IMG/VR virus record: IMGVR_UViG_2744054914_000003
Strand: one strand, 5' to 3'
Source: a virus
Lineage: Duplodnaviria > Heunggongvirae > Uroviricota > Caudoviricetes
Length of the DNA stretch: 42,128 nucleotides
The notes below the pieces were generated by a model, which was not told where the DNA came from, searched no databases, and saw only the letters and a list, made by a program, of their open reading frames with translations. Positions 1-42,128 of the stretch are shown piece after piece. Every line of letters starts with the position of its first letter. Positions within the stretch are counted from its first letter, which is position 1. Position numbers and translations under genes: made by a program.

Positions 1-270
<270 letters not shown>

Positions 271-475
271 TTACCGTTAAATCATTTTAAAATCAGTAAG
301 TTGTATCGAGTTTGTATGCTTTACTGTCATTAACTTACTGTATGTTGATCCAGTGTATTTAACCTTGATAAACTCAGTCCAGCAACACAAAACCGCAACA
401 CATTGCATTTTGTCCCGTAGAAAAGACTTGTATGTGTGAGCTTGTTTTCTGCGCCTACGCAGATAAGGATTGAGA

Positions 476-1873
476 ATGCCGCGCACTGTAACACATAATC
501 CGGATAGCCCCAATAATGACGATGTTTTAGCCGCATCTGAAAAATGGGACGCCTGTAAACCCCCCTATACCAGCGCACACATGAAAATCTGTGTTGCTGC
601 CGCCAAAATCATCCTCGCTGCTTCCGGCGTGGCTCGCCGTTCCAAATACGAAAAAGAGAACTATCTCCGTATCGATTTCAGCAAAGCCGGTAAGGTTACA
701 TTTTACGCCGAGTTTCCAAAAAAGATGGGCCTCAAGGGTAAAAAGCTCGGCGAGTGGCCGGAGCTCGCTATCCAGCTGGCGCGCGAAAAAGCGCTAGGTA
801 TGGCTGACGGTGGCTTGCGGGCAGAGTCCGTACATACAGCGCTGGAAATGTACCGGGATGACCTCAAAGCCAAAGTCGCCCGGCAGAAGCTGAGCCCGGA
901 CAGTTTCACAACCTACGGGGTGCGTATCGACCGGATTAAAGCAACGTTCGGCGAGCGTGAGGTGTTCAGCGACGTAACATACAATCGGCTGGTGGAAGTG
1001 CTGGACGAGTGGATCGCCACTCGCTCGAACAATAACGCCCTGGAGTTGTTTGCCGAGCTCCGTCGGTTCTGGAAGTTCTGCGCACCTACTCTTTGTAACG
1101 GTCGCAATGTTGCTGCCAGTCTGCCAGATGATTATGTTTCCTCCCGCGTACAGAAACCCACCCCCACACGGCTTTTTACCGATATTGAGTCAATCGCCCG
1201 GCTCTGGCTCAATGTTGCCGCCTGCACCTCTGTACACCAGAAGAATGCTGTTCGCTTCATGATCATCACCGGCGTTCGTCCGATTAATGTCCATAACCTG
1301 CGCTGGGACTACGTTCACGAGGAGACTGGCGAAATTGTTTATCCTGAAGGGGTTATCGGCATGCGAGGGGCTATGAAAACACAAAAGGCTTTCCGCCTGC
1401 CAATAACGCCGGAGATCCGGCGGATTATCGACGAGCAGAAAGCATGGCGTGATTCAGTTCCTGAGTGCAACAGGGATTATGTATTTTTGCAGCCGCGTGA
1501 TCCAATGCAGCCATTTTCAAAACGATCACTGGATAAGCTAGTGAAAACATACAGCCCGGATGGGGCTGTAAAAGGAATAAAACATGATGGGACTGTTAAA
1601 GGGAAAGACGGTGCATTTAATACGATGTGCCGTAAATTCCTTAAGAGCAATGTTATTGCCTTGATGAAGGAAAGAGGCTATTCCCGATCAGACCGAAGGG
1701 AAATCAGCCTCCTTTGCCTTCACCACTCCAGCAAGTCAGATGACCCGATGGCAGAACATTACGACTTTTCTGATGAGATTTTGCAGGAAGAGATTGCGTT
1801 AAAGCGCGAAGCTTTCGAGGCTCACGAGCGGAGCATACTTGCGCAGGTGGCATTGCTACGGCGGCGAGGTTAA
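476..1873 (+). CDS. Phage integrase (tyrosine recombinase), atypically long
   Basis: Longest ORF starts at TTG 470; ATG at 476 follows AAGGA. Box-I-like region (GVRPINVHNLRWDYV ... KTQKAFRLPITPEI) and C-terminal His/Tyr-containing region; sits at the prophage edge next to a host gene. Confidence 0.7.
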   Translation: MPRTVTHNPDSPNNDDVLAASEKWDACKPPYTSAHMKICVAAAKIILAASGVARRSKYEKENYLRIDFSKAGKVTFYAEFPKKMGLKGKKLGEWPELAIQLAREKALGMADGGLRAESVHTALEMYRDDLKAKVARQKLSPDSFTTYGVRIDRIKATFGEREVFSDVTYNRLVEVLDEWIATRSNNNALELFAELRRFWKFCAPTLCNGRNVAASLPDDYVSSRVQKPTPTRLFTDIESIARLWLNVAACTSVHQKNAVRFMIITGVRPINVHNLRWDYVHEETGEIVYPEGVIGMRGAMKTQKAFRLPITPEIRRIIDEQKAWRDSVPECNRDYVFLQPRDPMQPFSKRSLDKLVKTYSPDGAVKGIKHDGTVKGKDGAFNTMCRKFLKSNVIALMKERGYSRSDRREISLLCLHHSSKSDDPMAEHYDFSDEILQEEIALKREAFEAHERSILAQVALLRRRG

Positions 1874-2070
1874 TACCGGCTGCGACACTTTTGAATAAAA
1901 GCGTCGACATTGCGGCGCTCATAACGAACTACTTTTGCACTGAAACGAATTGGTGCCAGGATAGCCCGATGACGATGCTTAATATTCCACTCACATAGCG
2001 TTTTCTGTGTAATACCTAACTTTTGGCATACTTCATCCGGGGTGAGTAAATCGTCGGGTTTCTCGCTCAT
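1870..2070 (-). CDS. AlpA/excisionase-like small DNA-binding protein
   Basis: 66-aa ORF with helix-turn-helix-like segment (LLTPDEVCQKLGITQKTLCEW), typical of AlpA/Xis-family proteins beside integrases. Confidence 0.6.
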   Translation of the reverse strand: MSEKPDDLLTPDEVCQKLGITQKTLCEWNIKHRHRAILAPIRFSAKVVRYERRNVDAFIQKCRSRY

Positions 2071-3464
2071 GCTATACCTCTCTTTTTCATGGCATCGAGC
2101 AGGATGTCCTGCACTGTTCGTTTTGAGTTGCGCCGCTCCATCACCATTTCGTCCATAGTGTCGGCAGCAATAATGTGGTGAATAAATACCGGACGATTGT
2201 GTCCGGCCTGTATCTGCCTGGTGGGGCCGATACGTTCAATAATTTGCTGATATTGCTCCAGGTCCCACCAGTGTGAGAAAAATACCAGTATATTTCCGCC
2301 GTCCTGCATGTTCAGGCCGTGGCCCGCGCTGGCTGGGTGTGCAAAGAGAACAGGAATCTTTCCGGAATTCCAGTCGCGCAGTGTCTGTGGATCCTGGTCG
2401 AGGTGACGACCGCGAGGGAATGCTTTAAGCAAGCGTTCAAGATCGTGTTTCCAGTGATAAGCAACCAGCACAGGTGCGCCAGCTGCTTCGGTCAGTATGC
2501 TGTCCAGCGCCTGTAGTTTGGTGTCATGCAGTTCTGACCAACTTCCGGTGTCGTCTGTGTATACTGCGCCACTGGCGATTTGAAGACACTTCAGTGTCTT
2601 TGCCGCGGCGTTCGGTGCTTCGATGCCTTCGCCATTCAGCTCGAGGAACATTTCCTTTTCCATTTCACGATACTGCTGACGGGCCTTCGGCGGCATATCC
2701 ACGCGGATTACGTTATGGATGGGGTCTTTGATATCGAACCAGTCGGCCGCATCTAGCGAGAGGGTCACATCGGCTAATGCTCGCTGTATTTCACCCTGTG
2801 AGTGAGCAAAAGGCTCCAGTTTAGTCCAGCTCTGTCCCGGAAACTGTATCGAGTTGAACCAGCGTGAGGTAAACGCACCGTAAGTGCGCCCGAGACGTTG
2901 CCCTTGGTCCACAAACCACGATTGTCCCCACAAATCTACCAGGCCGTTCGGTGCTGGCGTACCGGTGAGATTTATCCAGCGCCGGACATACTTATGCGCC
3001 ACTTTGCCCAGTGCCGCCGCGCGCTTACCACCACCTCGCAGCCGGAAGGATTTTAGCCGGGTGCTTTCATCTGGAATGACAATACCGAACGGCCATCGTT
3101 CTCCCAATTCTTCAACCAGCCAGACAAGGTTATCGTAGTTGATGGTGAACACGCTTGCGTTGCTGTTCGCCAGCGCCGTAGAGCGCGCTTTGGCATTACC
3201 AACAATCGGCTGCACCTCGATATTGCGCAAATGCCCCCACTTCACTGCTTCATCCGGCCAGGTGTTTGCTGCAACACGTAGCGGCGCGAGGACCAGTGCG
3301 GGGCGTGTTTCTGCCCCTGCCATAAAAAGATCTTCCAGCGCAGTGAGCGTTGCCACGGTTTTACCCATTCCCATACCTGCCCAGATGTTGCAGCGCATAA
3401 TGTCGATTTGATGATTGATGATGAGATCTTGGTAGGGGTGAGGTGAAAATATAGCATAGTCCAT
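2067..3464 (-). CDS. SNF2-family (DEAD/DEAH-box) helicase
   Basis: Walker A GMGMGKT and DExx box (VIPDESTRLKS); ATG at 3464 preceded by GGAGAT; belongs to the recalled phage module DUF2800/DUF2815/PolA/VRR-NUC/SNF2. Confidence 0.8.
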   Translation of the reverse strand: MDYAIFSPHPYQDLIINHQIDIMRCNIWAGMGMGKTVATLTALEDLFMAGAETRPALVLAPLRVAANTWPDEAVKWGHLRNIEVQPIVGNAKARSTALANSNASVFTINYDNLVWLVEELGERWPFGIVIPDESTRLKSFRLRGGGKRAAALGKVAHKYVRRWINLTGTPAPNGLVDLWGQSWFVDQGQRLGRTYGAFTSRWFNSIQFPGQSWTKLEPFAHSQGEIQRALADVTLSLDAADWFDIKDPIHNVIRVDMPPKARQQYREMEKEMFLELNGEGIEAPNAAAKTLKCLQIASGAVYTDDTGSWSELHDTKLQALDSILTEAAGAPVLVAYHWKHDLERLLKAFPRGRHLDQDPQTLRDWNSGKIPVLFAHPASAGHGLNMQDGGNILVFFSHWWDLEQYQQIIERIGPTRQIQAGHNRPVFIHHIIAADTMDEMVMERRNSKRTVQDILLDAMKKRGIA

Positions 3465-3531
3465 GGTATTGTATCTCCATGAATGAACTTATGTAGTAAT
3501 AGCTTAATTATTTATTTCGAAAGGAACAGTT

Positions 3532-4410
3532 ATGACCTCAGCTTATACAGATGTCCAGCAAGAAGAAAATATTACTGATAAATTAGTTGTTAAATATGAT
3601 GGTCCCGCACTAGCAGATCATAAAATAGATTTGGATGTTTTAACTGAGTCATTGAATGGACTAAACAACTTGCTTAAAGAAGTTAATTTGGTTGTCAATG
3701 GCACTAGTGAGTGTATTAATGTTGAGGTTGAGCCTTTTAAGGAAGGCTCATTTGAGTATTTGATTGATGTTATTCAAAATCCACTTGACCATTTGAATAT
3801 ATTAAGCATTATTGGGCTTGGAGGTACAACTGCACTCGCAGCAGGAAATACTCTCATTGACTTAATTCGTCAGATCAATGGTAGGCAAATAAAACGGTTG
3901 ACTTTAACAGCGGAAGGAGACTGTAAAATAGTTATGGATGATGGTGAGGAAATTATAGCCCCGTCATATTTCCGGCCTTTACTTGCCTCACCAAGCATAC
4001 GCAAATCCTTATCGAAGTTAATTCATAATCCTTTGCAAAAGGAAGGATACGAATCGCTTAAAATTTCAACTCAACAGGGGGTTGAGCTGATTAAGGTGCA
4101 CGAAGATAATATTGAACCGTTCAGATATAGGCGCGTTCCTGTAGTGCAGTCCTTGTCTGAAAGGGTGATTGAAGAGGCTCTAATCACATTTTTGACTATT
4201 CATAAGGATAAAAACACAGGCTGGCGAGTCAACTATGGCGATGACACAATCAGCGTGTCTATAGAAGATACTGAGTTCTTACAACGTGTTAGTACGGGAA
4301 GAGAACCTGGTGTTTTTAGTGATGCTTACTGCGTTGATTTGCTCGTCCGTGAGAACTTGAATTCGCTGGACAAAACGTACATAGTTGTTAAAGTACACGG
4401 TATCTTATAG
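3532..4410 (+). CDS. Hypothetical soluble protein, gene 1 of AT-rich three-gene moron
   Basis: 292-aa ORF, ATG preceded by AAGGAACA; about 30-35% GC against >50% in flanking phage genes; no hydrophobic helix or catalytic motif recognised by eye. Confidence 0.6.
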   Translation: MTSAYTDVQQEENITDKLVVKYDGPALADHKIDLDVLTESLNGLNNLLKEVNLVVNGTSECINVEVEPFKEGSFEYLIDVIQNPLDHLNILSIIGLGGTTALAAGNTLIDLIRQINGRQIKRLTLTAEGDCKIVMDDGEEIIAPSYFRPLLASPSIRKSLSKLIHNPLQKEGYESLKISTQQGVELIKVHEDNIEPFRYRRVPVVQSLSERVIEEALITFLTIHKDKNTGWRVNYGDDTISVSIEDTEFLQRVSTGREPGVFSDAYCVDLLVRENLNSLDKTYIVVKVHGIL

Positions 4411-4433
4411 TAGATTCACATGGGGAGGGGGCT

Positions 4434-4682
4434 ATGATTGCTTTTGCTTTTTGGCTGGCTTTTTTTAGCCTGCTTCCCGTACTATATTGGGTTCTTAAGA
4501 TGGGGTTTGACCGGTTACGCTTTGCGCTTATGCCTAAACATCATCTTGTTCTTGAATGTGTTGACTCAGAAGGAGTTGTCCGTCGCGATGTCGTTGATGT
4601 CTCTTCTGATGATGAATTTTACAAAATTGCAATGAATGCCATTCGTGCTGGAAGATCAGTCAAAGGAGGGACGTTTGAGTAG
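4434..4682 (+). CDS. Small membrane protein, gene 2 of AT-rich moron
   Basis: 82-aa ORF, ATG preceded by GGGGAGGGGG; N-terminal hydrophobic helix (IAFAFWLAFFSLLPVLYWVL) then charged soluble tail; stop TAG at 4680-4682 overlaps next gene's start. Confidence 0.5.
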   Translation: MIAFAFWLAFFSLLPVLYWVLKMGFDRLRFALMPKHHLVLECVDSEGVVRRDVVDVSSDDEFYKIAMNAIRAGRSVKGGTFE

Positions 4683-5205
4683 CGCTTCTAAACCTGATAG
4701 CTACGAAAAAGTCCCTCTGATTTCTAATGTTGCTGCTGGTGGCATCACTGGTTTTTTAACATTACTGGTGTCCTCGTGGGACGGTCGTTTTCCGTATATT
4801 GGTTCTGATTTAAATACAATAAAGCCATTTCTTTTATTAATGCTTCCCAGTTGCGCTATGTTTCTGGCGCATTGGATAAAGTCGATTGGGTTTAAATGGT
4901 CCTTAGGTAGCGTTAATCGACAGTTATTAAGCATTAATAAGAAGAAAGAAAAAGAACTTCGCCGTGATATTGAAAAGTACAAAAATGTTATTTCTAATGA
5001 AAAGATAGAGGACTTTAAAAGTCAACTTGAACAAGTATTACAAGATCGTCATGATATTATTTCTAATAATTACGCACAGAAACTAAGAGAAAGAAATTAT
5101 ACGCAAGAAAAATATCATGAGCATAAACAAACCGCTGCAAATGATAATATTGAGCTGCAAAGCATACTGGAGAATCAGAAGTTCAATCAAAAAGGCATTG
5201 ACTAA
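4675..5205 (+). CDS. Membrane protein with two hydrophobic helices and K/E-rich coiled-coil C-terminus, gene 3 of AT-rich moron
   Basis: In-frame TTG at 4675 lies 5 nt after strong AAGGAGGG and overlaps gene 2 stop by 8 nt; alternative ATG at 4636 lacks a ribosome-binding site. Hydrophobic segments (VAAGGITGFLTLLVSSW; FLLLMLPSCAMFLAHWI). Confidence 0.5.
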   Translation: MSSASKPDSYEKVPLISNVAAGGITGFLTLLVSSWDGRFPYIGSDLNTIKPFLLLMLPSCAMFLAHWIKSIGFKWSLGSVNRQLLSINKKKEKELRRDIEKYKNVISNEKIEDFKSQLEQVLQDRHDIISNNYAQKLRERNYTQEKYHEHKQTAANDNIELQSILENQKFNQKGID

Positions 5206-5209
5206 ATTT

Positions 5210-5479
5210 TTATAATATCCTCTCTAGGTTCTTGCTATCCAGCACCACTACGGTAAAGCCCAGTTTTCGCAGACGTTCATGTTCGCGCAATTGGTCAGGC
5301 CGTGGTGGCTTGCCGGGAGATTTACATTCAACGAAAACGATACGACCACCTGGTAGCAGGACAATGCGATCCGGTACCGAGCGGTGACCGGGAGATACAA
5401 ACTTAAAGGCCACTCCGCCAGCTTTTTTCACTTCAGCGACGAGGTGCTTTTCGATAAGGCTTTCACGTTCATAGGCCAT
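5210..5479 (-). CDS. VRR-NUC domain nuclease
   Basis: PD-(D/E)xK-like motif (DRIVLL ... VFVECKSPG); longest ORF extends to 5506 but start at MAYERESL is more plausible. Confidence 0.7.
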   Translation of the reverse strand: MAYERESLIEKHLVAEVKKAGGVAFKFVSPGHRSVPDRIVLLPGGRIVFVECKSPGKPPRPDQLREHERLRKLGFTVVVLDSKNLERIL

Positions 5480-5768
5480 CTGAATCCCACTCTTCAAAAA
5501 GCACATTCAATTCCAGTTTCTCTGCCAACGCGTTTTCTGCACGTGCGCCAGCAGAGTACTCCCACTCTTTGAGCATATAAATCGTATCGGCACAGCGAAG
5601 CATTGCGAGGCAGATGTCCATATACTGAGCCTGTGTCAAACCATTGGGTAAAGTTGCGGGGTTAAGCACAACATATCCCTTGTCCGTTAGCCTCTTTGCT
5701 GCGGAATGAAAAGCCGGGCGGTTAAATTGCTCGTAACCGCTCATCGGCCCGGCAACGTAAACGATCAT
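5469..5768 (-). CDS. DUF4406-like (nucleoside 2-deoxyribosyltransferase-like) phage protein
   Basis: 99-aa ORF with N-terminal VYVAGPMSG motif recalled for this family; ATG at 5768. Confidence 0.55.
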   Translation of the reverse strand: MIVYVAGPMSGYEQFNRPAFHSAAKRLTDKGYVVLNPATLPNGLTQAQYMDICLAMLRCADTIYMLKEWEYSAGARAENALAEKLELNVLFEEWDSDGL

Positions 5769-5980
5769 TCTTCGACCGCCTTACGCTTTTCACGCATATT
5801 CTGCATCAGGCAAAAATCAGATCTGCGTTCACTCCATTCCTGATTCAGTTCGTGATGTGATTCGCGGTTGGCTTTTGCCCAGACCTTCGCTGCCCGGTCA
5901 TATTCGCCGGATTGTTCAAGTCGCAAAGCCTCCCTTGCAGCCCTGTAATAAAGTGGATTGTCCCGGTATTTAAATGACAT
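5765..5980 (-). CDS. Small hypothetical phage protein
   Basis: 71-aa ORF tightly packed between the polymerase and DUF4406-like genes, with overlapping stop/start. Confidence 0.4.
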   Translation of the reverse strand: MSFKYRDNPLYYRAAREALRLEQSGEYDRAAKVWAKANRESHHELNQEWSERRSDFCLMQNMREKRKAVEE

Positions 5981-5985
5981 AGGAG

Positions 5986-8049
5986 TTAATCCTTACGGTA
6001 GTGGTACGCCTCAAAACCGCCAGCGTTCAGTGGGATATCTGGCGCCCATTCGGGGTTAGTGGAGAGAAGCGCGGAAAGCGCTTTATCGTTGAAATCTTCT
6101 GTGTCAGGTGATTCGGTGATCACCTCGTCGTGTACCGTCAGCACAATGCTGTAACCGGCATCTTCGATAAGCGGCATGTTTCCGGCCAGAACGTCGCGGG
6201 CGGCCGCCTGGGTGACGTTCTCCACCAGCTTTCCGCCGTAGGTTTTGAGTCGTTGCCATTTACGCGAATAAGAGTTAACACCCATGTAGGTGATATTCCC
6301 TTGTTCGATAACCGGAGACGGGTAGCATACAGCGCGTCCGGATGGTAGCTGTATGCGCAGCCACGCGCCATCGCGGCGGATTTTAAGATAACCGCAATAC
6401 AATGTTTTTTGCGGTGTGGCGATTGCTGTGCGGACGGTGCACTCCAGTTCGTACCAGAAATCACAGGTCGCGGGATGCGCCCGGCGCCAGAGACGTTTAA
6501 GTGAGTCGCAGGCGATAAATACCCGTTCAGAAAGCCCGTAGGTCGATTTACGTTTAACCGATTCGTCGTACCAGCTTTTCGCCTCGCGGATAACATCGCG
6601 GGGAATGTTTGGCAGTGCGGCGTTCGCCAGCCCGTCGAGATCGAGACCGTAAACCAGAGCAAAAGTGATGAAAGCCGATACACCTCCTCCATAACCCAGA
6701 CCGAGTTCCATGACTTTACCGATCTGACGCATGTGTTTATCAACATCATCTGGTGCAATATCGAAAGCTTTTGCATACGCCAGTTTATATAAGTCCGGAC
6801 CCGTTCCGGCGTCGTACTCTCTGAATGCATTCAGTTTCCATTCTTCTCCCGCCAGCCATGCCAGCATACGGCCTTCAATGTTCGACAAGTCACTTACCAC
6901 CAGCTTTTTGCCTGTTGGCGCGATAATGCAGCCACGTAACGCTGAACTGGTTAGTTCCATGATATTGTCAAACAGCAGGTCTGCACATCCGGCTTTCAGT
7001 GCTTCGATGCCTTCGTCTATTTGTTCCTGTTTTAGTGAAGGGCGGGGAAGGTTCTGGGGCTGGAATAGCCGTCCGGCCCAACGACCGGTACGTGACGCCC
7101 CGCAGAACTGTAGCGTACCGCGTAAGCGCCCGTCGTGGCTTACGCCTTTCATCAGTGCCTTGTATTTACTGGTGCTGGTAGTACTGGCCTGCAGGCGGAT
7201 AGCCAGCAGTTCTTTCACGGCAGATGGTAAATCGGGGTCGGCAATACGACGTTCCAGAGTACTGCGTTGCATGTCTGGTAGCTCCACACCGTAGGATTCA
7301 ACAATGTGCTTAATCAACGCGTCTCGTTGTGTGGCTGCCTGCACTTCGCCATCAGTCATTTCCTGTGTACGCTTTGCCAGGCGCTTTTGTTCCTGGTCTA
7401 CCGCGTCGATCGCAGCGCGTGCGAGTTCCACGTCCATGCAGACGCCCCGGTCATTGATCTGCTGATCACGATGCCAGAGCGCCAGTTCTGTCCCCTGATA
7501 ATTCCACTTCGGCAGACGTTTATAGACTTCGCGCATTGCCTCGATATCCAGTCCGGCGTAAGCAACAAAGCGCCGCCATTCTTCCGGGTGGGTTTTGCTG
7601 GTGGCCCGGCGCAGTTTGCTGTTTTTCGGGCGTGGCTTACAGAACAGCTGGATCAGCGCTTTACCTTCTTTGTCCTTCGCTTTGTCTTGCGGGACGCCTA
7701 GTACTTCGCAGAGTTCCCCCAGAGACCCCGGGAGACCGTGCGCCAGCGCCTGCACCATCGTGTCGCGCCAACGTTCGACTGGCGGTGCCAGTCGCGGCAT
7801 TGCATAACGCAGGACGGTGCGGTCGAAGTGAGAGTTATGAAAATAAAGCAGGGTTTCAGGGGCTGCGATTGCTTCGTATAAGCCGTGTGGAATACCACCA
7901 CCGGCAGTGATATCCCATACGTTTACTGGCCCGTCGTTGATAGCCCATGCGAACAGCATCACTTCAACGCCTTCGGCATACGCATGGGTACCGTTCGTAA
8001 TAGGGATTTCGCAATAGGTTTCCAGGTCGCCCCATAGTATATTGGACAT
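5986..8049 (-). CDS. Family-A DNA polymerase (3'-5' exonuclease plus polymerase domains)
   Basis: 687-aa ORF; exonuclease motif DLETY near N-terminus, polymerase motif A-like ([13 protein letters not shown]) and motif C (VHDEV). Confidence 0.85.
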
Positions 8050-8095
8050 GTGTTTACCTTGGTTTTTATTCTATTAACTGATTAAAAGATTAATT

Positions 8096-8725
8096 ATGCA
8101 TATGATCCAATACTTGATTGACCATACAGAGCATCTGGAGAAAATAGCTGGATATATTTTTTCATGTTTGATTGTTATGGGAGTCTGGATAAGAAAGATC
8201 ATTTTTAATTATAAGTATAAAGAGCCTAAATATGTCAAGAAGTTAATTTTATATTTAGTTAAGTATGAACGTTATCTGGATAAGGAGGATAAGAGTGCCA
8301 TAGAAAAAAGAATAAATGATAAAATTATTCGTGATGCGCTGAAATTGCAATCTTCTTATAACCGAAGTGATGTTATTTACATTTGCAATAGATTAGAAAA
8401 AAGACAGTATATAAATCAGGTGATTAAGCTTCAGAATTATATAGAGAAAGATAACGGAGTGTTTTTCATCAATGTTAATTTTTCAGGTTTTTTATTTATT
8501 ATTAGTCGTCTGTTTTCCTTTCTGTGTTTTGTGCTGTTTATCCTTTTTTCTATTATCTGCATTATTTCCATAGGGCAAAATGAAGGCCTTTTAAATTATC
8601 TTGTGTATATGGTTATGACAATAGTTTTAGAGACTGTTGGTTTTTGGATGTATGATACTTTCCCGTCTAAGAAGAAGATCTGTGAACTAAATAAAGAATT
8701 GAGGAAGATTAAGATTCCTGAGTGA
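8096..8725 (+). CDS. Hypothetical membrane protein (AT-rich moron, opposite strand to the replication operon)
   Basis: 209-aa ORF in strongly AT-rich DNA between two minus-strand replication genes; hydrophobic segments at N-terminus and C-terminal third (FLFIISRLFSFLCFVLFILFSIICIISIG; LVYMVMTIVLETVGFWMY). Confidence 0.5.
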   Translation: MHMIQYLIDHTEHLEKIAGYIFSCLIVMGVWIRKIIFNYKYKEPKYVKKLILYLVKYERYLDKEDKSAIEKRINDKIIRDALKLQSSYNRSDVIYICNRLEKRQYINQVIKLQNYIEKDNGVFFINVNFSGFLFIISRLFSFLCFVLFILFSIICIISIGQNEGLLNYLVYMVMTIVLETVGFWMYDTFPSKKKICELNKELRKIKIPE

Positions 8726-8743
8726 TTATACGCCTAATCAGCA

Positions 8744-8762
8744 GCCCGGTATTTAACCGGGC
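8744..8762. terminator. Hairpin between convergent genes (possible bidirectional terminator, no clear U-tract)
   Basis: GCCCGGT-ATTTA-ACCGGGC, 7-bp stem, between the 8725 stop (+) and the 8778 stop (-). Confidence 0.3.
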
Positions 8763-8777
8763 GTCTATGAAGTAGGG

Positions 8778-9326
8778 TTAAATCAGTGCTTCAGCATCAG
8801 CACCTTCGCTGATATCGTCGAAATCGTCAGCGCTTGCCACTCCGCCGCCAGCGAATGCATCGCCGTCTCGCAGGAACTGGACTCCGCCGAGTGAGGCATT
8901 AATGCGTTTACCGAAATTATTGTCCTGTGCCCAGATATCGATAACGGCGTTTACATAGCACCCTGCATAGGGACGTCCATCAGCCTGAATAAGTGGCGAA
9001 CGATCGCGATCAAGAACAGCTGGGCGCGCTTTGTTAGCAGCATTCAGGAAGAAATTGCCGGGGAAGCCTTCATACTCTGCTTTTTCATCACCATCATGCA
9101 GGCACAGATTGAGTTTTTTCTCCAGTTGGTTATAAATGGGCTCCCACTTCTCTCCCCATTTTTCCTTCGCTACCTGCTTCATAGCTTTACGGATTTCTTC
9201 CAGTTGTGGGTGTTTGGGTGACATTAAAAATACTGCGGAGAAACGTGGATCGCCTTCGCCGTTTACAGTTTTAGCTTCAAACAGAGACGGGAAGGCCAGA
9301 CGAACATTGTTCAGCTTCAGTTTCAT
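8778..9326 (-). CDS. DUF2815-like phage protein (SSB-like, as recalled)
   Basis: 182-aa ORF with acidic C-terminal tail (DDFDDISEGADAEALI); sits between DUF2800-like and polymerase genes as in the recalled module. Confidence 0.6.
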   Translation of the reverse strand: MKLKLNNVRLAFPSLFEAKTVNGEGDPRFSAVFLMSPKHPQLEEIRKAMKQVAKEKWGEKWEPIYNQLEKKLNLCLHDGDEKAEYEGFPGNFFLNAANKARPAVLDRDRSPLIQADGRPYAGCYVNAVIDIWAQDNNFGKRINASLGGVQFLRDGDAFAGGGVASADDFDDISEGADAEALI

Positions 9327-9341
9327 GGGTATTTCCTTAAA

Positions 9342-10643
9342 TCAGATGAGGTCTGCGGTTAGCGTATCGTCGGATACGTCGTCGAAATCATTTACAGGGT
9401 TGATATTGAGTGCGGGGCGTGGGTCTGACTCGGGAACGATGGTGGGTTTACCATCAGCTCGTGTTATCAGTGCCTCGACTTTTGACCAACGGCGCGGACT
9501 GGCCTTTTTGATAAGTTTTTCGGCTTTTGTGGGGCTAATAAGTTTAAAGTCGAATACTTCTTCAGTTTTGTACCTGAACTGGTCCTTCAGAAGTGCGCGA
9601 GCTGCCTCTTCATCACTCCAGGCCCGGTTACCTTGTTTTCCTGTTACCAGTTTAAACCCCGGTACCGGATGTCCGGCATTGAGTTCATTGTGAACCCGGT
9701 CTCGTACTGCCTTTAGCCAGGATTCAATAAAGTCGGCCTGGCTATAGATCTCCGCAAGCTGCTCAATGGTTAACAGAGGTACACGTGCGCTGGCATTGGA
9801 GATTATTTCGCTGACAGGCTTTGTCAGATCTTCAAAATCGCTGGCCGCTGTTTGTAAATGCTGCATTTTCTGGGCAGTGCAAATAGCTTTTGCTTTACAG
9901 AAGCGGCACTGTTTTTCTCCAGGTATGAAGTTTTCCAGCGGTAGTGTCTCAATGCCTTCGCATTCAGCAATATTGAGAACAAGGATCGCACTGGTTGCGG
10001 CCTCCAGTGCCCGTTCACCGAAAGACTGAAGTTCCTGTACGGTTAACGACCATTCTGAAACGTGGTTGAGCCTTGGCTGGTGAATAAATAATCTTACAGT
10101 CTCAAAGTCATACAGCATGCTGAATTGTTCGAGCGCACCCAGAGCATACAGTTGTAGTTGCTCATTTTGTTCTGCATCAATGCGGACGCCTTTGCCATAT
10201 TTCAGGTCGTGGATTTGTAATTCGCTACCAGCAATGATTATGCCGTCGGCAGTTCCGAAAGATTCTTCCACACCCGTTATATGTGAGAAATCAACACGTT
10301 GTTCAACCAATAGTTCATTATTCTGTGCAAGAGTCCAGACCGTATCAACATACCGGCCAACGGCTTCGACCATTTCATCATCCACCTGTGGGCCAGATGT
10401 ATCATCAGGATTTTCGCGAAGGGGGTATGAGCCGAGAAACATAGAAACATTGCATCCGGCGTAGTGTTCCGGGTAGCTTTGCCTGTTTCGTAGAACTTTT
10501 TCAGCAAGCGCGTGCGCTGCAGTGCCCTCGATTGCAAAAGTTGTTTCTTTATCCGGTTGTGTGGCCTCCAGCGCCAGACTTCCTGGGCAGCGCATCCATC
10601 GATGCGCTGATGATGGAGAAAGTTGTGCATGAACGTCTGGCAT
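9342..10643 (-). CDS. DUF2800-like PD-(D/E)xK nuclease (Cas4-like)
   Basis: 433-aa ORF with N-terminal [15 protein letters not shown] motif and C-terminal cysteine cluster ([10 protein letters not shown]). Confidence 0.65.
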
Positions 10644-10645
10644 GA

Positions 10646-11548
10646 TTAACCCTCCAGTGCTTTTTCAGCCAGGGTGATTACTTCAGCGAGATTTTCATCC
10701 GTTACTTCACCAAGTTTCCTGGCTCCCTGTTTTTCCAGAATTGCAATAGCTTCTGCCCGGTAACCCCCTTTTGCTAACTGGAGGATCAACCCTTCAGCTT
10801 GTTTGCGTAGTGCCGCGAAATCAATTGTATGGTCATCTTTGGCGTCATGATTCTGGCTGGAATTTGCTGCGTCTCTGCGTGCAAATTCTTCTTGCAGCTG
10901 AAGGTACTCAACACGGTTGATCTCGATATGGCCTTTTTTCAGCATCTCGTTCAACTTGCGTAAGGTGTGGAGTTCACTGGCTGCTGTGCCGGATACATTT
11001 TTGACGTAAAACGGCCCCGTGCGTTCTCCATCTTTGTTACTGGCCTTTTTCGGCTTAACTTCATCACGCCCATCCGCAGGTGCATCAAGTAGCTGCTCGG
11101 CAAAAACACGTCGCTCGCCGATGGTTGGCAGGTCGTCCCAGAACTTAAGGATGTTACGGGACAGGTCCAGGAGAGCAGGTTTAAGCAGCGCCCTGGCTCG
11201 TTTGACGCCCTGCAATGCGCTGTCGAGAGCATCAATCTGAACTACTCGTTTATCGCCTTCAGCATCACGGTAGGCAACAGCACGTTGCAGCATGTCTTCT
11301 GTGATAGGGGTGGCTACCGGGTAGAAACCAGCCAGTGCGATAACGTCGCTGAACTCCAGATCATCCAGTGTCATTGCCGCTGACATATTTTCAGTTTCAG
11401 TTGCTGTATCCCGACATTCCTGCACTCGTGAAATCGTGTCAGGATGCATAACAATGCCTGATGCCATTGTGCGGATAAGACGTTCAAGCAGCGCATTATG
11501 TTGTGCCAGAAGTTGATTATTAAGTTCGAGACTGGTTTCTAAACTCAT
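10646..11548 (-). CDS. Hypothetical early phage protein
   Basis: 300-aa ORF, same strand and contiguous with the replication module; no motif recognised. Confidence 0.45.
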
Positions 11549-11727
11549 ACTGTGGTCCTCGCTACAAGGAGAATGAAAGTGATGATCAGACCGAGCGCAG
11601 TGGCAACGGCCAGACCGGTCATCAAATCGAAGTTTTTACGGCGATAACGGAGAACATCGCGCCCCGTCAGTCGATGGGGGTATTCAGGTTTCATCGGTTG
11701 TATTCCTTTTTTCATATCGGGGAGCAC
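11545..11727 (-). CDS. Small membrane protein (first gene of leftward early operon)
   Basis: 60-aa ORF with C-terminal hydrophobic helix (LAVATALGLIITFILLVA). Confidence 0.35.
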   Translation of the reverse strand: MLPDMKKGIQPMKPEYPHRLTGRDVLRYRRKNFDLMTGLAVATALGLIITFILLVARTTV

Positions 11728-11756
11728 GCTGTTGCGAGTGCGCTTTCAGACATAAA

Positions 11757-11790
11757 AAAGCCCGTCACTTGAGGCGGGCAAAGGCTACAC
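11757..11790 (-). terminator. Putative rho-independent terminator (minus strand)
   Basis: On the minus strand: GCCCG...CGGGC stem followed by TTTTTTAT. Confidence 0.4.
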
Positions 11791-11850
11791 ACAGCAATTA
11801 CTTGGATGTCAGCGAATGCCTGCTTTTAACCACGTCAGACGAGATGGCTC

Positions 11851-11901
11851 TCTCTGTACCCCTACAGCGAGAATTCGGCTAATATCTCTTTACCCCTATA
11901 G
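11851..11901. promoter_or_regulatory. Two 17-bp direct repeats (TCTCTKTACCCCTAYAG), putative operator or promoter element
   Basis: Copies at 11851-11867 and 11885-11901, two mismatches, immediately upstream of the 11919 start codon. Confidence 0.45.
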
Positions 11902-11918
11902 TTTTAGAGAGAATTAAG

Positions 11919-12443
11919 ATGTCTGAAGAAAAAGGACTTGTACGGCGTATAACTGAGGCGGCCACTAGTGCTGGTGGTGCTTTGAAAGGTGCTGTTGATT
12001 TAGCAAAAGAAGTTAATGCGTTGCAGGTGGATTACAATGTTAAAAGTAAAACTATCGATCTACTTGATAAACTAATTGATGCGCGTACTGGACAATTCGC
12101 ACTAACGGAGCTTTTGAACGAAGCTAAACAGCGCATTGTTGAACTCGAATCCCTTCTGGAAAAGAAACAGGATTGGGATAGTGAGAAAATGAACTATGAA
12201 ATGTACCACCCGATTACCAATACGGTGGTCTATGTACTGAAGCCTACTGACGATCCTGAGTTCAAGCCTCATTATCTTTGTACTACATGCTATGAGTCGG
12301 GTATGAAGTCTATACTTCAATACCATACTTCTAATGCCGCTTATAAAATTCTCAAGTGTCATAAATGCTCCGCTGAATATAAATTTCCCCGAAATATAGA
12401 AGTCAGTGGCAAAACTCCTGCACCGTTACAACCTGCCAGATGA
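11919..12443 (+). CDS. Hypothetical coiled-coil protein with C-terminal CxxC...CxxC zinc ribbon (immunity-region moron)
   Basis: 174-aa ORF, ATG at 11919; motif CTTCYESG...CHKCSAEY; about 40% GC; opposite strand to flanking early genes and cI. Confidence 0.55.
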   Translation: MSEEKGLVRRITEAATSAGGALKGAVDLAKEVNALQVDYNVKSKTIDLLDKLIDARTGQFALTELLNEAKQRIVELESLLEKKQDWDSEKMNYEMYHPITNTVVYVLKPTDDPEFKPHYLCTTCYESGMKSILQYHTSNAAYKILKCHKCSAEYKFPRNIEVSGKTPAPLQPAR

Positions 12444-12537
12444 TTAGCAGTTCTCTTTGGTGGTGGTGTAGTGGTAGATGCTGAACTTCGGATTGACTCA
12501 ATGGACTGATCTTCACCCCACCCCAAAAGGAACTAAG

Positions 12538-12558
12538 CGCCCCATCGTCGGGGCGTTT
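12538..12558 (+). terminator. Weak putative terminator downstream of the 11919-12443 gene
   Basis: CGCCCC-ATCGTC-GGGGCG hairpin followed by a short TTT run. Confidence 0.35.
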
Positions 12559-12809
12559 CAACTTGCGTGACTTATCAGTTTGTCGCGGTGTTGTCCTCTA
12601 CGCTTACCGTACGCATACGGACTCGGCGCTTACCTCGATCCCATCGGGTGCTATTTCGTTTTGCCAGGAGTACTGCGGCTTACCTGTCACGCGGTTCAGT
12701 TTGTTAAAGAGCCAGTATTAAAAAACGCATTAATTATGCGATATCGTATTTATATGCGTTATGGGATTTTGTGTCAATACGAAAATGAATTATTTTGCAA
12801 ATAAGAAAA

Positions 12810-12836
12810 CCGCCCTTGTGGAGAGCGGTTTGATCA
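12810..12836 (-). terminator. Putative rho-independent terminator of the repressor gene
   Basis: On the minus strand: AACCGC...GCGGTT stem followed by a U-rich run, directly after the cI stop at 12862. Confidence 0.45.
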
Positions 12837-12861
12837 GAAGTAAGTTATCAGACTGTAAAGG

Positions 12862-13536
12862 TTAGTACATACGTAGCGCGGATTTGGCGATCCCCGCCAC
12901 GTAATGGATTTTTTCAATGTTTTCGCGTGGTACTCTGACTGGTGGATGATCTTCATTTACAGACATTAGATGGAACAGGCCATCGCGTTCGAACAAGAAG
13001 GTTTTAACCATGACCTCACCTTCCCGGGTAACCACAAGTACTTCATCACCAGGAGTGTAGTCGTGGTTGGGTTCGACGATTACGAACTCCCCCTCTTTGA
13101 TTCTAGGCATCATTGAATCACCAACACATTTCAGGGCGTATGCATCTTCATCCTTTGTCGGCCAGTATATGAAACCATCACTGCTACCTACTGAATATTG
13201 GGTGTCGCTCCAAAGTCCTCCAACGCCTAGCTGAGTGTTTCCCAAAACAGGTACTTTATTAAACCTAAGAGAAATATACGTTTTTATACCTGTCGCGTCC
13301 TCTTTCTCCAGTTCTTGAAGGCTCCTTTCTGCCAAGTCTATTGGTGACACGTGGAAGTAGTCGGCGATCTGCTTTAACGTTGCGTATTTCGGATCTTTCA
13401 CCTCTCCTGATACCAGCCTGTGTAGCGTTGGTTGGTTCAGCTGTAACCGACGTGCCAGCTCAGTTATCGAGCTTATCTTGGCTTTGTCCATCAGGTACTT
13501 GATGTTTTGAGAAAGGATATCGGTAGTATCAATCAT
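12862..13536 (-). CDS. cI: CI-like phage repressor (HTH N-terminus, S24 LexA-like peptidase C-terminus)
   Basis: 224-aa ORF; HTH region (SITELARRLQLNQPTLHRLVSG); S24-type domain with Ser (GDSM) and Lys (VMVKTF) regions; divergent from a cro-like gene. Confidence 0.85.
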   Translation of the reverse strand: MIDTTDILSQNIKYLMDKAKISSITELARRLQLNQPTLHRLVSGEVKDPKYATLKQIADYFHVSPIDLAERSLQELEKEDATGIKTYISLRFNKVPVLGNTQLGVGGLWSDTQYSVGSSDGFIYWPTKDEDAYALKCVGDSMMPRIKEGEFVIVEPNHDYTPGDEVLVVTREGEVMVKTFLFERDGLFHLMSVNEDHPPVRVPRENIEKIHYVAGIAKSALRMY

Positions 13537-13677
13537 TTGGATTCATCCATGTTGTATACAGGGACGGTGATTATGCGTTATCGGATATTTTAATCTAGGA
13601 TGACATAGAATTGCTGTATTGCTGAGTAATCCGTTTTCGTATAAATTTGCGCTATAGACGAAAGTGGAGACTTAAAT
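13537..13677. promoter_or_regulatory. Divergent promoter/operator region between repressor and cro (PRM/PR-like)
   Basis: 141-bp AT-rich intergenic region between divergent HTH regulator genes, with short palindromes (TGTATACA; TTTCGT...ACGAAA). Confidence 0.5.
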
Positions 13678-13878
13678 ATGTCCGGACTAACACCACAAGA
13701 GATGGTCAAAAGCTTGATTGATTCAGGGTATACCCAAAACCAAATTGCCGAAATTGCAGGCGTGAAGCAGTCTTCTATTAGTCGGCTTCTTACCGGGGTT
13801 CATTCTGACCCTCGCTTTTCTACAGTACGTGCGATAGAAAAACTTTTTCAGGAAGTGACAGCTAGACAAAAGGTGTAA
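13678..13878 (+). CDS. cro: Cro-like HTH regulator
   Basis: 66-aa ORF with HTH (YTQNQIAEIAGVKQSSISRLL), first gene of rightward early operon. Confidence 0.7.
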   Translation: MSGLTPQEMVKSLIDSGYTQNQIAEIAGVKQSSISRLLTGVHSDPRFSTVRAIEKLFQEVTARQKV

Positions 13879-13881
13879 CCC

Positions 13882-16068
13882 ATGTCCGATAGCAAACCAT
13901 GGGGAGCTACGCCTGATGAGTGGTTTCATTTCGACCTGGTATTGGGGCGGACTGCTCATCTTCTCCCAGTTGTATGTAACCCCAGTGCGACCATATCCCC
14001 TGATAGTAAATTGAAAGCGTTGGGTAAGACGCCGAGTCGCTATAACCGGGACCGCCAGGTCACAGGTATTGCTCAATGGACCGGGCATGTTGTTACTGAG
14101 CATGATTTTGCCCGCTGGTCGAATGAACCGGATTATGGCATCTGCGTGCGTACAGGCCATGGCTGGCTGGCGCTGGACTGCGATAGCGAAGATGAAGACA
14201 TTCAGGCAGATATTCGCAAAACACTTGTGCAACTTCTGGGTGAGTCGCCGCCGCGACGCTGGCGAGCAAACAGTAATAAGTGTCTGTATCTGCTGGCCGT
14301 TGATGGTGATTTCCGTAAGCGTATCCATCGCCTGGCGGGGGATATGGGCATTATCGAGTTGCTGGCGAACGGGCAGCAGTTCGTTGCCTGTGGTACGCAC
14401 AGCAGCGGCGCGCGTATTGAATGGGACGGTGGTTTGCCGGATGAACCTCCGGCTATTACAGGTGAGCAGCTTGAAACGCTGTGGCAGCGCCTGGCTGAAC
14501 AACTCCCTGTGTCGGTAACCACCGAAGCGGGCAACACGAAGATGCGCGACCGTTCAGCATTCACGCCCGGCGCGACGGATGATACAGCTGAATATCTTGA
14601 TGCCAATGGCTGGACGCTGCTGGATGGCGCAAACGGTGAACGATATATCCGCTGTCCGTTTGAAGACGGCCACAGTAGCGGAGGCGATCCAACAAGCACA
14701 GTTTATTTTCCTGCGGGAACCGCAGGCTTTGAGCAGGGGCATTTTAAATGCCTGCATGCCAGTTGCGCGCATCGTGATGACGGAGATTTCCTGAATGCCA
14801 TCGGGATCCGCAACGACGATTTCGAAGATCTGACCAGCATCGAAGTGGCGGAACCTTTACCGCTGCCTGCTTTCGAGCGTGATAAATGGGGGCGTATCGA
14901 GGCAACCATCAGCAATGCAGCCAAAGCAGTAGTACGCTCTGATTTTGTGGACATCGATATTCGCTTTGACCAGTTCCGCGACGAAATCATGTTTGCCCCG
15001 GCAGGATCCGGACAATGGCGGGCATTCACCGATGCGGATTATGCGCGCCTGCGCATCACGATGGAAAAGCGGGGATTTAAACCTGTTGGCCGTGAACTTA
15101 TTCGCGATGTGGTGTTACTTGCAGCCGATGAACAACCATTCGATTCAGCGATCACCTGGCTGAACGGACTGGAGTGGGATGGCGTGCCGCGCATCGAATG
15201 TTTCTACCATACGCACTTCGGTACCGCCGACACGCCTTATACCCGTGCGGTGTCTATGTACATGTGGACCGCGTTGGCGGGGCGAGTACTGGAGCCAGGC
15301 ATCAAAGCGGATATGGTGCCGATCCTCGTTGGTCCGCAGGGCTGCGGTAAGTCTTCCGGAGTGGAGGCACTGAGCCCTGATCCTGCGTTTTTTACTGAAA
15401 TCTCTTTTGCCGAAAAAGACGATGATCTCGCTCGAAAAATGCGTGGTCGGCTGGTGGCAGAGATTGGTGAACTGCGCGGACTTAATACCAAAGAGCTGGA
15501 GTCAATCAAAGCGTTTGTGACGCGTACTCACGAAAACTGGATCCCGAAATACCGGGAGTTCGCCACCCAGTTTCCTCGTCGCCTGGTGTTCGTTGGTACC
15601 ACTAATGAGGACGAATTCCTTGCGGACAAGACTGGTAACCGTCGCTGGCTCCCCGTGGAAGTGTCGAAAGTCGACGTGAAAGCGATAAAAAGAGATCTCC
15701 TTTTACTTTGGGCTGAGGCTCGTGAGGTGTTTCAGCGTCTGGGGGGTATCCAGTTCCGTGAGGCTGAACAACTGGCAGCGAGTGTCCATGAACAGTACAC
15801 CATCAAGGATGCTTGGCTTGAAACGGTAGAGAAATGGCTCGACACGCCCGACCTGATGACTAATGAACTTCCGCGAAATTGCGAATTTTTACGCGCAAGT
15901 GATGTTTTGCGTGATGCGATTGGGCTAAATCCTGACCGCATCGGAAAACGCGAAGAAATGCGAATTAGTAATGTTTTGCAAAATTGCGGGTATAAGCGTG
16001 CCCAAAGGCGAATTGGGGGGAAAAAATGCAAGGTTTGGGAACCGCTGGAACCACGCGGAACCACCTAG
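13882..16068 (+). CDS. Replication initiator: Prim-Pol-type primase fused to P-loop NTPase (VirE/D5-like helicase)
   Basis: 728-aa ORF; Walker A (LVGPQGCGKSS) in C-terminal half; N-terminal half with acidic Prim-Pol-like motifs; iterons overlap its 3' end. Confidence 0.75.
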   Translation: MSDSKPWGATPDEWFHFDLVLGRTAHLLPVVCNPSATISPDSKLKALGKTPSRYNRDRQVTGIAQWTGHVVTEHDFARWSNEPDYGICVRTGHGWLALDCDSEDEDIQADIRKTLVQLLGESPPRRWRANSNKCLYLLAVDGDFRKRIHRLAGDMGIIELLANGQQFVACGTHSSGARIEWDGGLPDEPPAITGEQLETLWQRLAEQLPVSVTTEAGNTKMRDRSAFTPGATDDTAEYLDANGWTLLDGANGERYIRCPFEDGHSSGGDPTSTVYFPAGTAGFEQGHFKCLHASCAHRDDGDFLNAIGIRNDDFEDLTSIEVAEPLPLPAFERDKWGRIEATISNAAKAVVRSDFVDIDIRFDQFRDEIMFAPAGSGQWRAFTDADYARLRITMEKRGFKPVGRELIRDVVLLAADEQPFDSAITWLNGLEWDGVPRIECFYHTHFGTADTPYTRAVSMYMWTALAGRVLEPGIKADMVPILVGPQGCGKSSGVEALSPDPAFFTEISFAEKDDDLARKMRGRLVAEIGELRGLNTKELESIKAFVTRTHENWIPKYREFATQFPRRLVFVGTTNEDEFLADKTGNRRWLPVEVSKVDVKAIKRDLLLLWAEAREVFQRLGGIQFREAEQLAASVHEQYTIKDAWLETVEKWLDTPDLMTNELPRNCEFLRASDVLRDAIGLNPDRIGKREEMRISNVLQNCGYKRAQRRIGGKKCKVWEPLEPRGTT

Positions 16069-16227
16069 AAGAGAAGGTGGTTCCACCTTGCAGACCTTGT
16101 GGCAAGCGGGGCGGAACTACTGGAACCACTGGAACCGCCTTTCTACTAGAAACCCCATATATATATATAAGTCGATTGAGGGAAAGGTTAGGAAAAGGTG
16201 GTTCCAGGTGGGGGCAGGTGGTTCCAC
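16038..16227. repeat. Iteron-type replication origin: about 9 copies of GGAACC(A/G)C in both orientations around an (AT)n tract
   Basis: GGAACCAC/GTGGTTCC copies starting at 16047, 16057, 16077, 16123, 16198 and 16218, with variants at 16038, 16114 and 16132; ATATATATATATA at 16157-16170; overlaps and follows the 3' end of the initiator gene. Confidence 0.6.
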
Positions 16228-16356
16228 TCCGAATTAGCAACTTTTTGCATGTTGATACATGCAATATGCGGATCGGAACTGCGTTATCCACACCCACGGA
16301 TAAACAGACGTAGTTCTCAGAAAAATTTTTCGTAGCAAAACGTAGAGGTCAGAGCT

Positions 16357-16791
16357 ATGCGTAATATTCAACAGGTTTTAGAGCGCTGGGGTGGATGGGC
16401 TGCCGATAGCAACACCACAGTGAGCTGGGCTCCAATAGCGGCGGGATTTAAAGGGCTGGTAGTCAGCAGCTCGCCTGGCAGGCTGAGTTGCTGTGACGAC
16501 GATGGCCTGATTATCGATGCTTGCGTCTGTCGGCTGCAGCAGGTCCGTAAGCCTGAGGAACTGGACGTCATTATGCTGTACTACGTCTACGGGTTAAGCA
16601 AACGTGAGATAGGGCGGCGGCGTCGCTGTTCTGAAGGATTTATCCGCCAGCAGTTGCAGGTAGCAGAGGGATTCATTGAGGGGTGTCTCTGCATGCTGGG
16701 TGTGAGCCTTCAGATGGATCCTGAGGTCGAAATTCAAAGGGATGAAAAAAGTATTAGTGCGCTACGCAAAAACTGCGCTACGCTGGTATGA
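16357..16791 (+). CDS. Q-like late antiterminator
   Basis: 144-aa ORF; N-terminus (MRNIQQVLERWGGWAA...AGFKGL...CCDDD) resembles Q proteins of lambdoid E. coli prophages as I recall them; immediately upstream of the lysis cassette. Confidence 0.65.
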   Translation: MRNIQQVLERWGGWAADSNTTVSWAPIAAGFKGLVVSSSPGRLSCCDDDGLIIDACVCRLQQVRKPEELDVIMLYYVYGLSKREIGRRRRCSEGFIRQQLQVAEGFIEGCLCMLGVSLQMDPEVEIQRDEKSISALRKNCATLV

Positions 16792-17070
16792 GTTGAATTT
16801 CTGACCTCAACGAAGAGCTCCAAATCATTGGGGCTTTTTTAATGCTCTATTCTCAGTAAAAGTTAATAAAACAGGGTTTTCGTCGCGAAAAAACGCTATG
16901 CAGTTTTTGCCCTTTTTTATGCACCTCTTATTCACTCGAATTTCGTCATTCTGGACCACTTAAGTTGATTAAATAGGCCTTTCATCGCAAATCTATTGCG
17001 AGCGGTGATCGTGTGGTTCCTATAACATACATTATGTTAAATAACTTCCTTTTTTAACAAATTTAACAAG

Positions 17071-17093
17071 GTTCGCTATGGCGAACTTTTTTT
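17071..17093 (+). terminator. Rho-independent terminator, candidate tR' (late-operon terminator subject to Q antitermination)
   Basis: GTTCGC-TATG-GCGAAC perfect 6-bp stem followed by TTTTTTT, about 280 bp after Q and about 100 bp before the holin. Confidence 0.55.
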
Positions 17094-17194
17094 GTATTCA
17101 GGGCCCACCGAAGGACGGCTCATAACCCAATCCTACGGGCGTATACGCAGGGCCCGCCTTTCAACAACACCCCGTAATGGCGGAGGTGGGAAGT

Positions 17195-17536
17195 ATGAAA
17201 ATGCACAATGCTCCTCATTCCTGGCCTGACTTACTGGAACTCTTACAAAGTTGGTGGCGTGGAGATACGCCGTTGGGCGCAGTGGTTATGTCAATTGTTA
17301 TGGCTGGCTTGCGCATTGCCTATTTTGGCGGTGGCGGCGGCTGGAAACGAAAAACGCTTGAGATTTTGCTCTGTGGTGCTCTGACGCTGACCTTTGCATC
17401 CGCTCTTGAGTATGTTGGATGGCCTAAATCGCTTTCTGTTGCCATTGGTGGTGGTGTTGGGCTGATCGGTGTGGATGCTATTCGTGGGGCTGCAATGCGA
17501 GTAATCGGTAACAAGTTTGGTGGCTCTAAGGAGTAA
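17195..17536 (+). CDS. Holin (lambda S-like, dual-start MKM motif)
   Basis: GGAGGTGGG precedes ATG-AAA-ATG (MKM) like lambda S107/S105; hydrophobic helices; longest ORF begins at 17177. Confidence 0.7.
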   Translation: MKMHNAPHSWPDLLELLQSWWRGDTPLGAVVMSIVMAGLRIAYFGGGGGWKRKTLEILLCGALTLTFASALEYVGWPKSLSVAIGGGVGLIGVDAIRGAAMRVIGNKFGGSKE

Positions 17537-17539
17537 TTC

Positions 17540-18016
17540 ATGCAGACACTAAATTCCCAACGTAAAGCTTTCCTGGATATGGTGGCATGGTCAGAAGGAA
17601 CGGATAACGGGCGACAACCGACACGTAATCACGGTTATGACGTTATCGTCGGAGGTGAGTTGTTCACTGATTACTCCGATCACCCTCGCAAACTTGTCAC
17701 GCTAAACCCGAAGCTTAAATCAACAGCCGCAGGACGGTATCAGCTTCTTTCACGCTGGTGGGATGCCTACCGTAAGCAGCTTGGCCTGAAAGATTTTTCG
17801 CCAGAAAGTCAGGACGCTGTGGCGCTGCAGCAGATTAAAGAGCGTGGCGCTTTACCGATGATTGACCGTGGCGATATTCGTCAGGCAATCGACCGTTGCA
17901 GCAATATCTGGGCGTCGTTACCTGGTGCAGGTTACGGTCAGTATGAACATAAAATCGGTGACCTGATTTCCAGGTTTAAAGATGCTGGTGGGGTGGTAAA
18001 TGAAGCTGACTTATAA
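17540..18016 (+). CDS. R: Endolysin, lambda R-like lytic transglycosylase
   Basis: 158-aa protein near-identical over long stretches to lambda R as recalled (NSQRKAFLDMVAWSEGTDNGRQPTRNHGYDVIVGGELFTDYSDHPRKLVTLNPKLKST); AAGGAG ribosome-binding site. Confidence 0.9.
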   Translation: MQTLNSQRKAFLDMVAWSEGTDNGRQPTRNHGYDVIVGGELFTDYSDHPRKLVTLNPKLKSTAAGRYQLLSRWWDAYRKQLGLKDFSPESQDAVALQQIKERGALPMIDRGDIRQAIDRCSNIWASLPGAGYGQYEHKIGDLISRFKDAGGVVNEADL

Positions 18017-18524
18017 GATTGTCATCGCGGCATTTTTCTTCTCTGCCTTTGGGGCGCTCGTCTGGTCTGCAAACCATTACCACAGCAAGTATCAGGCAGA
18101 AAAGTTGCGGGCTGATAAAGCGGAAGGTGAAGCTGAATATCAAGGGAAAGTGATAGCTAATCAGGCATTAAACTTCAATCGTTTTAACCAGATAGCAGAA
18201 AACGCAAGCCGATTAAATTCTCTGGTCGACATCGGTCACGAGAAGACAGTCATCAAATACCGTGAGGTTCTGCTCCGTGAAAAGAACTGTGATTTCCCTG
18301 TTCCTGTTGATATTGCTGTCGGGTTGCTCAACTACGCGAACCGTTTACGCGCCAGCGCATTGCACGCCGATTCCGGGGACATTGACTCAGCCGGTGATCG
18401 TGCCACTACCACCAGAACGTTGACATATTGCCAGGCTGTTCTGTGGATTAACCCACTGTTGGCGGCCATCGAGAAGGCGAATAACCAGTTGGCTGGTGTC
18501 CGACAAATAGAACAGTCCCGGTAA
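18000..18524 (+). CDS. Rz-like inner-membrane spanin
   Basis: 174-aa ORF overlapping the endolysin stop; N-terminal hydrophobic helix then coiled-coil periplasmic domain; contains embedded Rz1. Confidence 0.7.
   Translation: MKLTYKIVIAAFFFSAFGALVWSANHYHSKYQAEKLRADKAEGEAEYQGKVIANQALNFNRFNQIAENASRLNSLVDIGHEKTVIKYREVLLREKNCDFPVPVDIAVGLLNYANRLRASALHADSGDIDSAGDRATTTRTLTYCQAVLWINPLLAAIEKANNQLAGVRQIEQSR
18277..18423 (+). CDS. Rz1-like outer-membrane lipoprotein spanin, embedded in +1 frame of Rz
   Basis: 48-codon ORF found by hand translation, GTG start; signal peptide with lipobox LLSGC; Pro-rich mature part (PIPGTLTQPVIVPLPPER); below the 60-aa cutoff of the supplied track. Confidence 0.65.
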   Translation: MKRTVISLFLLILLSGCSTTRTVYAPAHCTPIPGTLTQPVIVPLPPER

Positions 18525-18585
18525 TAGCATTACAGAAGCTCTTCCAGGAGGGGCTTCGATAATGACCTGATAACTGGAAAATAAA

Positions 18586-19158
18586 ATGACTAAGAAGCTG
18601 AAAGCAAAACACGAGGTGTTTTGTCGCGAGTTTCTTGTCGATCTGAATGCTACACAAGCAGCTATTCGCGCAGGCTACGTCTCCAGGCGAGCACATGTTA
18701 CGGGGGCTGAACTATACGGTAAACCTGAGATACGCGCCCGTATTAACGAGCTAAAGCAGGAGCGTATTGATCAACTGGGCATTGATGCGAATTATGTGCT
18801 GATGCGACTGGTTGAGATCGACAGGCTCGATGTGGCTGACATCCTGGAGGACGATTTAAGTATTAAGCCTCTGTCTGCGTGGCCGGAATCGTGGCGTCGG
18901 TACCTGAGTGGATTTAACCTCGCTGAAATGTTTGAGGGGCGAGGAGATGACAGAGAAATGGTCGGGATCCTTAAAAAGATTAAGTGGCCTGATAAGGTTA
19001 AAAACCTTGAGTTGCTTGGGCGTCATGTTTCTGTTCAGGCGTTTAAAGACAACGTCAAAAATGAAGTGACTGGCGCTGATGGAGGACCCGTCAGAACAGA
19101 AATTACCAACTTAACGCCGGAGCAGGCTGCAGAGGCGTATAGAAAAATGATGGGCTAA
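18586..19158 (+). CDS. Terminase small subunit
   Basis: 190-aa ORF; N-terminal motif ([24 protein letters not shown]) typical of small terminase subunits; directly upstream of the large subunit. Confidence 0.7.
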
Positions 19159-19160
19159 GT

Positions 19161-20783
19161 ATGCCGTTACCATTCCCCTTCGATTTTAAACATCCTGATT
19201 ACCAGATGGTTTTTGAATGGCGGATGGAACGCCTACAGCGCATTCGCCAGAATCCTGAAATATTGCCCGTATTGAAGCAGTTTTACCGAACCAATCCGGC
19301 TCAGTTCATCATCGACTGGGGCATGACAACGGACCCGCGTAATATTGATTATGGCCTGCCGGTGACCATTCCGTTTTTACTCTTCCCTAAGCAGGAGGAG
19401 TGGATCCACTGGATTATGGAACGCTGGGGCAATCGGGAGAATGGTATTACCGAAAAATCCCGTGAAATGGGGCTCAGTTGGACCGCGATCGGACTGGCCT
19501 GCTCGCTTTGTCTCTTCAACAAAGAAATGGTTATCGGTTTCGGCTCCCGTAAAGAGGAATACGTCGACAGCACTGGTGACCCGAAAGCATTGTTCTGGAA
19601 GGCACGCAAGTTCGTGGAAACGCTACCTGTAGAGTTTCGCGGTTCGTGGAGCGAGAAGAAGCACGCGCCATATATGCGTGTTGAGTTTCCTGAAACTGGT
19701 GCCGTTATCAAAGGCGAGGCTGGCGATAATATTGGTCGTGGTGACCGTACCACGCTTTATCTGGTTGATGAGGCTGCATTCCTTCAGCGTCCTCTGCTGA
19801 TTGATGCGGCGTTGTCACAAACGACGCGTTGCCGTATCGACCTGAGTTCAGTTAACGGCATGGCGAACCCGTTCGCTCAGAAGCGTCATGGCGGGAAGAT
19901 ACCGGTATTCACATTCCACTGGCGGGATGATCCTCGCAAGGATGAAGAGTGGTATCGCAGGGAATGCGAGAAAATCGATAATCCGGTGGTGGTGGCACAG
20001 GAACTTGATCTGAACTACAGCGCATCAGCGGAAGGCGTCCTGATTCCATCCGAATGGGTACAGGCTGCCGTTGATGCGCATATCAAACTGGGTATCCAGC
20101 CAACAGGCAAACGACTTGGCGCGATGGATGTCGCCGACGAAGGCAGGGACAAAAATGCCTTTTCCACCCGTCATGGCTTCCTCCTGGAAAATGTGCGGGA
20201 ATGGTCCGGTGTGGGCAGCGACATTTATCAGTCCGTCGAGAAGGTTTTCGGCTTTTGCGAACAGGATAACCTCGAAGAGTTTCGCTTTGACGAGGACGGG
20301 CTGGGCGCTGGCGTTCGCGGCGATGCACGCGCTATCAACGAACTGCGTAACGCTGTGCGTCGACCGTCAATACTCGCCACACCGTTTCGAGGTAGTGGCG
20401 CGGTATTTGATCCGGATGATGAAGCTGTTCGCGGGGACAACGGGCAAGCCGCACGTCTGAACAAGGACTTCTTCGCTAACGCCAAAGCCCAGAGCTGGTG
20501 GCGGTTACGTAAACTTTTTCAGAATACCTGGCGCGCCGTGGTTGAAGGTATGGCTTACAACCCGGACGAAATCATCTCAATCAGCAGTAGCATGGCACTC
20601 AAAGATAAACTCATCATCGAGCTTTCGCAGCCGACCTATTCCATTAATGGTGTGGGAAAAATCGTTATTGATAAACAGCCTGATGGAACCCGATCGCCAA
20701 ACCTTGCCGACTCGGTGATGATCAACTATGCCCCAATGAATTCAGCCCTGAACATCTGGGAGCTGCTAGGGAGACAGGCCTGA
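19161..20783 (+). CDS. Terminase large subunit
   Basis: 540-aa ORF following TerS; Walker-B-like LYLVDEAAF; TGATG overlap with the portal gene. Confidence 0.65.
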
Positions 20784-22249
20784 TGGCACGAAACAAACAA
20801 GCCCTGCGGCGAACTGCGCAGGCCACAGCTGATGGTTATGAGAATTTTATTGCCCGCGTAGGGATGCAGACACCTAACCAGCACTCAGCATCCACCTACC
20901 GGGCTAATTTCACCAGTCGTAACCGCATGCTGGTGGAATGGTCCTATCGTTCATCCTGGATCATCGGCGAAGCAGTCGATGCTATCCCGGATGATATGAC
21001 CCGCAAAGGCATTCGCATCACTTCGGAAATTGATGCAAAAGATCGTGGCATTCTCGAATCACAACTGGATGAGTTGCAAATCTGGGATGCGCTGAATGAC
21101 GTGCTGAAATGGTCGCGCCTCTACGGCGGCGCGGTGGGTTTCATCATGATTGAGGGGCAGGCACCAATGACCCCGCTGCGACCCGAAACCATCGGTAAGG
21201 GCAAGTTTAAGGGGATTCTCCCGCTCGACCGCTGGATGATTGCCCCGGTACTGACCCGCCGCATTAAAGATATGGGGCCGGACCTGGGTAAACCTGAGTT
21301 TTATGATGTGGTGACCACAGCAACGGGAATTCCTGCCTGGCGCATTCATCACAGTCGCCTGATTCGCTTTGATGGCGTCACGCTGCCATTTCAGCAGAAG
21401 ATGACCGAGAACGAATGGGGAATGTCGGTTGTAGAGCGTATCTGGGATCGTCTTACCGCGTTCGACAGCGCTACTGTCGGTGCGGCGCAGCTGGTCTACA
21501 AGGCGCATTTGCGTACCTACAGCGTGGAGAAGCTACGCGAGCTTATCGCACTTGGTGGTCCTGCGTATGAAGCGTTGCTGAAGAATATTGACCTGATTCG
21601 ACAGTTCCAGAGCAATGAAGGTATGACGCTCATGGACTCGCGGGATAAGTTTGAAACCCATCAGTACAGCTTCAGTGGTCTGGATGACATCCTTTCACAG
21701 TTTGCAGAACAGATTAGTGGCGCTGTTGGTATCCCACTGGTGCGGTTGTTCGGACAGTCCCCGAAGGGATTTTCTACTGGCGATGCAGACCTTGCCAACT
21801 ATTACGACCGGGTAAGTTCGTTGCAGGAGAGGCGTTTACGTCTTCCGGTGCGGCGGATACTGGACATCATGCATCGTTCGGAACTTGGCAAGCCGCTCCC
21901 GGATGATTTCACATTTGAGTTTAACCCGCTCTGGCAAATGTCTGATGTCGATCGTTCAACGGTGGCATTAAATACCACCAACGCAATCAGTACAGCGCTG
22001 GGTGATGGTCTGATGACACTGAAAGCTGCTATGACTGATTTGCGCGAAAATTCTGACGTAACCGGCATAGGGGCATCCATTACCGACGAGGACATCGAGA
22101 ATGCCGAAGATGAAGCGCCGCCCGGCATCGGCGAACCTGATGACGAACCGCAGGAACCGTCAGGCGGAAATCCGCTATCGAACCAGCCTACGCAGGATAG
22201 CGCGGGCGGTCGGGGACATCGTAAATGGTCGCTACGATGGTTCAAATGA
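20783..22249 (+). CDS. Portal protein
   Basis: 488-aa ORF at the canonical position after terminase; acidic C-terminal tail. Confidence 0.65.
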   Translation: MARNKQALRRTAQATADGYENFIARVGMQTPNQHSASTYRANFTSRNRMLVEWSYRSSWIIGEAVDAIPDDMTRKGIRITSEIDAKDRGILESQLDELQIWDALNDVLKWSRLYGGAVGFIMIEGQAPMTPLRPETIGKGKFKGILPLDRWMIAPVLTRRIKDMGPDLGKPEFYDVVTTATGIPAWRIHHSRLIRFDGVTLPFQQKMTENEWGMSVVERIWDRLTAFDSATVGAAQLVYKAHLRTYSVEKLRELIALGGPAYEALLKNIDLIRQFQSNEGMTLMDSRDKFETHQYSFSGLDDILSQFAEQISGAVGIPLVRLFGQSPKGFSTGDADLANYYDRVSSLQERRLRLPVRRILDIMHRSELGKPLPDDFTFEFNPLWQMSDVDRSTVALNTTNAISTALGDGLMTLKAAMTDLRENSDVTGIGASITDEDIENAEDEAPPGIGEPDDEPQEPSGGNPLSNQPTQDSAGGRGHRKWSLRWFK

Positions 22250-22874
22250 CAGTATCACGGAAATTATTGAGGCGCTGGAACGCTACAGTGAAATCATAAC
22301 CCCCTGGGCGACAAAGGTCGCGGAAAACTTTACCGCCGACATTGTGCGCAAGAATGATGAGCAGTGGCGTAAACACAGCAAAACCATCAGCCGTGAGCTA
22401 CGCAATCTGGTAAACAGTGCCCCTCCAGGGCAGGTGATGAAATCCATCGTTGCTGAACAGGTTAAGTACATCAAATCGCTACCCCTCGAGGCGGCTGACA
22501 GGGTGTACGACATCCAGAATCGGGCGATTGATGCTGTTGTGACCGGTGGGAGAGCGGAACATTTTGCTAAAGAAATAGCCGCATCGGGTGATATAGCAAA
22601 GTCCAGAGCTGACCTGATTGCCCGTACTGAACTTGGACGTGCAACCGGCGCGCTGGATCAGGCGCGTGCGCTGTCAATTGGTTCGAATGGTTATATCTGG
22701 CGTACAGCCGAAGATGGTGACGTCAGGCATTCTCATCGGGAAATGGAAGGTAAATTTGTCGAATGGGGCAAACCTCCAACGCTTGATGGCATGACCGGTC
22801 ACGCTGGCGAGCTCCCGAATTGTCGCTGTTATAAAGAAATCGTTTTTCCCACCTCCCATTCTTATCCCGCCTGA
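22101..22874 (+). CDS. Head morphogenesis protein (MuF / SPP1 gp7-like); start uncertain
   Basis: C-terminal region (RTELGRATGALDQ...WRTAEDGDVRHSHREMEGKF...PNCRCY) typical of MuF-like proteins; longest ORF overlaps the portal 3' end by about 150 nt. Confidence 0.6.
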   Translation: MPKMKRRPASANLMTNRRNRQAEIRYRTSLRRIARAVGDIVNGRYDGSNDSITEIIEALERYSEIITPWATKVAENFTADIVRKNDEQWRKHSKTISRELRNLVNSAPPGQVMKSIVAEQVKYIKSLPLEAADRVYDIQNRAIDAVVTGGRAEHFAKEIAASGDIAKSRADLIARTELGRATGALDQARALSIGSNGYIWRTAEDGDVRHSHREMEGKFVEWGKPPTLDGMTGHAGELPNCRCYKEIVFPTSHSYPA

Positions 22875-22888
22875 ATCGCAGGTAACAC

Positions 22889-24109
22889 ATGAAATATTTT
22901 TTCAATACCCGGCTGGGGGAAACCCGCTATCAGCTGGCTGACGGCTCGTTGCTGTGCAAAGACGTGCCGATAGGACGAACAGGTAAGCAGCTCTATGGTG
23001 CTGATGACCTGCCAAAACTGAAACCCGATAAGTTCGGTGAAATAGTCGTCACGCGTTCTCCTGAGCAGGTATTCCATCCCGCCACGCTTGCCTCATTCGA
23101 AGGAATGAGTATCACGGTGTTGCATCCCGAGGATGAAAACGGGGATGTGCGGCTGGTGAATCCAGAGAACTGGAAAGAGCTCGCGGTCGGGCATCTTCAG
23201 AATGTCCGGCGCGGGGCGGGTGTGCAGTCTGATTTGATGCTGGCTGACCTTATCGTCAAAGACGAAAACGCCATTCAGCTGATCGAAGATGGCCTGCGCG
23301 AAGTGTCGTGTGGCTATGACGCGGAATATAAACAGGCTGAGCCGGGTAAGGCTCAGCAGGTCGATATTACCGGAAACCATGTGGCTCTTGTCTCTAAAGG
23401 CAGAGCCGGAAATCGTTGTGCAATTGGAGACAGAGACACAATGGCAAATCAAAAGAAAAGCTGGTGGACCCGCATGCGCACGGCCATCAAAACGGGTGAC
23501 GCTGACACCATGAACGAACTGGTGGAGTCGGCTCCCGCATCGGTTACAGGAGATGAGGGGGATTTGCCGCAGGGCGTTAATCTCAACATCAACCTGTCCC
23601 CGCAGCAACCGCTACCGGACAAAGCACCAGAGATGGGCGGAGGTCCAACCGGCGACAGTGATGATGACCTCAAAACATTACTGAAAGCCCTGCTGGCTAA
23701 GCTGGAAGGAAATGCGACGGGCGATAACGACAATAAGCCTGACGATAATCCGACCGGTGACGGCGAGGACGATGAAGAGGAAACCACGATTACTGGTGAC
23801 TCAGCCTGGCGTGCCGAAGTTATCGTTCCGGGTATCGATCTGAGCCGTAAGATGAAACCGACCGCGTTCAAACGCGAGGTTCTGGCTTCTGCTGACAAAA
23901 CGCTGGTTCGCCAGATAGTCGGTGATGCGGATATCCGCAAATTACCGAAACAATCGGTCGACATGGCGTTTAATGCCGTGTCTGAGATTGCCAAAGGGCG
24001 AAACACCCGCGCCACCACCGGCGATGCACAGCGCCCAAACATGGGCATGACCAGTATCGCTTCCCTGAACAAACAAAACGCTGAATTCTGGGCAAACCGT
24101 AAAGGGTAA
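22889..24109 (+). CDS. Putative scaffolding/prohead protein (DUF2213-like)
   Basis: 406-aa ORF between MuF-like and capsid genes; acidic low-complexity central region. Confidence 0.45.
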   Translation: MKYFFNTRLGETRYQLADGSLLCKDVPIGRTGKQLYGADDLPKLKPDKFGEIVVTRSPEQVFHPATLASFEGMSITVLHPEDENGDVRLVNPENWKELAVGHLQNVRRGAGVQSDLMLADLIVKDENAIQLIEDGLREVSCGYDAEYKQAEPGKAQQVDITGNHVALVSKGRAGNRCAIGDRDTMANQKKSWWTRMRTAIKTGDADTMNELVESAPASVTGDEGDLPQGVNLNINLSPQQPLPDKAPEMGGGPTGDSDDDLKTLLKALLAKLEGNATGDNDNKPDDNPTGDGEDDEEETTITGDSAWRAEVIVPGIDLSRKMKPTAFKREVLASADKTLVRQIVGDADIRKLPKQSVDMAFNAVSEIAKGRNTRATTGDAQRPNMGMTSIASLNKQNAEFWANRKG

Positions 24110-24112
24110 AAA

Positions 24113-24619
24113 ATGAATAATGTATTTCTGTACCGGATGCCTGTTGGCATTGCCGGGGCCGTCTCTCGCCCGCAGGACTTAACCGTCGAACCGGTGGTCC
24201 TTAAATCCGATAACGCCTTCGCTGCCTATGGGCTGGCTGGTAAATACGATGATGACGGTTTTTTCGTACCGCTGGCAGATGGTGATACCGCAGACAAGGT
24301 GAAGGGGATCTACGTGCGCCCTTATCCGACCACTTCGCAGCCGGACATGGTTCGCCAGGTGGGGAGTGGCAAGAACTTCCCGGGCGACGCCATGAAGCGT
24401 GGCTACGTGACCGTTAATCTCGGTTCTGATTTTGATGCCAGCACCATCAAAAAAGGCGACCCGGTATACGTTGTCGTCTCCACTGATGAATCCATCAAAG
24501 TGCCGCTGGGTGGATTCATGTCCACGTCAGTCAGTGGCAAAAATGTGGTGCTGACCAACGCTGAATTCACAGGTGCCGGTGATGCTGACGGCAATGCAGA
24601 AATTTCCTGGAAGATTTAA
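24113..24619 (+). CDS. Putative capsid-associated or decoration protein
   Basis: 168-aa ORF immediately upstream of the major capsid gene. Confidence 0.4.
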   Translation: MNNVFLYRMPVGIAGAVSRPQDLTVEPVVLKSDNAFAAYGLAGKYDDDGFFVPLADGDTADKVKGIYVRPYPTTSQPDMVRQVGSGKNFPGDAMKRGYVTVNLGSDFDASTIKKGDPVYVVVSTDESIKVPLGGFMSTSVSGKNVVLTNAEFTGAGDADGNAEISWKI

Positions 24620-24630
24620 GGAACAGACGA

Positions 24631-25572
24631 ATGATTACTTTTGATCAGGCAACCGTTGACAGCTCTGGTGCCTTTCTCATCGGGGAGCTGGAGCGACTCG
24701 ACCAGACGCTGAACCTGCCACTGGTGGGGTACACCTGGACCCGCGATATTCAGTTGCGTGAAGATGTCTCCATCGCAGATGACATTTCCAGCTGGACGAA
24801 TACCAGCTTCGCCGCTGCGGGTACTGGCGCAAATCCGAATGGGAAAAACTGGGTAGGCAAAGACTCAACCGCTATTGCTGGCGTGAACGTGGATATCGGC
24901 AAATCCGGTAACCCGCTGAACCTGTGGGGGATGGAACTTGGCTGGACGGTCATAGAATTGCAGGCTGCTCAGCAGGTCGGCCGCCCGATTGATACGCAGA
25001 AGTATGACGGTATGCAACTGAAATGGCAGATGGATAACGATGAACAGGTATATGTTGGCGATTCAGCATTAAACCTGAAAGGCCTTGTTACCCTGGACGG
25101 CGTGCCTGTCAACAACGCTGCCAAAACGTGGGCAACCTCAACACCGGACGAAATCCGCGCGAGCATTAACCAGGTACTGTCTGATGCGTGGGCCGCTTCC
25201 GGTTACTCTGTGGTTCCGCGTGATTTGCTGATCCCGCCTGAGCAGTTTGCTCTGTTGTCCAGCATCATCGTTTCATCTGCGGGTAACCAGTCCCTGTTGA
25301 CGTACCTTCAGACCAACACCATCAGCTATCACCAGAACGGTGTTCCGCTGAATATCCGCGCGGTTAAATGGCTGAAAGGCCGTGGTGTGGGGAATAAGGA
25401 TCGCATGGTTGCGTACACCAACGATAAAAAATACGTCCGCTACCCGCTGGTTCCGCTTCAGAGCGTGCCGGTGCAGTATCGCGGTCTGTATCAGATCGTC
25501 ACTTACTACGGCAAGCTGGGTGCAGTCGAGCCAGTGTACAAAGAAACCCTTTCGTACGTTGATGGCATTTAA
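24631..25572 (+). CDS. Major capsid protein (DUF2184-like, as recalled)
   Basis: 313-aa ORF at the capsid position; N-terminal FLIGELERLD motif recalled for this family. Confidence 0.65.
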   Translation: MITFDQATVDSSGAFLIGELERLDQTLNLPLVGYTWTRDIQLREDVSIADDISSWTNTSFAAAGTGANPNGKNWVGKDSTAIAGVNVDIGKSGNPLNLWGMELGWTVIELQAAQQVGRPIDTQKYDGMQLKWQMDNDEQVYVGDSALNLKGLVTLDGVPVNNAAKTWATSTPDEIRASINQVLSDAWAASGYSVVPRDLLIPPEQFALLSSIIVSSAGNQSLLTYLQTNTISYHQNGVPLNIRAVKWLKGRGVGNKDRMVAYTNDKKYVRYPLVPLQSVPVQYRGLYQIVTYYGKLGAVEPVYKETLSYVDGI

Positions 25573-25613
25573 CAGCCATATGGCCCCCTGGCGGGGCCAT
25601 TAAGGATGACCCG

Positions 25614-25835
25614 ATGGCAAAAAATAATGCAGTAATACACGTACATACCCCGTTTGTGCTCACGCTTCCCGACGGTTCGCGGCGCGAGTTTGTTAAAGGC
25701 CGTCATGCTGTGGAGGAAGACGTTGCCACGCACTGGTTCACTCGTGCGCACGCGGAAGTATCCGTTGGCAAAGCCACAGACGCGCGTAACGAGGTAAAAA
25801 ATGCCAAAGAATCAAAGTCTGCCAGCGGTAAGTGA
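25614..25835 (+). CDS. Small hypothetical head-module protein
   Basis: 73-aa ORF after the capsid gene; overlaps the next gene start. Confidence 0.3.
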
Positions 25836-26208
25836 TTTTCGCCGCGACTTCCCGCAGTTTGCTGACCCTGCCAAATATCCCGAAGCGCAAATCCAGTTTC
25901 GTCTGAATCTGGCCGATGAACTGCTGAGTGAAAACGTCACCGGCAAAAAGTTGTTTCCGTACTTTGCCGGATTGTTCGTTGCGCACTACATGACGCTCTG
26001 GGCGGCAGACAGCAGAGCGATGCTGGCTGGTGGTCCGGGCGGTTCAACCAATGGTGTTCAGTCCTCAAAGTCCGTTGACAAGGTAAGCGTCAGCTATGAC
26101 ACCAGCGCGACGCTGAATCCTGATGCAGGTTTCTGGAATAACACCCGATATGGCGCTGAATTTTATCAGTTGATCACGATGTTCGGTGCAGGCGGTCGCC
26201 AGCTATGA
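25801..26208 (+). CDS. Putative head-tail connector/adaptor protein
   Basis: 135-aa ORF, GAGGT ribosome-binding site, first of four small tightly coupled genes between capsid and sheath. Confidence 0.45.
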
Positions 26209-26759
26209 GTTTCAAAAGCGGTGTAACAACGAGGGTGGATAACGCTAAGGCCATTCTGGATGCGCTCAGGTCGTTAACCAAAAAAGATGTGCTGGTCGGC
26301 ATCCCTTCGGAAGACAGCGAGCGGGATGATGTTCCGTTTGGTAATGCGGGCATCGGTTACCTCAACGAATACGGCTCACCAGAGCAGAACATCCCGCCAC
26401 GACCTCATCTGGTCCCCGGCGTTAAATCGGCAGAAGAGCAGACGGTGCCGCAGCTCAAAACCGCGGCGCAGGCTGCTCTTGATGGTAATGCTGCGGGAGC
26501 AGAACGCGCACTCAACCGTGCCGGAACGCTGGCCGCTAATGGCGTCAGGCGTTACATGACTATTACCGGCTTTACGCCGCTTGCTGACAGCACTGTTGAA
26601 GCCCGGGCTCGTCGGGGGCGCAAGGGGGCAACACTGGAACTTGCCCGGCGTGTTGCTGGCGAATCTCCCGGAACCGATCTGGCGAAACCATTAATTGACA
26701 CCGGGCAATATCGCAGAGCTATTACCCATGTAGTGAGGGATAAAGATGCCGACTCTTGA
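26205..26759 (+). CDS. Virion protein (head-tail joining)
   Basis: 184-aa ORF, overlapping stop/start with neighbours. Confidence 0.45.
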
Positions 26760-27135
26760 TGTAACAGATGTGCTTTTTGACCCCGATTTTTGCGACTTCA
26801 ATTTGTGGGTAACACGCCGAGTGCAAACGGTGGATGAGGACGGGATCGGCAGCGACAGTGAAGTTGAAAAGCAGTTTGCCGGAGTCGTAACTGTTGATCG
26901 CTCTCTGGAAAACCGCCGTATGCAGGCAGGGCAGGTAATCAGTGGTGCAATTCTGATTGTGACGACTGAGCGACTGACGCAGGGACAGACTGGCCGTGAT
27001 GCCGATATCGTGACGTATCAGGGCCGTGATTATCGTGTGACCTTCGTCGACCCGTATACAGCTTATGGGGCCGGATTCGTTCAGGCGCATTGTGAGTTGA
27101 TGCCGTTTGATGGGGGAACTCCGGTTGAGCAATAA
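26746..27135 (+). CDS. Virion protein (head-tail joining)
   Basis: 129-aa ORF in structural operon. Confidence 0.45.
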   Translation: MPTLDVTDVLFDPDFCDFNLWVTRRVQTVDEDGIGSDSEVEKQFAGVVTVDRSLENRRMQAGQVISGAILIVTTERLTQGQTGRDADIVTYQGRDYRVTFVDPYTAYGAGFVQAHCELMPFDGGTPVEQ

Positions 27136-27673
27136 CACCAGTACAGAGCGCGGATGGTTAATACCAACCAGTGGCGATCCGGATTATGACGAAGCGCTCG
27201 ACAGGCTTTTAAGCCAGTGGATGCGTAACGTTTCCGGTCTGTCTGCCGGGATGGTTCGTCCGCGCTGGCAGAAAGAGCAACCGCCACTGCTACCGGCTGA
27301 AACGAACTGGTGTGCGTTTGGGGTTATCGGATGGTCAGGTGATGACAGTCCGGCATTCACCAGACAGACCGATGATGGCTCTCAGCTCTGGTGGCATGAA
27401 ACGATTGAGTGTATGGCTTCGTTTTATGGTCCGGCGGGGATGGTGTATGCGTCCCGGTTTCGTGACGGTATATCTGTACCGCAGAACAACGCAGCACTGA
27501 ATGCGCTGGGGCTGTCTCTTGGCGATTACACAGGTCTGACTCCCTTCCCTGAACTTATTAATCAGCAATGGGTCCGCCGCTACGATATGACGGTGCGTCT
27601 GCGCCGGAAGGTTGTGCGCGAGTACGGTATTAAATCGCTGGTGGAAGCACCAGTCATCTTTTTCGGAGATTAA
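27107..27673 (+). CDS. Virion protein (tail completion-like); start may be TTG at 27125
   Basis: 188-aa ORF directly upstream of sheath-like gene. Confidence 0.45.
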   Translation: MMGELRLSNNTSTERGWLIPTSGDPDYDEALDRLLSQWMRNVSGLSAGMVRPRWQKEQPPLLPAETNWCAFGVIGWSGDDSPAFTRQTDDGSQLWWHETIECMASFYGPAGMVYASRFRDGISVPQNNAALNALGLSLGDYTGLTPFPELINQQWVRRYDMTVRLRRKVVREYGIKSLVEAPVIFFGD

Positions 27674-27676
27674 GCT

Positions 27677-28822
27677 ATGGCACAGGGCTTGCCTGTATCA
27701 AACGTTGTTAATGTTGATGTGATCATGTCGCCGCGTGCAGCATCAGGGCGAAATTTTGGTGCATTACTCATTCTCGGCCCGTCCACAATCATTCCGGTAA
27801 GTGAGCGCATTCGCCGTTATTCTGCCGCGGAAGATATTGGAAAAGATTTTGGCGTGGAATCACCAGAATATAAGGCTGCGCAGGTGTTTTTCTCACAATC
27901 ACCGAAGCCTCAGGAGGTTTTTGTTGGTCGTTGGGTGAAAACGAAGGGAGACAGCGAACAGGCCACGCCTGAGACGCTGGAGCAGGCTGTGAATGCCATG
28001 CTTGATTATACTTCATGGTATGGGCTGGGGATTGCAGACGATGCAGATATTCCGGATGCAGACTGGCTGAAAGTGGCTGCGGCGATCGAATCCTCTTCTG
28101 TAAGCCGTATTCTGGCGATTACGACAAGCGATGAGAAATGCCTGCAGACTGCATCCAGCGATGATTTGGCATCAAAACTGAAAACCGCCGGATATTCACG
28201 CAGTTTTATTCAGTATTCATCGGGTAATAAATACGCTGCGTTATCTGCATTTGGCCGGGCATTCACGGTTAATTTTAATGGCAGTAATACCGCGATTACG
28301 CTCAAGTTTAAGCAGGAGCCGGGTGTCGGGTATGAAACACTGACAGTCAGCCAGGCATCGGCACTTGATGCAAAAAACTGCAATGTATTCGTGTACTACC
28401 AGAATGATACAGCTATCCTCCAGCAGGGAGTGATGACCAACGGTGATTTCTTTGATGAACGCCACGGCCTGGACTGGTTACAGAATTATGTGCAGACCAA
28501 CCTCTATAACCTGCTTTATACCAGCACCACGAAAGTTCCCCAGACTGAAGCCGGTATTACCCGACTGTTATCAAGTGTTGAAAAATCACTGGATCAGGCC
28601 GTTCAGAATGGACTGATTGCTCCGGGCGTATGGAACGGGGGCGACCTTGGCCAGTTGTCATCAGGTGACACGCTGCCCAAAGGTTATTACGTATACGCCC
28701 AGCCGCTGGATGAACAGGCACAATCAGAACGTGAAGCCCGTAAGGCTCCGGTGATTCAGGCTGCAATAAAACTTGCAGGCGCGGTTCATTACGCTGACGT
28801 ACAGATTAACGTTGTTCGCTAA
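27677..28822 (+). CDS. Tail sheath-like protein (DUF3383-like, as recalled)
   Basis: 381-aa ORF followed by a small tube-like protein, chaperone and tape measure, consistent with a contractile tail. Confidence 0.5.
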
Positions 28823-28832
28823 GGGGAAGTGA

Positions 28833-29273
28833 ATGTCTACCTATTCTTTTATGGATGTCACTGCGACGCTGACCGGGCCGACCGGTTCGATTGACCTCGG
28901 GTACGGTTCGGCAAGTTCTGAAGAGGGGATTGTGGTTGCGATGGGCGGTCCTAAAAACACCATGACCATCGGTGCTGATGGCGAAGTGATGCACAGTCTC
29001 CATGCAGATAAAAGCGGGACGATTACCGTTAACCTTCTGAAGACATCACCGACAAATAAAAAATTGTCGCTGGCGTATAACGCACAGAGCCAGTCTTCTG
29101 CCACATGGGGGAATAACGTTATCGTGATCCGCAACAAGGTCAGCGGCGACATCATCACGGCACGCAGTGTTGCGTTCCAGAAACAACCGGATAACGCCAA
29201 CGCTAAAACCGGTAATACGATGCCGTGGGTGTTTGACTGCGGCAAGATTGACCAGGTTCTCGGGGAGTTTTAA
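28833..29273 (+). CDS. Tail tube-like protein
   Basis: 146-aa ORF directly after sheath-like gene. Confidence 0.5.
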   Translation: MSTYSFMDVTATLTGPTGSIDLGYGSASSEEGIVVAMGGPKNTMTIGADGEVMHSLHADKSGTITVNLLKTSPTNKKLSLAYNAQSQSSATWGNNVIVIRNKVSGDIITARSVAFQKQPDNANAKTGNTMPWVFDCGKIDQVLGEF

Positions 29274-29276
29274 TAC

Positions 29277-29729
29277 ATGGAATTCGAAATCAAAGGCGTG
29301 AAATATCGCGTGGCAAAACTCAGCGTTTTTGACCAGCTGAAAGTGACCCGCAAACTTCTGCCGGTGCTGGCAGGAATGATGTCAGATTTCGGGAGCATTC
29401 GCTCCCGTTTGCCTGCTGATGGCAAAATCGACACCGTGAAATTCGAGCAGTTAAAACCGGTGTTTGAAACCATGCTCCCGCGTATCGCTGAGGAACTGTC
29501 TTCCCTGACCGAAGATGACACCGATGCGATTATTCATCCCTGTCTTGCGGTGGTATCGCGGCGTCATATGGACGGATGGGTTCCGGTATTTACCCGGGGC
29601 GAACTGATGTTTGATGATATTGACTTGCTGGTCATGCTGCAGCTGGTGGCGCGGGTGGTCGCCGATTCGCTGGGAAATTTTTTGCCTACACCCCTTACCA
29701 GCACGACGCAGAGCCTGCAACAGGGCTGA
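29277..29729 (+). CDS. Tail assembly chaperone
   Basis: 150-aa acidic protein immediately upstream of the tape-measure gene. Confidence 0.45.
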   Translation: MEFEIKGVKYRVAKLSVFDQLKVTRKLLPVLAGMMSDFGSIRSRLPADGKIDTVKFEQLKPVFETMLPRIAEELSSLTEDDTDAIIHPCLAVVSRRHMDGWVPVFTRGELMFDDIDLLVMLQLVARVVADSLGNFLPTPLTSTTQSLQQG

Positions 29730-29906
29730 CGTTTAACAGCCTGCCGGACGGGCTGTCCTACCTTCTCAATCCGGTTGACGCCGGGTTAATTCCTTATACA
29801 GCACTTAAAGATGGCTCTGTCGATTTGTACGATATTGCTCTTTTGAATGACCATCTGGCGGTAAAAGCGGATAACCAGCGGCGCATTGAGAAATGGAGAG
29901 AGGATA

Positions 29907-31895
29907 ATGAACGCTGAAACTATTAAAGATTTCCTCGTCTCGCTTGGCTTCAGTGTGGATGATGCAGGAGCGAAAAAGTTCGGTTCTGTCCTCGCCGGTA
30001 CAACTGCAAATGTCATCAAAATGGGGCTGGCCGTTGAAGGAGCCGCGCTGTCCGTGGTGGCCTTCACGGCTAAGATCGCCTCCGGTCTGGATAATCTTTA
30101 CTGGGCGTCACAGCGCACTGGAGCGACAGTCCAGGGAATTCAGTCTATTGGCTATGCGGTTTCGCAGGTTGGCGGCAGCGTGGACGCTGCGCGATCTTCT
30201 CTGGAAAGCCTCTCCCGGTTTATTCGCAACAATCCCGGTGCAGAAGGCTTTCTGAATCGCCTGGGCGTACAGACCCGTGATGCCAGCGGTAACATGCGTG
30301 ACATGGCCGCTATCTTTACGGGCGTTGGACAGAAACTCAGTAGCATGCCGTATTACCGGGCTAACCAGTATGCGCAGATGCTGGGTATTGACGAAAATAC
30401 CCTTATGGCGATGCGTCGGGGTGTGGGTGGTTTCTCCGGGCAGTACAGCGCAATGGCGAAAGCTATCGGCTTCAATGCTGACGAGGCGGCCAGAAGCTCC
30501 AACAAATTTATGACCTCCCTGCGTGAGTTTAGCGCGATGGCAGGCATGGCCCGTGACAAAATCGGCTCTAATCTTGCGGGTGGACTTGCGGGTTCGCTGG
30601 ACACCCTGCGCCGCCATATCCTGGACAACTTCCCTCGTATCGAGCAGACCCTGACGAAAGCCATAAAAGGCATTCTGGCGCTCGGGGATATTATCGGGCG
30701 GCTGTTCTTCAGACTGATTGAGGGGACATCAGGCCTTATCACCTGGTGGCAATCGCTGGATAAGCAAACGCGGGAGTTGATCTCGCTGTTTGGCGCACTG
30801 ACGATTGCGCTGCGCATTCTGAACAGTACGTTCTGGATGTCGCCGGTTGGCCTCATTACCGCGCTGGCGGCGGGGATTGCCCTCCTGTGGGAGGACTATC
30901 AGACCTGGAAGGAAGGCGGCGACAGCCTGATTGACTGGGGCAAGTGGAAACCGGAGGTCGATGCCGCGCTGAAGATGGTTCGTGACCTTAAAACGACCGT
31001 TAACGATCTGGCGAAAGCGCTGGCGAAACTACTCAATATTGACCCCAAATCATGGTCCCTGAAGTGGGATTTCAGCAACTTCATCGACCAGATGGGCGAA
31101 TTCAGCAAAATGCTGAACATGATCGCCGACCTGCTCAACGCTATCAAAGATGGACGCTGGGCTGATGCCGTCAGCATCGGCAAACAGATACTTAATCAGG
31201 GCAGCGAAAATCCGTCAGCGATGCCGATGGTTACAGACAGCGCTAACAGTACTGCCGACTGGATTAAAGAGCACTGGGGATTCGATCCCCGCAGCGTGGG
31301 CCGGACGGTACGCGGCTGGTTTGGTGATGATGAGCCGGAACAACATGCACAGGCTACGAAACGAGGAGAACGGAATAACAATCCGGGAAACCTTAATTTT
31401 GCTGGTCAGGCAGGGGCTTCTCTTGAACGCCCGGGCGGGCGATTTGCCAGATTTGAAACTGCCTTTGATGGATTACGGGCTCTTGCTCGTCAGTTAATGC
31501 TGTACGCCGGACGGGGAATAAACAGTGTGGAGAAAATTATCTCTACCTGGGCACCTGCGTCTGATAATAACAACACAACTGCGTATATCAGGGCTGTATC
31601 GCAACGACTGGGAGTGGATCCCCGGGCTGCCCTGAATATGAGCGATCCGCAAACCATGTCAGCATTGATGAGCAGCATTATCCAGCATGAAAATGGAAGA
31701 AATATCTATTCTCGAGAGCTGATTAATAAGGCTGCCGTGGCGGGAATTAGTGGCAAAATGACAGAGGTTAACCAGCAAAATACTTACCACATTTACGGTG
31801 GCGGAGATCCGCACGCTGTCGGTAATGAGGTTGCACGTCGGCAACAGTCTGCAAATGCTCAGGTCATGCGAAGTAATCAGGTGAGGGTGGGTTAG
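29907..31895 (+). CDS. Tail tape-measure protein with extra C-terminal domain
   Basis: Long Ala/Gly-rich, helix-prone ORF; ATG at 29907 preceded by GGAGAGAGGA; C-terminal about 190 aa with NNNPGNL...HENG motifs. Confidence 0.7.
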   Translation: MNAETIKDFLVSLGFSVDDAGAKKFGSVLAGTTANVIKMGLAVEGAALSVVAFTAKIASGLDNLYWASQRTGATVQGIQSIGYAVSQVGGSVDAARSSLESLSRFIRNNPGAEGFLNRLGVQTRDASGNMRDMAAIFTGVGQKLSSMPYYRANQYAQMLGIDENTLMAMRRGVGGFSGQYSAMAKAIGFNADEAARSSNKFMTSLREFSAMAGMARDKIGSNLAGGLAGSLDTLRRHILDNFPRIEQTLTKAIKGILALGDIIGRLFFRLIEGTSGLITWWQSLDKQTRELISLFGALTIALRILNSTFWMSPVGLITALAAGIALLWEDYQTWKEGGDSLIDWGKWKPEVDAALKMVRDLKTTVNDLAKALAKLLNIDPKSWSLKWDFSNFIDQMGEFSKMLNMIADLLNAIKDGRWADAVSIGKQILNQGSENPSAMPMVTDSANSTADWIKEHWGFDPRSVGRTVRGWFGDDEPEQHAQATKRGERNNNPGNLNFAGQAGASLERPGGRFARFETAFDGLRALARQLMLYAGRGINSVEKIISTWAPASDNNNTTAYIRAVSQRLGVDPRAALNMSDPQTMSALMSSIIQHENGRNIYSRELINKAAVAGISGKMTEVNQQNTYHIYGGGDPHAVGNEVARRQQSANAQVMRSNQVRVG

Positions 31896-32482
31896 TGGAT
31901 ATTCTCTCTACACTTTTTCATCAGCAGAGCAGAAAAATAGGAATGATTGTTCCCAGTGTTGTTATTTCAGAGAAGCATACAGATATGCTTGAAATAACAG
32001 AGCATCCGGTAGAGGTTGGGGCCGCTGTCGCTGATCATGCCTATAAAAAACCGTCAGAAGTGGTGATGGAGGTTGGTTTCGCCGGTGGCGGCGCATTGCT
32101 GGATTTTGCCAGTAATCTGACGGCTACCAGCCTGCTCGGCCTGAGTCCTCAGCAGACGTATCAGGAGCTACTGGATCTGCAGGAAAGCCGTATCCCCTTC
32201 GATGTGGTAACCGGTAAACGACTGTACAGCAACATGTTGATCCGGGCGTTGGAAGTGACGACGGACAAGACAACCGAAAACGTCCTGTCCGCCGTCCTCA
32301 CCCTGAGGGAGGTCATTATCTCCCGGACACAGCAGATTACCGTCGCGGATAAAACCAACATGAAGGAAGGGGCCAGCACGTCGGCGGTACAGAACAGCGG
32401 CAACAAAACCACAAAGCCTCCAGATACTTCACTGCTGAAAAGCATCACGGGTAACGTGGCGTCATTACTGGGGGGCGGCTAA
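31895..32482 (+). CDS. Tail protein
   Basis: 195-aa ORF, overlapping stop/start with the tape-measure gene. Confidence 0.45.
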   Translation: MDILSTLFHQQSRKIGMIVPSVVISEKHTDMLEITEHPVEVGAAVADHAYKKPSEVVMEVGFAGGGALLDFASNLTATSLLGLSPQQTYQELLDLQESRIPFDVVTGKRLYSNMLIRALEVTTDKTTENVLSAVLTLREVIISRTQQITVADKTNMKEGASTSAVQNSGNKTTKPPDTSLLKSITGNVASLLGGG

Positions 32483-32784
32483 TGACAATTCAGGAAATTC
32501 CGCTGACAGCGGACAACCAGCAGTTCAGCATCGTCCTGGGGGGGGGCACCTGGCGGATTAGCATCATATGGCGCGATCTGTACTGGATTATGGACCTGCA
32601 GAACGACAGAGGGGAGCCGGTAATCTCCGGTATTCCTCTTGTCACTGGTGCTGACCTGCTGGCGCAGTACGCCTGTATGGAGCTTGGTTTTAAGCTGGTG
32701 GTGGTCTGTGATGACAACACACAGGATTACCCCACAAAAACTGACCTGGGCGGTCGCAGCCATTTACTGGTATCAACGGAGTAA
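32482..32784 (+). CDS. Tail protein
   Basis: 100-aa ORF in tail operon. Confidence 0.4.
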   Translation: MTIQEIPLTADNQQFSIVLGGGTWRISIIWRDLYWIMDLQNDRGEPVISGIPLVTGADLLAQYACMELGFKLVVVCDDNTQDYPTKTDLGGRSHLLVSTE

Positions 32785-32786
32785 GC

Positions 32787-33848
32787 ATGTCACAGAACTG
32801 GATGAGACATTTCGAGCTGCAGCTTGTGGACGGGAACGGTCAGGGAATTGAGCTAAGTGATTTCAAAGTCACCTTTACGATCGACTGGTTCAACATCAGC
32901 AGCGCGTCCCGGGTAGGGACTATCAAAATTTATAACCTCTCGGCAGATACTGTGAACCGAATTACCGGGCAGGAGTTTTCGAAAGTGCGTCTGATTGCGG
33001 GTTACGACGGTATCGCGCCGGAGGTGTCAGCAAGCGACGTAGGGACCGTGCGGGAAGTTGACGCGGCGGACGTGGGCCAGAGAGATGGCCGCAACTACGG
33101 ACTGATTTTCAGCGGTGAAATTCGCTACTCGGTCACAGGAAAAGACAGTCCGGTTGATACCTACGTCCTGATTCAGGCAGCAGATACTGATCTGGCTTTT
33201 GCCACCAGTATAACCTCACAGACGCTGGCTGCCGGTTACACGGTCGCTGATGTGAACCGTGCGCTGATGAAAGACTTCGAAGCCAAAGGCGCGACCGAAG
33301 GCCTGACGCCTGAAATGCCTGCTACTGTATTCCCCCGGGGGCGGGTACTCTTTGGCATGACGCGGCATCTAATGGATAACGTAGCCGGACAATGTGGCGC
33401 AACATGGCAATTCGTGGACGGTCAGCGCCAGATGGTGGCGAATAACGAATATGTTCACGAAGCGATTGTGCTCAACAGCGCTACCGGGCTTATTGGCATG
33501 CCGCAGCAGACTATCGGTAACGGCGTAAACATCCGCGCGCTTATTAATCCGAACATCCGGGTTAACGGGCTCATTCAGCTGGATCAGGCTTCCGTCTATC
33601 GTACCGCGTTGTCGAACAACGATATTGCGATGGTTGGTGGTCAGATCACCGACCAGAACACGGACGGAAATATCACGCTCAGCGGCACCACATCGCAGCC
33701 TGCCAGCATCGCAACGGATGGCGTTTATATTGTGCGCGGGATTATGTACACTGGCGACACAAGGGGCCAGGCGTGGTACATGGATATGATGTGCGAAGCG
33801 CGTGGCGCGGCGGATCTGTATACGCAATCGGCTTTGCAAAGGGGATGA
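32787..33848 (+). CDS. Tail/baseplate hub-like protein
   Basis: 353-aa ORF between tape-measure-distal genes and baseplate genes. Confidence 0.45.
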   Translation: MSQNWMRHFELQLVDGNGQGIELSDFKVTFTIDWFNISSASRVGTIKIYNLSADTVNRITGQEFSKVRLIAGYDGIAPEVSASDVGTVREVDAADVGQRDGRNYGLIFSGEIRYSVTGKDSPVDTYVLIQAADTDLAFATSITSQTLAAGYTVADVNRALMKDFEAKGATEGLTPEMPATVFPRGRVLFGMTRHLMDNVAGQCGATWQFVDGQRQMVANNEYVHEAIVLNSATGLIGMPQQTIGNGVNIRALINPNIRVNGLIQLDQASVYRTALSNNDIAMVGGQITDQNTDGNITLSGTTSQPASIATDGVYIVRGIMYTGDTRGQAWYMDMMCEARGAADLYTQSALQRG

Positions 33849-33851
33849 GCA

Positions 33852-34196
33852 ATGAGGGGTATTATTTTTCTGTTAGCTGCCTTTTCTGCGTGCAGCGCGT
33901 GGGCGGATGGCTTCACGGTTAAATGCGGTGGCTACACTATGGTTGCAAACCAGGGCGAGTTATCGACTATCAACGGTGAAAGAGTTACCTCTCAAAAAAT
34001 CACCGAACTGGGTACCAATGGTTTGAAAGTAGACATGGGGCTTATGCCTGCCAAAGACGGTAACAACTACGGCTTTGAATACATTCGTCGCCCTGGTACT
34101 GAAACGCGATTCCTGAATGTCCAGCTTCTGCAGAACAGCATGGATGCGCCGAAAATCATCGGATCTTTCCCTTGTAAAAAAGTGGCTGGGCGATGA
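33852..34196 (+). CDS. Secreted protein or lipoprotein with N-terminal signal peptide
   Basis: 114-aa ORF; signal-like N-terminus MRGIIFLLAAFSACSAWADG. Confidence 0.5.
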   Translation: MRGIIFLLAAFSACSAWADGFTVKCGGYTMVANQGELSTINGERVTSQKITELGTNGLKVDMGLMPAKDGNNYGFEYIRRPGTETRFLNVQLLQNSMDAPKIIGSFPCKKVAGR

Positions 34197-34361
34197 TTTT
34201 TGACGTCCATAATATTATGGATGAACTGTTGCCAATTGCGCTAAATTTAACAAAATAATACTGGTTAACGCATTTTTTGAACCATCTGTACACAGTAGTT
34301 GTCTATACTTTACCTTAAAGGTAAACTCTGCGCTCCACTGATGTTCACTATGGGAGGGGAT

Positions 34362-34601
34362 ATGAGGAAAATCGTTAATCGTTACTTAGCCGCTGCCGGT
34401 AGTGTTATGGACATTATGCCGACTACAGATTACTGGCAATATGCTGCTTCTGGATCTGATTGTCGGGCAATAAGAAGTGATGTTAAAGTCATTGCAAGTG
34501 ACATGAACAGAGTTATCAGGTATGAGTTCAAAACCCCGCAAGCAGGCGGCCGTTCTCAAAAAGCATCAGGAAAACAAAGCGTCGCAAAAAGCCGTTCCTG
34601 A
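34362..34601 (+). CDS. Small hypothetical protein (uncertain; overlaps the next ORF in another frame)
   Basis: ATG at 34362 preceded by GGGAGGGG; longest ORF from 34299; AT-rich promoter-like region upstream at 34200-34300. Confidence 0.3.
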   Translation: MRKIVNRYLAAAGSVMDIMPTTDYWQYAASGSDCRAIRSDVKVIASDMNRVIRYEFKTPQAGGRSQKASGKQSVAKSRS

Positions 34602-35094
34602 TTCGGATGGTATCGACGAAGATATTGATTCCTCGGAATATGATGAGTCTCAGGAAGTAGTGGAAAAGCTGTCTGCAGTTGCCAACCTTGATCCTGAGCT
34701 AAAATCGAAGTTAACACCTGAACTTCTTGAGAGAGTTTCTAAGAACCCGAAGGTTATTGCCATGTTTCAGCAGGAGTCTTTTCAGGGACCACTCCCACCT
34801 CCTGCTATGCTCTTACAATATAATCAAATATTACCCGGCGGCGCTGAGAGAATTTTCAGGCTAACCGAAAAAGAGCAAGAGCATAGGCATAAGACGCAAA
34901 GTGATGCATTACTTGGTGCGGTTTCACGCGACAAACGTGGGCAATGGATGGGATTTTGCATTGCAATGGTAGTGCTTATAATGGCTGCGTTTTTTGCTAA
35001 TCGCGGTAACACTTGGTTCGCAGGTACTCTTGCTACTTTAGATCTCGTAGGATTAACTACAGTGTTTGTTTATGGTAGGAAGAAACCTAAATAA
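34522..35094 (+). CDS. Membrane protein with K-rich N-terminus and two C-terminal hydrophobic helices (tail-module moron)
   Basis: 190-aa ORF; hydrophobic segments (WMGFCIAMVVLIMAAFF; AGTLATLDLVGLTTVFVY); lower GC than flanking tail genes. Confidence 0.5.
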   Translation: MSSKPRKQAAVLKKHQENKASQKAVPDSDGIDEDIDSSEYDESQEVVEKLSAVANLDPELKSKLTPELLERVSKNPKVIAMFQQESFQGPLPPPAMLLQYNQILPGGAERIFRLTEKEQEHRHKTQSDALLGAVSRDKRGQWMGFCIAMVVLIMAAFFANRGNTWFAGTLATLDLVGLTTVFVYGRKKPK

Positions 35095-35151
35095 TCCATA
35101 CATCCTTTCAAACCCGCTTCGGCGGGTTTTTTGCTTTCTGGAGCCTACTAA

Positions 35152-35904
35152 ATGGCCGTATCTGACCAGACCCGCAGCGGCGACCTTGCCGAAACATTCA
35201 AATCTGAACGGGAAACAACAAAGAACCAGATCCGTGTCGCCTTGCCTGGCATTATTCAGTCATTCGCTCCTGATGCGGTGACGGCGGTTGTACAGCCTGC
35301 TATCCGTTACGTTGAAATTGATAACGACGGCAACCGCATTACCAAAAATTACCCATTGCTGGTGGATGTGCCAGTGGTATTCCCGCGTGGCGGAGGCTGT
35401 ACGCTAACGTTTCCAGTTAAAGCCGGTGATGAATGTTTGGTGATTTTTGCCGATCGTTGTATTGATTTCTGGTGGCAGAGTGGCGGGATACAGGAGCCGG
35501 TCGATGACAGAATGCATGATTTATCGGATGCGTTTTGTATTGTCGGTCCCCAGTCGCAGGCAAGGAAGATTAGCGGTATTAATACCAGTGCCACACAGTT
35601 GCGTAGTGATGACGGCAGCACCTATTTTGAGCTTAATCCTGATACCAGGAAAATTAAAATTGTCGCTCCGGGGGGCCTTGATGTGGTTGCCCCTCTGGCT
35701 GATTTTTCTGAGAAAGTAACCATTCATGGCCTGTTAACCTGGATGGGAGGCATGGTGGGGTCTGTTGTTTCTGGTGTGGCTTCAAAAATCACTGGTGCTG
35801 TTGAGTTTTTGGGTAGCGTGAAGGCTAACGGCAAGCCAATCGATGATACGCACACTCATGGTGGTGTTCAGCGCGGTGGAAGCAATACCGACGGAGTAAA
35901 CTGA
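35152..35904 (+). CDS. Baseplate central spike protein (gpV / Mu gp45-like)
   Basis: 250-aa ORF at the start of the baseplate cluster; Gly-rich C-terminal region. Confidence 0.6.
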   Translation: MAVSDQTRSGDLAETFKSERETTKNQIRVALPGIIQSFAPDAVTAVVQPAIRYVEIDNDGNRITKNYPLLVDVPVVFPRGGGCTLTFPVKAGDECLVIFADRCIDFWWQSGGIQEPVDDRMHDLSDAFCIVGPQSQARKISGINTSATQLRSDDGSTYFELNPDTRKIKIVAPGGLDVVAPLADFSEKVTIHGLLTWMGGMVGSVVSGVASKITGAVEFLGSVKANGKPIDDTHTHGGVQRGGSNTDGVN

Positions 35905-36257
35905 TGCGATACAGACGTGAAGACGCCGATGGCGATTACACCTTTGGCAGCGGTGATGACACCTGGCTGATTAACTCACCGGAGGCCGTGGCGCAGGCGG
36001 TAAAAACGCGATTCGAATTGTGGTATGGGCAATGGTTTCTCGACACCACTGAGGGGACTCCGTGGATCCAGTCCGTACTCGGTAAGCAGAAGCCGGAAAC
36101 CTACAACCTGGCGATCCGTAAGCGCATTCTGGAAACGCAGGGCGTTAAATCAATCCTCTCTTTCAATACGACGGTGGATACCACGACCCGACGTGTCATG
36201 TTTTCCGCTGAAATCGACACTCTCTATGGAATAACGACTGTTACATCGGAGGCGTAA
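35904..36257 (+). CDS. Baseplate protein (Mu gp46-like)
   Basis: 117-aa ORF with ATGA-type overlap, upstream of the baseplate J-like gene. Confidence 0.5.
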   Translation: MRYRREDADGDYTFGSGDDTWLINSPEAVAQAVKTRFELWYGQWFLDTTEGTPWIQSVLGKQKPETYNLAIRKRILETQGVKSILSFNTTVDTTTRRVMFSAEIDTLYGITTVTSEA

Positions 36258-37456
36258 TGGCTCTGAACCTTGATTCTCTCGGTTTATCTGCAAAGGTAAC
36301 CGCGGAGGGGATCAGTGCGCCTGATTATCAGACGATACTCAGCACCCTGATTAGCTATTTTCAGCAGATTTATGGCAGTGATGCCTACCTCGAACCGGAC
36401 AGCAAAGACGGCCAGATGGTGGCTCTGATGGCGCTGGCGATTCATGATGCCAATAATATGGCGATAACTGTCTACAACTGTTTTTCACCGGCAACCGGCT
36501 ATGGGGCTGCACTGACCAGTAACGTGAAAATAAATGGTATTTCACGTAAAGGCGCGACGAACTCTACGGTTGATTTGCTTCTTACAGGAACTGCCGGAAC
36601 AACCATCATTAATGGCAGCGTGAAAGACAGTAATAATGTGATATGGCGTTTGCCTGCTTCAGTGGTGGTCGGCGTGGATGGTACAGTGATGGTGACCGCA
36701 ACATGTTCCGTCAGTGGTGCAGTGGCGGCGCTGGCTGGAACTATCACTGAAATTAATACGCCAACCCGTGGCTGGGTTTCGGTAACTAATCCTGCTGCGG
36801 CTACTGTGGGCACTCCGGCAGAAACTGACGCTGAGTTACGTATCCGCCAGTCGCAAAGTGTTGCGTTGCCATCATTAACCCCATTTGAAGCACTGGATGG
36901 TGCTGTTTCTAATGTTATCGGTGTAACCCGCCACAAACTCTATGAAAACGATACTGGTTCGGAGGACGGTAACGGATTACCGCCACACTCTGTTGCTGTA
37001 ATTGTGGATGGCGGTGATGTGACGGATATTGCTCAGGCTATCAGAGGGAATAAAGGCCAGGGGACAGCCACTCACGGTACAACATCCGTTACGGTTCCGG
37101 ATAAATACGGCAATCCCCATGTAATCAAATTCTCGCGTTCCAGTGATGTGCCTGTTTATGCCCGGATTAAATTAAAAGTTTTTACGGGTTATACCTCACA
37201 GATAGGACAGCAGATCCAGCAGGCTATTTCCGACTATATCAATAGTCTGACGATTGGTGATTCGGTCCTTTTGAGTCGCATTTACTCACCGGCGAATCTT
37301 GGCGTGGTGAGTGGCGGGAATGCACGCTATTACGATATTCAGGAACTGACGATTGGGAAATCCCCGGGGGCTTTGTCGTCATCAAACATTGATATCAGAT
37401 ACAACGAATCTGCGTCCTGTACCCCGGAAAATATCGTTATAACGGTGGAGTCATGA
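36257..37456 (+). CDS. Baseplate J-like protein (Mu gp47 / e14 JayE-like)
   Basis: 399-aa ORF, size and position typical of baseplate J. Confidence 0.65.
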   Translation: MALNLDSLGLSAKVTAEGISAPDYQTILSTLISYFQQIYGSDAYLEPDSKDGQMVALMALAIHDANNMAITVYNCFSPATGYGAALTSNVKINGISRKGATNSTVDLLLTGTAGTTIINGSVKDSNNVIWRLPASVVVGVDGTVMVTATCSVSGAVAALAGTITEINTPTRGWVSVTNPAAATVGTPAETDAELRIRQSQSVALPSLTPFEALDGAVSNVIGVTRHKLYENDTGSEDGNGLPPHSVAVIVDGGDVTDIAQAIRGNKGQGTATHGTTSVTVPDKYGNPHVIKFSRSSDVPVYARIKLKVFTGYTSQIGQQIQQAISDYINSLTIGDSVLLSRIYSPANLGVVSGGNARYYDIQELTIGKSPGALSSSNIDIRYNESASCTPENIVITVES

Positions 37457-38133
37457 GCAAATACACCGAACTAATCACGAACTACCACGCCACCAAACCT
37501 AAATTTCTTGCACATGTTGATCTGATGACCCGGCCGCTTATTGATGTTGCGGCTGCCACCAGAGGGCTGATTACTGTATTTGATATTGACTCTGCGGTTG
37601 GTGTGCAACTTGACATTCTTGGATTGTGGATCGGACGTAGCCGTGTTGTCAGCCAGCCTATCTCAGGTGTCTATTTCCGCTGGGATACCGACGGGCTTGG
37701 ATATGATCAGGGGGTATGGCAGGGGCCATATGATCCTGATTCAGGATACATGTATCTCAGCGATGAAACTTATCGTGTCATTCTTAAAGCGAAGATTGCG
37801 ATTAATAACTGGGACGGACGGAATGATTCGCTTCCGGCAATCCTTGACGCTGCAACAGCAGGATCCGGACTGCGAATGCAGATTGTCGATAACCAGGACA
37901 TGACGATATCGGTCTGGGTCTTTCCTGATACTGATATTTCAGATGTATCGCATGAGTTAATTGCTGCAATTAAACAGGGATATCTCACAGTAAAAGCCGC
38001 CGGGGTGTGGGCGGGTGGCATTGAAACACCTTCGGTGGAAACCCCATCGGAAGGTTCAAAATTTTTTGGTTTTGATATGGATAACGAATTTATCAGTGGT
38101 TTTGATCTAGGGGCATGGGGAGTATTACTCTGA
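37453..38133 (+). CDS. Baseplate/tail-fibre attachment protein (Mu gp48-like)
   Basis: 226-aa ORF between baseplate J and the tail-fibre gene; TGATG overlap with fibre start. Confidence 0.5.
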
Positions 38134-38804
38134 TGGCAAAAAATGACTTTAAAGCATTCGCAACGGGTAAAAATGCCAATGTTATGTCGCAGGAGGAATG
38201 GGAAGCGTTGCCTGCGCTTTTATCTGGATTTACAGCAGGGAAAGCCTCCAGTGCGCAAGTCAATAAGGTTATTCGGCAGGCCAGCTTTATTGCTGCAGCT
38301 CTGGCCCAGTTTGTAAGTGATAAAACGCAACGGGATGTGCTTGATAATGGTGATCTGCCCGGTTTTGTTGAATTGCTGGGATCGGGGTTTGCTGTTGAAT
38401 ACCTGAGCCGCAAGAATCCGTTTGGTGATATCAAATCGGATGGCACGGTGAAAACGGCTCTCGAAAACCTTGGTTTGGGAGAAGCGGCAAAACGAAATGT
38501 GGGAACAGGGGAAAATCAGATACCTGATATGTCATCATATGCATCAGGTTCAGGCTGGCGAAAAATGCCAGATGGTTCAATTGAACAGTGGGGACGAATT
38601 AGTTTTCCTGGTGAACACGGGCCTGTATCCGCCAATGTTTCATTCCCAATTCCATTTACACAGACACCGGGCATTGTAATTGTGTGCGATGGTGGTTTCG
38701 GGAGCGGGAATATGTGGGGGGCGACCAACTGGAGCACTACCGGCTTCATAGCTCACTGCAATTATGGTCTTGAAGGTGGTGCGTTTTTCGCTAAGGGCTG
38801 GTAA
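38133..38804 (+). CDS. Tail fibre (constant N-terminal part plus currently expressed variable C-terminal part)
   Basis: ATG at 38133 overlaps upstream stop; crossover site lies inside this ORF at 38458-38483; followed directly by a tail-fibre assembly gene. Confidence 0.7.
38458..38483. repeat. hix/gix-like inversion crossover site (left), inside tail-fibre gene
   Basis: CTCTCGAAAACCTTGGTTTGGGAGAA resembles hixL (TTCTTGAAAACCAAGGTTTTTGATAA) as recalled; core AAACC-TT-GGTTT. Confidence 0.7.
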
Positions 38805-39247
38805 TGATGAAATATCTGTACGTAAACAACCTGGCATATCCTTACGAACTTCAGTCTCTTTATGTTGAAAAAGGTGAATGGCCTGAAGAAAAAGGTGTTG
38901 ATATAGACGAAGTAATTTTCAGGGAATATTTCTATGATACACCACCAGAAGGAAAATACAGATGTGTCGGAGAGGATGGACTGCCTGCATGGGCAGATAT
39001 TCCTCCACCAACACGTGAAGAACAAATTGCATCAGCCGAAACTAAAAAGCAGCAATTGATTAACCAGGCCAACGAATACATCAACAGTAAACAATGGCCA
39101 GGTAAAGCATCAATTGGTCGTCTGAAAGGTGAGGAACTGGCGCAATATAATTTGTGGCTGGATTATCTGGACGCACTGGAACTGGTCGATACTTCCGGTG
39201 CGCCAGATATTGAATGGCCTACGCCTCCGGCAGTTCAGGCCAGATGA
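38804..39247 (+). CDS. Tail-fibre assembly protein (Tfa/U-like)
   Basis: 147-aa ORF with conserved Tfa C-terminal motif (YLDALELVDTSGAPDIEWPTPP). Confidence 0.75.
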   Translation: MMKYLYVNNLAYPYELQSLYVEKGEWPEEKGVDIDEVIFREYFYDTPPEGKYRCVGEDGLPAWADIPPPTREEQIASAETKKQQLINQANEYINSKQWPGKASIGRLKGEELAQYNLWLDYLDALELVDTSGAPDIEWPTPPAVQAR

Positions 39248-39821
39248 CGTCCGGCGCTGTGCTGGTATCTGTTGCCGTCACCGCGTCAATGTAATCCAGC
39301 ACAGCGTTAAGTCGGGTGTTTTCTGGCTGCGTCAGCTTCCGCCCAGCCTGTAATTTCAGTTGAATCAGACTGATGGAAGCCATTGCAGCATCAATCAGCG
39401 ACTGGCGCTGTGCTTCTGCCGCTTCTACTGCGGCGCTATGCTGTGCCTCGGTATCGGTCACCCATTTCTCACCATCCCATTTATCGTATGGCGTTAATGG
39501 GGCGATAGTGGTTGTATTTTCGGGGTAATCACCCGGAGTTGTGATTTCTTTGGCGTCTCCCGTTTCGGTGTTATAGACGATTTCTCCGCGATGGTCTGGC
39601 ACATATTCCCATGAGTTTAAATCCGCAGAGCGGCAGATGGCATAACCAGCTTTATATGTTCCTGGTGCATCTAAACAGGAACATGCCGGAATACCGACAC
39701 CAACAGCAAGATATTCAGTTGATGTGGAAATATATTCTCGTGTTTCACCATTATAATTATAGACAGTAATATCCCCCGCCTTCGTGGCAATAAACTCGCT
39801 ATTTAATACGGCATTATCCAT
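39219..39821 (-). CDS. Alternative tail-fibre assembly protein (Tfa'/U'-like), inverted orientation
   Basis: 200-aa ORF with matching Tfa C-terminal motif (LDYIDAVTATDTSTAPDVIWPELP); convergent with and overlapping the plus-strand Tfa. Confidence 0.7.
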   Translation of the reverse strand: MDNAVLNSEFIATKAGDITVYNYNGETREYISTSTEYLAVGVGIPACSCLDAPGTYKAGYAICRSADLNSWEYVPDHRGEIVYNTETGDAKEITTPGDYPENTTTIAPLTPYDKWDGEKWVTDTEAQHSAAVEAAEAQRQSLIDAAMASISLIQLKLQAGRKLTQPENTRLNAVLDYIDAVTATDTSTAPDVIWPELPEA

Positions 39822-40328
39822 TATGCAGCCCTCACGATGTAATTAAATGAAAGGTTACGAGGGCGCATTGATATCCATGCCCCGGTAAAATTATCCTCCG
39901 CTGTCCTTTGAGTACCCGTTATGGAGTTATCTGCTGATGCAGGAACATAATCGCTATTATTTCCTGCTTTAGGATTAGCTGGGTTTCCAACAGTTATAAC
40001 AGAATCAGCAGTAGCAAAAGCGATACCTACTTTGACATTAGTATTCAGATCGTAACCGTAATAATCCTGCAAAGCTGTACGAATAAATGTTGCAGCCTGA
40101 CCACTTAGCAATGAACGCCCCGTATCAATCCCTCTAGAATCATCCCAGCCACGAATAAACTCACCACGTAAATCAGGCAATTTATTTGTCGGGTAAGCCT
40201 TTGCCAGTTCCGGGTATTCTTCAGCAGAAAAAGCTGCTCCGTTGCATTTCAGCCAGCCTGTTGGAGGTGTCTCTGAAGGCCACGGAACAGGTGCACCAAC
40301 AGGTAATGCTGAACCTTCTCCCAAACCA
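39821..40328 (-). CDS. Alternative tail-fibre variable C-terminal segment (Sv'), promoterless until inversion
   Basis: Minus-strand ORF (39821-40369) with tail-collar-like motifs (PVGAPVPWPSETPPTGWLKCNGAAFS...LPDLRGEFIRGWDD); joins the constant part in frame at the crossover site. Confidence 0.65.
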
Positions 40329-40341
40329 ACGTTTAAGAAAA
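40315..40341. repeat. hix/gix-like inversion crossover site (right)
   Basis: Reverse complement reads TTTCTTAAACGTTGGTTTGGGAGAAG; core AAACC-AA-CGTTT, inverted relative to the left site. Confidence 0.7.
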
Positions 40342-40396
40342 TGCAGAGATTACGGCTAACTGGCATCATCCCCGGTTTTTATTCAGGGGATCCATC

Positions 40397-40657
40397 ATGC
40401 TTATTGGCTATGTCCGCGTATCAACAAATGACCAGAATACAGAATTGCAGCGTAACGCGCTGGAGTGCGCAGGATGTGAACTGATTTTTGAAGATAAAAT
40501 CAGCGGAACAAAATCAGCCAGACCGGGATTGAAAAAACTGCTCAGAACGCTATCAGAAGGAGATACGCTGGTTGTCTGGAAGCTGGACAGACTGGGGCGC
40601 AGTGTGCGGCATCTTGTCGTGCTGGTGGAGGAGTTGCGCGAACAAGGTGTTAATTTT
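40397..40657 (+). pseudogene. DNA invertase (Gin/Pin/Hin-family serine recombinase), truncated after about residue 87
   Basis: N-terminal 87 aa (MLIGYVRVSTNDQNT...LDRLGRS...REQGVNF) closely resemble Pin/Gin as recalled; similarity ends at about 40658 where AT-rich DNA begins; ORF runs on unrelated to 40792; C-terminal HTH domain absent. Confidence 0.7.
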
Positions 40658-40678
40658 AGTAGTTATGTTATTACAGGT

Positions 40679-40694
40679 GGGGGATTTCTCCCCC
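40679..40694. other. GC hairpin at the junction between invertase remnant and AT-rich cargo
   Basis: GGGGGA-TTTC-TCCCCC, 6-bp perfect stem, about 20 bp beyond the breakpoint. Confidence 0.35.
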
Positions 40695-40715
40695 TTATGC
40701 AGATTTTCTCGTTAA

Positions 40716-41561
40716 CTATTGGCGAAGTGGCCATATTTTTCTGTTTTTTAAAAAACTATCTTCAACTATATAACTGCAACAATGTTCACTAAGGCCATAA
40801 AAACTAATTATTCCATATTTATGAGAAGCTATATCAGACAGTTCTGCTAATACTGTGGCAAGCCAACGAGCGATGCTAAGAGAATAGAATCTTCCCCACT
40901 TTTGAACAATGGTATTTTGTCCAGTACGGATGGAGGCTGATATAAGGTCTTGCATAATGTTGGTACTTTCATTCATATACATGACCGTTGTATACGGTGA
41001 AAGAGTGGCATTGATAAACCTAGCATTTTCTTCAACACGTCTTTGTTCAACTGTATAATAATAATGTTTTTCAAGGATACTCTCGGCTACTTCTCCCCAC
41101 CATTTATTAATAGGTTCATTATTGGTTAAATTGGGGCTGCTTAATGAGGAGAAATTTGCGTAACGTCCCCGTCGGGCATCAGCAAAGGAATCTAAACATT
41201 CAAGTATTTTGTAGGTAATTTTATGTGTAGGACGTGAATATCTCAGAGATAGTTGCATTTTTTTAGAAATACTATCAACCTCGTTGGTTAATTCAATGAG
41301 CTTGTGTCCAAATTTTCTTACAATATTCTCGTCAGGCATTTTTCCTTTGTGTTCAATGGCATAGTGTGCAACAAGTATTAGTTTAGCAAGTCTCTCAAAA
41401 CCTACAGAAAGCCCAAAAAATGCTGTGTAATATTCACCTATTTTGTCTGCATAATTGGCTTTACCTATGGCTGTTGCCCCAGAACCAATGAGCTGTGTTA
41501 CTAAAGATGCTTCTCGGCCCAGAGCGTGCCATGCTGGAATATCCCAGGGATTTTTATTCAC
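40716..41561 (-). CDS. Hypothetical protein encoded in AT-rich cargo beyond the invertase
   Basis: 281-aa ORF with GTG start (forward CAC at 41559-41561); AT-rich; no motif recognised; does not match my recollection of McrA. Confidence 0.5.
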   Translation of the reverse strand: MNKNPWDIPAWHALGREASLVTQLIGSGATAIGKANYADKIGEYYTAFFGLSVGFERLAKLILVAHYAIEHKGKMPDENIVRKFGHKLIELTNEVDSISKKMQLSLRYSRPTHKITYKILECLDSFADARRGRYANFSSLSSPNLTNNEPINKWWGEVAESILEKHYYYTVEQRRVEENARFINATLSPYTTVMYMNESTNIMQDLISASIRTGQNTIVQKWGRFYSLSIARWLATVLAELSDIASHKYGIISFYGLSEHCCSYIVEDSFLKNRKIWPLRQ

Positions 41562-41689
41562 TTTATTATTTTCCTTTGCTCATAAATTTAAATTGTTTGA
41601 GTATCTCATAAAATATAAGGAGGTGGTTAAGGTTGTTGATCGCATATAATAGCTATTGAAAGTCAAGAACTCGGTTTTATGTTCTACCA

Positions 41690-41728
41690 CTAATTAATAT
41701 ATTGTGAGTCTGACAATATATTAATTAG
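41690..41728. promoter_or_regulatory. Perfect 16-bp inverted repeat with 7-bp spacer (putative operator)
   Basis: CTAATTAATATATTGT-GAGTCTG-ACAATATATTAATTAG, about 130 bp upstream of the 281-aa gene start. Confidence 0.55.
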
Positions 41729-41861
41729 TATGATCAAACCAGCCATCAACTGATTCCTTGTATCTTTCAGAGTCTCCAGAACAAAAGCCTTAACGAATTC
41801 CTTATTTGTGAGTGCATTACAAAAAGCCATTGTTGCAGGGAACGAGTATAAAACTCGCCAG

Positions 41862-42128
41862 CTACTGGAGCAGGCTACCTGATTGTCGATCGATTCCTGC
41901 GTCCATATAGTCGATGGTCTTCTGGAGCTCTTCGATTAGGGCAACAGCTTTTGCTCGAGAAATACATATTAGTTGATCCGGAAATTCTTGTAAGGGCCAG
42001 TTTGGTATACAGGCCATGTTATCAGTGAAGGATGCAGACAAGTAAACTTCATTGGTAACCAGAGAATAGCTTACCTCAAAATTGGTGAGTTCCGGCAAAC
42101 TGCTAACGTTTGACTCTTTTCTGCGCAT
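41862..42128 (-). CDS. Hypothetical small protein
   Basis: 88-aa ORF, ATG at window end (forward CAT at 42126-42128), AT-rich; upstream region lies outside the window. Confidence 0.4.
   Translation of the reverse strand: MRRKESNVSSLPELTNFEVSYSLVTNEVYLSASFTDNMACIPNWPLQEFPDQLICISRAKAVALIEELQKTIDYMDAGIDRQSGSLLQ

Follow-up and report, generated by a model that had tools for sequence, protein, structure and literature searches.

What are three genes, antisense to their neighbors, doing inside the replication operon of an E. coli prophage? In the window, by which we mean the whole stretch of 42,128 nucleotides that was analyzed, genes A, B and C lie between a gene for an SNF2-family helicase and one for a VRR-NUC nuclease. 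A first-pass annotation of the DNA had read them as an undescribed exclusion system, in which a soluble sensor is paired with a membrane effector. The host of the prophage is E. coli, its integration site adjoins yfhL, and its integrase is encoded at 470-1873. Our analysis indicates that the cassette is probably a horizontally acquired prophage moron, namely an enterobacterial version of an anti-phage system of the MichelleMyBell gp29/gp30 type.

The cassette and its genes

The locus comprises the following features:

SNF2-family helicase gene: 2067-3464, minus strand; Pfam SNF2-rel_dom at 5e-12; left boundary of the hotspot, part of the prophage backbone
Spacer: 3465-3531, no strand; 28% GC, between the divergent starts of the SNF2 gene (minus strand) and gene A (plus strand)
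Gene A: 3532-4410, plus strand; cytoplasmic protein of 292 residues, MichelleMyBell gp29 / LAPAL / PDC-S42 family
Gene B: 4434-4682, plus strand; single-pass membrane protein of 82 residues with an N-terminal transmembrane (TM) helix
Gene C: 4675-5205, plus strand; protein of 176 residues with a TTG start, two TM helices and a helical tail
VRR-NUC / PD-(D/E)XK nuclease gene: 5210-5506, minus strand; Pfam VRR_NUC at 1e-3 together with RefSeq annotation; right boundary of the hotspot, part of the prophage backbone

The three reading frames are found on the plus strand where they had first been placed, and Pfam confirms the identity of the two flanking genes, both antisense to the cassette. Shine-Dalgarno sequences are present for all three genes, in line with the strong ribosome-binding sites noted at first pass: AAGGA at 3521-3525 for gene A, GGAGG at 4424-4428 preceding gene B, and AGGAGG at 4664-4669, 5 nt ahead of the TTG, preceding gene C. 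The spacer also carries the ribosome-binding site of the SNF2 gene (GGAGA on the minus strand). Genes B and C overlap by the 8 nt originally described (4675-4682). An alternative ATG start would extend gene C to 4636-5205 and its product to 189 residues, and phrog_15878 aligns to C from residue 14 of this longer frame. Because the orthologues of C are 161-171 residues long and their starts match the position equivalent to the TTG, the 176-residue reading is correct. The dN/dS values are 0.075 for A, 0.12-0.18 for B and 0.067 for C. All three are thus under purifying selection, which identifies them as true genes rather than chance reading frames.

The GC content of 3465-5205 is 37.9% (31-44% across 300-nt windows; 38.7% for A, 42.6% for B and 34.8% for C), which is above the 30-35% originally estimated. 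Both flanks had been put at more than 50% GC; this is true of the SNF2 gene, at 53.6%, but not of the VRR-NUC gene, at 49.5%. The proposal that the cassette has its own divergent promoter at 3465-3531 fared poorly: a sigma-70 scan of the spacer gave no match of at least 9/12, and candidates picked there manually are weak. A promoter that travels with the cassette was rejected, since the regions upstream of it at different insertion sites are unrelated and contain no conserved sequence. We assume that a promoter is located within 3465-3531, and likewise that the cassette is expressed in the lysogen. A terminator 3' of gene C was not found, the stop codon of C being 4 nt from that of the convergent VRR-NUC gene. 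Searching a phage collection with the nucleotide sequence of the cassette yielded no match.

Gene A and the gp29 family

Hydropathy analysis of A revealed no TM segment. No catalytic motif was seen, and we agree with the first reading that Walker A, nuclease and HEPN signatures are missing. The label 'undescribed' proved untenable, as A already belongs to the PADLOC candidate PDC-S42 and to the NCBIfam family NF053583, and its homology to MichelleMyBell gp29 extends over the full length. It matches PDC-S42 (HMM PDLC05015-05017) with an E-value of 6.1e-40 and 135.6 bits over residues 17-288 of 292, and all 73 relatives of A that were sampled match PDLC05015. Against NF053583 (LAPAL_fam), for which the curated cutoff is 60 bits, A scores 193.7 bits and MichelleMyBell gp29 scores 181.4 bits; gp29 also matches PDC-S42. 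When the profile of the 73-sequence family was aligned to gp29 by hhalign, the match scored 98.9% with an E-value of 2.8e-17 over 267 aligned columns, covering the full length. GSF, WR and D..F motifs are conserved between the A family and gp29, and the 'LAPAL' helix, which reads LTESL in A, retains the family-conserved residues L37 and L41. W231, D246 and F249 of A are invariant in the family, and R157 is almost so. The identity between A and gp29 is only about 21%, and to assign A the function of gp29 would be an extrapolation at this distance.

A further, weaker connection leads to Pfam DUF7946 (PF25678), which matches residues 19-81 of A with 22.3 bits, below the gathering threshold of 27, and which 20 of the 73 relatives match at E ≤ 0.01. 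This points to a weak relationship confined to the N-terminal part. Four labels, MichelleMyBell gp29, PDC-S42, LAPAL and, weakly, DUF7946, are in this way tied to one family, which at 50% identity forms about 4,500 clusters (4529 in our count). Besides PDC-S42, no PADLOC model matched A at E ≤ 1. Our literature search for PDC-S42, DUF7946, the LAPAL motif, the WP accessions of the family or the PHROG identifier retrieved nothing, PDC-S42 is not mentioned in the supplements of the PADLOC-embedding preprint, and a tblastn search of phages with a high-GC family member did not reach MichelleMyBell.

The structure model of A (pLDDT 89) consists of three domains. The last (about 208-291) is a β-barrel of the OB type with five strands and a helix between strands 3 and 4, an assignment that applies at the level of the fold only. 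A Foldseek search of the PDB with this model gave nothing at E ≤ 1e-3, and its matches in BFVD are uncharacterized viral proteins only. Sequence searches of the PDB with the profiles of A, B and C found nothing credible.

The MichelleMyBell gp29/gp30 prophage defense is reportedly that of Dedrick et al. 2017 and is said to be named 'MMB_gp29_gp30' in DefenseFinder. It is among the few defense systems validated in Actinobacteria. Its gp30 has 67 residues and two hydrophobic helices, and the gp30 gene overlaps that of gp29. One paper describes genes 29/30 as viral defense genes (PMC5559632), and a second has them behave as an abortive infection system, with adsorption and injection proceeding (PMC6426606). 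[quoted passage not shown] Georjon et al. report a complete DefenseFinder gp29-gp30 system from Actinobacteria alone, without specifying whether the MichelleMyBell pair or that of Phrann is meant.

The cassette shares several properties with this pair. Both match the same NCBIfam and PADLOC models through their soluble proteins, both are prophage morons with a GC content below that of the flanks, and in both a gene for a soluble protein of about 300 residues is immediately followed by a gene for a small membrane protein. They differ in that the cassette encodes two membrane proteins, one of 82 residues with one TM helix and one of 176 residues with two TM helices and a tail, as opposed to the single 67-residue gp30 with its two TM helices, and in that the present host belongs to the Proteobacteria. 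The likeness proposed between the two systems as wholes rests on their architecture.

PDC-S42 comes from a set of 145 'guilt-by-embedding' candidates that are explicitly described as untested, and PADLOC picked up the family because its members are embedded in defense systems (Payne et al., bioRxiv 10.1101/2024.01.29.577857). It was defined as a single-gene candidate, whereas A is strictly linked to two genes for membrane proteins. Such a link does not extend to the family as a whole: a membrane protein is encoded downstream of 12 of 78 members, compared with 30 of 78 in the antisense control, and we rejected it as a family-wide feature. Since most members have no membrane neighbor, the family has the soluble protein as its core, to which particular lineages have added the membrane proteins. 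The same count speaks against the original assignment of the sensor role to the soluble protein and of the effector role to the membrane proteins.

Insertion sites and distribution

In the prophage of strain STEC383, the junction between the SNF2 and VRR-NUC genes is empty, with a 4-nt overlap of these genes. In sister prophages it is filled by the gene for BstA, on the same antisense strand (PADLOC BstA, 1.4e-115), and it can also hold other cargo. Of the 159 E. coli genomes with this backbone, 17 carry the trio A, B and C at the junction and the other 142 are without it. The junction is an insertion hotspot. These observations bear out the earlier description of the cassette as a variable, horizontally acquired moron; conservation at this site in all related phages, which the first-pass annotation had listed as a point to check, is not what we see. 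BstA, an abortive-infection protein of Salmonella and E. coli prophages, is a functional alternative to the trio at the junction. It consists of a single protein of HTH/KilA-N-type architecture that is unrelated to the trio, and the BstA model matches none of A, B and C.

At every locus with an A protein at least 43% identical to ours (about 30 loci), A, B and C occur together, and B and C are found only alongside A. The hosts are E. coli, Salmonella-type, Klebsiella, Serratia, Pantoea, Aeromonas and Photobacterium, as well as a Vibrio phage, so that the range spans Enterobacterales, Aeromonas and Vibrionaceae; the phage is non-tailed (Vinavirales), and its family member adjoins an integrase. 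Among species-representative genomes, a scan with an alignment of the closer relatives found only 2. In every host, the GC content of the trio is 37-41%, as compared with 45-54% for the flanks, and the A-family gene lies below its flanks at 75 of 80 loci, those after tail gene S included. The trio occupies a replication operon, a tail cluster and prophage ends, and is also found outside prophages. It adjoins type I HsdR, Mrr_N and Fic in Aeromonas and lies inside a Mu-like baseplate cluster in Pantoea. In Serratia (L013) and at loci L038 and L039, it is directly downstream of, and co-oriented with, a gene for a CI-type repressor (HTH plus S24). Among distant relatives from IMG/VR, the upstream neighbor is an S24 repressor in 14 of 50 cases, HTH_3 in 19 of 50 and Phage_tail_S in 6 of 50, and one distant relative directly follows an MmeI-type restriction enzyme, which accords with the way in which the PADLOC candidates were picked, as genes embedded in defense systems.

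NCBIfam calls NF053583 a 'LAPAL motif-containing putative phage structural protein', and one might take this name at its word. Some relatives do reside in virion-gene clusters, as the Phage_tail_S neighbors and the Pantoea copy between baseplate genes illustrate. We nevertheless regard a structural role for A as extremely improbable. Here the gene is antisense within a replication operon and is dispensed with by the 142 related prophages mentioned above; the family has a member next to an integrase in a non-tailed phage and others in defense islands outside prophages; its GC content is generally below that of the flanks; no structural-protein fold was found for A; and the very model that bears the name gives 181 bits to the defense protein MichelleMyBell gp29. 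The 'structural protein' product name in RefSeq and NCBIfam is probably misleading and calls for correction.

It is also very unlikely that the cassette serves a purpose other than defense, either as an addiction or toxin-antitoxin-like element for stabilization, in which a toxic A would be neutralized by the membrane proteins, or as an accessory of the lysis-lysogeny switch, as proposed for RexA. The adjacency to CI-type repressors would suit a switch accessory as well, an OB-type domain could bind an operator or single-stranded DNA, and gp29 is reported to be toxic in the secondary source (PMC11856565). On the other hand, copies of the trio exist outside prophages, next to a subunit of a type I restriction system, and its placement in a replication operon, in a tail cluster and at prophage ends fits portable cargo, not a component of a switch. 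That PADLOC found the family through members embedded in defense systems, and that BstA occupies the same hotspot, further argues for an anti-phage function, and we consider the cassette most likely to be an anti-phage module of soluble and membrane proteins.

Membrane partners and possible modes of action

Hydropathy agrees with the first description of a soluble A, a one-helix B and a two-helix C with a charged tail. B has one N-terminal TM segment (residues 1-25), followed by a conserved C-terminal domain of about 55 residues, which is predicted to be cytoplasmic because the positive charges come after the helix. In an alignment of 12 B sequences, W7, L8, F10, F11, P15, Y18, W19, H36, E41, G47, F62 and Y63 are invariant. 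B matches phrog_15510, and searches of Pfam, PADLOC, NCBIfam and the PDB yielded no match. In C, two TM segments (about 13-33 and 46-71) precede a juxtamembrane stretch of strongly basic character and then a long tail, helical and rich in K, E and Q, which is predicted to be cytoplasmic. The AF2 model of C, of moderate confidence (pLDDT 68), places helices at 16-36, 50-103, 108-152 and 159-172. Homologues of C in Aeromonas and the Vibrio phage were recognized by hhalign at 97.2% and 95.2%, respectively, and no PADLOC model covers B or C. Against MichelleMyBell gp30, the profiles of B and C scored 2.0% and 0.5%, and by sequence comparison both proteins appear unrelated to gp30 and to RexB. The cassette is an enterobacterial gp29-type module with a new set of membrane partners and reveals no new kind of system.

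The original comparison with lambda RexAB holds for the architecture only. Like RexA/RexB, CarolAnn gp44/gp43 and Sbash gp30/gp31, the cassette combines a soluble prophage protein of about 280-370 residues with one or more membrane proteins, and in Serratia and at L038/L039 it follows a CI-type repressor gene on the same strand, as rexAB follows cI. Homology was rejected: in hhalign, the family profile of A scored 0.2% against lambda RexA and the profile of C 0.3% against lambda RexB, and Pfam DUF4747 is absent from A. RexB has four TM helices, while one and two are predicted for B and C, and in contrast to the Rex systems the soluble partner here comes from a large, mostly stand-alone family.

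A Rex-like polarity, in which A would be a cytoplasmic sensor only and B and C a pore or channel whose depolarization of the membrane aborts infection, is conceivable but rather unlikely. The order repressor, soluble protein, membrane protein in some phages mirrors cI-rexA-rexB; B with its single helix and C with its TM hairpin are strictly co-inherited with A; and A combines the lack of a catalytic motif with an OB-type domain, a typical ligand-binding module. The RexAB-like CarolAnn gp43/44 and Sbash gp30/31 act in this manner according to one report (PMC6426606). Besides the missing homology to RexA and RexB, the scarcity of membrane partners in the gp29 family stands against such a scheme, because A cannot be a mere sensor family-wide if most members have none. 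Moreover, gp29 is named as the toxic component in the secondary source (PMC11856565), and B and C, with so few helices, display no obvious pore-lining polar face.

Exclusion without abortion of the infection, in which a complex of B and C would block DNA entry or a step at the envelope, as T4 Imm, P22 SieA and HK97 gp15 do, and A would be accessory or regulatory, seems unlikely. That a prophage moron encodes small inner-membrane proteins would suit this role. HK97 gp15 is a precedent for a moron within a tail-gene cluster, and the Pantoea trio in its Mu-like baseplate cluster is reminiscent of it. However, A is the part that is conserved and by far the more widespread, B and C being found only with it, and the MichelleMyBell system is reported to act after adsorption and injection (PMC6426606).

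For the gp29/gp30-type reading that we prefer, we infer the defense phenotype, the complex, its polarity and its trigger. A would be the conserved cytoplasmic core of the gp29 family, and B and C would be translationally coupled small inner-membrane proteins that substitute for the unrelated gp30. In the lysogen, the three proteins may assemble at the inner membrane into a complex in which B, through its cytoplasmic domain, and C, through its helical tail, provide the docking sites for A. A would supply the activity that stops the infecting phage, most likely with its OB-type domain binding nucleic acid or a phage protein. Until a superinfecting phage provides the trigger, B and C could restrain A, position it, or link it to membrane events, and the outcome would be abortive infection or exclusion of heterotypic phages.

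The results have several consequences for the family. Its gamma-proteobacterial branch is always accompanied by two small membrane proteins and occupies a well-defined hotspot of E. coli prophages where BstA is an alternative occupant, which makes the cassette a genetically tractable E. coli model. They also lead to the testable hypothesis that one soluble core can accommodate unrelated membrane partners. More tentatively, B and C might be a previously unrecognized membrane module that turns a widespread stand-alone OB-fold defense protein into a membrane-gated, three-component system: they would tether and silence A at the inner membrane and release or activate it upon envelope perturbation or DNA injection by a superinfecting phage, whereupon the OB domain of A would bind replication intermediates of the phage. 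If so, the locus would offer an E. coli route to the mechanism of gp29/gp30, and the recruitment of membrane partners to this core would have happened independently in different lineages, with gp30 and the unrelated B and C as the outcomes. Kiwa consists of a membrane protein, KwaA, and a soluble DNA-binding effector, KwaB, with the membrane part restraining or triggering the DNA-acting effector. It may serve as an analogy for the favored polarity, and as no more than that; its sizes and TM numbers differ from those of the trio.

Gene trio at a variable junction of the prophage

The window opens with yfhL followed by a tyrosine integrase gene, and so covers the left end of an E. coli prophage that has inserted next to yfhL. 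The genes for early functions and replication lie on the - strand, and three + strand genes, A, B, and C, lie between those for SNF2 and VRR-NUC.

1-261, - strand: yfhL, at the left edge of the window
470-1873: tyrosine integrase, at the left end of the window
1870-2070, - strand: HTH gene
2067-3464, - strand: SNF2
3532-4410, + strand: gene A, 292 aa
4434-4682, + strand: gene B, 82 aa
4675-5205 from TTG (176 aa) or 4636-5205 from ATG (189 aa), + strand: gene C
5210-5506, - strand: VRR-NUC
5469-5768, - strand: DUF4406
5765-5980, - strand: ANR-type regulator
5986-8049, - strand: PolA

All three genes have a good Shine-Dalgarno site. For C, this is an AGGAGG located 5 nt ahead of the TTG, from which C overlaps B by 8 nt; since C orthologues are 161-171 aa long and start at the equivalent position, the 176-aa reading, which was also that of the first-pass annotation, is right. 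The dN/dS values against orthologues (A, 0.075; B, 0.12-0.18; C, 0.067) are low and thus identify all three as genuine genes. Hydropathy analysis predicts a single transmembrane segment for B (residues 1-25), a pair for C, and none for A. The cassette (3465-5205) has a GC content of 37.9% versus 53.6% for SNF2 and 49.5% for VRR-NUC; the contrast to the flanks described earlier is therefore real, but the AT-richness had been overstated. A promoter proposed at 3465-3531 could not be confirmed, as a consensus scan gave no match there and no upstream sequence common to cassette copies at other insertion sites was found. Apart from the GC figure and this promoter, the original observation was essentially right.

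Among 5,426 complete E. coli genomes, 17 contain the cassette at an identity of at least 99%, and 159 contain the flanking backbone. In strain STEC383, the junction is empty, the SNF2 and VRR-NUC genes sharing 4 nt; in EPSSH018 it is filled by BstA, encoded like the trio on the antisense strand (PADLOC BstA, 1.4e-115); in IAI1 (L010 1565-2362) and B-JRPT-4119 (L012 1562-2359) it holds an unannotated 265-aa gene on that strand; and further backbone records have Rha/Ant/Arc genes or methyltransferases there according to RefSeq annotation. The 265-aa protein, which has no PADLOC match, is another uncharacterised candidate defence gene. The SNF2/VRR-NUC site is a cargo hotspot: because sister prophages hold nothing or different genes at the junction, the cassette is not conserved across related phages, whereas conservation in all of them is what the first-pass annotation had named as speaking against its reading.

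A second cargo hotspot of the sister prophages lies between VRR-NUC/ANR and PolA (L010 3091-3852, L012 2720-3748); its content is either a protein with a TIR domain (PADLOC PDC-S35, 7e-109) or an ATP-binding protein with weak similarity to DrmA; the window equivalent (~5765-5990) has the DUF4406 and ANR genes only. A second antisense moron (8096-8725, + strand, 29.5% GC) lies between PolA and a DUF2815 gene and encodes 209 aa with several hydrophobic segments at the C-terminal end, its sole match being phrog_10579 (unknown function). It is found in 67 of the 5,426 genomes against 17 for the trio, and this differing distribution makes it independent cargo. In the otherwise matching prophage of strain JNEC-KY208, an IS2 (L001 21015-22243) is inserted between a 174-aa ORF and an HTH gene; it is missing from the corresponding window interval, 12443-12862.

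Gene A and the gp29 family

Gene A yields only a below-threshold, N-terminal DUF7946 match in Pfam, and PHROGs returns families of unknown function only for A, B, and C. It does match PADLOC PDC-S42 (6.1e-40) and NCBIfam NF053583, "LAPAL motif-containing putative phage structural protein" (193.7 bits, cutoff 60). PDC-S42 is matched by all 73 sampled relatives; the PDC set comprises 145 candidate systems chosen for embedding in BREX, DISARM, type I RM, or Hma loci (bioRxiv 10.1101/2024.01.29.577857). Searching 1.84 billion representative proteins with a profile returned 4,529 clusters (E<=1e-3); the best 150 are nearly all ~270-350 aa long and matched over almost their full length.

The orthologue of A in a Vibrio phage carries the label "MMB_gp29_gp30__gp29". 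Mycobacterium phage MichelleMyBell (MMB; KF986246) encodes a 310-aa gp29, to which the gene A family profile aligns end to end (hhalign, 98.9%, E 2.8e-17, 267 columns) with the family motifs GSF, WR, and D..F kept; gp29 in turn matches NF053583 with 181 bits and PDC-S42 at 1.6e-16. The full-length alignment and the shared models identify A, by sequence, as a gp29-family protein, which contradicts its earlier description as undescribed. MMB genes 29 and 30 are described as viral defence genes (PMC5559632) and are reported to cause abortive infection, acting after adsorption and injection (PMC6426606). Toxicity of gp29 has been reported as well (PMC11856565), a secondary statement to be treated with caution.

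The AlphaFold2 model of A (73-sequence alignment; pLDDT 89, pTM 0.76) suggests three domains from the order of secondary structure: an N-terminal beta-alpha-beta-beta-alpha-beta unit (residues 14-125) that includes the "LAPAL" helix, a small middle domain of alpha/beta type (131-190), and a C-terminal E-E-E-H-E-E barrel (208-291). G24, G72, W231, D246, and F249 are invariant in the family, and L37, L41, S73, F74, R157, P167, L168, G172, and V288 nearly so. These residues form no catalytic constellation; A has the look of an adaptor or binding protein whose ligand is plausibly nucleic acid.

Portability of the trio and setting of the family

Close relatives of A form 37 clusters in Enterobacterales, Aeromonas, and Photobacterium, and those of C form 21 clusters exclusively in Enterobacterales. 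B and C follow A with order and spacing kept in every locus in which A is at least 43% identical (~30 loci), and the contexts differ widely between hosts. The trio adjoins metH in Photobacterium and an integrase in Klebsiella aerogenes, lies at the prophage end in a second E. coli prophage, follows a CI-type repressor directly in Serratia (HTH+S24, same strand) and in IMG/VR contigs L038 and L039, and stands beside type I HsdR, Mrr_N, Fic, and a Mob_Pre relaxase in Aeromonas. In Pantoea ananatis LMG 2665 (L002 5539-7625), it sits inside a Mu-like baseplate cluster on the strand of the baseplate genes; it is preceded by an ORF of 120 aa whose N-terminus resembles a signal peptide. The whole trio also occurs beside the integrase of Vibrio phage 10N.286.45.F8_PE001 (PQ189332; L122 5989-7593), a 14.4-kb, temperate, non-tailed member of Vinavirales with PM2-like capsid genes, so the range of the module spans both tailed and non-tailed viruses. 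In Aeromonas and this phage, the protein in the C position is too diverged for BLAST detection; the C profile aligns with the two in hhalign at 97.2% and 95.2%, respectively. Trio GC is 37-41% in hosts with flanks at 45-54%. The trio is a single portable unit.

In the wider family, the recurrent feature is the upstream neighbour: of 50 such genes of at least 100 aa, a non-dereplicated set in which 3 loci were already known to have a repressor neighbour, HTH_3 is carried by 19 and Peptidase_S24 of the CI/LexA type by 14, and 6 are Phage_tail_S. In 75 of 80 loci, the gp29-like gene falls below its flanks in GC content (median difference -6.3 points), a deficit seen also after tail gene S and in MMB itself. 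Repressor neighbours and lower GC together characterise the family as lysogen-side morons, many of them probably transcribed along with the repressor gene. That A is a structural protein, as the RefSeq product name has it, is the least likely alternative. The score of the defence protein gp29 on NF053583 and the occurrence of members downstream of CI repressors, next to restriction genes, and in a phage without a tail suggest that this name, given to A (3532-4410) and its JNEC-KY208 counterpart (L001 12068-12946), is probably misleading; it may have originated from the Pantoea insertion in a late structural operon. Four database labels, MMB gp29, PDC-S42, NF053583 and, weakly, DUF7946, come together in one family.

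Membrane partners and proposed working

B has a strongly conserved N-terminal transmembrane helix (A.WL.FF..LPV.YW) followed by a small conserved domain, and C has a transmembrane hairpin, a basic segment next to the membrane (IKSIGFKWSLGS.NR.L..NK.K), and an extended helical tail. By the positive-inside rule, their soluble parts would be in the cytoplasm, the compartment of A. Neither matches anything in Pfam, PADLOC, NCBIfam, or the PDB, and neither resembles MMB gp30. Whereas gp30 is one 67-aa protein with two transmembrane helices, whose gene overlaps that of gp29 by 41 nt, the cassette has two membrane proteins unrelated to it.

We asked whether a downstream membrane partner is a family trait using 78 distinct distant IMG/VR loci. 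In 12 of these, an ORF on the + strand that encodes a hydrophobic segment starts near the gp29-like stop, below the 30 of the antisense control, which rules this out; the downstream gene is not conserved. Membrane partners are lineage-specific additions, gp30 in cluster N mycobacteriophages and B and C in gamma-proteobacteria.

We propose that A would be the core unit, both recognising and stopping the infecting phage, with B and C serving as membrane tether or regulator in place of gp30. The largely stand-alone distribution of the gp29 family and the reported toxicity of gp29 argue for this polarity, and the first-pass assignment of A as sensor and the membrane proteins as effector is probably reversed. 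A Rex-like mechanism, in which A senses and B and C depolarise the membrane, would fit the shared architecture and is plausible, if less likely; A shows no homology to RexA, and C none to RexB. A pure injection block is a less likely alternative still, followed, with decreasing likelihood, by an addiction or switch role. The soluble-plus-membrane exclusion system suggested initially finds partial support, but A was already described and the likeness to Rex is only architectural. The cassette is a predicted prophage defence of the gp29/gp30 type in which the membrane module differs and consists of two proteins; a complete gp29/gp30 system was previously unreported in its phylum, and the cassette can serve as an E. 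coli model in which to study how such systems work.

One distant family copy (L004, 28% identity) is set in a polysaccharide-biosynthesis region. The gene 23 nt 3' of it (6951-7646) encodes a 231-aa protein with a long proline-rich segment and a winged-helix-like C-terminal end, which may be a different kind of gp29-family partner.

What the first reader, a model, noticed from the sequence alone, without database searches (positions are those of the whole stretch)
8050..8777. Single AT-rich membrane-protein gene on the opposite strand between the polymerase and DUF2815-like genes
Seen in sequence: a 209-aa ORF in strongly AT-rich DNA with hydrophobic helices at both ends, flanked by minus-strand replication genes and followed by a GC hairpin (8744-8762). 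Inference: a stand-alone moron in a position other phages leave empty, possibly a membrane-acting exclusion or abortive-infection protein. Its ribosome-binding site is weak, so expression is uncertain.
Basis: partly seen in the sequence, partly recalled or inferred. Interest (0 to 1): 0.5.

Follow-up and report, generated by a model that had tools for sequence, protein, structure and literature searches.

The report
Swappable prophage membrane-protein cargo gene
This is a real but uncharacterised gene for a small inner-membrane protein that an E. coli prophage carries as exchangeable cargo between two replication genes; it most likely protects the lysogen from other phages, but that function is inferred, not shown.

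Summary
ORF 8096-8725 (+, 209 aa) lies in the most AT-rich DNA of the window (GC 0.295 against 0.494). It sits between the minus-strand DNA polymerase and the Enc34-type ssDNA-binding (DUF2815) genes, and a 7-bp GC hairpin follows at 8744-8762.

It is a genuine gene. It belongs to a small Enterobacterales family (PHROG 10579; no Pfam, NCBIfam, PADLOC or PDB relative) with a conserved layout: one N-terminal TM helix, a roughly 95-aa basic cytoplasmic helical domain, a C-terminal TM hairpin and a conserved tail. It is under purifying selection.

The slot is not empty in close relatives. Among E. coli genomes it holds this gene (67), a remote homologue (13) or unrelated cassettes (32 and 27), with breakpoints exactly at the polymerase start and the DUF2815 stop. 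Only distant phages leave it empty.

Family members are always solitary and AT-rich. They occur in a P2-like S|V slot, a lambdoid defence island, a conjugative-type element, a decayed prophage stub and a fixed Xenorhabdus chromosomal locus.

Best reading: a lysogen-expressed inner-membrane exclusion or abortive-infection protein, analogous to P22 SieA/SieB but not homologous to them. The function is untested. Interest is moderate.

The parts
8050..8777 (.). Exchangeable cargo cassette (728 bp, GC 0.305) between the polymerase start codon and the DUF2815 stop codon
   Evidence: Homology between cassette variants in 98%-identical prophages stops exactly at 8049/8050 and 8777/8778. Alternative cassettes are seen in L003-L006.
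8096..8725 (+). 209-aa ORF: predicted 3-TM inner-membrane protein, member of PHROG 10579
   Evidence: ORF list. phrog_10579 E 2e-109. Full-length homologues of about 210 aa align from residue 1-4. pN/pS is 0.3-0.4 among E. coli alleles. AF2 with the family alignment gives pLDDT 76.6 and an all-helical fold plus one beta-hairpin.
8135..8206 (+). TM1 (residues about 14-37); the N-terminal tail before it is acidic, the segment after it strongly basic
   Evidence: Kyte-Doolittle 19-residue window of 1.7. The hydrophobic stretch is conserved in most homologues.
8207..8473 (+). Central, predicted cytoplasmic helical domain (residues about 38-126; 21 K+R against 12 D+E over residues 34-128) carrying the best-conserved motif YLxKYxxYLSxEDKxYIKxxIxxEIM
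   Evidence: Alignments A1, A2 and A4. Charge count. AF2 secondary structure.
8474..8659 (+). TM2-TM3 hairpin (residues about 127-188) with a 6-7-residue loop (IGQNEG) and a mostly conserved Glu (E179) in TM3
   Evidence: KD peak of 3.1. Alignment.
8660..8722 (+). Basic C-terminal tail with the family's only invariant residues (N199, L202; near-invariant I195, E201, K204)
8043..8072 (+). Candidate sigma-70 promoter TGGACA-18-TATTCT. The -35 hexamer overlaps the polymerase start codon, in conserved backbone.
   Evidence: Consensus scan. The number of such sites is not above chance (3 found, 3.9 expected), so this is a lead only.
8057..8060 (-). AAGG ribosome-binding site of the polymerase gene, lying inside the variable cassette
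   Evidence: Read from the sequence. Each alternative cassette supplies its own AAGG/GAGG-type site at the same place.
8744..8762 (.). 7-bp GC-rich hairpin between the convergent stop codons. It belongs to the backbone downstream of DUF2815 and is not a canonical terminator.
   Evidence: It is shared with the BRO-N-cassette relative L006, and other cassettes have a different hairpin at the same place.
5986..8049 (-). Family A DNA polymerase (left flank; downstream gene of the minus-strand early operon)
   Evidence: Pfam DNA_pol_A E 1e-13. RefSeq annotation in L001.
8778..9326 (-). Enc34-type ssDNA-binding protein / DUF2815 (right flank)
   Evidence: Pfam PF10991 E 7.6e-44.

Best explanation
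The 209-aa ORF is a functional accessory (moron) gene of an E. coli prophage whose early region resembles that of APSE phages.

What it encodes. It encodes a three-pass inner-membrane protein. The predicted topology is N-terminus out; TM1; a roughly 95-aa basic helical domain in the cytoplasm; a TM2-TM3 hairpin with a minimal periplasmic loop; and a conserved basic C-terminal helix in the cytoplasm.

Where it sits. The gene occupies a recombinational cargo slot between the ssDNA-binding and polymerase genes. Whole cassettes are swapped there between otherwise near-identical prophages.

When it is probably expressed. It points against the minus-strand early operon. It is therefore most likely transcribed from its own promoter in the repressed prophage, and opposed by antisense transcription during lytic growth.

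What it probably does (inferred). It acts alone at the inner membrane to protect the lysogen from incoming phages. It could block genome entry, as P22 SieA or T4 Imm do. Alternatively it could sense an infection through its cytoplasmic domain and collapse the membrane, an abortive infection as with SieB or RexB.

Shown: gene reality, family, topology signals, slot behaviour and solitary mobility. Inferred: expression in the lysogen and the anti-phage role.
For: Real gene:
- Full-length homologues at 22-43% identity align from residue 1-4.
- dN/dS is 0.07-0.20 among Xenorhabdus orthologues, 0.11-0.15 in the 199-aa clade, and pN/pS is 0.3-0.4 among E. coli alleles.

Membrane topology:
- Three hydrophobic segments, with charge distribution following the positive-inside rule.
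- The AF2 model has pLDDT 76.6.

Cargo slot:
- Cassette counts in E. coli genomes are 67, 13, 32 and 27, with breakpoints at the polymerase ATG and the DUF2815 stop.
- The 199-aa occupant of the same slot is a remote homologue: hhalign probability 96.6%, E 6e-10, 190 columns. It is also found in that slot in Klebsiella aerogenes.

Solitary and mobile. Family members occur in these other settings:
- the P2 orf30 slot between gpS and gpV in Rahnella;
- immediately upstream of antiterminator Q in a lambdoid prophage, beside dGTPase (E 5e-144), a type II R-M pair and the PADLOC candidate Hp1;
- near TraG and a DpdF/PsyrT-like helicase;
- on the opposite strand between RecT and PAPS reductase;
- as a remnant with polymerase and DUF2815 stubs in an Enterobacter island;
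- fixed upstream of thrS in three Xenorhabdus species.
Every copy is far more AT-rich than its surroundings.

Analogy with known exclusion genes:
- P22 sieB lies on the opposite strand inside the early-left operon with its own promoter.
- P22 SieA is an AT-rich, 164-aa inner-membrane protein with three predicted TM domains. It alone blocks DNA injection (PMC10883804). My hydropathy scan shows an N-terminal TM, a basic centre and C-terminal TMs.
- Unannotated genes in P4 satellite defence hotspots mostly proved protective when tested, 6 of 8 (PMC13586616).
Against: - There is no experimental or expression evidence.
- PADLOC gives no match. There is no Pfam or NCBIfam family.
- There is no homology to SieA, SieB or P2 Orf30.
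- The promoter-like site is not above chance, and the Shine-Dalgarno sequence of this allele is weak.
- DNA with 30% GC is a typical H-NS target and could be silenced.
- Some copies are decaying: a K62* nonsense mutation in O55:H7 DEC5B and a frameshifted EPEC copy.
- Defence neighbours are seen in only two of about nine contexts.
Confidence: 0.5

Rival explanations
1. Orphan immunity protein. The membrane protein protects the lysogen from a membrane-targeting bacteriocin or contact-dependent toxin rather than from phages. Immunity proteins of pore-forming colicins are small inner-membrane proteins with 3-4 TM helices and are typically encoded on the opposite strand to their neighbours.
For: - The layout fits: a small 3-TM inner-membrane protein, AT-rich, solitary and on the opposite strand.
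- The gene is fixed in the chromosome of Xenorhabdus, a genus known (from general knowledge) for bacteriocin warfare.
- One metagenomic homologue lies about 0.7 kb from a Tlde1-domain gene.
Against: - No Pfam colicin-immunity or other immunity family matches at E <= 1.
- No toxin gene is adjacent in any of the contexts with identifiable neighbours.
- Most of the conserved sequence is a roughly 95-aa cytoplasmic domain, which colicin immunity proteins lack (established knowledge, not tested here).
Confidence: 0.12
2. Lysogenic-conversion factor unrelated to competitors. The protein modifies host envelope physiology, for example stress tolerance, transport, signalling or colonisation, and is kept because it benefits the host directly.
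For: - It is retained without any phage context in Xenorhabdus and in a decayed Enterobacter prophage stub.
- It is under purifying selection.
- It is found in many pathogenic E. coli lineages, including ETEC H10407 and O103:H2.
Against: - Rapid cassette swapping among 98%-identical prophages is more typical of conflict genes. So is co-location with defence genes and residence in the P2 S|V accessory slot. A tail-gene defence hotspot in P2 is described in PMC13586616.
- There is no domain hinting at transport or signalling.
Confidence: 0.15
3. Lytic-cycle or host-takeover function. The membrane protein is used by the phage itself during replication or lysis, for example as a membrane anchor for replication, a lysis regulator or a kil-type toxin.
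For: - It sits inside the replication gene cluster.
- Another family member sits between RecT and PAPS reductase in a phage early region.
- There is a weak, non-significant resemblance to a holin PHROG, E 0.066.
Against: - It is dispensable: near-identical prophages replace it with unrelated genes.
- It is oriented against the early operon.
- It occurs in non-phage contexts.
- The window has its own lambda-type lysis genes elsewhere.
Confidence: 0.08
4. Not a functional gene: a chance ORF in an AT-rich spacer whose real role is at the DNA or RNA level. It might be an H-NS-bound or transcription-attenuating spacer controlling polymerase expression.
For: - The AT content is extreme and the SD sequence weak.
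- Minus-strand transcription must cross the cassette to reach the polymerase gene.
- Each cassette supplies the polymerase RBS.
- Occasional nonsense or frameshift alleles occur.
Against: - The protein sequence is conserved down to 22% identity, with conserved motifs and topology, in unrelated genomic contexts.
- dN/dS is well below 1.
- The ORF is kept intact in the five E. coli alleles translated here.
Confidence: 0.03

Closest known systems
P22 SieA (superinfection exclusion protein A)
   Same: - It is a single, solitary, AT-rich prophage gene: GC 0.337 against 0.471 for P22, compared with 0.295 against 0.494 here.
- It is a small inner-membrane protein with three predicted TM domains (PMC10883804). 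My hydropathy scan shows an N-terminal TM, a K/R-rich central segment and C-terminal TMs.
- It acts alone from the prophage (PMC10883804).
   Different: - There is no detectable sequence relationship (hhalign probability 0.2%).
- The central cytoplasmic domain here is about twice as long and carries the family's main conserved motif.
- SieA sits beside the ejection-protein genes and targets P22-like ejection proteins. This family is found in myovirus, lambdoid and non-phage elements.
- No exclusion phenotype has been tested here.
P22 / lambda SieB (abortive exclusion) and lambda RexB
   Same: - The gene lies on the opposite strand inside the repressed early operon. In P22 it has its own annotated promoter (P22 annotation).
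- The size is about 190 aa and it has N-terminal TM segments.
- It is the membrane-acting arm of prophage defence.
   Different: - No homology: hhalign probability 0.19% to SieB, and no Pfam SieB or RexB hit at E <= 1.
- The TM arrangement differs: SieB has its TMs only at the N-terminus.
- RexB needs RexA, whereas this gene has no conserved partner.
P2 orf30 and the P2/P4 accessory (defence) hotspots
   Same: - A family member (P0005, 38% identity) occupies exactly the gpS|gpV slot that holds the non-essential orf30 in P2.
- Cassette swapping between near-identical elements matches the behaviour described for P2/P4 hotspots (PMC13586616).
   Different: - It is not homologous to Orf30 (hhalign probability 0.5%).
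- The slot in this window lies in a replication operon of an unrelated prophage type.
- Equating the S|V slot with the published hotspot 'downstream of GpL' is my inference.
APSE (Hamiltonella defensa phage, Sendosyvirus) early region
   Same: - The gene order is the same: Q, VapE primase, cro, S24 repressor, DUF2800, DUF2815, [slot], DNA polymerase, VRR-NUC.
- The DUF2815|polymerase slot holds an opposite-strand membrane-protein gene. A second such gene lies beside VRR-NUC, as in this window at 4636-5205.
   Different: - The APSE slot proteins are 120-aa tail-anchored coiled-coil proteins, unrelated in sequence (hhalign probability 0.04%).
- APSE also has a tRNA-Lys in the slot.

Membership tests
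PHROG 10579 (phage protein family of unknown function) | Significant match to the family profile over its whole length | tested here: met
   E 2e-109; profile positions 1-182 of 182 match residues 28-209. The profile starts at M28, but homologues align from residue 1-4, so the family really includes TM1.
P22 SieA family | Sequence homology to SieA | tested here: not met
   hhalign of family alignment A2 against P22 SieA: probability 0.2%, 17 columns.
P22 SieA family | Small inner-membrane protein with three predicted TM helices | tested here: met
   Hydropathy and charge analysis predict three TM segments here, and an N-terminal TM plus C-terminal TMs in SieA. Inner-membrane location has been shown only for SieA (PMC10883804).
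P22 SieA family | Sufficient on its own to block DNA injection by superinfecting phage | not testable with these tools
   Needs plating, potassium-efflux and DNA-entry assays.
SieB (Pfam PF14163) / Esc | Sequence homology to SieB | tested here: not met
   No Pfam hit at E <= 1; hhalign probability 0.19%.
SieB (Pfam PF14163) / Esc | Encoded antisense within the repressed early operon and expressed from its own promoter in the lysogen | tested here: inconclusive
   The orientation is met. The only promoter-like site (8043-8072) is not above chance, and there are no expression data.
Known anti-phage defence proteins (PADLOC-DB v2.0.0) | Match to any defence-protein HMM | tested here: not met
   0 families at E <= 1. 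The library dates from 2023, so later systems are not covered.
Pore-forming colicin immunity proteins | Match to a Pfam immunity family, and an adjacent toxin gene | tested here: not met
   No Pfam hit. No toxin gene is adjacent in the contexts with identifiable neighbours.
Holins | Significant match to a holin family, and location in a lysis cassette | tested here: not met
   phrog_2508 holin gives only E 0.066 over 40 residues. The gene lies in the replication cluster, and the lysis genes are elsewhere.
P2 Orf30 | Sequence homology | tested here: not met
   hhalign probability 0.5%. Only the genomic slot is shared, through homologue P0005.
Moron (autonomous accessory gene in a phage genome) | Dispensable, compositionally deviant, present or absent between close relatives, and a separate transcription unit | tested here: met
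   It is replaced by other cassettes in 98%-identical prophages. GC is 0.295 against 0.494. It lies on the opposite strand with a hairpin downstream. Its own promoter is not proven.

The most novel reading that the evidence does not exclude
The 209-aa protein and its 199-aa slot-mate would define a previously unrecognised family of single-gene, inner-membrane anti-phage effectors.
- A cytoplasmic sensor domain would be coupled to a TM hairpin.
- The family would travel as a 'gun for hire' between cargo slots of at least four kinds of mobile element: the APSE-like replication operon, the P2 S|V slot, the lambdoid region upstream of Q, and a conjugative element or island.
- It would have been domesticated in the Xenorhabdus chromosome.

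A further, less likely twist concerns control of polymerase expression. The cassette carries the polymerase RBS and must be transcribed antisense for the polymerase to be made. It could therefore also act as a convergent-transcription or H-NS gate on replication-gene expression.
Probability: 0.35. Interest if true: 0.6.

Novelty: new member of a known kind. Interest (0 to 1): 0.38.

Why it matters
If the inferred role is right, this is an unannotated single-gene defence or exclusion family. It is present in about 1.5% of complete E. coli genomes (80 of 5,426, counting both clades), including ETEC H10407 and O103:H2 STEC. Current defence finders miss it.

The polymerase|SSB junction would then be a defence-swapping hotspot in a prophage type not yet mined for such loci. 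It holds four or more cassettes, including Nmad5 nucleotide-modification genes and a small 2-TM protein.

This matters for predicting phage susceptibility of pathogenic E. coli, for example in phage therapy. It also gives a compact 209-aa test case for how a membrane protein senses or blocks infection. If the role is wrong, it is simply one more conserved hypothetical prophage membrane protein.

Tried and rejected
- Homology searches gave nothing beyond PHROG 10579. I tried Pfam, NCBIfam and PADLOC on the protein, a PDB sequence search with the family profile, and tblastn against phage and plasmid collections. The tblastn found only three near-identical phages and no plasmids.
- The single-sequence AF2 model was poor (pLDDT 56). 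With the 15-sequence alignment it was usable (pLDDT 76.6).
- Direct profile comparisons with P22 SieA, P22 SieB, P2 Orf30 and the APSE slot protein were all negative.
- The search for related loci could not use the alignment because it is too divergent.
- Literature searches for the RefSeq protein accession, the phage name and the DUF2815/DUF2800 prophage module found nothing about this gene.
- I considered and rejected the alternative start at M28, which the PHROG profile uses. Homologues conserve the N-terminal 27 residues, including TM1, and M28 is not conserved.
- I considered and rejected a lipoprotein signal. There is no basic n-region, and C24 is not conserved (alignment).
- I considered the hairpin as this gene's terminator. 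It has no U-tract, and it is shared with a relative carrying another cassette, so it is a backbone feature.
Full report
**1. The observation**

The ORF runs from ATG 8096 to TGA 8725 on the + strand and encodes 209 aa. Its GC content is 0.295 against 0.494 for the window. No other 630-bp stretch of the 42 kb is as AT-rich (minimum 0.284 at 8032; z = -3.9).

It is flanked on the minus strand by two replication genes. One is a family A DNA polymerase (5986-8049). The other is an Enc34-type ssDNA-binding protein / DUF2815 (8778-9326; Pfam E 7.6e-44).

Hydropathy gives one N-terminal hydrophobic segment (about residues 14-37) and two C-terminal ones (about 127-166 and 165-188).

The hairpin GCCCGGT-ATTTA-ACCGGGC is at 8744-8762. 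The surrounding 66 nt fold at -23.4 kcal/mol (z = -3.6). No T-run follows on either strand, and the terminator scan finds nothing.

The Shine-Dalgarno region is weak: only AAAAGA lies upstream.

**2. It is a real gene with a small family**

Pfam, NCBIfam and PADLOC give no significant hit. PHROGs places the protein in phrog_10579, of unknown function (E 2e-109).

The word-indexed search of 5.8 billion proteins found only near-identical E. coli sequences. The exhaustive phmmer search of 1.84 billion representatives found ten proteins. These include full-length relatives of 209-218 aa at 25-43% identity that align from residue 1-4 to the C-terminus.

The alignment shows several conserved features:
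- a hydrophobic N-terminal helix;
- the central motif YLxKYxxYLSxEDKxYIKxxIxxEIM;
- two C-terminal TM helices, with a mostly conserved Glu (E179) in the second;
- a tail FPxxxxIxxINxELAKxK containing the only invariant residues (N199, L202).

The PHROG profile begins at M28. However, M28 is not conserved and the first 27 residues are, so the full 209-aa reading is the right one.

Selection is purifying:

| Comparison | Value |
|---|---|
| Five E. coli alleles | pN/pS 0.3-0.4 |
| Neighbouring DUF2815 | 0 non-synonymous changes among 6 |
| Polymerase | ratio about 0.07, from the counts |
| Xenorhabdus orthologues | dN/dS 0.07-0.20 |
| 199-aa clade | dN/dS 0.11-0.15 |

A few copies are decaying. 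O55:H7 DEC5B has a K62* nonsense mutation, and one EPEC copy is frameshifted.

**3. Predicted protein**

Charges follow the positive-inside rule:
- the N-tail has 0 K+R and 2 D+E;
- the central region (residues 34-128) has 21 K+R and 12 D+E;
- the loop between TM2 and TM3 is only IGQNEG;
- the C-tail has 7 K+R and 3 D+E.

The predicted topology is N-out and C-in, with almost all soluble mass in the cytoplasm.

AlphaFold2 with the 15-sequence family alignment gives pLDDT 76.6 and pTM 0.59. The model has helices throughout plus one short beta-hairpin at residues 116-125.

**4. The slot**

The window is an E. coli prophage. Its integrase lies next to yfhL/shoB in O103:H2 strain 12009. The polymerase-to-DUF2815 region is 98.4% identical in three induced phages, vB_EcoM-606R2, -689R2 and -611R5.

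In 5,426 complete E. coli genomes, 159 carry at least one flank. All 67 that carry this ORF have it at this junction. The junction is a cargo slot:

| Cassette | Content | Genomes |
|---|---|---|
| A | this 209-aa gene (+) | 67 |
| B | 89-aa two-TM protein (+) plus an Nmad5 nucleotide-modification gene (-) | 32 |
| C | 199-aa protein (+) | 13 |
| D | 229-aa soluble protein (+) plus Nmad5 (-) | 27 |
| E | BRO-N protein (-) | not counted |

Homology between variants stops exactly at the polymerase ATG and the DUF2815 stop. Each cassette brings its own AAGG/GAGG ribosome-binding site for the polymerase.

The hairpin and the 16 nt after it are shared with variant E. The other variants have a different hairpin at the same spot. 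The hairpin therefore belongs to the backbone rather than to this gene.

The cassette C protein has the same length class, orientation and TM layout. It is a remote homologue of the 209-aa protein (hhalign probability 96.6%, E 6.4e-10, 190 aligned columns). The same allele occupies the same slot in a Klebsiella aerogenes prophage.

So 80 of the 139 classified E. coli junctions hold a member of this family. Its two clades share only about 17-23% identity while their flanks are about 98% identical. That pattern indicates cassette replacement, not divergence in place.

The early region is syntenic with the Hamiltonella phage APSE-7. There the DUF2815|polymerase slot holds tRNA-Lys and an unrelated opposite-strand tail-anchored membrane protein.

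In the more distant Serratia phage Smarc4, DUF2815 and the polymerase gene are adjacent, 60 bp apart. The claim that other phages leave the position empty is therefore true only for distant phages.

**5. The family elsewhere**

Every homologue is solitary and much more AT-rich than its surroundings: 0.28-0.40 against 0.40-0.57.

| Homologue | Context |
|---|---|
| P0005, 38% identity | Rahnella P2-like prophage, between gpS and gpV: the slot of the non-essential orf30 in P2 |
| P0007, 26% | lambdoid prophage immediately upstream of antiterminator Q; within 7.5 kb of PADLOC Hp1, a type II methylase/HNH pair and a dGTPase (E 5.5e-144) |
| P0004, 43% | 87-kb contig with TraG_N and a DpdF/PsyrT-like helicase |
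| P0008 | + strand between minus-strand RecT and PAPS reductase on a phage-like contig |
| P0010 | Xenorhabdus, among prophage and transposon debris |
| P0011 | beside DUF1367 and an integrase |
| P0027 | Enterobacter, at the tip of a CP4-like island |

The Enterobacter copy still carries stubs of about 50-80 bp of the polymerase 5' end and about 100 bp of the DUF2815 3' end. The cassette therefore outlived its prophage.

In X. cabanillasii, X. innexi and X. budapestensis the gene sits at one chromosomal locus (SLT - cupin - gene - thrS), with no phage genes nearby. The protein therefore needs no conserved partner and is kept by both phages and hosts.

**6. Mechanism**

Shown:
- it is a dispensable, swappable, compositionally foreign gene that functions on its own;
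- it encodes a predicted three-TM inner-membrane protein;
- it is oriented against the early replication operon, which must be transcribed antisense through it to reach the polymerase gene.

Inferred:
- it is expressed from its own promoter in the repressed prophage. The candidate is TGGACA-18-TATTCT at 8043-8072, with the -35 hexamer inside the conserved polymerase start. Such sites are no more frequent here than in shuffled sequence;
- it protects the lysogen from superinfecting phages at the inner membrane.

Two sub-mechanisms fit, and I cannot separate them:
- an entry block like P22 SieA. SieA is a 162/164-aa inner-membrane protein with three predicted TM domains that is necessary and sufficient for the block (PMC10883804);
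- an abortive response, in which the conserved cytoplasmic domain senses infection and the TM hairpin compromises the membrane. P22 sieB likewise lies antisense in the early-left operon with its own promoter.

The family's presence in non-phage elements and beside general defence genes, and the fact that its conserved surface is cytoplasmic, lean slightly towards a sensor-effector (abortive) mode.

As background, 6 of 8 randomly chosen unknown genes in P4 defence hotspots protected against phages when tested. P2 also has a defence hotspot within its tail genes (PMC13586616). Equating that hotspot with the S|V slot is my inference.

**7. Rivals**

- An orphan immunity protein against membrane-targeting bacteriocins has a similar gene layout. 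However, no immunity family matches, no toxin gene is adjacent, and colicin immunity proteins lack a large cytoplasmic domain.
- A host-physiology conversion factor is possible.
- A lytic-cycle function is unlikely. The gene is replaceable, antisense to the early operon, and found outside phages.
- A non-coding spacer role is contradicted by the protein-level conservation.

**8. Comparison with known families**

By function and layout the closest are SieA and SieB/RexB. By locus behaviour the closest are the P2/P4 accessory hotspots and the APSE early region.

Membership of SieA, SieB, Orf30, holin, colicin-immunity and PADLOC families was tested and not met. The gene is a member of PHROG 10579.

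**9. Verdict**

This is a correctly observed and real prophage cargo gene of an uncharacterised membrane-protein family. Nothing about it is exotic, because prophage membrane morons are a known kind.

It is nevertheless a well-defined, testable candidate for a new single-gene exclusion or abortive-infection family. The slot it occupies is a previously undescribed swapping hotspot. Confidence is about 0.9 that it is a functional inner-membrane cargo gene and about 0.5 that it is anti-phage. Interest is 0.38.

Noticed in passing
window 4636-5205 (+): A second AT-rich (GC 0.36) opposite-strand ORF of 189 aa, with an N-proximal TM segment and a long charged C-terminal part. It belongs to phrog_15878 (unknown function, E 2e-117) and has no PADLOC hit. 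It lies in a second variable slot between VRR-NUC and the SNF2/DEAD helicase. In strain 12009 that slot holds a 309-aa hypothetical protein plus a cytosine methyltransferase. In phage 606R2 it holds a TIR-like protein. APSE-7 also has an opposite-strand TM gene beside VRR-NUC.
   Followed up: partly
window 3532-4410 (+) and 11919-12443 (+): Two more + strand ORFs coincide with AT-rich islands inside the minus-strand early region. One is a 292-aa LAPAL-motif family protein (NCBIfam E 4.5e-57). The other is a 174-aa protein with C-terminal CxxC pairs. All four AT-rich islands of the early region are + strand ORFs, suggesting a set of lysogen-expressed cargo genes.
   Followed up: no
L003 1694-2332, L005 2045-2686 (relatives; same slot as window 8050-8777): Alternative cassettes at the polymerase|DUF2815 junction carry an Nmad5-family putative nucleotide-modification gene on the operon strand. 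It is paired with either an 89-aa two-TM protein or a 229-aa soluble protein on the opposite strand. Some relatives may therefore modify their DNA.
   Followed up: partly
window 8050-8062 (- strand) and equivalents in L003-L005: The ribosome-binding site of the DNA polymerase gene lies inside the variable cassette. Each cassette supplies its own, and minus-strand transcription must pass antisense through the cargo gene to reach the polymerase gene. This implies possible coupling between cargo and replication-gene expression.
   Followed up: no
L027 6919-7728 (Enterobacter sp. ECC-019 chromosome): The 199-aa allele survives at the end of a CP4-like island (YfjS/YafY, antirestriction, RadC, CbtA/CbeA). 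It retains short stubs of the polymerase 5' end and the DUF2815 3' end. The cassette has outlasted the prophage.
   Followed up: yes
L007, L030, L031 (Xenorhabdus cabanillasii, innexi, budapestensis): A 212-aa family member is fixed at one chromosomal locus between a cupin gene and thrS in three species. dN/dS is 0.07-0.20 and no mobile-element genes are nearby.
   Followed up: yes
L028 (APSE-7) against window 5200-16800: The early/regulatory region of this E. coli myovirus-type prophage is syntenic with that of the aphid-symbiont phage APSE. The shared order runs Q, VapE primase, cro, S24 repressor, DUF2800, DUF2815, polymerase, VRR-NUC. DUF2815 is 55% identical.
   Followed up: partly
L021 (E. 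coli O55:H7 DEC5B) and P0002 (EPEC C342-62): Inactivated copies of the 209-aa gene: a K62* nonsense codon, and a frameshift after residue about 124. PGAP leaves the DEC5B copy unannotated.
   Followed up: yes
phrog_10579 against window 8096-8176: The PHROG profile, and hence some phage annotations, start the protein at M28 and so cut off the first transmembrane helix. Homologues show that the N-terminal 27 residues are conserved.
   Followed up: yes

What the first reader, a model, noticed from the sequence alone, without database searches (positions are those of the whole stretch)
11728..12560. Oppositely oriented coiled-coil/zinc-ribbon gene in the immunity region, at the position of lambda rexAB/sieB
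Seen in sequence: a 174-aa ORF with a predicted N-terminal coiled coil and a C-terminal CxxC-x22-CxxC zinc ribbon, at about 40% GC, on the strand opposite both the repressor and the leftward early operon. It sits between a minus-strand terminator after cI (12810-12836) and another at 11757-11790, and has its own weak terminator. Established knowledge: the interval between the repressor and the early-left operon is where lambda carries rexAB and other lambdoid phages carry exclusion genes expressed in the lysogen. Inference: a lysogen-expressed accessory gene such as an exclusion factor or regulator.
Basis: partly seen in the sequence, partly recalled or inferred. Interest (0 to 1): 0.6.

Follow-up and report, generated by a model that had tools for sequence, protein, structure and literature searches.

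The report
Prophage Rip1 pore-forming anti-phage gene
The 174-codon gene is a real, uncharacterised member of the recently described Rip1 family, a prophage protein that senses the ring-shaped packaging proteins of an invading phage and punches a pore in the host membrane, so the finding is sound but falls into a known kind.

Summary
The ORF is real: 11919..12443 (+), 174 aa, CTTC-x22-CHKC, 41% GC, on the strand opposite both the repressor and the early-left operon. It belongs to the Rip1 family ("ring interacting pore 1"). It is 46% identical to phage HK446 Rip1, whose complex with the T6 small terminase is solved (PDB 9OOX; phmmer E=8e-45, Foldseek E=6e-11). It is 29% identical to Pseudomonas phage JBD30 gp30, a phage-resistance moron. 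Rip1 is a single-protein abortive-infection defence: twelve copies ring an invading phage's small-terminase or portal oligomer, and the N-terminal amphipathic helices form a membrane pore. The slot is the sieB slot: about 105 bp upstream match the region upstream of sieB in lambdoid prophages and of HK446 rip1. The gene lies antisense inside the roughly 1 kb leader of the pL transcript. Bases 11937-12525 form a swappable cassette: sister phages have 97-98% identical flanks but an allele only 44% identical. The "terminator at 11757-11790" belongs to a module that copies the 3' domain of the host sRNA RprA (23/24 core bases). Expression in the lysogen, the trigger and the self-immunity mechanism remain untested. 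Verdict: new member of a known kind.

The parts
11919..12443 (+). rip1-family CDS, 174 aa. The N-terminal half is helical or amphipathic (1-92). The C-terminal half is a four-Cys beta domain (93-157).
   Evidence: ORF list. phmmer against PDB sequences hits 9oox_L 'ring interacting pore 1 (Rip1)' at E=8.4e-45 over residues 3-159. Foldseek hits 9oox_M at E=5.7e-11. phrog_1244 matches at E=1.8e-43. AF2 model has pLDDT 77.
11813..11918 (+). Upstream expression region shared with sieB and with other rip1 alleles. It presumably holds the promoter and 5'UTR and includes the SD-like GAGAGA at 11907-11912.
   Evidence: Alignment A5 with the O157 sieB upstream region, HK446 rip1 and the 606R2 allele. 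blastn gives about 800 E. coli genomes at 83% identity.
11880..11885 (+). Candidate -10 hexamer TAATAT. The T1, A2, A3 and T6 positions are invariant in all four cassettes. There is no good -35.
   Evidence: Invariant columns of A5. The consensus scan did not call it. This is an inference.
11857..11901 (+). Two direct repeats TACCCCTAYAG (11857-11867 and 11891-11901), 34 nt apart, flanking the candidate -10. They are conserved in the sieB and rip1 cassettes. Their function is unknown.
   Evidence: (D3).
11937..12525 (+). Exchangeable allele cassette: nearly the whole CDS after codon 6 plus 82 nt of 3' sequence.
   Evidence: blastn of the window against phage 606R2: identity is 96.9% up to 11936 and 98.3% from 12526, with nothing alignable between. 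The alleles are 44% identical at protein level.
12535..12567 (+). The gene's own weak intrinsic terminator: a 9-bp stem followed by UUUCAACUU. It lies in the conserved right flank of the cassette.
   Evidence: Fold gives -16.5 kcal/mol, z=-1.7. It is conserved in 606R2.
12749..12777 (-). Candidate early-left promoter pL: TTGACA (12777-12772), 17 nt, TATAAA (12754-12749). Its transcript runs antisense through rip1.
   Evidence: Read from the sequence. It contains an inverted copy of the pR region (I1). A promoter sits at the equivalent place in a related prophage (L006). The scan missed it because it requires T at the sixth position of the -10.
12735..12770 (.). Two operator-like repeats (TATGCGnTATnGnAT). 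A third copy lies in the cI-cro intergenic region at 13572-13589.
   Evidence: Repeat family D1.
12807..12831 (-). Intrinsic terminator of the repressor gene.
   Evidence: Scan. Fold gives z=-4.3.
11750..11863 (-). RprA-like module at the end of the pL leader. Only the 3' domain (about 11808-11750) is truly RprA-like: the core AAUUGCUGUGUGUAGCCUUUGCCC plus the terminator at 11790-11757.
   Evidence: Rfam RF00034 scores 45.5 bits against a gathering score of 70, E=9e-5. 23 of 24 core bases are identical to K-12 RprA nt 59-82, and 24 of 24 in two related prophages, with a compensatory A-U to G-C change in the stem.

Best explanation
The gene encodes a Rip1-family ('ring interacting pore 1') anti-phage protein carried by an APSE-like E. 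coli prophage.

Proposed mechanism, by homology:
- The lysogen makes the protein from its own weak promoter, and the protein is harmless alone.
- When another phage infects and makes its ring-shaped small terminase (or portal), the C-terminal four-Cys domain of about twelve Rip1 copies docks around that ring.
- The N-terminal amphipathic helices then assemble into a pore in the inner membrane.
- The cell collapses before progeny mature, which is abortive infection.

Shown here:
- Family membership by sequence and by predicted fold.
- Conservation of the domain plan and of the four Cys.
- Prophage and moron context.
- The antisense position inside the pL leader.
- Allele swapping at this slot.

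Inferred:
- Expression in the lysogen.
- Pore formation by this particular allele.
- Which phages trigger it.
- That leftward early transcription from pL damps rip1 during the prophage's own lytic growth, because it runs antisense across the gene.
For: Homology to characterised Rip1 proteins:
- phmmer against all PDB chains gives a single hit, 9oox_L 'ring interacting pore 1 (Rip1)', at E=8.4e-45 over residues 3-159 of 174.
- The AF2 model matches 9oox_M/L ('HK446 Rip1 in complex with T6 small terminase') at Foldseek E=5.7e-11, 46% identity, TM 0.63 normalised to the target. The next hit has E=0.7.
- HK446_037 is that protein's gene.
- JBD30 gp30 aligns over residues 17-152 at pairwise E=2e-21. 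It also aligns to HK446 Rip1 at E=9e-27. It is listed as a phage-resistance moron (PMC11445458 Appendix Table S1).

Published mechanism (review PMC13434031 citing Patel et al. 2026, Nature 651:1060):
- A 12-mer of Rip1 surrounds an 11-mer small-terminase ring.
- The N-terminal amphipathic helix forms the pore and the C-terminal half contacts the ring.
- The protein is not toxic alone.
- Escape mutations map to the portal or the small terminase.
- Most homologues are in prophages.

Features of this protein and its locus:
- The highest hydrophobic moment lies in residues 1-35 (0.4-0.49).
- C121, C124, C147, C150, W86, Y93, Y105 and H118 are 92% or more conserved in 158 representatives.
- The context is the same in other taxa: next to N in a Pantoea lambdoid prophage, beside the repressor in Edwardsiella, and in the identical slot in Arsenophonus APSE-like prophages.
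- The low-GC cassette has 97-98% identical flanks but a 44% identical allele in sister phages. That pattern is typical of arms-race genes.
Against: - No functional data exist for this allele, which is only 46% identical to the studied E. coli Rip1 and 29% to the Pseudomonas one.
- No consensus sigma-70 promoter was found upstream. There is only a conserved TAAnnT with no -35, so expression in the lysogen is unproven.
- PADLOC (2023), Pfam and NCBIfam hold no model for the family, so membership rests on one solved homologue and one review. The primary paper could not be read.
- An earlier description of JBD30 gp30 calls it a block of genome injection, which disagrees with the pore model.
- Zinc binding by the four Cys is inferred only.
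Confidence: 0.85

Rival explanations
1. It is a superinfection-exclusion protein that blocks entry of incoming phage DNA at the envelope (the classical Sie mechanism), not an abortive pore.
For: The JBD30 homologue gp30 is listed as 'blocks phage genome injection (Tsao et al. 2018)' in PMC11445458. The gene uses the same upstream cassette and slot as sieB.
Against: - The later structural and genetic work, as summarised in PMC13434031, places the trigger late: small terminase and portal, both morphogenesis products. It also shows pore formation and cell rounding.
- PDB 9OOX is a complex with a small terminase, which is made after DNA entry.
- No transmembrane segment or signal peptide is evident in the sequence.
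- SieB itself is an abortive system, not an entry block (my own knowledge).
Confidence: 0.07
2. It is a zinc-ribbon nucleic-acid-binding regulator of the immunity region, for example an antirepressor or a modulator of pL.
For: It has a four-Cys motif and a long helix, and it sits between the repressor and the early-left operon. There is a weak DM DNA-binding domain hit at E=0.13.
Against: - That Pfam hit is far below threshold.
- The full-length homologue has a solved complex with a phage small terminase and is named a pore.
- The same family sits between terminase genes in Pseudomonas Mu-like phages, where it cannot be an immunity regulator.
- A related prophage lacks the gene at this slot altogether (L006).
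Confidence: 0.03
3. It serves the phage's own lytic cycle, for example by timing lysis or assisting packaging through binding its own terminase ring.
For: Rip1 binds terminase rings. [quoted passage not shown]
Against: - In every context examined the gene is antisense to the surrounding lytic operon.
- A related prophage lacks the gene at this slot and alleles are exchanged freely, so it is dispensable.
- The resident small terminase is assigned to Pfam Terminase_2. To my knowledge that is not the family of the T6 protein in the solved complex. No interaction with it is known.
Confidence: 0.03

Closest known systems
Rip1 of Escherichia phage HK446 (HK446_037; PDB 9OOX, complex with T6 small terminase; Patel et al. 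2026, Nature 651:1060)
   Same: Full-length homology: 46-47% identity over residues 3-159. It has the same N-terminal helical half and four-Cys C-terminal half. It shares the conserved N-terminus MS(E/D)EKG. It has the same upstream cassette (alignment A5). It has the same orientation, antisense within the pL operon of a temperate enterobacterial phage.
   Different: More than half the residues differ, so trigger specificity may differ. The host phage here is an APSE-like type (DNA pol A, DUF2800, VapE primase) rather than a lambdoid siphovirus. The gene sits in an untranslated pL leader next to the repressor rather than overlapping the end of N.
JBD30 gp30 and its orthologues in DMS3, D3112 (orf25) and MP38 (Pseudomonas Casadabanvirus Rip1-type moron)
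   Same: Homologous over residues 17-152 with all four Cys and the W/Y/H landmarks. It is a single antisense gene inside a lytic operon. It is reported to give phage resistance.
   Different: Only 29% identity. [quoted passage not shown] Escapers there map to the portal rather than the small terminase.
SieB (superinfection exclusion B) of P22, lambda and lambdoid prophages
   Same: Same genomic slot and orientation, and about 105 bp of homologous upstream DNA including the two TACCCCTACAG repeats. Both are prophage genes that abort other phages. P22 sieB is controlled by an antisense RNA (sas) from the infecting phage (my own knowledge of Ranade and Poteete 1993; mentioned in PMC5415839).
   Different: The proteins are not homologous: no SieB Pfam hit was found. 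No internal Esc-type start is conserved here: M90 and M95 are not conserved.
Tab (JBD26 gp31) with anti-Tab
   Same: A prophage moron on the opposite strand in the same terminase-gene slot as Pseudomonas rip1. It has its own promoter and its defence acts late on virion morphogenesis.
   Different: Tab is an unrelated 83-aa protein. It blocks tail assembly through the tape measure protein. It has a dedicated anti-Tab partner, and no partner gene is seen next to this rip1.
RexAB of lambda
   Same: A prophage-encoded abortive system that depolarises the membrane, located near the repressor (established knowledge).
   Different: RexAB has two components, is co-transcribed with cI on the same strand, and lies between cI and pL. 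This gene is single, converges on cI, and lies beyond pL.

Membership tests
Rip1 (ring interacting pore 1) | Full-length sequence homology to an experimentally characterised Rip1 | tested here: met
   9oox_L at E=8.4e-45 over query 3-159. tblastn to HK446 gives 47.5% identity at E=5e-43. JBD30 gp30 aligns at E=2e-21.
Rip1 (ring interacting pore 1) | Fold: N-terminal helical part plus a C-terminal domain matching the solved Rip1 chain | tested here: met
   AF2 model has pLDDT 77, with the C-terminal domain at 88-91. Foldseek to 9oox_M gives E=5.7e-11 over 123 aligned columns, and no other hit is below E=0.6.
Rip1 (ring interacting pore 1) | N-terminal amphipathic helix able to form the pore | tested here: inconclusive
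   Residues 1-35 have the highest helical hydrophobic moment of the protein (0.4-0.49), and helices are predicted at 3-16 and 21-34. Model confidence there is only 56-63, and membrane insertion cannot be computed.
Rip1 (ring interacting pore 1) | Single-gene system in a prophage, set apart from the surrounding operon | tested here: met
   Opposite strand, own terminator, low GC, and no co-oriented partner gene. The prophage carries an integrase, repressor, terminase and portal.
Rip1 (ring interacting pore 1) | Binds an oligomeric ring of small terminase or portal as a roughly 12-mer and permeabilises membranes; harmless without the trigger | not testable with these tools
   Known only for HK446 and Pseudomonas Rip1. 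It needs biochemistry or cryo-EM.
Rip1 (ring interacting pore 1) | Confers resistance to phages; escapers map to small terminase or portal | not testable with these tools
   Needs plaque assays with this allele.
SieB | Homology to the SieB protein | tested here: not met
   No Pfam or NCBIfam SieB hit at E up to 1-10. Only the upstream DNA is shared.
RexAB-type locus | Co-transcription with the repressor from pRM, on the same strand, between cI and pL | tested here: not met
   The gene is on the opposite strand and converges on cI. A terminator follows cI, and the candidate pL lies between cI and the gene.
Zinc ribbon | Two CxxC knuckles on beta hairpins that coordinate zinc | tested here: inconclusive
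   CTTC-x22-CHKC lies within predicted strands 132-157. The Cys are 99-100% conserved. Metal binding was not tested and model coordinates were not inspectable.
RprA sRNA (RF00034), for the adjacent minus-strand module | Score at or above Rfam's gathering threshold over the whole model | tested here: not met
   45.5 bits against 70. Only the 3' domain matches: 23 of 24 core bases plus the terminator.

The most novel reading that the evidence does not exclude
Lambdoid and APSE-like phages share one portable 'exclusion-gene socket' with three parts:
- A conserved upstream region with two TACCCCTACAG repeats.
- An exchangeable cargo (sieB, or any of several rip1 alleles).
- A conserved terminator.

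The socket always sits antisense in the pL transcript. The prophage's own early transcription would then switch the suicide gene off, in the manner of P22 sas/sieB.

In this phage family the same pL leader ends in a copy of the 3' seed-and-terminator domain of the host sRNA RprA. Induction would therefore release an RprA mimic that acts on Hfq or on RprA targets.
Probability: 0.2. Interest if true: 0.6.

Novelty: new member of a known kind. Interest (0 to 1): 0.35.

Why it matters
It gives a name and a testable mechanism to a gene annotated as 'hypothetical protein' in at least 27 complete E. coli genomes. These include ETEC H10407 and O103:H2 12009.

The Rip1 family has more than 2700 clusters at 50% identity and still has no Pfam, NCBIfam or PADLOC model.

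The allele swap between otherwise 97-98% identical phages offers a natural set of specificity variants. These could be used to ask which terminase or portal rings each Rip1 recognises.

The shared sieB/rip1 upstream cassette and the antisense placement suggest how prophages avoid killing themselves with such a protein. The sources I could read do not address that point.

Tried and rejected
- Profile libraries. Pfam, NCBIfam and PADLOC gave only sub-threshold noise (CCDC22 coiled coil, DM domain, PDC-M27A). PHROGs gave only 'unknown function' (phrog_1244).
- Tab homology. I considered it because the Pseudomonas homologues sit in the Tab slot. I rejected it because Tab is an unrelated 83-aa protein.
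- Esc-like internal start, as in sieB. M90 and M95 are not conserved in the family, so I rejected it.
- Consensus promoter scan. It found no promoter upstream of the gene. It also missed the candidate pL, because the tool requires T at the sixth base of the -10.
- Self-immunity. The resident small terminase is Pfam Terminase_2 and the portal is Phage_portal_3. Nothing can be concluded from this.
- Papers I could not read. Tsao et al. 2018 (PMC6199475) and Patel et al. 2026 (doi 10.1038/s41586-025-10075-1) are not held. The mechanism is therefore taken from a review, a conference report and the PDB title.
- Literature search for a phage RprA-like sRNA. It found nothing relevant.
- Whole-element fold of the RprA-like region. 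It is not unusually stable (z=-1.0). The 5' half of the Rfam hit is really the antisense of the sieB-type upstream region, so I do not call the whole 114 nt an RprA homologue.

Full report
**1. The observation**

The ORF exists as described. It runs 11919..12443 on the + strand, starts with ATG and encodes 174 codons. An SD-like GAGAGA lies 7-12 nt upstream. The motif CTTC-x22-CHKC reads directly from the translation.

Its GC content is 0.41, against 0.494 for the window and 0.497 for the neighbouring left-operon gene.

The neighbours are:
- An HTH/S24 repressor at 12862..13536 (-) and a Cro-like gene at 13678..13878 (+).
- A VapE-type primase at 13882..16068 (+).
- A leftward operon at 8778..11727 (-): a 60-aa gene, a 300-aa gene, DUF2800 and DUF2815.

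The three terminators check out as follows:
- The repressor's terminator at 12831-12807 (-) is strong.
- The gene's own hairpin at 12535-12558 is followed by UUUCAACUU and is weak (-16.5 kcal/mol, z=-1.7).
- The minus-strand hairpin with T-run at 11790-11757 is real but needs reinterpreting (section 4).

**2. What the protein is**

Pfam, NCBIfam and PADLOC gave nothing significant. PHROGs placed it in phrog_1244, 'unknown function', at E=1.8e-43.

tblastn against phage genomes found homologues in three places:
- (a) Sister phages vB_EcoM-606R2, 689R2, 611R5 and 683R1.
- (b) The lambdoid phage HK446 (HK446_037, 47.5% identity).
- (c) About 30 Pseudomonas Mu-like Casadabanviruses, including JBD30, DMS3, D3112 orf25 and MP38 (about 30% identity).

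An AF2 model built from ten homologues had pLDDT 77, with the C-terminal domain at 88-91. It shows helices 3-16, 21-34 and 39-92, followed by a beta-rich domain that carries the four Cys.

Foldseek against the PDB returned one meaningful target: 9OOX chains M and L, 'Cryo-EM structure of the Escherichia phage HK446 Rip1 in complex with the Enterobacteria phage T6 small terminase'. The score was E=5.7e-11 at 46% identity, and the next hit had E=0.7. A sequence search of PDB chains gave the same single hit, 'ring interacting pore 1 (Rip1)', at E=8.4e-45 over residues 3-159.

JBD30 gp30 aligns to the window protein over residues 17-152 (E=2e-21). It also aligns to HK446 Rip1 (E=9e-27).

A profile search of 1.84 billion cluster representatives found 2710 family members at E<=1e-3. 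Nearly all are 150-180 aa. In 158 of them the four Cys are 99-100% conserved. W86, Y93, Y105, H118 and L133-Q134 are 91-99% conserved.

**3. How it most likely works**

I could not read the primary paper. The account below comes from a review (PMC13434031), a meeting report (PMC12908700) and a citing paper.
- Rip1 is a prophage-encoded single protein that is not toxic alone.
- During infection, twelve Rip1 copies ring the 11-mer small-terminase ring.
- The N-terminal amphipathic helix forms a pore and the C-terminal half contacts the ring.
- The complexes release dye from liposomes, and infected cells round up.
- Escapers map to the portal in Pseudomonas phages and to the small terminase in E. 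coli phages.

An older label for JBD30 gp30 is 'blocks phage genome injection' (PMC11445458 Table S1).

By homology I assign the same mechanism to this gene. The in-silico support is modest but consistent. The highest hydrophobic moment lies in residues 1-35, and the C-terminal domain is the best conserved and most confidently modelled part. Zinc binding, ring binding, pore formation and the identity of the trigger are all inferred.

**4. The locus around it**

*(a) pL and the antisense arrangement.* Operator-like repeats TATGCGnTATnGnAT occur twice at 12735-12770 and once in the cI-cro intergenic region at 13572. An inverted copy of the pR region lies at 12777-12800. Within it, on the minus strand, is TTGACA-17-TATAAA (12777-12749). 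I take this to be pL. A promoter sits at the same place in a related prophage (L006).

The early-left transcript would therefore start near 12742. It would run antisense through the whole rip1 gene before reaching the first left-operon gene at 11727.

Every other context I examined has the same logic:
- HK446 rip1 converges on and overlaps the end of N.
- A Pantoea homologue lies next to an N gene.
- Arsenophonus APSE-like prophages carry it in the identical slot.
- Pseudomonas homologues lie antisense between the terminase genes.

I infer that the gene is expressed in the lysogen and is damped by antisense transcription once the resident phage goes lytic. This is not shown.

*(b) Upstream region.* About 105 bp upstream of the ATG are homologous to three other sequences: the region upstream of HK446 rip1, the region upstream of the 606R2 allele, and the region upstream of sieB in an O157:H7 lambdoid prophage. 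The geometry is the same in all.

Conserved elements are two TACCCCTAYAG repeats and a TAAnnT hexamer at 11880-11885 that could be a -10. There is no good -35, and the scan called no promoter.

So rip1 and sieB are alternative cargos of one cassette. 'rexAB position' is not.

*(c) Allele exchange.* Against phage 606R2 the DNA is 96.9% identical up to 11936 and 98.3% identical from 12526, and is unalignable in between. The two proteins are 44% identical, with the lowest identity in the C-terminal ring-contact half (38.5%). Twenty-seven of 5426 complete E. coli genomes carry this allele, while 142 match at least part of the 833-bp query.

*(d) The RprA-like module.* The terminator at 11790-11757 (-) is the end of a module that Rfam scores as RprA at 45.5 bits. 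That is below the gathering score of 70, with E=9e-5.
- Only the 3' domain is truly similar. The core AATTGCTGTGTGTAG(C/T)CTTTGCCC is 23/24 identical to K-12 RprA nt 59-82 here. It is 24/24 identical in 606R2 and in a related prophage that has no rip1.
- The terminator stem carries a compensatory A-U to G-C change.
- The 5' half of the Rfam hit is simply the antisense of the sieB-type upstream region.
- The module belongs to the phage backbone's pL leader, not to the rip1 cassette.
- I found no literature on it.

**5. Comparison and novelty**

This is a Rip1-family member: sequence, fold, domain plan and context were all tested and met. Function was not testable. It is not SieB, RexAB or Tab, although it shares its slot and upstream DNA with sieB.

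It is a new, uncharacterised allele of a family published in 2026, hence 'new member of a known kind'. The parts that may be new are the shared sieB/rip1 socket, the consistent antisense embedding as a possible self-immunity device, and the RprA 3'-domain mimic next to it.

**6. Verdict**

It is wrong in its alternatives (regulator, rexAB analogy).
- Confidence that this is a Rip1-type defence protein is 0.85.
- Interest is 0.35. The gene is solidly explained by a known family, with some unexplored regulatory anatomy around it.

Noticed in passing
window 11750-11863 (-), chiefly 11750-11808: A copy of the 3' seed-and-terminator domain of the host sRNA RprA sits at the end of the pL leader. It is 23/24 identical to K-12 RprA nt 59-82, and 24/24 in two related prophages. 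Rfam gives 45.5-50.4 bits, below the gathering score of 70. It is present even in a relative that lacks rip1. It could be a phage-made RprA mimic or a captured terminator.
   Followed up: partly
window 12560-12710 (transcribed on the minus strand from the candidate pL): About 150 nt of pL leader are 97-98% conserved in 606R2 and present in the rip1-less prophage L006 (2040-2190). The stretch has three GGTAAGC(G/C) repeats and no convincing ORF. It could be a structured leader RNA, for example a put-like antitermination element that lets transcription pass the terminator at 11790-11757. It has no Rfam match.
   Followed up: no
window 3532-4410 (+): A 292-aa gene on the strand opposite its neighbours matches the PADLOC candidate defence family PDC-S42 (E=6e-40) and phrog_3243. 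It may be a second defence moron in the same prophage.
   Followed up: partly
window 8096-8725 (+) and 4636-5205 (+): Two more genes are on the strand opposite the left operon: 209 aa between the DNA polymerase and DUF2815 genes, and 189 aa. They match phrog_10579 and phrog_15878 (unknown function), with no Pfam or PADLOC hit. Both are possible morons.
   Followed up: partly
L006 2304-2497 (+) (E. coli 89-3156 prophage): Where this relative lacks rip1, the pL leader holds a small ORF with two CxxC pairs (CPAC...CPEC). Its 3' end runs into the RprA-like module.
   Followed up: no
L003 8225-8296 (-) (Pseudomonas phage JBD30, record about 9394-9465): A type II hammerhead ribozyme hit lies well above threshold (66.2 bits against 37, E=7e-12) in the early region of JBD30.
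   Followed up: no
window 12726-12740: The palindrome CGCATTAATTATGCG followed by a T-run on the minus strand lies right at the predicted pL start. It is more likely an operator than a terminator.
   Followed up: no
L011/L012 5510-5929 (+) (Arsenophonus prophages): In the Arsenophonus APSE-like prophages a 108-122 aa gene follows rip1 on the same strand. The E. coli window has no such partner. It might be an accessory or anti-Rip1 gene.
   Followed up: no

Follow-up and report, generated by a model that had tools for sequence, protein, structure and literature searches.

A probable iteron replication origin at the 3' end of the primase-helicase gene in a prophage family of Proteobacteria

A cluster of short repeats at the end of a primase-helicase gene very probably forms the lytic replication origin of the prophage that carries it, and would be recognised by the protein encoded just upstream. 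We base this assignment on the sequence anatomy, homology, predicted fold, layout conservation and iteron-hairpin co-variation computed here for the window, by which we mean the whole 42,128-bp stretch of DNA that was analysed, and its relatives. Phage and plasmid origins commonly consist of iterons and an AT-rich unwinding element in or near the initiator gene, and iteron origins that lie next to an initiator of matched specificity are textbook knowledge. A previous sequence-only reading had proposed such an iteron origin, bound by the adjacent initiator. At the level of sequence, every computational test turned out as this proposal predicts; the evidence comprises initiator homology, a predicted winged helix, a conserved layout and co-variation between iteron and hairpin.

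Initiator gene and repeat cluster

The features of the region are as follows.

13882-16068, plus strand: initiator gene for a 728-aa primase-helicase with a prim-pol-type primase N-terminus, a VapE/SF3 helicase (aa 427-639) and a predicted C-terminal winged helix
15946-16044, plus strand: predicted recognition helix (aa 689-701) and beta-hairpin wing (strands aa 704-711 and 714-721)
16038-16066, plus strand: left outer iteron array, three direct copies (GGAACCGC, GGAACCAC, GGAACCACCT) at 9- and 10-bp spacing
16075-16084, minus strand: inverted iteron AGGTGGTTCC, paired head to head with 16057-16066 (perfect over 10 bp, 8 bp between the two)
16113-16140, plus strand: left inner iteron array, three direct copies (GGAACTAC, GGAACCAC, GGAACCGCCT) at 9-bp spacing, directed toward the AT tract
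16141-16195, no strand: conserved spacer and putative unwinding element, CTTTCTACTAGAAACCCCAT(AT)nAAGTCGATTGAGGGAAAGGTTAGGAAAAG
16196-16225, minus strand: right iteron array, tandem 10-mers (AGGTGGTTCC, the degenerate AGGTGGGGGC, AGGTGGTTCC), directed toward the AT tract
16240-16266, plus strand: T-rich stretch with a TTGCA ... TGCAA motif (ACTTTTTGCATGTTGATACATGCAATA), an inverted pair beside the origin

The adjacent gene had been called a primase-helicase initiator, and this call was confirmed: the protein combines a prim-pol domain with an SF3 (VapE) helicase and is homologous to the Rep initiators of SaPIs. It matches the VapE-like Pfam family PF05272 (E 2.4e-60) and DNA helicase/primase families of PHROGs, and close homologs carry the Prim-Pol domain PF09250. 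When the PDB was searched with phmmer, the closest solved structure was 7PDS (SaPI1 Rep), with an E-value of 7.5e-34 over aa 393-657. [quoted passage not shown] Among homologs, the recognition helix (aa 689-701) is conserved, with mostly about 0-0.5 bits of entropy and 1.2-1.3 bits at two positions. The wing is hypervariable, with entropy peaks at aa 715-716 (2.5-2.9 bits) and also at 707-708 and 712. We propose that helix and wing together are the part of the initiator that reads the iterons. A homolog search with only the C-terminal 142 aa returned 21 fragmentary proteins, and the full-length query was needed.

Exact copies of GGAACCRC occur 11 times in the window, compared to 2.41 ± 1.41 times in dinucleotide shuffles, none of which (0 of 100) reached 11. 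Eight of these copies lie inside 16038-16225, against an expectation of 2.4 for the whole 42 kb; they start at 16038, 16047, 16057, 16122 and 16131 on the plus strand, and at 16077, 16198 and 16218 on the minus strand. First-order Markov simulations of the window (n = 300) gave at most two copies per 190-bp stretch, as against the eight observed, and the cluster ranks first among all clusters of repeated 8-mers in the window. Together with a one-mismatch copy on the plus strand (GGAACTAC at 16113) and a degenerate iteron (AGGTGGGGGC, 16206-16215) in 10-bp register between both right-hand copies, there are ten iteron sites in total. The earlier count of about nine GGAACC(A/G)C copies in both orientations within 190 bp is thus accurate. 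The remaining exact copies (14716, 17013 and 25210) are isolated and at chance level; neither a second GGAACCRC cluster nor any other origin candidate was found in the 42-kb window. A further one-mismatch copy at 16275 (GGAACTGC) is not counted among the iterons, since it does not change in relatives in which the repeats have taken on another sequence.

The open reading frame 13882-16068 ends with the stop codon TAG at 16066-16068; its last 10 codons and the stop are thus overlapped by the first three copies, just as the sequence-only reading had placed the start of the repeats. That reading had also described the repeats as flanking an alternating AT tract. Indeed, copies in both orientations surround a 13-nt (AT) tract, ATATATATATATA, located at 16157-16169 inside the spacer. 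None of the 42,113 positions has a less stable 15-bp duplex than this tract, which locally is also the least stable at 20, 30 and 50 bp. At 16185-16194 there is a constant half-site containing AGGT, which keeps phase with the right-hand iterons: the start-to-start spacing of AGGT is 11, 10 and 10 bp.

The motif at 16240-16266 accompanies the origin regardless of the downstream gene. Motifs of the TTGCA ... TGCAA type were seen at most of the loci listed, and a stricter TTTGC[AG] form in 29 of 75 distinct regions (background, 0.11 per 160 nt); it is uncertain whether the motif is part of the origin. A DnaA-dependent origin was considered as well. The sole perfect DnaA box of the window (16284-16292) is lost in relatives beyond the closest group, and for this reason it was excluded from the origin.

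Conserved layout and co-variation of iteron and wing

The same layout was found directly 3' of the homologous gene at about 170 loci of Gamma-, Beta- and Alphaproteobacteria and their phages. These loci were collected from genomes, IMG/VR and metagenomes, and the layout was present in nearly all of those with enough flanking sequence. The shared order is stop codon, inverted copy, direct copies, AT-rich centre and inverted copies. It holds from 100% down to about 33% identity of the C-terminal domain, across three proteobacterial classes, and is seen in Yersinia phage YeP4, APSE-1, Caulobacter phage Jess A and Acidovorax phage ACF1. The repeated 8-mer is specific to the locus, and 16 classes were counted before the metagenome loci supplied more. 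In the left outer array the positions are conserved and the sequence switches; the right array has two to four good copies. The convergent pair at the stop codon was also found in APSE-1, YeP4 and three further loci (L004, L012 and L013). The spacer is nearly invariant among loci with different iterons, and its GGGAAAGGTT core is kept in Burkholderiales relatives at about 50% protein identity.

Among complete E. coli genomes, 67 of 5,426 (about 1%) carry this prophage family. All strong matches to the origin listed in these genomes (at least 94% identity over the full 206 bp) adjoin a VapE gene, and no orphan copies, as might be expected of satellites borrowing the initiator, were present among them. 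In the records of relatives that we examined, the site is unannotated or has been given a doubtful ORF. A comparative-genomics paper on APSE placed the origin by a skew program alone, and our literature search found no paper combining "VapE" and "iterons".

We compared the iteron with the wing at each locus. Of 383 pairs of loci that share the wing 7-mer, 377 also agree in the iteron, and in 343 pairs with at least 97% identity over the first 660 aa both wing and iteron differ. Over its first 690 aa, the protein of four loci (L038-L040 and L097) shares about 99% identity with that of the window, yet its wing reads GKMTRIF, as against GKKCKVW with GGAACCAC in the window, and GTACCAAC occupies every iteron position, while the rest of the scaffold is unchanged. 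GKMTRIF is paired with GTACCAAC, and GKMTRIW with GTACCCAC. Iterons of the GGAACCAC type were found with at least three unrelated repressor/Cro types and with at least four Q types or no Q, indicating that the iterons track the initiator and not the regulators. As far as sequence comparison can tell, the iteron word co-varies with the C-terminal beta-hairpin and nothing else nearby, and the specificity of the iterons appears matched to the cognate initiator.

Two related ideas were rejected. The repeats do not behave as operators: GGAACCRC is absent between cI and cro (13537-13677), and the class of iteron does not depend on the type of repressor or Cro. A recognition code of one residue to one base was not supported either; W or F as the last wing residue tends to be accompanied by C or A, respectively, at iteron position 6, with exceptions such as APSE-1, L169 and L098. 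It is possible, and we suggest it only tentatively, that the wing (the last ~15 residues of the winged helix, above all aa 707-708 and 715-719) constitutes, together with the full set of iterons, an exchangeable specificity cassette.

Alternative explanations for the repeats

The repeats might be a regulatory array instead of an origin; bound by the primase-helicase or another phage protein, they would control read-through from the early operon into Q, the late regulator downstream, as a roadblock or timer, or mediate autoregulation of the initiator. When 13400-17300 was scanned for promoters and terminators, nothing was detected inside 16038-16356, and the array can thus be discounted as a recognisable promoter or intrinsic terminator. 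Placed between the early operon and Q and lacking any such site itself, it must be crossed by transcription of Q. The overlap of the outer cluster with the stop codon would fit this explanation, and so would the fact that iteron arrays of plasmids often serve as regulatory sites too. However, the array follows the primase-helicase gene whether the downstream gene is Q or not, and opposed arrays around an easily melted AT tract are what an origin needs, not a roadblock. Moreover, the window offers no other origin candidate, and regulation could coexist with origin function instead of replacing it. We consider it unlikely that the array is regulatory and not an origin. It is very unlikely that the repeats serve as an incompatibility, copy-control or partition site (by titration, by handcuffing or as a centromere) and that the true origin lies elsewhere, as in the ori and crr arrangement of P4. 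The alpha protein of P4 does bind repeats at two separate cis elements (PMC6092414), and the left outer cluster described here has no AT-rich partner of its own. In the 42-kb prophage, however, a second repeat cluster is absent and the other three exact copies stand alone, no partition genes were found among the ~20 ORFs of the window that were scanned, and the inner arrays flank the least stable duplex.

Inverted repeats at the 3' end of a gene could also act through RNA or single-stranded DNA structure, as a terminator, an antitermination element or a stabiliser of the mRNA. The 206-nt region, taken as single-stranded DNA, folds better than its shuffles (z -4.3), and there is a perfect 10-bp stem with an 8-nt loop at the stop codon. 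Nevertheless, the stems lack a T-run, the terminator scan was negative here, and an Rfam scan of 15500-17300 (E ≤ 1) gave no match in the region. Direct repeats at helical spacing would add nothing to a hairpin, and the co-variation is with a hairpin of the protein: all copies become the same word, with no compensatory pairing. We regard a structural role as highly improbable. Likewise, we give hardly any credence to the idea that the repeats are functionless products of slippage or recombination, and that their co-variation with the wing reflects physical linkage alone. The wing codons and the iterons are contiguous and are therefore inherited together, as this idea demands. But eight to ten sites over 190 bp share one word at each locus and differ between loci, the DNA between the sites is conserved, and the layout persists to about 33% identity of the C-terminal domain in three proteobacterial classes; this combination requires selection on every site.

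Proposed mechanism and comparison with known replicons

Taking the cluster as the origin, we infer how binding, melting, loading and firing may proceed. Judging from gene order, derepression would start the early rightward transcript, which would yield Cro and the primase-helicase. The C-terminal winged-helix domain of the latter would bind the 10-bp iterons, its conserved recognition helix probably reading the constant 3' half (ACCT) and its hypervariable beta-hairpin probably reading the variable 5' half (GGAACC). Because the inner arrays face each other across the spacer, helicase hexamers may be loaded in opposite orientations at the (AT) tract, which would melt first, as described for the self-loading Rep helicases of SaPIs. 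The prim-pol domain would then prime synthesis, and the family-A DNA polymerase and the Enc34-type single-strand-binding protein of the prophage would elongate. The outer cluster at the stop codon (three direct copies, one inverted) probably serves as an array for auxiliary or regulatory binding.

An analogy with the lambda origin had been drawn in the sequence-only reading. It is apt in that the origin lies in or next to the initiator gene; it is less so in that only three repeats overlap the gene, and the Rep-ori system of SaPIs and PICIs is closer. With lambda, the prophage shares iterons and an AT-rich region in or next to the initiator gene, an early rightward operon and a temperate lifestyle regulated by cI, Cro and Q. 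In lambdoid phages, too, iteron specificity co-varies with the DNA-binding domain of the initiator. In contrast, lambda ori lies in the middle of O, whereas here the overlap is confined to the last codons. The initiator described here is itself helicase and primase; O is no helicase and depends on P and the host DnaB. No lambda O or P homologs were found among the ORFs scanned. Iteron plasmids of the RepA, pi or TrfA kind have a Rep_3 initiator with a double winged helix and conserved DnaA boxes, and here the initiator is a helicase-primase.

SaPI origins consist of 6-12 iterons directly 3' of rep, at least two of them on each side of an AT-rich centre and the two sides in opposite orientation, and are bound by the C-terminal winged helix of Rep (PMC9371898). 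The prophage locus has the same elements: an SF3 initiator with a winged helix (here predicted), a 3' origin, opposed iterons within the range of 6-12, and specificity that appears matched. Both systems use a self-contained SF3 helicase as initiator, which ends in a winged helix and in SaPI5 is joined to a primase; the helicase domains are sequence-homologous (E 7.5e-34). The origin directly follows the gene (repeats at 16038-16225, stop codon at 16066-16068), and short iterons form two opposed sets around an AT-rich centre, here three plus-strand and three minus-strand copies. The iterons are matched to their own Rep in SaPIs, and concordance of wing and iteron suggests the same here. The differences are that the iterons are longer (8-10 bp, compared to 5-6 bp in SaPIs), that there is an extra outer cluster at the stop codon, that the short central spacer shows strong sequence conservation, and that the carrier is a complete temperate phage of a Gram-negative host, with DNA polymerase, SSB and structural genes, and not a satellite.

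Gram-negative PICIs resemble the prophage in their host (E. coli), in an origin that follows the primase/initiator gene and in two iteron sets flanking an AT-rich region; in EcCICFT073, an E. coli PICI, the pri-rep-ori segment drives plasmid replication (PMC6092414). Whereas a PICI is a helper-dependent satellite with no structural or lysis genes, the window extends from an integrase gene (470-1873) to the tail fibres, with lysis, terminase, head and tail genes in between. It is a full prophage, and its replicon is therefore PICI-like, yet not that of a PICI. P4 alpha and pRN1 ORF904 likewise unite primase, SF3 helicase and a C-terminal winged-helix origin-binding domain in one polypeptide (PMC2777425). 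Alpha differs by its DnaG-type primase, here of prim-pol type, and by its need for crr, a distant second cis element; no second, distant repeat cluster of this kind exists in the 42-kb window. In pRN1, the region 3' of the ORF904 gene is essential, although no iterons were found there (PMC2777425).

Conceptually, the probable origin adds no new principle; it is an unannotated example of a familiar design. It would place the replication origin of a prophage family to which the APSE phages of aphid symbionts and phages of Yersinia, Caulobacter and Acidovorax are related. The SaPI/PICI design, in which a self-loading helicase is combined with an iteron origin 3' of its gene, would thereby be extended to complete proteobacterial temperate phages. 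Lying between the early operon and Q, the array could also tie initiator occupancy to late-gene timing. The natural series of matched variants of initiator hairpin and iteron may be used for studies of winged-helix specificity and for building compatible replicons. If the wing and the iteron set do form an exchangeable cassette, a single scaffold would have given rise in nature to more than 25 initiator/origin pairs that are mutually orthogonal, in some cases one residue and one base apart (GKMTRIF/GTACCAAC and GKMTRIW/GTACCCAC). Such a cassette could supply ready-made orthogonal replicons, and in the cell it could prevent cross-firing among co-resident prophages and satellites.

Repeats at the end of the primase-helicase gene

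The motif GGAACC(A/G)C occurs as 11 exact copies in the 42,128-bp window, compared with 2.41 ± 1.41 expected from dinucleotide-preserving shuffles, and a count of 11 was reached in 0 of 100 shuffles. Eight of these copies lie within 16038-16225, the top-ranking repeated-8-mer cluster across the whole window; 300 first-order Markov simulations gave at most two per 190-bp stretch. With a one-mismatch and a degenerate copy added, the array agrees with the sequence-only reading of about nine copies in both orientations.

Iterons of the cluster
16038, 16047, 16057, 16122, 16131 (+): exact iterons, exact motif match
16077, 16198, 16218 (-): exact iterons, exact motif match
16113: one-mismatch iteron GGAACTAC, motif scan with mismatch
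16206-16215: degenerate iteron AGGTGGGGGC, in exact 10-bp register between two right-hand copies

The initiator ORF (13882-16068, 728 codons) ends with TAG at 16066-16068, so iterons 1-3 overlap with the final 10 codons and the stop. The repeats thus begin inside the gene and continue downstream, and they flank an alternating AT tract, both as previously read. This ATATATATATATA tract (16157-16169), with the inner arrays on either side, is the least stable 15-bp duplex among all 42,113 window positions and is still a local stability minimum at 20-50 bp. At the stop codon, the outer cluster of three direct copies with a perfect head-to-head partner is conserved and has no AT-rich partner; we interpret it as an array with an auxiliary or regulatory role.

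At 16185-16194, 11 bp ahead of the first right-hand iteron, AGGTTAGGAA has the constant iteron half, AGGT, and lacks the other. The AGGT starts of this element and the right-hand iterons are spaced 11, 10 and 10 bp and are in phase. Its conservation across iteron classes suggests that it is a generic half-site bordering the unwinding element.

A complete E. coli prophage makes up the window. Several E. coli chromosomes are 100% identical to it over the tested 1.2 kb and strain IAI1 is 99.4% identical; the IAI1 RefSeq record has no annotation in the intergenic region corresponding to the iterons.

Main features of the prophage
470-1873 (+): integrase
2067-3464 (-): SNF2-type helicase
5986-8049 (-): family-A DNA polymerase
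8778-9326 (-): Enc34-type SSB
9342-10643 (-): DUF2800 nuclease
12862-13536 (-): S24 cI-like repressor
13678-13878 (+): Cro-like HTH protein
13882-16068 (+): primase-helicase (probable initiator)
16069-16356: 288-bp gap with most of the repeats
16357-16791 (+): Q antiterminator

Downstream of Q lie genes for holin, endolysin, terminase, head and tail. The minus-strand block at 2067-11548, transcribed leftward, encodes much of the prophage's own replisome (SNF2-type helicase, DUF4406, family-A DNA polymerase, Enc34/DUF2815 SSB, DUF2800 PD-(D/E)XK nuclease and phrog_6784, a conserved protein of 300 aa with unknown function). The Q-holin interval (16792-17176) contains an isolated GGAACCAC copy at 17013-17020 (-) and a terminator-like hairpin with a T-run at 17068-17089 (+), which by analogy would fit a lambda-style late promoter and terminator as the Q target. 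Judged from annotations compared without alignment, the cargo slot at 3532-5205, from the integrase side to the polymerase gene, apparently differs from that of IAI1 (locus L001, 1-2333): in the window it contains two ORFs, one of 292 aa (weak DUF7946 match) and one of 189 aa (no Pfam match), and in IAI1 an ANR-family pseudogene and a protein with a TIR domain. The slot may be a variable defence or moron site.

Layout of the array in relatives

Initiator homologs directly followed by the same arrangement with another word were found in Yersinia phage YeP4 (AGACAACCT) and Hamiltonella phage APSE-1 (GTAACAACCT). Further homologous loci were gathered (22 genome, 80 IMG/VR and 78 metagenome), and the comparison also included Caulobacter phage Jess A and Acidovorax phage ACF1. 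Nearly all loci with enough flank hold 5-11 copies of a locus-specific 8-mer on one common scaffold: two to three direct copies at the stop codon, one inverted copy, two to three direct copies, an AT-rich centre and two to four inverted copies. Across loci, the iteron 3' end ACCT is nearly constant and the six 5' bases are variable. The spacer ACCCCAT(AT)nAAG...GGGAAAGGTTAGGAAAAG is kept between loci with differing iterons, and its core GGGAAAGGTT is retained in Burkholderiales relatives at ~50% protein identity.

Copy number ranges from 5 to 11 among prophages with near-identical initiators (L026-L105, L108-L146); locus L022 has 11 GGAACCAC copies, with an additional direct pair and an additional inverted copy upstream. 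In APSE-1 (L003, NC_000935), the annotated hypothetical protein 'P4' (3445-3666) lies inside the predicted origin, across the AT tract and right-hand iterons, and is probably not a real gene. Immediately right of the iterons (16240-16266, +), a T-rich stretch precedes TTGCA, and TGCAA comes ~10-12 bp further on, in the window as the palindrome TTGCATGT-N4-ACATGCAA. This motif is found in most listed loci, independent of downstream gene and iteron class, and relatives from Burkholderiales and Orbaceae have it too; it may serve in a promoter, in binding of a host factor or in priming.

Iteron word and initiator wing

Residues 427-639 of the initiator match Pfam VapE-like (E 2.4e-60), the protein matches PHROGs DNA helicase and DNA primase families, and its close homologs contain the Prim-Pol domain PF09250. 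The sole solved structure found by sequence was 7PDS (E 7.5e-34 over aa 393-657), the Rep helicase from staphylococcal island SaPI1 (PMC9371898). An AlphaFold2 model of aa 587-728, built from 34 sequences (mean pLDDT 73; 80-90 in the last 80 residues), has three helices and then a beta-hairpin (strands at aa 704-711 and 714-721). Over 55 distinct C-terminal homolog segments, the third helix (aa 689-701, KREEMRISNVLQN) varies very little, and entropy peaks in the hairpin at aa 715-716 (2.5-2.9 bits) and at 707-708 and 712 (~2 bits).

The iteron word tracks seven residues of the second hairpin strand, the wing motif.

Wing motifs and their iterons
GKKCKVW (also GKKSKVW, GKKCKLW, GKKCKIW, GKKRKVW): GGAACCAC
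GKMTRIF, GKVTRIF, GKMVRIF: GTACCAAC
GKKMRIF: GTCCCAAC
GKQQR(V/I)F: TAGACAAC
GKQIRVW: TAGACCAC
GKLMKVW: GTTACCAC
GKV(Q/L/C/S)(K/R)VW: GTAACCAC
GKMTKAW: GTAGCCAC

The iteron was identical in 377 of 383 same-wing locus pairs; the six exceptions are all GKVLKVW, with GTAACCAC or GTATCCAC, one base apart. Wing and iteron both differ in 343 pairs with at least 97% identity over the first 660 residues. The switch is clearest in four loci (L038-L040 and L097): the protein is ~99% identical to that of the window across the first 690 residues and the DNA is the same until the GGK codons; thereafter the wing is GKMTRIF and every iteron position reads GTACCAAC, with spacer and downstream flank unaltered. 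A metagenomic locus with GKMTRIW carries GTACCCAC, one residue and one base off the GKMTRIF/GTACCAAC pair. Ten separate sites have switched to one new word with the intervening DNA unchanged; linkage alone is insufficient for such a joint switch, which requires that every site was selected to fit a reader acting in trans. GGAACCAC iterons accompany at least three unrelated repressor/Cro types and Q proteins of 100%, 82-84%, 44% or 38% identity, or no Q, so the repeats go with the primase-helicase rather than with immunity or late control.

The final residues of the initiator are translated iterons: ...EPRGTT in the window (16057-16068), ...PVPTSK in relatives with GTACCAAC iterons and ...PVTT in those with GTAACxAC. 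In L037 and L086 the frame stays open across the iterons for another 8 codons. Disorder is predicted for this tail, which seems to be under little constraint.

Probable origin function and its alternatives

The repeat array is very probably an origin bound by the adjacent initiator. A pure regulatory roadblock ahead of Q is unlikely, because the array accompanies the primase-helicase whatever gene lies downstream. A terminator or RNA element is not supported; the inverted iterons themselves account for the good single-strand fold of the region (z -4.3). Nor is a P4-like split origin supported, since the 42-kb window holds no second GGAACC(A/G)C cluster. Dependence on DnaA could be read from the single perfect DnaA box of the window (TTATCCACA, 16284-16292, +), 59 bp right of the last iteron; however, only the closest relatives (L038 type) retain the box and more distant ones lack it, so its relevance to the origin is doubtful and a DnaA-dependent origin is not supported.

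For the initiator-bound origin, anatomy, homology, predicted fold, conservation and co-variation are shown by the analysis, and from these we infer binding and the following steps. The winged helix would bind the iterons, its conserved helix contacting ACCT and its hairpin the variable half. The inner arrays (16113-16140 and 16196-16225), which face each other, would set the orientation of two helicase assemblies on the conserved spacer, with melting starting at the (AT) tract. Priming would then fall to the prim-pol domain, and elongation to the polymerase and SSB of the prophage itself.

SaPI Rep proteins are described as working by this scheme. SaPI origins have 6-12 iterons directly 3' of rep around an AT-rich centre, at least two on each side in opposite directions, bound by the Rep C-terminal winged helix (PMC9371898). 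[quoted passage not shown] Every sequence-testable feature of a SaPI/PICI-type Rep-ori replicon was found in the window element. It is, however, part of a full prophage and not a satellite, so it would work like a PICI replicon without being a PICI. Lambda O-type, P4-type and plasmid Rep_3-type origins were also considered, and none fits. Our literature search, incomplete in coverage, returned no account of this origin in either APSE or the VapE prophages. The array is best regarded as an unannotated example of a known origin design, and the most interesting by-product is the large set of hairpin and iteron variants that match each other within a single scaffold.

Follow-up and report, generated by a model that had tools for sequence, protein, structure and literature searches.

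A Q-linked cassette, a probable plasmid-type Xer site and a second terminator make up the gap between the Q and holin genes of an Escherichia coli prophage

The gap between the Q antiterminator gene and the holin gene of this E. coli prophage is probably a composite of three units with separate histories, i.e., a Q-utilisation cassette, a psi/cer-type site and a second terminator (t2). The window, by which we mean the whole 42,128-nucleotide stretch of tailed-phage DNA that was analysed (IMG/VR record IMGVR_UViG_2744054914_000003), carries this gap downstream of Q on the + strand. The most likely location of the late switch (promoter, site of Q loading and first terminator) is the 3' end of Q, ~250 bases upstream of t2. 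The stretch between the cassette and t2 is most likely a plasmid-type XerC/XerD recombination site lodged in the late operon. A sequence-only reading of the same DNA had described the gap as a lambda-style late-leader unit, with the promoter inside the gap and the hairpin at 17071–17093 as tR'. Its general idea is broadly right, as a short terminated leader is the expected design for a Q operon and in that sense ordinary, whereas the location of the promoter and the identity of tR' probably have to be revised.

The flanking genes are those that the sequence-only reading had named. The Q-like gene upstream (16357–16791, + strand) encodes a 144-aa antiterminator of the Q21/Q933W family that matches PF06530 (Phage_antitermQ, E 1.1e-50) and is assigned to PHROG 79 ('anti-termination protein Q-like'); RefSeq names the gene 'antiterminator Q family protein', and the solved Q21 chains 6p18/6jnx match its product (E 1.4e-4). 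Downstream lies a holin of the lambda family (17195–17536, + strand; PF05106, E 1.2e-27; PHROG 126), which is the first late gene and has an MKM dual start with ATG at 17195 and 17201. The interval is non-coding, as had been claimed, but it measures 403 bp (16792–17194) and not 385 bp, because the RefSeq holin start is 17195. Its last part, the holin 5' untranslated region (17094–17194, + strand), contains two GGGCCC copies able to pair and a GGAGG at 17182–17186, and is partially conserved in loci L076 and L081. The gene order is HTH, VapE primase, Q, holin, endolysin, Rz, terS and terL, with Q at the end of a cro-like/primase early operon and the late genes from holin to terL directly downstream. 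The prophage has its own tyrosine integrase and is located beside yfhL, and its group is present in 142 of 5426 complete E. coli genomes. The RNA fold of the whole gap is more stable than expected (z −3.2) because of the terminators that it contains, and a scan of 15500–18500 against Rfam 15 at E values up to 10 returned only sub-threshold chance matches.

A cassette that extends over the Q stop codon to the first terminator (16757–16840) moves with Q across relatives down to 45% identity. It begins in the last Q codons with a QBE-like element, GTGCGCTACGCAAAAA (16757–16772, + strand), whose position relative to the TAAG motif matches that of the phage 21 QBE and which consists of the palindrome GCG-CTA-CGC (16759–16767) followed by an A run. 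The sequence of the palindrome varies with the recognition helix of Q across 8 helix classes, a correlation that physical linkage confounds, since the element is located within or next to Q. A second Q allele pairs helix SHTHVLKRLQAAEGF with cassette TGGAATTCCA, in place of the window cassette GCGCTACGC. In locus L006, the same QBE-like element occurs together with the IRQQxQVAEGF helix in a Q that is only 65% identical, and the element is non-coding there. Immediately downstream, at 16774–16792 (+ strand), a second copy of TGCGCTACGC (16774–16783) overlaps two −10-like elements, TACGCT (16779–16784) and TGgTATGAG (16784–16792), the latter running across the TGA stop codon (16789–16791). We regard these elements as the candidate pR' −10 and a candidate sigma-dependent pause element. 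In an alignment with phage 21, TATGAG (TAAGAG in relatives) falls on the pause element TAAGCTG, at +2 to +8.

The arrangement at the Q stop codon is widespread in the family. The pattern TAnnnT-SN-TA[ATC][GC][ATC][GT] occurs there in 50 of 119 non-redundant Q-homologue loci, its strict form being absent from the other 69, and a terminator follows the strict motif in 47 of those 50 loci, ending 47–64 nt past the motif in most of the 47. Every motif-bearing locus examined has TAnnnT at the Q stop, and the window cassette has no recognisable −35. By weight matrix and hand scoring, the window cassette is poor as a sigma-70 promoter, with TACGCT, TGCGCT and TGgTATGAG as −10 candidates, and because the weight-matrix score is weak, the start site can be placed only approximately, at ~16786–16791. 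A consensus scan of 15500–18500 reported no + strand promoter; by our reading, the pR' of phage 21 would fail the same scan when its −10 is judged by the stated scan rule.

The presumed initial transcribed stretch, TTGAATTTCTGACCTCAAC (16793–16811, + strand), is nearly invariant in 13 relatives while their Q spans 78–100% identity, and is thus more conserved than coding sequence; it makes a small 5-bp hairpin in the fold of 16786–16846. It is followed by a terminator, t1 (16812–16840, + strand), that appears neither in the sequence-only reading nor in the consensus scan listing and that we propose as tR'. Its core, GCUCCAA/UUGGGGC (16817–16834), is followed by U6 (16835–16840), and a U·G pair makes it specific to the + strand. 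The stem at 16812–16839 has a fold energy of −14.3 kcal/mol (z −4.1; 0 of 200 shuffles equal it), which is stronger than that of t2. Relatives have different hairpin sequences at the same place, with energies of −14 to −21 kcal/mol (−6.9 kcal/mol in L071). The cassette keeps t1 while the DNA downstream of it changes: in L071, L087 and L094 the first terminator after Q is at the t1 position, followed in L071 by tRNA-like sequence and an S21-type pinholin, and directly by an ORF in L087 and L094.

The remainder of the gap has another history. From ~16858 on, it is shared at 97–99% identity with E. coli prophages that have a Q of only 44% identity with another recognition helix, and the same stretch is absent behind the 98.6% identical Q of L071; this part of the gap therefore does not travel with Q. 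A control region made of a promoter in 16792–17176 and the hairpin at 17071–17093 is not co-inherited with the Q allele, and the Q-linked cassette has an earlier terminator of its own, so this hairpin is probably not tR'. The hairpin itself is present exactly as described, with GTTCGC (17071–17076), loop TATG (17077–17080), GCGAAC (17081–17086) and T7 (17087–17093). The consensus scan widened its stem to 9 pairs (17068–17089), and sequence, scan and fold energy together define t2 at 17068–17093 (+ strand). Folded alone, t2 reaches −10.4 kcal/mol against a shuffle mean of −3.3 kcal/mol (z −4.4; 0 of 200 shuffles equal it). Terminator-like patterns are not above chance in 15500–18500 (2 found vs 3.5 expected), and the weight for t2 as a terminator rests on energy and context and not on the bare pattern. 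Salmonella phage SEN34, which has a lambda-type Q, shows by eye two hairpin-plus-T-run sequences between Q and holin.

Between the two terminators lies a module of ~185 bp (16858–17042) with the layout of a plasmid Xer site. Its right end is a dif/psi-like core (17015–17042, + strand) made of a XerC arm GGTTCCTATAA (17015–17025), the central region CATACA (17026–17031) and a XerD arm TTATGTTAAAT (17032–17042). The core agrees with E. coli dif at 19 of 22 arm positions, i.e., 11/11 in the XerD arm and 8/11 in the XerC arm, and at 3/6 central positions. It is unique in the window, and none of 20 shuffles yielded such a site. As reference, the dif 28-mer was checked and found as a single chromosomal copy in 5220 of 5426 E. 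coli genomes, and the psi and cer cores were read from the pSC101 and ColE1 plasmid records. Of 28 distinct cores, 26 have an unchanged XerD arm; the XerC arm scores 6–10/11, and the centre varies. This is the order of conservation of real Xer sites, with the XerD arm conserved most, the XerC arm less and the centre free.

The accessory region (16858–17014, + strand) contains the blocks AAAAGTTAATAAAACAGGG, CTATGCA, TTTTATGCACCTCTTATTCA (16915–16934) and GCGAG, and conserved blocks are found only upstream of the XerC arm. The blocks are kept as primary sequence in 40 diverged copies, and a consensus RNA fold of the module over 40 diverged copies gave none on either strand, with a covariation term of 0. 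The core is present in 131 of 137 copies, and in all but two of these 131 (129) the distance between block 1 and the XerC arm is either 90 or 100 bp. In window-type copies (L003, L160), 23 of the 40 nt beside the core are identical in register to pSC101 psi; among the copies listed the in-register identity is 19–24/40, where the null has a mean of 10 and a maximum of 20. Scored as an ARG box, block 1 reaches 13/18 in the window and 13–14/18 in relatives, and the genuine cer box scores 14/18; the left half-site of the ARG-box-like element is shifted out of register by 1 bp. The match is suggestive only. No binding site for an accessory protein can be clearly assigned, and AGTTAATAAA may resemble an ArcA box.

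More than 130 phage contigs have the module, one copy each and in fixed orientation, usually flanked by terS and terL. In most phages its position is exactly between the terS stop and the terL start, with 80–90% identical terL, and almost all module copies are mid-contig in an analysis of contig ends. The core abuts the terL start in 35 of 67 distinct contexts, all 35 lacking a terminator, while 12 of the 67 have a terminator after the core, with at least five unrelated hairpin sequences; in the window, the t2 hairpin begins 25 nt past the XerD arm. Related cores are also found in RepA plasmids and in a phage-plasmid, next to higBA. We tentatively propose, as a reading that is perhaps a little less likely than not, that enterobacterial integrating Q-regulated tailed phages carry a psi/cer-type Xer site with phased accessory DNA in the late operon and use it to recruit host XerCD (with PepA plus ArcA or ArgR) to keep their circular replicating genomes monomeric, the site probably being exchanged with phage-plasmids. 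Because the prophage integrates via its own integrase, we can only infer the need for multimer resolution. Literature searches on Xer sites in phages and plasmids turned up no account of such a site in integrating tailed phages.

These observations bear on other readings of the same DNA. The model of a promoter within the gap, namely TTGCGA-19 bp-TATAAC (16996–17026) with −10-like CATTAT and TTAAAT and a leader of ~50–60 nt ending at a tR' at 17071–17093, is quite unlikely. TTGCGA/TATAAC (6.5) and GTGATC/TACATT (6.4) are the top + strand weight-matrix matches in the gap, a row of −10-like hexamers precedes a hairpin that is a good terminator, and a leader of ~48 nt is normal for this Q family in phage 21. 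However, the supposed −10/pause element is the dif-like core, invariant in >130 phages whatever their Q, and the TATAAC, set behind a 19-bp spacer, is GATAAC or GGTAAC in most copies. The sharing of the region with a Q of another helix, its absence behind a nearly identical Q and its usual place between terS and terL, with no terminator, likewise argue against a late promoter at this site. A separate possibility is that a promoter in the Xer module fires rightward through the core to the terminator at 17071–17093 and makes a short RNA in the multimer state, much as Pcer in ColE1 cer makes the regulatory RNA Rcd (PMC4393325). Weak + strand promoter candidates exist upstream of the core, and where no gene start follows, a terminator is often found 23–33 nt past the XerD arm, in the form of the unrelated hairpins mentioned above. 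The candidate promoter hexamers, however, are not conserved among module variants, Rfam has no matching family, and the 35 terL-abutting contexts do without the terminator. Such an RNA is unlikely, and it may coexist with a composite gap.

Transcription in the opposite direction is very improbable. A leftward promoter with −35 TTGTTA (17060–17055), an 18-bp spacer and −10 CATAAT (17036–17031) would yield an antisense RNA of ~160 nt across the accessory region toward Q. It is the best sigma-70 match in the gap (weight-matrix score 9.6, vs a 99th percentile of 9.29 for scored candidate sites in the window), the consensus scan reported just one promoter-like site besides it, and both of its hexamers are invariant in 12 Q-adjacent copies. 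Yet CATAAT is the XerD arm and central region read in reverse and is therefore conserved for another reason, the −35 becomes TTCCTC in terS-terL copies, shuffled sequences fold as well as the predicted RNA (z 0.02), and its terminal inverted repeat does not form a stable hairpin (z 0.08 and 1.7). It is scarcely credible that the module is a cos/pac packaging site recognised by terminase, with the hairpin merely flanking it. One copy per genome in fixed orientation, mostly between the terS stop and the terL start, would suit such a role, but the module is wholly missing from SEN34 despite a TerL identity of 95%, and in Yersinia phage YP3 the terS-linked module is ~15 kb from terL. In addition, the blocks stay invariant across terS genes whose DNA-binding parts are very diverse (~25% identity or no match), and the right end of the module is a textbook XerC/XerD core with similarity to psi. 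Three further candidates were rejected. The inverted repeat of block 1 is no bidirectional terminator (z 0.08 and 1.7, with uncompensated mismatches). The module as a late promoter would offer an extended −10, TATGTTAAAT, with a variable −7 and no conserved −35, and the window has no second copy of the motif. The record of phage EKP1 begins inside the module, which is no sign of a physical end, as the sequence is circular and its numbering just happens to begin upstream of terL.

For the composite gap, we envisage the following workings. Q would bind the palindrome GCGCTACGC, and RNA polymerase would start at ~16786–16791, pause at the −10-like TATGAG and be loaded there with Q. Without Q, transcription would stop at t1 and release an RNA of ~50–55 nt. 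Polymerase modified by Q would transcribe past t1, across the Xer site and past t2 to reach the lysis and terminase genes. As a second intrinsic terminator, t2 may back up t1 and keep transcripts that arise in, or cross, the Xer site from extending into holin. At the Xer site, host XerC and XerD would act on the 28-bp core, with accessory proteins (PepA with ArcA or ArgR) wrapping the upstream 150 bp, and recombination there would turn multimers of the circular phage genome into monomers.

Placing the late switch of this widespread E. coli prophage group at the Q stop codon moves the predicted end of the short constitutive RNA (~50–55 nt) to near 16840 from 17093, and a search for a StxS-like RNA or a Q reporter built on the old coordinates would clone the wrong fragment. 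Within the Q family, a palindromic, putatively allele-specific element in place of the direct repeats of Q21 would be a variation in promoter finding. The Xer site is the unexpected part of the gap. Its usual place is between terS and terL, and here it lies between Q and holin, bracketed by two terminators. A plasmid-style multimer-resolution site in more than 130 tailed-phage contigs would link phage genome maintenance to the host Xer system, and it suggests an exchange of maintenance modules between phage-plasmids and phages that integrate.

The closest known counterpart of the cassette is the control region of phage 21, whose QBE, start site, pause element and terminator were mapped by experiment and where the QBE at −21/−13 reproduces the annotated start site. 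Its Q belongs to the same family (PF06530), its control region likewise starts at the Q stop codon, and it has a Q-specific DNA element ~12–27 bp upstream of the start, a TAAG-type −10-like element right after the start and a leader of ~50 nt. The window Q, in contrast, shares only 28% identity with Q21 and has no counterpart of the long helix-turn[loop]-helix insertion, and its putative binding element is a 9-bp palindrome with an A run instead of two 8-bp direct repeats. The window cassette also differs in having no consensus −35 and in that the element and part of the −10 region are inside the Q coding sequence. With the lambda pR'-tR' 6S RNA, a leader of about 194 nt, and with StxS, our cassette would share the idea of a constitutive late promoter that is terminated just downstream in the lysogen to give a short RNA. 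The leader RNA of Stx phages (StxS) is a functional Hfq-binding regulator (PMC7547250), and at about 258 nt it is longer than the ~50–55 nt predicted here.

The Xer module compares best with two plasmid sites. Like the module, pSC101 psi combines an 11-6-11 bp core with ~150 bp of accessory DNA on the XerC side (architecture from a bioRxiv paper), and its XerD arm, TTATGTTAAA-, agrees at 10/11 positions. It differs from our site, which is in the late operon of an integrating tailed prophage and not on a plasmid, in its distal blocks, which those of the module do not resemble; the module also has a more diverged XerC arm (GGTTCCTATAA) and no assignable ArcA site. ColE1 cer combines a core with ~180 bp of accessory DNA and an ArgR box ~100 bp upstream (PMC5357621, PMC4393325). 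The block TGCAC-N5-ATTCA of the module resembles TGCAT-N4-ATTCA of cer, at 96 bp from the XerC arm vs 115 bp in cer, with the spacing of the box-like half-sites one base longer here. In cer, the centre is 8 bp and the XerD arm is TTATGGTAAAT, and no Pcer-like promoter is conserved in the phage module. A phage-borne dif-like site that uses host XerCD is also known from the attachment sites of IMEX phages such as CTX-phi, VGJ-phi and TLC-phi (PMC5357621). A reading of our site as an attachment site of this kind was rejected, given the prophage's own tyrosine integrase, its location beside yfhL and a centre that matches dif at only 3/6 positions. IMEX phages are filamentous, have no integrase, integrate at dif and carry no long accessory region, whereas the tailed prophage described here encodes an integrase and has ~150 bp of conserved accessory DNA next to its core.

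The two genes that the sequence-only reading placed around its terminator are borne out: domain matches assign 16357-16791 to Phage_antitermQ (PF06530, E 1.1e-50) and the gene after the gap to the lambda-family holins. The non-coding gap between them had been put at 385 bp; it is 403 bp (16792-17194) because the holin starts at 17195 in the RefSeq annotation of an identical E. coli prophage; the start at 17177 given to the first-stage ORF falls where the ribosome-binding site lies. The holin has an MKM dual start (ATG at 17195 and 17201, GGAGG at 17182-17186) resembling that of lambda S107/S105. In its leader (17094-17203), GGGCCC occurs at about 17100 and about 17152, and the two are paired in the predicted fold. 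The window is a prophage adjoining yfhL, of myovirus type by its tail sheath and baseplate, with its own integrase, DNA polymerase and VapE primase, and the genes of its rightward operon are, in order, HTH, VapE, Q, holin, endolysin, Rz, terS, terL, head and tail. Between the VapE primase gene and Q, 16031-16292 is origin-like, with about ten GGAACC(A/G)C copies in both orientations, and (TA)6 at 16158-16169. It also has an inverted repeat of 8 bp (16245-16264, TTGCATGT/ACATGCAA), and 16284-16292 is a perfect DnaA box, TTATCCACA.

The gap and the Q gene have separate histories. Of 5426 complete E. coli genomes, 142 carry the gap, and for most listed records the match starts only at ~16830. Upstream of that point these prophages carry another Q allele, 44% identical, with recognition helix SHTHVLKRLQAAEGF versus SEGFIRQQLQVAEGF in the window, and their gap is still 97-99% identical to the window's. 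Most of the E. coli carriers listed (compared loci carry L-numbers; here L002 1626-2421, L003 and L001 1526-2130) have this second allele with a 113-aa ORF behind it (WP_001174014; PHROG matches "unknown" and "head closure"), its own TGGAATTCCA cassette and terminator, and then the same Xer module; one exchange boundary falls within the N-terminal part of Q, the other at ACGAAGAG ahead of the terminator. The relative L071 (2435-2810) has a 98.6% identical Q and the terminator directly behind it (t1), then a tRNA-like sequence and an S21-type (phage-21-type) pinholin (MKSMDKISTGIAYG...), and L087 and L094 have ORFs directly after the Q cassette. The L071 junction shows that the Q cassette ends at t1. 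Since each Q protein has to co-evolve with the site at which it is loaded, that site is unlikely to be within the part of the gap that the two alleles share.

Directly after the Q stop, t1 (16812-16840), which was absent from the earlier reading, has a core GCUCCAA/UUGGGGC at 16817-16834 and U6 at 16835-16840; at -14.3 kcal/mol (z -4.1), it is stronger than the terminator reported earlier, t2 (17068-17093). We compared the Q-stop regions of a non-redundant set of ~120 Q homologues, drawn from 61 loci in bacterial genomes and from 80 viral contigs. Their common architecture is a short palindrome with an A/T run, ~13 nt, TAnnnT, two bases and TAAGAG (TATGAG in the window), then 25-45 nt and a GC hairpin with a T run. 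The strict pattern matches 50 of 119 loci; a terminator follows the motif in 47 of the 50, in most of the 47 ending 47-64 nt past it. In the window, the palindrome element (16757-16772) is followed by a second copy of TGCGCTACGC (16774-16783), TACGCT (16779-16784), TGgTATGAG across the Q stop codon (16784-16792), an invariant stretch (16793-16811) and t1. The post-stop stretch is unchanged in relatives with Q proteins that have diverged by as much as 22%, and most relatives have a different, equally stable hairpin in place of t1.

The palindrome varies between Q groups, following the recognition helix: GCGCTACGC occurs with IRQQxQVAEGF (including L006, a locus whose Q is only 65% identical and whose element is non-coding), GCGTGTCGC with SEMEVRRRISIAEGF, GCGGGyCGC with SEREIRRV and SEREVRRL, TTCGTwACGAA with CSEGKxR..AETF, GTAATTAC with ISHNEV.KRLQAAEGF, and TGGAATTCCA, that of the second E. 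coli allele, with VSHTxVLKRLQAAEGF. This correlation could be partly due to linkage. We conclude that the Q-stop cassette is most likely the pR'/qut/tR' unit, with a predicted terminated RNA of ~50-55 nt. Two frames are possible for the start site, which is thereby placed to within ±5 nt; a consensus scan and a weight matrix gave no recognisable -35 and a poor sigma-70 score in the window. The best sigma-70-like site of the region is on the minus strand (17060-17031, TTGTTA-18-CATAAT, score 9.6), where it overlaps the XerD arm and faces Q; the Xer core sequence probably creates it incidentally.

Late leaders are textbook knowledge, which the sequence-only reading had applied with the promoter in the gap and t2 as tR'. 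The Q family and the logic of a terminated leader hold; the promoter location and the choice of terminator are probably wrong, as the Q-linked cassette ends at t1 and the gap is not co-inherited with Q. As filed, the late-leader finding is ordinary; what its corrected anatomy contributes is an Xer site of moderate interest.

Aligned, the diverged gap copies have two near-invariant blocks with variable sequence between them, within a module of ~185 bp (16858-17042). A pattern search with block 1 returned more than 120 viral contigs with one copy each, most of which carry the whole module between the terS stop and the terL start; these contigs have diverse terS genes, and their terL shares 80-90% identity with that of the window. 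The alignment of diverged copies gave no consensus RNA structure on either strand, and the module motifs have no second copy within the window. The right-hand one of the two blocks is a dif-like core; at 17015-17042 it reads GGTTCCTATAA-CATACA-TTATGTTAAAT, the module consensus core is GGTGCGGGTAA-CGTCCA-TTATGTTAAAT, and E. coli dif is GGTGCGCATAA-TGTATA-TTATGTTAAAT, a 28-mer that we found once per chromosome in 5220 of 5426 E. coli genomes. Of the 22 arm positions of the window core, 19 agree with dif; the window has no other such site, and none of 20 shuffles equalled it. A core was found in 131 of 137 module copies. The 28 distinct cores have an essentially invariant XerD arm, an XerC arm with 6-10 of 11 positions matching and a free centre. 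The distance from block 1 to the XerC arm is 90 bp (41 copies) or 100 bp (88 copies; copies in contigs L149-L268). These values differ by one helical turn, which a phased nucleoprotein complex would be expected to produce. The Yersinia phage YP3 (L148 1460-1760) has the module and its own terminator after a terS-like gene, with a terL homologue ~15 kb away in the record.

The t2 hairpin is present as reported (GTTCGC 17071-17076, TATG, GCGAAC 17081-17086, T7 17087-17093), starts 25 nt past the XerD arm and has a nine-pair stem by consensus scan. Folded alone, it reaches -10.4 kcal/mol (shuffles -3.3 ± 1.6, z -4.4, 0/200 as good); as a bare pattern, terminator-like sites are not enriched in the consensus scan (2 seen, 3.5 expected from shuffles). 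The sequence behind the core falls into 67 distinct contexts: 35 lead to the ribosome-binding site of terL, in 12 a terminator lies no more than 80 nt away, with at least five unrelated hairpins among them, and 20 have other ORFs or unknown sequence. Given this distribution, t2 looks like an add-on that appears where the Xer module has no immediately following gene. Its most likely role would be to back up t1 and to keep transcription leaking through or arising in the module off the holin, and Q-modified polymerase would ignore it. In six relatives (L086, L072, L073 and L082-L084), ~270 nt after the Q stop, the core runs without any terminator straight into a 187-aa ORF (MGVGMDVAIICASGPS...) and a 298-aa ORF, which take the place of the holin. 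In the Salmonella phage SEN34, which has a lambda-type Q, two hairpin-plus-T-run sequences are visible by eye between Q and holin (L271 38598-38997), and the leader has CCAACGATGGGTTA, close to the lambda pR' start region.

Two other functions were considered for the module. An Rcd-like RNA analogous to that of cer is possible, with Pcer as the precedent (PMC4393325), but a conserved promoter is absent. A packaging site is disfavoured because SEN34 lacks the module although its TerL is 95% identical. The Xer-site reading is developed below by comparison with known systems.

According to a preprint by Yin et al., PF06530 corresponds to the Q21/Q933W family. The window Q matches the solved Q21 weakly (28% identity, E 1.4e-4), lacks its long loop and has an ordinary, sigma-region-4-like helix-turn-helix. 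Phage 21 served as the experimentally defined reference for the cassette: its -35 TTGACA begins 6 bp past the Q stop, QBEu and QBEd are ATTGAGCA and AATGAGCA, and the published QBE positions -21/-13 (PMC6606751) reproduce the annotated start site; the pause element TAAGCTG lies at +2 to +8, and a terminator gives a ~48-nt leader. The Q cassette of the window adds a new member to the Q21-type family, one whose element is a palindrome where that of phage 21 is a direct repeat. Short pR' RNAs may be functional regulators, as for StxS (PMC7547250).

Judging by its layout, the architecture of the module is that of plasmid multimer-resolution sites, in which a core is joined by XerC-side accessory DNA and wrapping by PepA with ArgR or ArcA enforces resolution (PMC5357621; bioRxiv 2026.02.23.706985). 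With the cer and psi cores read from the ColE1 and pSC101 records, the 40 nt beside the XerC arm are 19-24/40 identical to psi in register in the copies listed (23/40 in window-type L003 and L160); 5000 random 40-mers average 10 matches and reach at most 20. The cer ArgR box TGCAT-N4-ATTCA is similar to TGCAC-N5-ATTCA in block 1, one base out of register. Reported Xer sites are found in filamentous, microvirus-like and non-tailed phages and in plasmids, and in our incomplete coverage of the literature on phage and plasmid Xer sites we found none in integrating tailed phages. Cores related to those of the module also occur outside integrating phages: the Yersinia phage-plasmid vB_YpM_39 (circular, 49 kb) and RepA plasmids from E. 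coli (47-49 kb) have in common a nearly identical psi-like site, GGTGCCGATAA-CGTCCA-TTATGTTAAAT, between two small ORFs and a higBA toxin-antitoxin pair (L273 2600-2910; L147 1380-1620). This shared site suggests that maintenance modules may be exchanged between phage-plasmids and integrating phages. As an element, the psi-like site of the window is of a known type; its location is unusual.

What the first reader, a model, noticed from the sequence alone, without database searches (positions are those of the whole stretch)
33852..35100. Moron with its own promoter-like region in the middle of the tail module: secreted protein plus membrane protein
Seen in sequence: between the baseplate-hub-like gene and the baseplate spike gene lie a 114-aa signal-peptide protein, an AT-rich promoter-like region (34200-34300), a small ORF and a 190-aa protein with two C-terminal hydrophobic helices. 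GC drops relative to flanking tail genes, and the 3' end is followed by a hairpin (AACCCGCTTCGGCGGGTTTTTTG at about 35111-35133). Inference: an independently transcribed accessory unit likely expressed from the prophage, possibly exclusion or host-envelope modification.
Basis: partly seen in the sequence, partly recalled or inferred. Interest (0 to 1): 0.45.

Follow-up and report, generated by a model that had tools for sequence, protein, structure and literature searches.

The report
Accessory gene slot in prophage tail
Between two baseplate genes of an E. coli prophage lies a swap-in slot for accessory genes, filled here by a horizontally acquired pair (an unannotated small protein plus a DUF2335 inner-membrane protein) whose function is untested but is most plausibly protection against other phages; the layout is a textbook "moron", and only the cargo is uncharacterised.

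Summary
The reading needs splitting.

- **114-aa exported protein (33852-34196).** It is not part of the insert. It is a conserved backbone gene of this SEN34/YP3-like myovirus group and is coupled to the hub gene.
- **The true variable unit (about 34197-35107).** It is AT-rich: GC 0.36-0.45 against 0.52-0.55 upstream. It holds two overlapping genes: an unannotated 79-aa ORF (34362-34601) and a 190-aa DUF2335 protein (34522-35094) with a cytoplasmic N-terminal domain and a C-terminal two-helix membrane hairpin.
- **The terminator (35110-35135).** It belongs to the slot, not to this cargo. Relatives carrying other cargo keep it.

About 353 of 5426 complete E. coli genomes carry the backbone. 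Only 16 carry this cargo. Others hold DUF4282, YafO-toxin, HEPN or unknown genes.

The small-ORF + DUF2335 pair recurs in 15 of 16 contexts examined, once as a fusion, across Proteobacteria, Actinobacteria and Firmicutes phages. It always sits at moron-type positions.

Function is untested. My best guess is a lysogen-expressed inner-membrane exclusion or abortive-infection pair. No known defence family matches.

Verdict: an ordinary moron architecture carrying an uncharacterised, widely conserved cargo.

The parts
32787..33848 (+). Baseplate hub gene. This is the left backbone flank of the slot and is not part of the accessory unit.
   Evidence: phrog_196 'baseplate hub' 1.1e-88 and PF22759 7e-05. 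It is conserved in all relatives.
33852..34196 (+). Conserved exported 114-aa protein (phrog_3443; PGAP names one homolog 'STY1065/STY2022 family phage-derived protein'). It is a backbone gene coupled to the hub gene, with a Sec signal peptide and two invariant Cys. Its function is unknown. It is not part of the variable cargo.
34140..34212 (+). Strong RNA hairpin spanning the 3' end and stop codon of the 114-aa gene, at the left junction of the variable region. Its significance is unknown.
   Evidence: -26.8 kcal/mol, z -4.3, 0 of 200 shuffles as stable. Inverted repeat I2. The 3' arm lies in cargo-specific sequence.
34197..34361 (+). AT-rich non-coding spacer (GC 0.364). The best conserved promoter candidate is TTGTCT-17 nt-TAAACT at 34299-34327. 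An alternative -10 is TATACT at 34304-34309, which reads TATAAT in relative L021. A 16-bp perfect palindrome TCCATAATATTATGGA lies at 34206-34221.
   Evidence: GC. Window and L021 are conserved from about 34266 onward, while 34217-34265 is absent in L021. A hexamer scan places the -10 element 32-50 nt upstream of the small-ORF ATG in most independent module contexts. -35 and -10 are retained in the C. koseri versus phage RAH1 alignment while the spacer diverges. There is no statistical enrichment of promoter-like sites.
34362..34601 (+). Small ORF of 79 aa, basic and soluble. RefSeq does not annotate it. It is the conserved partner of the DUF2335 protein, with N-terminal motif R-Y-L-x-A-x-G-S-x-x-D-x-x-P-x-x-x-Y and a second motif D-x3-(V/I)-(G)-x-D-(F/L/M). 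Its last 80 nt overlap the DUF2335 gene in another frame.
   Evidence: Strong SD GGGAGGGG. phrog_26284 2e-12. Homologous small ORFs lie directly upstream of, or overlapping, DUF2335 genes in 14 other contexts, and the motif is fused to DUF2335 in Xenorhabdus. phmmer against 1.84 billion representatives found 12 relatives, 11 of them 64-76 aa long. It is absent from the PGAP annotation.
34522..35094 (+). DUF2335 (PF10097) protein of 190 aa. It has a variable acidic N-terminus and a conserved cytoplasmic core G-P-L-P-P-P-x2-L-x2-Y-x2-I-L-P-G-G-A-E-R-I-F-x-(L/M)-x-E-K-E-Q-x-H-R-H. Then come R-G-Q-W-M-G-F and a two-helix membrane hairpin with predicted N-in/C-in topology.
   Evidence: PF10097 1.8e-18 and phrog_3996 ('membrane protein', moron category) 1.2e-46. 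45 homologs and alignment A1. AF2 gives pLDDT about 88 over residues 90-187, all helical. Hydropathy and charge distribution. No match in PADLOC, NCBIfam, PDB sequences or Foldseek PDB.
35110..35135 (+). Intrinsic terminator (stem 35110-35129 plus T-run), immediately upstream of the spike RBS. It is a conserved feature of the slot, not of this cargo.
   Evidence: 52 E. coli genomes that lack this cargo match only window 35108-35150. The hairpin is aligned in BH100N, WAT, E2348/69 and 689R2, each with a different cargo.
35152..35904 (+). Baseplate central spike gene. This is the right backbone flank of the slot.
   Evidence: PF18352 2.7e-43 and Apex motif 1e-4. PGAP calls it a 'membrane-puncturing spike protein'.
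16357..16791 (+). Q-type antiterminator of the same prophage. This is context: it explains how late transcription can pass the slot terminator.
   Evidence: PF06530 1.1e-50.

Best explanation
The region is two things side by side.

(A) 33852-34196 is a conserved, late-operon-coupled gene for a small exported, disulfide-bonded protein. It belongs to the backbone of this myovirus-type prophage lineage.

(B) About 34197-35107 is the current occupant of a dedicated accessory-gene slot between that gene and the spike gene. The occupant is a horizontally acquired two-gene module. It consists of a 79-aa soluble protein and, translationally linked to it by an 80-nt overlap, a DUF2335 protein. The DUF2335 protein has its conserved domain in the cytoplasm and is anchored in the inner membrane by a C-terminal helical hairpin.

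How I think it works (inferred):
- In the lysogen the module is transcribed from its own weak sigma-70 promoter in the AT-rich spacer. The candidate is 34299-34327.
- Transcription stops at the slot's terminator (35110-35135), so the downstream baseplate genes stay silent.
- During lytic growth, Q-modified RNA polymerase (Q gene 16357-16791) reads through the cargo and the terminator.
- The two proteins form one complex at the inner membrane. That complex protects the lysogen from superinfecting phages. It could block genome entry at the membrane (superinfection exclusion). Alternatively it could collapse the membrane on sensing infection (abortive infection, with the small protein as sensor or regulator and the hairpin as effector).

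Shown: the anatomy, the horizontal acquisition, the variability of the slot, and the cross-phylum conservation and physical linkage of the two genes.

Inferred: the promoter, expression in the lysogen, complex formation, and the anti-phage function.
For: Slot and cargo:
- Related phages and prophages share hub, 114-aa gene, terminator and spike but carry unrelated genes in between.
- The backbone is in 353 of 5426 E. coli genomes.
- Cargo counts in those genomes: DUF2335 pair 16, DUF4282 84, YafO-toxin pair 37, WAT-type pair 33, TL20 HEPN pair 3.
- Cargo GC3 is 0.36-0.39, against 0.59-0.65 in the upstream tail genes.

Transcription logic:
- A 165-nt AT-rich spacer sits in an otherwise tightly packed operon.
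- The terminator is conserved.
- A Q antiterminator is present in the same prophage.
- Promoter-like hexamers lie 32-50 nt upstream of the small-ORF ATG in most independent contexts, and are retained between C. koseri and phage RAH1.
- Each module copy elsewhere is also followed by a terminator.

The two genes are one unit:
- The small ORF is present in 15 of 16 DUF2335 contexts examined. These cover E. coli, Citrobacter, Proteus, Providencia, Klebsiella, Pluralibacter, Pseudomonas, Arthrobacter, Streptococcus and metagenomes.
- It usually overlaps the DUF2335 start.
- It is fused to DUF2335 in several Xenorhabdus species.

Lysogeny-type positions:
- Directly downstream of the cI-like repressor on the same strand in Proteus, which is the rexAB position.
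- Next to gtrA/gtrB-type O-antigen modification genes at a prophage end in Citrobacter.
- Next to integrases in Pseudomonas phage MD8 and Arthrobacter phage Gusanita.
- After the lysin at the prophage end in Streptococcus.
- Inside tail modules, beside a colicin DNase and its immunity gene, in Providencia.
- All phages carrying it are temperate.

Precedent: HK97 gene 15 is a moron in the tail operon that encodes an inner-membrane superinfection-exclusion protein (PMC3594210).
Against: - No expression data exist. Promoter-like hexamers are weak (8/12) and not statistically enriched.
- The cargo has the same orientation as the late operon, so it could be expressed only late.
- No model in PADLOC 2.0 matches any of the three proteins.
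- No experimental report on DUF2335 in phage defence was found.
- The periplasmic loop of the hairpin is only about 5 residues. Direct contact with an incoming tail in the periplasm is therefore unlikely, which weakens the simple 'block the injection channel' version.
- The only published phenotype for a DUF2335 gene is reduced potato maceration by a Dickeya zeae deletion mutant (PMC8809351). That points to host physiology rather than phage defence.
- In one distant context the small ORF is missing and a Panacea (antitoxin-type) gene follows DUF2335. That hints at toxin behaviour.
Confidence: 0.45

Rival explanations
1. Lysogenic-conversion or host-fitness factor unrelated to phage defence. 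On this reading the membrane-anchored pair modulates envelope or stress physiology or virulence of the lysogen. It is expressed from the prophage, as in the best explanation.
For: - Deletion of a DUF2335 gene in Dickeya zeae MS2 reduced maceration of potato slices (PMC8809351).
- In Citrobacter the module sits beside gtr-type O-antigen modification genes.
- Xenorhabdus species retain a fused copy in a degraded cI-cro remnant with no other phage genes, which suggests domestication for the host's benefit.
- PHROGs files the family under 'moron, auxiliary metabolic gene and host takeover'.
Against: - The Dickeya result is one line in a screen, and the text I read does not describe complementation.
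- The family's distribution is overwhelmingly in temperate phages of unrelated hosts, Gram-positive and Gram-negative. That argues for a target common to all of them, such as phage infection or the membrane itself, rather than a host-specific trait.
- Other occupants of the same slot (YafO toxin, HEPN proteins) are of the conflict-system type.
Confidence: 0.2
2. Toxin-antitoxin (addiction) module. On this reading the DUF2335 hairpin protein is a membrane-depolarising toxin. The upstream small protein is its antitoxin, stabilising the prophage or acting as an abortive-infection switch.
For: - Bicistronic, overlapping two-gene layout with the small gene first.
- The same slot holds a YafO-family toxin pair and HEPN pairs in other prophages.
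- In one metagenomic context a SocA/Panacea antitoxin-domain gene lies 10 nt downstream of a DUF2335 gene that lacks the small ORF.
- Panacea antitoxins are known to neutralise membrane-depolarising toxins that have a charged N-terminus and C-terminal TM segments (PMC8832971).
Against: - The natural fusion of the small protein's N-terminal motif to DUF2335 in Xenorhabdus fits cooperating subunits better than antagonists.
- The small protein has no recognisable DNA-binding or antitoxin domain.
- The DUF2335 gene has a weak SD and would be made in lower amounts than the small protein. That is compatible with TA but not diagnostic.
- No link between DUF2335 and the validated PanT clusters was found in the paper or in the supplementary files held, one of which was cut when stored.
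Confidence: 0.15
3. Late lytic-cycle function only. On this reading the cargo is simply co-transcribed with the tail genes by Q-antiterminated polymerase and serves the phage during infection. Examples would be lysis timing, blocking re-adsorption or superinfection late in infection, or membrane anchoring of assembly. It would have no role in the lysogen.
For: - Same strand as the late operon, with no terminator between the 114-aa gene and the cargo.
- Promoter evidence is weak.
- A Q antiterminator is present.
- In Xenorhabdus the fused gene lies downstream of cro, in the lytic direction.
Against: - The cargo is dispensable for this phage type. Only 16 of about 353 backbones carry it, and unrelated genes replace it.
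- In other phages the module sits on the lysogeny side: downstream of cI, beside int, or on the strand opposite the structural genes in Uetakevirus.
- A conserved terminator at the end of the slot has an obvious use only if transcription starts inside the slot.
Confidence: 0.12
4. Regulator of the lysis-lysogeny decision. An example would be a cIII-like modulator of a membrane protease such as FtsH.
For: Frequent adjacency to cI, cro or int in several phages. Membrane location.
Against: - The module is equally found in tail modules and at prophage ends.
- It is optional within one phage lineage.
- No similarity to known regulators was found.
Confidence: 0.05

Closest known systems
HK97 gene 15 moron (YebO-family inner-membrane superinfection-exclusion protein)
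   Same: - An accessory gene inserted inside the tail operon of a Q-antiterminated temperate coliphage.
- Deviant GC and a terminator at its end.
- An inner-membrane product.
- Expressed from the prophage and blocks genome entry (PMC3594210; HK97 annotation).
   Different: - No sequence similarity (BLASTP finds nothing).
- gp15 is a single 62-aa protein. Here there is a two-gene module with a 190-aa protein whose conserved domain is cytoplasmic.
- The insertion point differs: hub/spike here, against chaperone/tape measure in HK97.
- Function is untested here.
Lambda rexA/rexB (prophage-expressed two-component abortive infection with a membrane effector)
   Same: - Two adjacent genes, one product soluble and one in the inner membrane.
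- In Proteus prophages the DUF2335 pair occupies the rexAB position, directly downstream of the cI-like repressor on the same strand (lambda map).
   Different: - No homology to RexB (hhalign probability 0.9%).
- The sizes are inverted: the soluble partner is tiny here, whereas RexA is 279 aa.
- RexB has four TM helices (my own knowledge). Here there is a two-helix hairpin.
- In the window the pair is not in the immunity region.
Accessory or defence hotspots of temperate phages (for example the P2/P4 hotspots; 'hyper-variability hotspots' surveyed in bioRxiv 10.1101/2024.10.15.618418)
   Same: A fixed position between conserved core genes where unrelated one- or two-gene cassettes alternate among close relatives. 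The cassettes include toxin and HEPN-type genes.
   Different: - This hotspot lies inside the baseplate gene block of a SEN34/YP3-like myovirus.
- It has a conserved terminator as its right border and a conserved exported-protein gene as its left border.
- I found no description of this particular hotspot, but I did not read the hotspot surveys in full. The P2/P4 comparison rests on my own knowledge.
Membrane-depolarising PanT toxins of PanAT toxin-antitoxin systems
   Same: [quoted passage not shown]
- Occurrence on prophages.
- One DUF2335 gene is followed at 10 nt by a Panacea-domain gene.
   Different: - The window has no Panacea gene.
- The partner here is an unrelated small upstream ORF.
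- The paper's text and the supplementary files held, one of them cut when stored, do not mention DUF2335.
- No toxicity data exist.
For the neighbouring 114-aa protein: small secreted or lipoprotein exclusion factors encoded next to tail genes (T4 Spackle, T5 Llp, Cor of phi80/N15/HK022)
   Same: A small signal-peptide protein encoded among tail or receptor-binding genes, which cannot be a cytoplasmically assembled virion part. Cor is cited in PMC3594210; the rest is my own knowledge.
   Different: - No sequence or fold similarity to anything solved.
- It is not a lipoprotein: it has an AxA site and no lipobox in most homologs.
- Function is entirely untested.

Membership tests
Moron (Juhala/Hendrix sense) | Extra DNA that is present in one genome and absent or replaced in close relatives, between conserved genes | tested here: met
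   Variable segment about 34197-35107 between the conserved 114-aa gene and the terminator/spike.
Moron (Juhala/Hendrix sense) | Base composition differs from the neighbouring genes | tested here: met
   GC 0.36-0.45 (GC3 0.36-0.39) against 0.52-0.55 (GC3 0.59-0.65) upstream.
Moron (Juhala/Hendrix sense) | Own promoter | tested here: inconclusive
   Only 8-9/12 hexamer matches, with no enrichment over shuffles. The conserved candidate is 34299-34327. Similar sites lie 32-50 nt upstream of the ATG in other contexts.
Moron (Juhala/Hendrix sense) | Own terminator | tested here: met
   Strong intrinsic terminator at 35110-35135. Caveat: it is shared by all occupants of the slot.
Moron (Juhala/Hendrix sense) | Expressed from the repressed prophage | not testable with these tools
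   Needs lysogen RNA-seq or reporter fusions.
DUF2335 / PF10097 | Match to the Pfam model above its gathering score | tested here: met
   66.6 bits against a 25-bit cut-off, E 1.8e-18, model positions 1-50 of 50.
DUF2335 / PF10097 | Predicted membrane protein (C-terminal TM helices after the conserved motif) | tested here: met
   AF2 helices 107-160 and 164-187. Hydropathy maximum at 139-163. Conserved across 21 homologs.
Known anti-phage defence systems (PADLOC-DB 2.0) | HMM match of any component | tested here: not met
   No hit at E <= 1 for the 114-aa, 79-aa or 190-aa proteins.
HK97 gp15 / YebO superinfection-exclusion family | Sequence homology to gp15 | tested here: not met
   BLASTP gives no alignment at E <= 100.
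RexAB | Homology of the membrane component to RexB | tested here: not met
   hhalign probability 0.9%.
Type II toxin-antitoxin systems | Recognisable toxin or antitoxin domain; toxicity neutralised by the partner | tested here: inconclusive
   No Pfam or NCBIfam TA domain. The layout is compatible. Toxicity cannot be tested here.
Sec-exported periplasmic protein (114-aa gene) | N-terminal n-h-c signal peptide with an AxA cleavage site, conserved in homologs | tested here: met
   A16 and A18 are (nearly) invariant. The hydrophobic core is variable but always present. Two Cys in the mature part are invariant. No dedicated predictor was available.
Virion structural protein (114-aa gene) | Detected in particles, or homologous to a known baseplate component | tested here: not met
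   No Pfam, PDB or fold match. A cleaved signal peptide argues against cytoplasmic assembly. Proteomics cannot be tested here.

The most novel reading that the evidence does not exclude
The unannotated small ORF and the DUF2335 membrane protein together form a previously unrecognised two-component system. It is conserved across phyla and carried by temperate phages of Proteobacteria, Actinobacteria and Firmicutes. It would protect lysogens against other phages from the cytoplasmic face of the inner membrane. The hub/spike slot of SEN34/YP3-like prophages would be a terminator-insulated docking site that can be mined for further unknown conflict systems. Most of its other occupants have no annotation either.
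Probability: 0.35. Interest if true: 0.6.

Novelty: new member of a known kind. Interest (0 to 1): 0.4.

Why it matters
If the pair is an anti-phage system, four things follow.
- It would give a function to a Pfam DUF found in temperate phages of very different bacteria.
- It would add a gene that annotation pipelines currently miss.
- It would provide a small, easily cloned two-gene model for membrane-based exclusion or abortive infection.
- The slot itself is present in about 6.5% of complete E. coli genomes. It has at least ten different cargo configurations among the loci I opened, mostly unannotated. That makes it a convenient, well-delimited place to look for further prophage-borne conflict genes.

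If the cargo turns out to be expressed only late, or to have no phenotype, this is just one more moron.

Tried and rejected
Searches that found nothing useful:
- PADLOC and NCBIfam scans of the three proteins: nothing.
- PADLOC and Pfam scans of seven alternative cargo proteins: only sub-threshold HEPN and TPR hints.
- PDB sequence searches with family profiles: nothing for DUF2335 and noise for the 114-aa family.
- Foldseek against PDB with the DUF2335 model: no match at E < 1.
- Rfam on 33700-35300: only sub-threshold hits, one of which is just the terminator hairpin.
- Word-indexed homolog search with the small ORF: no hit, because the ORF is evidently not called in that collection. The exhaustive phmmer search gave only 12 relatives.
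- Literature: no functional study of DUF2335/PF10097 in phages, and nothing on STY1065/STY2022.

Ideas I considered and rejected:
- The synonymous/non-synonymous comparison of the small ORF between the window and L021 was uninformative. There are too few changes, and the control frames look alike.
- Promoter candidate 34229-34256 (9/12): it lies in a 49-nt stretch absent from the closest relative with the same cargo.
- Direct repeats flanking the cargo in the window: none. YP3, by contrast, has a perfect 124-nt repeat.
- Programmed frameshift fusing the small ORF to DUF2335. The frame relation is not conserved: +1 with overlap in most contexts, but in frame with an intervening stop in Proteus and Providencia. 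The only slippery heptamer, C-AAA-AAG, is in the DUF2335 frame.
- The Fc02 olg1/olg2 overlapping exclusion genes are unrelated to this module.
- 'DUF2335 phospholipase/Tle1-like' in T6SS and T4SS papers is a confusion with DUF2235. That is my own knowledge. PF10097 is a 50-position membrane-protein model.
- A link to validated PanT toxins: not found in the paper or in the supplementary files held.
Full report
**1. What is in the sequence**

The window is a lambdoid-regulated, myovirus-tailed E. coli prophage. It has a cI-like HTH+S24 repressor (12862-13536, minus strand), a Q antiterminator (16357-16791), a holin, a terminase and a contractile-tail module.

In the baseplate block the genes are packed head to tail:
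- tape measure with a lytic-transglycosylase end (29886-31895);
- Dit-like protein (31895-32482);
- Pam3-gp18-type plug (32482-32784);
- hub (32787-33848).

Further on come the spike (35152-35904), sheath initiator, baseplate J and wedge.

- a 114-aa ORF with a signal peptide (33852-34196);
- a 165-nt spacer with GC 0.364;
- a small ORF (34362-34601);
- a 190-aa ORF (34522-35094);
- the hairpin AACCCGCTTCGGCGGGTTTTTTG at 35111-35133.

The GC drop is real and graded. The hub is 0.546 and the 114-aa gene 0.484. The two cargo genes are about 0.445 (GC3 0.36-0.39) and the spike is 0.502.

The hairpin is the strongest terminator-like site in 31-38 kb. Promoter-like hexamer pairs are no more frequent than in shuffled sequence. 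"Promoter-like" therefore rests only on AT-richness and context.

**2. The region is a variable slot, and its borders can be placed**

Megablast against phage genomes and against 5426 complete E. coli genomes shows a shared backbone with a break in the middle. Alignments of the junctions give three results.
- Similarity among relatives runs through the 114-aa gene and stops at its stop codon, at about 34190.
- Similarity resumes at about 35108. It then covers the terminator hairpin, the spike RBS and the spike gene.
- Fifty-two E. coli genomes that lack this cargo match only window 35108-35150.

In between, related prophages and phages carry unrelated genes:

| Relative | Cargo in the slot |
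|---|---|
| Yersinia phage YP3 | 266-aa protein |
| vB_EcoM-689R2 | 170-aa protein with an R-x4-H motif |
| BH100N | 257-aa protein |
| WAT | two-gene set |
| E2348/69 | two-gene set |
| TL20 | two-gene set, one gene annotated HEPN |
| BCE049 | 79-aa DUF4282 protein |
| TUM1880 | 190-aa protein plus a YafO-family toxin |
| IAI1 | unannotated 176-aa membrane protein |

The backbone is in 353 genomes. Cargo counts are 84 for DUF4282, 37 for the YafO pair, 33 for the WAT pair, 16 for the DUF2335 cargo and 3 for the TL20 pair. Each cargo occurs almost always once per genome, which means in this slot.

Distant Klebsiella relatives (Mulock, ST340-VIM1phi10.1) keep the same order: hub, small exported protein, one or two variable genes, spike.

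**3. The 114-aa gene is backbone, not cargo**

- It starts 3 nt after the hub stop codon, behind an AAGGGGA Shine-Dalgarno sequence.
- It belongs to phrog_3443.
- It has 395 homologs, all in Enterobacteriaceae and all unnamed. One PGAP label reads 'STY1065/STY2022 family phage-derived protein'.
- The signal peptides vary, but the AxA cleavage site and about 40 mature positions are invariant, including two Cys.

It is therefore a secreted, probably disulfide-bonded periplasmic protein made with the late tail genes. A cleaved signal peptide makes a virion role unlikely.

In one lineage (CREC-544) a 241-aa lipoprotein takes its place. The position after the hub may therefore itself be an old, fixed accessory site for envelope proteins. 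I can only guess at its function. One possibility is a periplasmic self-protection or exclusion factor in the manner of Spackle, Llp or Cor. That comparison comes from my own knowledge and nothing here supports it.

**4. The cargo is a conserved two-gene module**

The 190-aa protein is a bona fide DUF2335 member (PF10097, 66.6 bits; phrog_3996). Alignment of 21 homologs shows three parts:
- a variable, acidic N-terminus;
- a conserved core, G-P-L-P-P-P-x2-L-x2-Y-x2-I-L-P-G-G-A-E-R-I-F-x-M-x-E-K-E-Q-x-H-R-H, followed by R-G-Q-W-M-G-F;
- two hydrophobic helices.

AF2 models residues 90-187 with pLDDT about 88. One long helix runs into TM1, then a tight turn leads into TM2. Basic residues flank both ends of the hairpin and the loop is about 5 residues. 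The predicted topology is therefore N-in/C-in, with the conserved domain in the cytoplasm.

The small ORF has a strong SD. RefSeq does not annotate it. It is nevertheless not incidental. I examined 16 independent genomic contexts of DUF2335 genes.

| Context | Position of the module |
|---|---|
| This slot, two variants | Between the exported-protein gene and the spike |
| Citrobacter koseri | Prophage end, beside gtrA/gtrB-type genes |
| Proteus mirabilis | Immediately downstream of the cI-like repressor |
| Klebsiella phage RAH1 | Between major tail protein and tape measure |
| Two Uetakevirus-type podoviruses | Between structural genes, which lie mostly on the opposite strand |
| Providencia rettgeri | Between tail tube and tape measure, beside a colicin DNase and its immunity gene |
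| Xenorhabdus | After cI-cro in a prophage remnant |
| Pseudomonas phage MD8 | After the integrase |
| Arthrobacter phage Gusanita | Between two integrases |
| Streptococcus phage Javan433 | After the lysin at the prophage end |
| Four further contigs | Various |

In 14 of the 16 contexts a 64-116-aa ORF lies directly upstream, usually overlapping the DUF2335 start. It carries the motifs (R)-R-Y-L-x-A-x-G-S-x-L-D-x-x-P-x-x-x-Y and D-x3-(V/I)-G-x-D-(F/L). Two Asp are invariant even in the Actinobacteria and Firmicutes versions.

In Xenorhabdus the first motif is fused to the N-terminus of the DUF2335 core. That is a Rosetta-stone indication that the two products act together.

Only one distant context lacks the small ORF. 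There a Panacea-domain gene follows at 10 nt.

Each copy I read is followed by its own intrinsic terminator. Every phage that carries the module is temperate.

**5. How it probably works**

The following are shown:
- horizontal acquisition;
- a dedicated slot bordered by a conserved terminator;
- a long AT-rich leader in an otherwise gap-free operon;
- a Q antiterminator in the same prophage;
- a two-gene unit that travels intact between unrelated temperate phages and lands at positions where lysogen-expressed genes typically sit.

From this I infer the classic moron logic.
- In the lysogen a weak promoter in the spacer drives the pair.
- The slot terminator protects the baseplate genes from being expressed.
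- In lytic growth the Q-modified polymerase ignores the terminator.

The best promoter candidate is TTGTCT-17-TAAACT at 34299-34327. It is fully conserved in the 81%-identical relative L021. The tool's 9/12 hit at 34229-34256 falls in a stretch that L021 lacks.

Comparable hexamer pairs lie 32-50 nt upstream of the small-ORF ATG in most other contexts. They are retained between C. koseri and phage RAH1 while the spacer between them has diverged. This is suggestive, not proof.

For function I favour phage exclusion or abortive infection at the inner membrane. The precedents are HK97 gp15 (an inner-membrane exclusion protein encoded by a tail-operon moron, PMC3594210) and the rexAB-like placement in Proteus.

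Three points argue for caution:
- the periplasmic loop is minimal;
- PADLOC has no match;
- the only published DUF2335 phenotype is a virulence-screen hit in Dickeya (PMC8809351).

The rivals are listed with their tests: host-fitness factor, toxin-antitoxin, late-only function and lysogeny regulator.

**6. Comparison with what is known, and novelty**

The architecture is a textbook moron or accessory hotspot. The cargo belongs to an existing Pfam DUF and an existing PHROG. Three things appear not to have been described in the sources I could search:
- this particular hotspot, with its conserved terminator on the right and exported-protein gene on the left;
- the obligatory small partner gene of DUF2335, which annotation misses;
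- any function for either.

The module has no detectable sequence similarity to gp15 or RexB and matches none of the PADLOC defence models.

I rate it a new member of a known kind and of moderate interest. It is well delimited, cheap to test, and possibly a new exclusion system. Nothing in the data is surprising for a specialist in prophage biology.

Noticed in passing
L001 (Yersinia phage YP3) 4244-4367 and 5168-5291: A perfect 124-nt direct repeat brackets YP3's cargo gene. The terminator-like hairpin, RBS and first bases (ATGG) of the spike gene are duplicated in front of the 266-aa cargo gene. This looks like the scar of cassette insertion or exchange by recombination at the slot's right border. 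No such repeat flanks the cargo in the window.
   Followed up: partly
window 34140-34212: A very stable hairpin (-26.8 kcal/mol, z -4.3) pairs the last codons of the 114-aa gene (ATGGATGCGCCGAAAATCATCG) with the first bases of the variable region (CGATGATTTTTGACGTCCAT). Its purpose is unknown. It could be an mRNA 3'-end stabiliser, an attenuator or a recombination scar.
   Followed up: partly
window 34206-34221: A 16-bp perfect palindrome TCCATAATATTATGGA lies just after the 114-aa stop codon. Half of it is deleted in the closest relative with the same cargo (L021), so it is probably not essential.
   Followed up: partly
window 34362-34601; L003 4166-4405: The 79-aa partner ORF is not annotated by PGAP in RefSeq genomes that carry the identical locus. 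It is also absent from the large protein collection searched by word index. Phage RAH1 has the homologous ORF unannotated as well (L013 3784-3981).
   Followed up: yes
L019 (E. coli IAI1) 1115-1645: The slot of the IAI1 prophage holds an intact 176-aa ORF with several hydrophobic segments. RefSeq does not annotate it, leaving a 770-nt 'empty' gap.
   Followed up: no
L020 (E. coli CREC-544) 755-1480: In this relative the conserved 114-aa exported-protein gene is replaced by a 241-aa predicted lipoprotein (lipobox LTSC), directly followed by the spike gene. The position after the hub therefore always encodes an envelope-targeted protein.
   Followed up: no
L035 4001-4930 (metagenomic contig): A distant DUF2335 gene without the small upstream ORF is followed 10 nt downstream by a SocA/Panacea antitoxin-domain gene, near an integrase. 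This is a possible hint that DUF2335 proteins can behave as membrane toxins.
   Followed up: partly
L024/L025 (Xenorhabdus) 3879-5450: Several Xenorhabdus species keep a cI-cro-DUF2335 (fused type) remnant with no other phage genes nearby. It lies next to a NADAR-domain gene. This may be a domesticated copy.
   Followed up: no
literature: Three papers on T6SS/T4SS effectors call a lipase domain 'DUF2335'. This is almost certainly DUF2235 (Tle1 family). PF10097/DUF2335 is a 50-position membrane-protein model, so text searches for DUF2335 are contaminated.
   Followed up: partly
L022 (Providencia rettgeri) 2236-5528: A moron cluster inside a siphovirus-type tail module carries a cloacin/colicin-type DNase bacteriocin with its immunity gene. 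It lies directly upstream of the small-ORF + DUF2335 pair.
   Followed up: no
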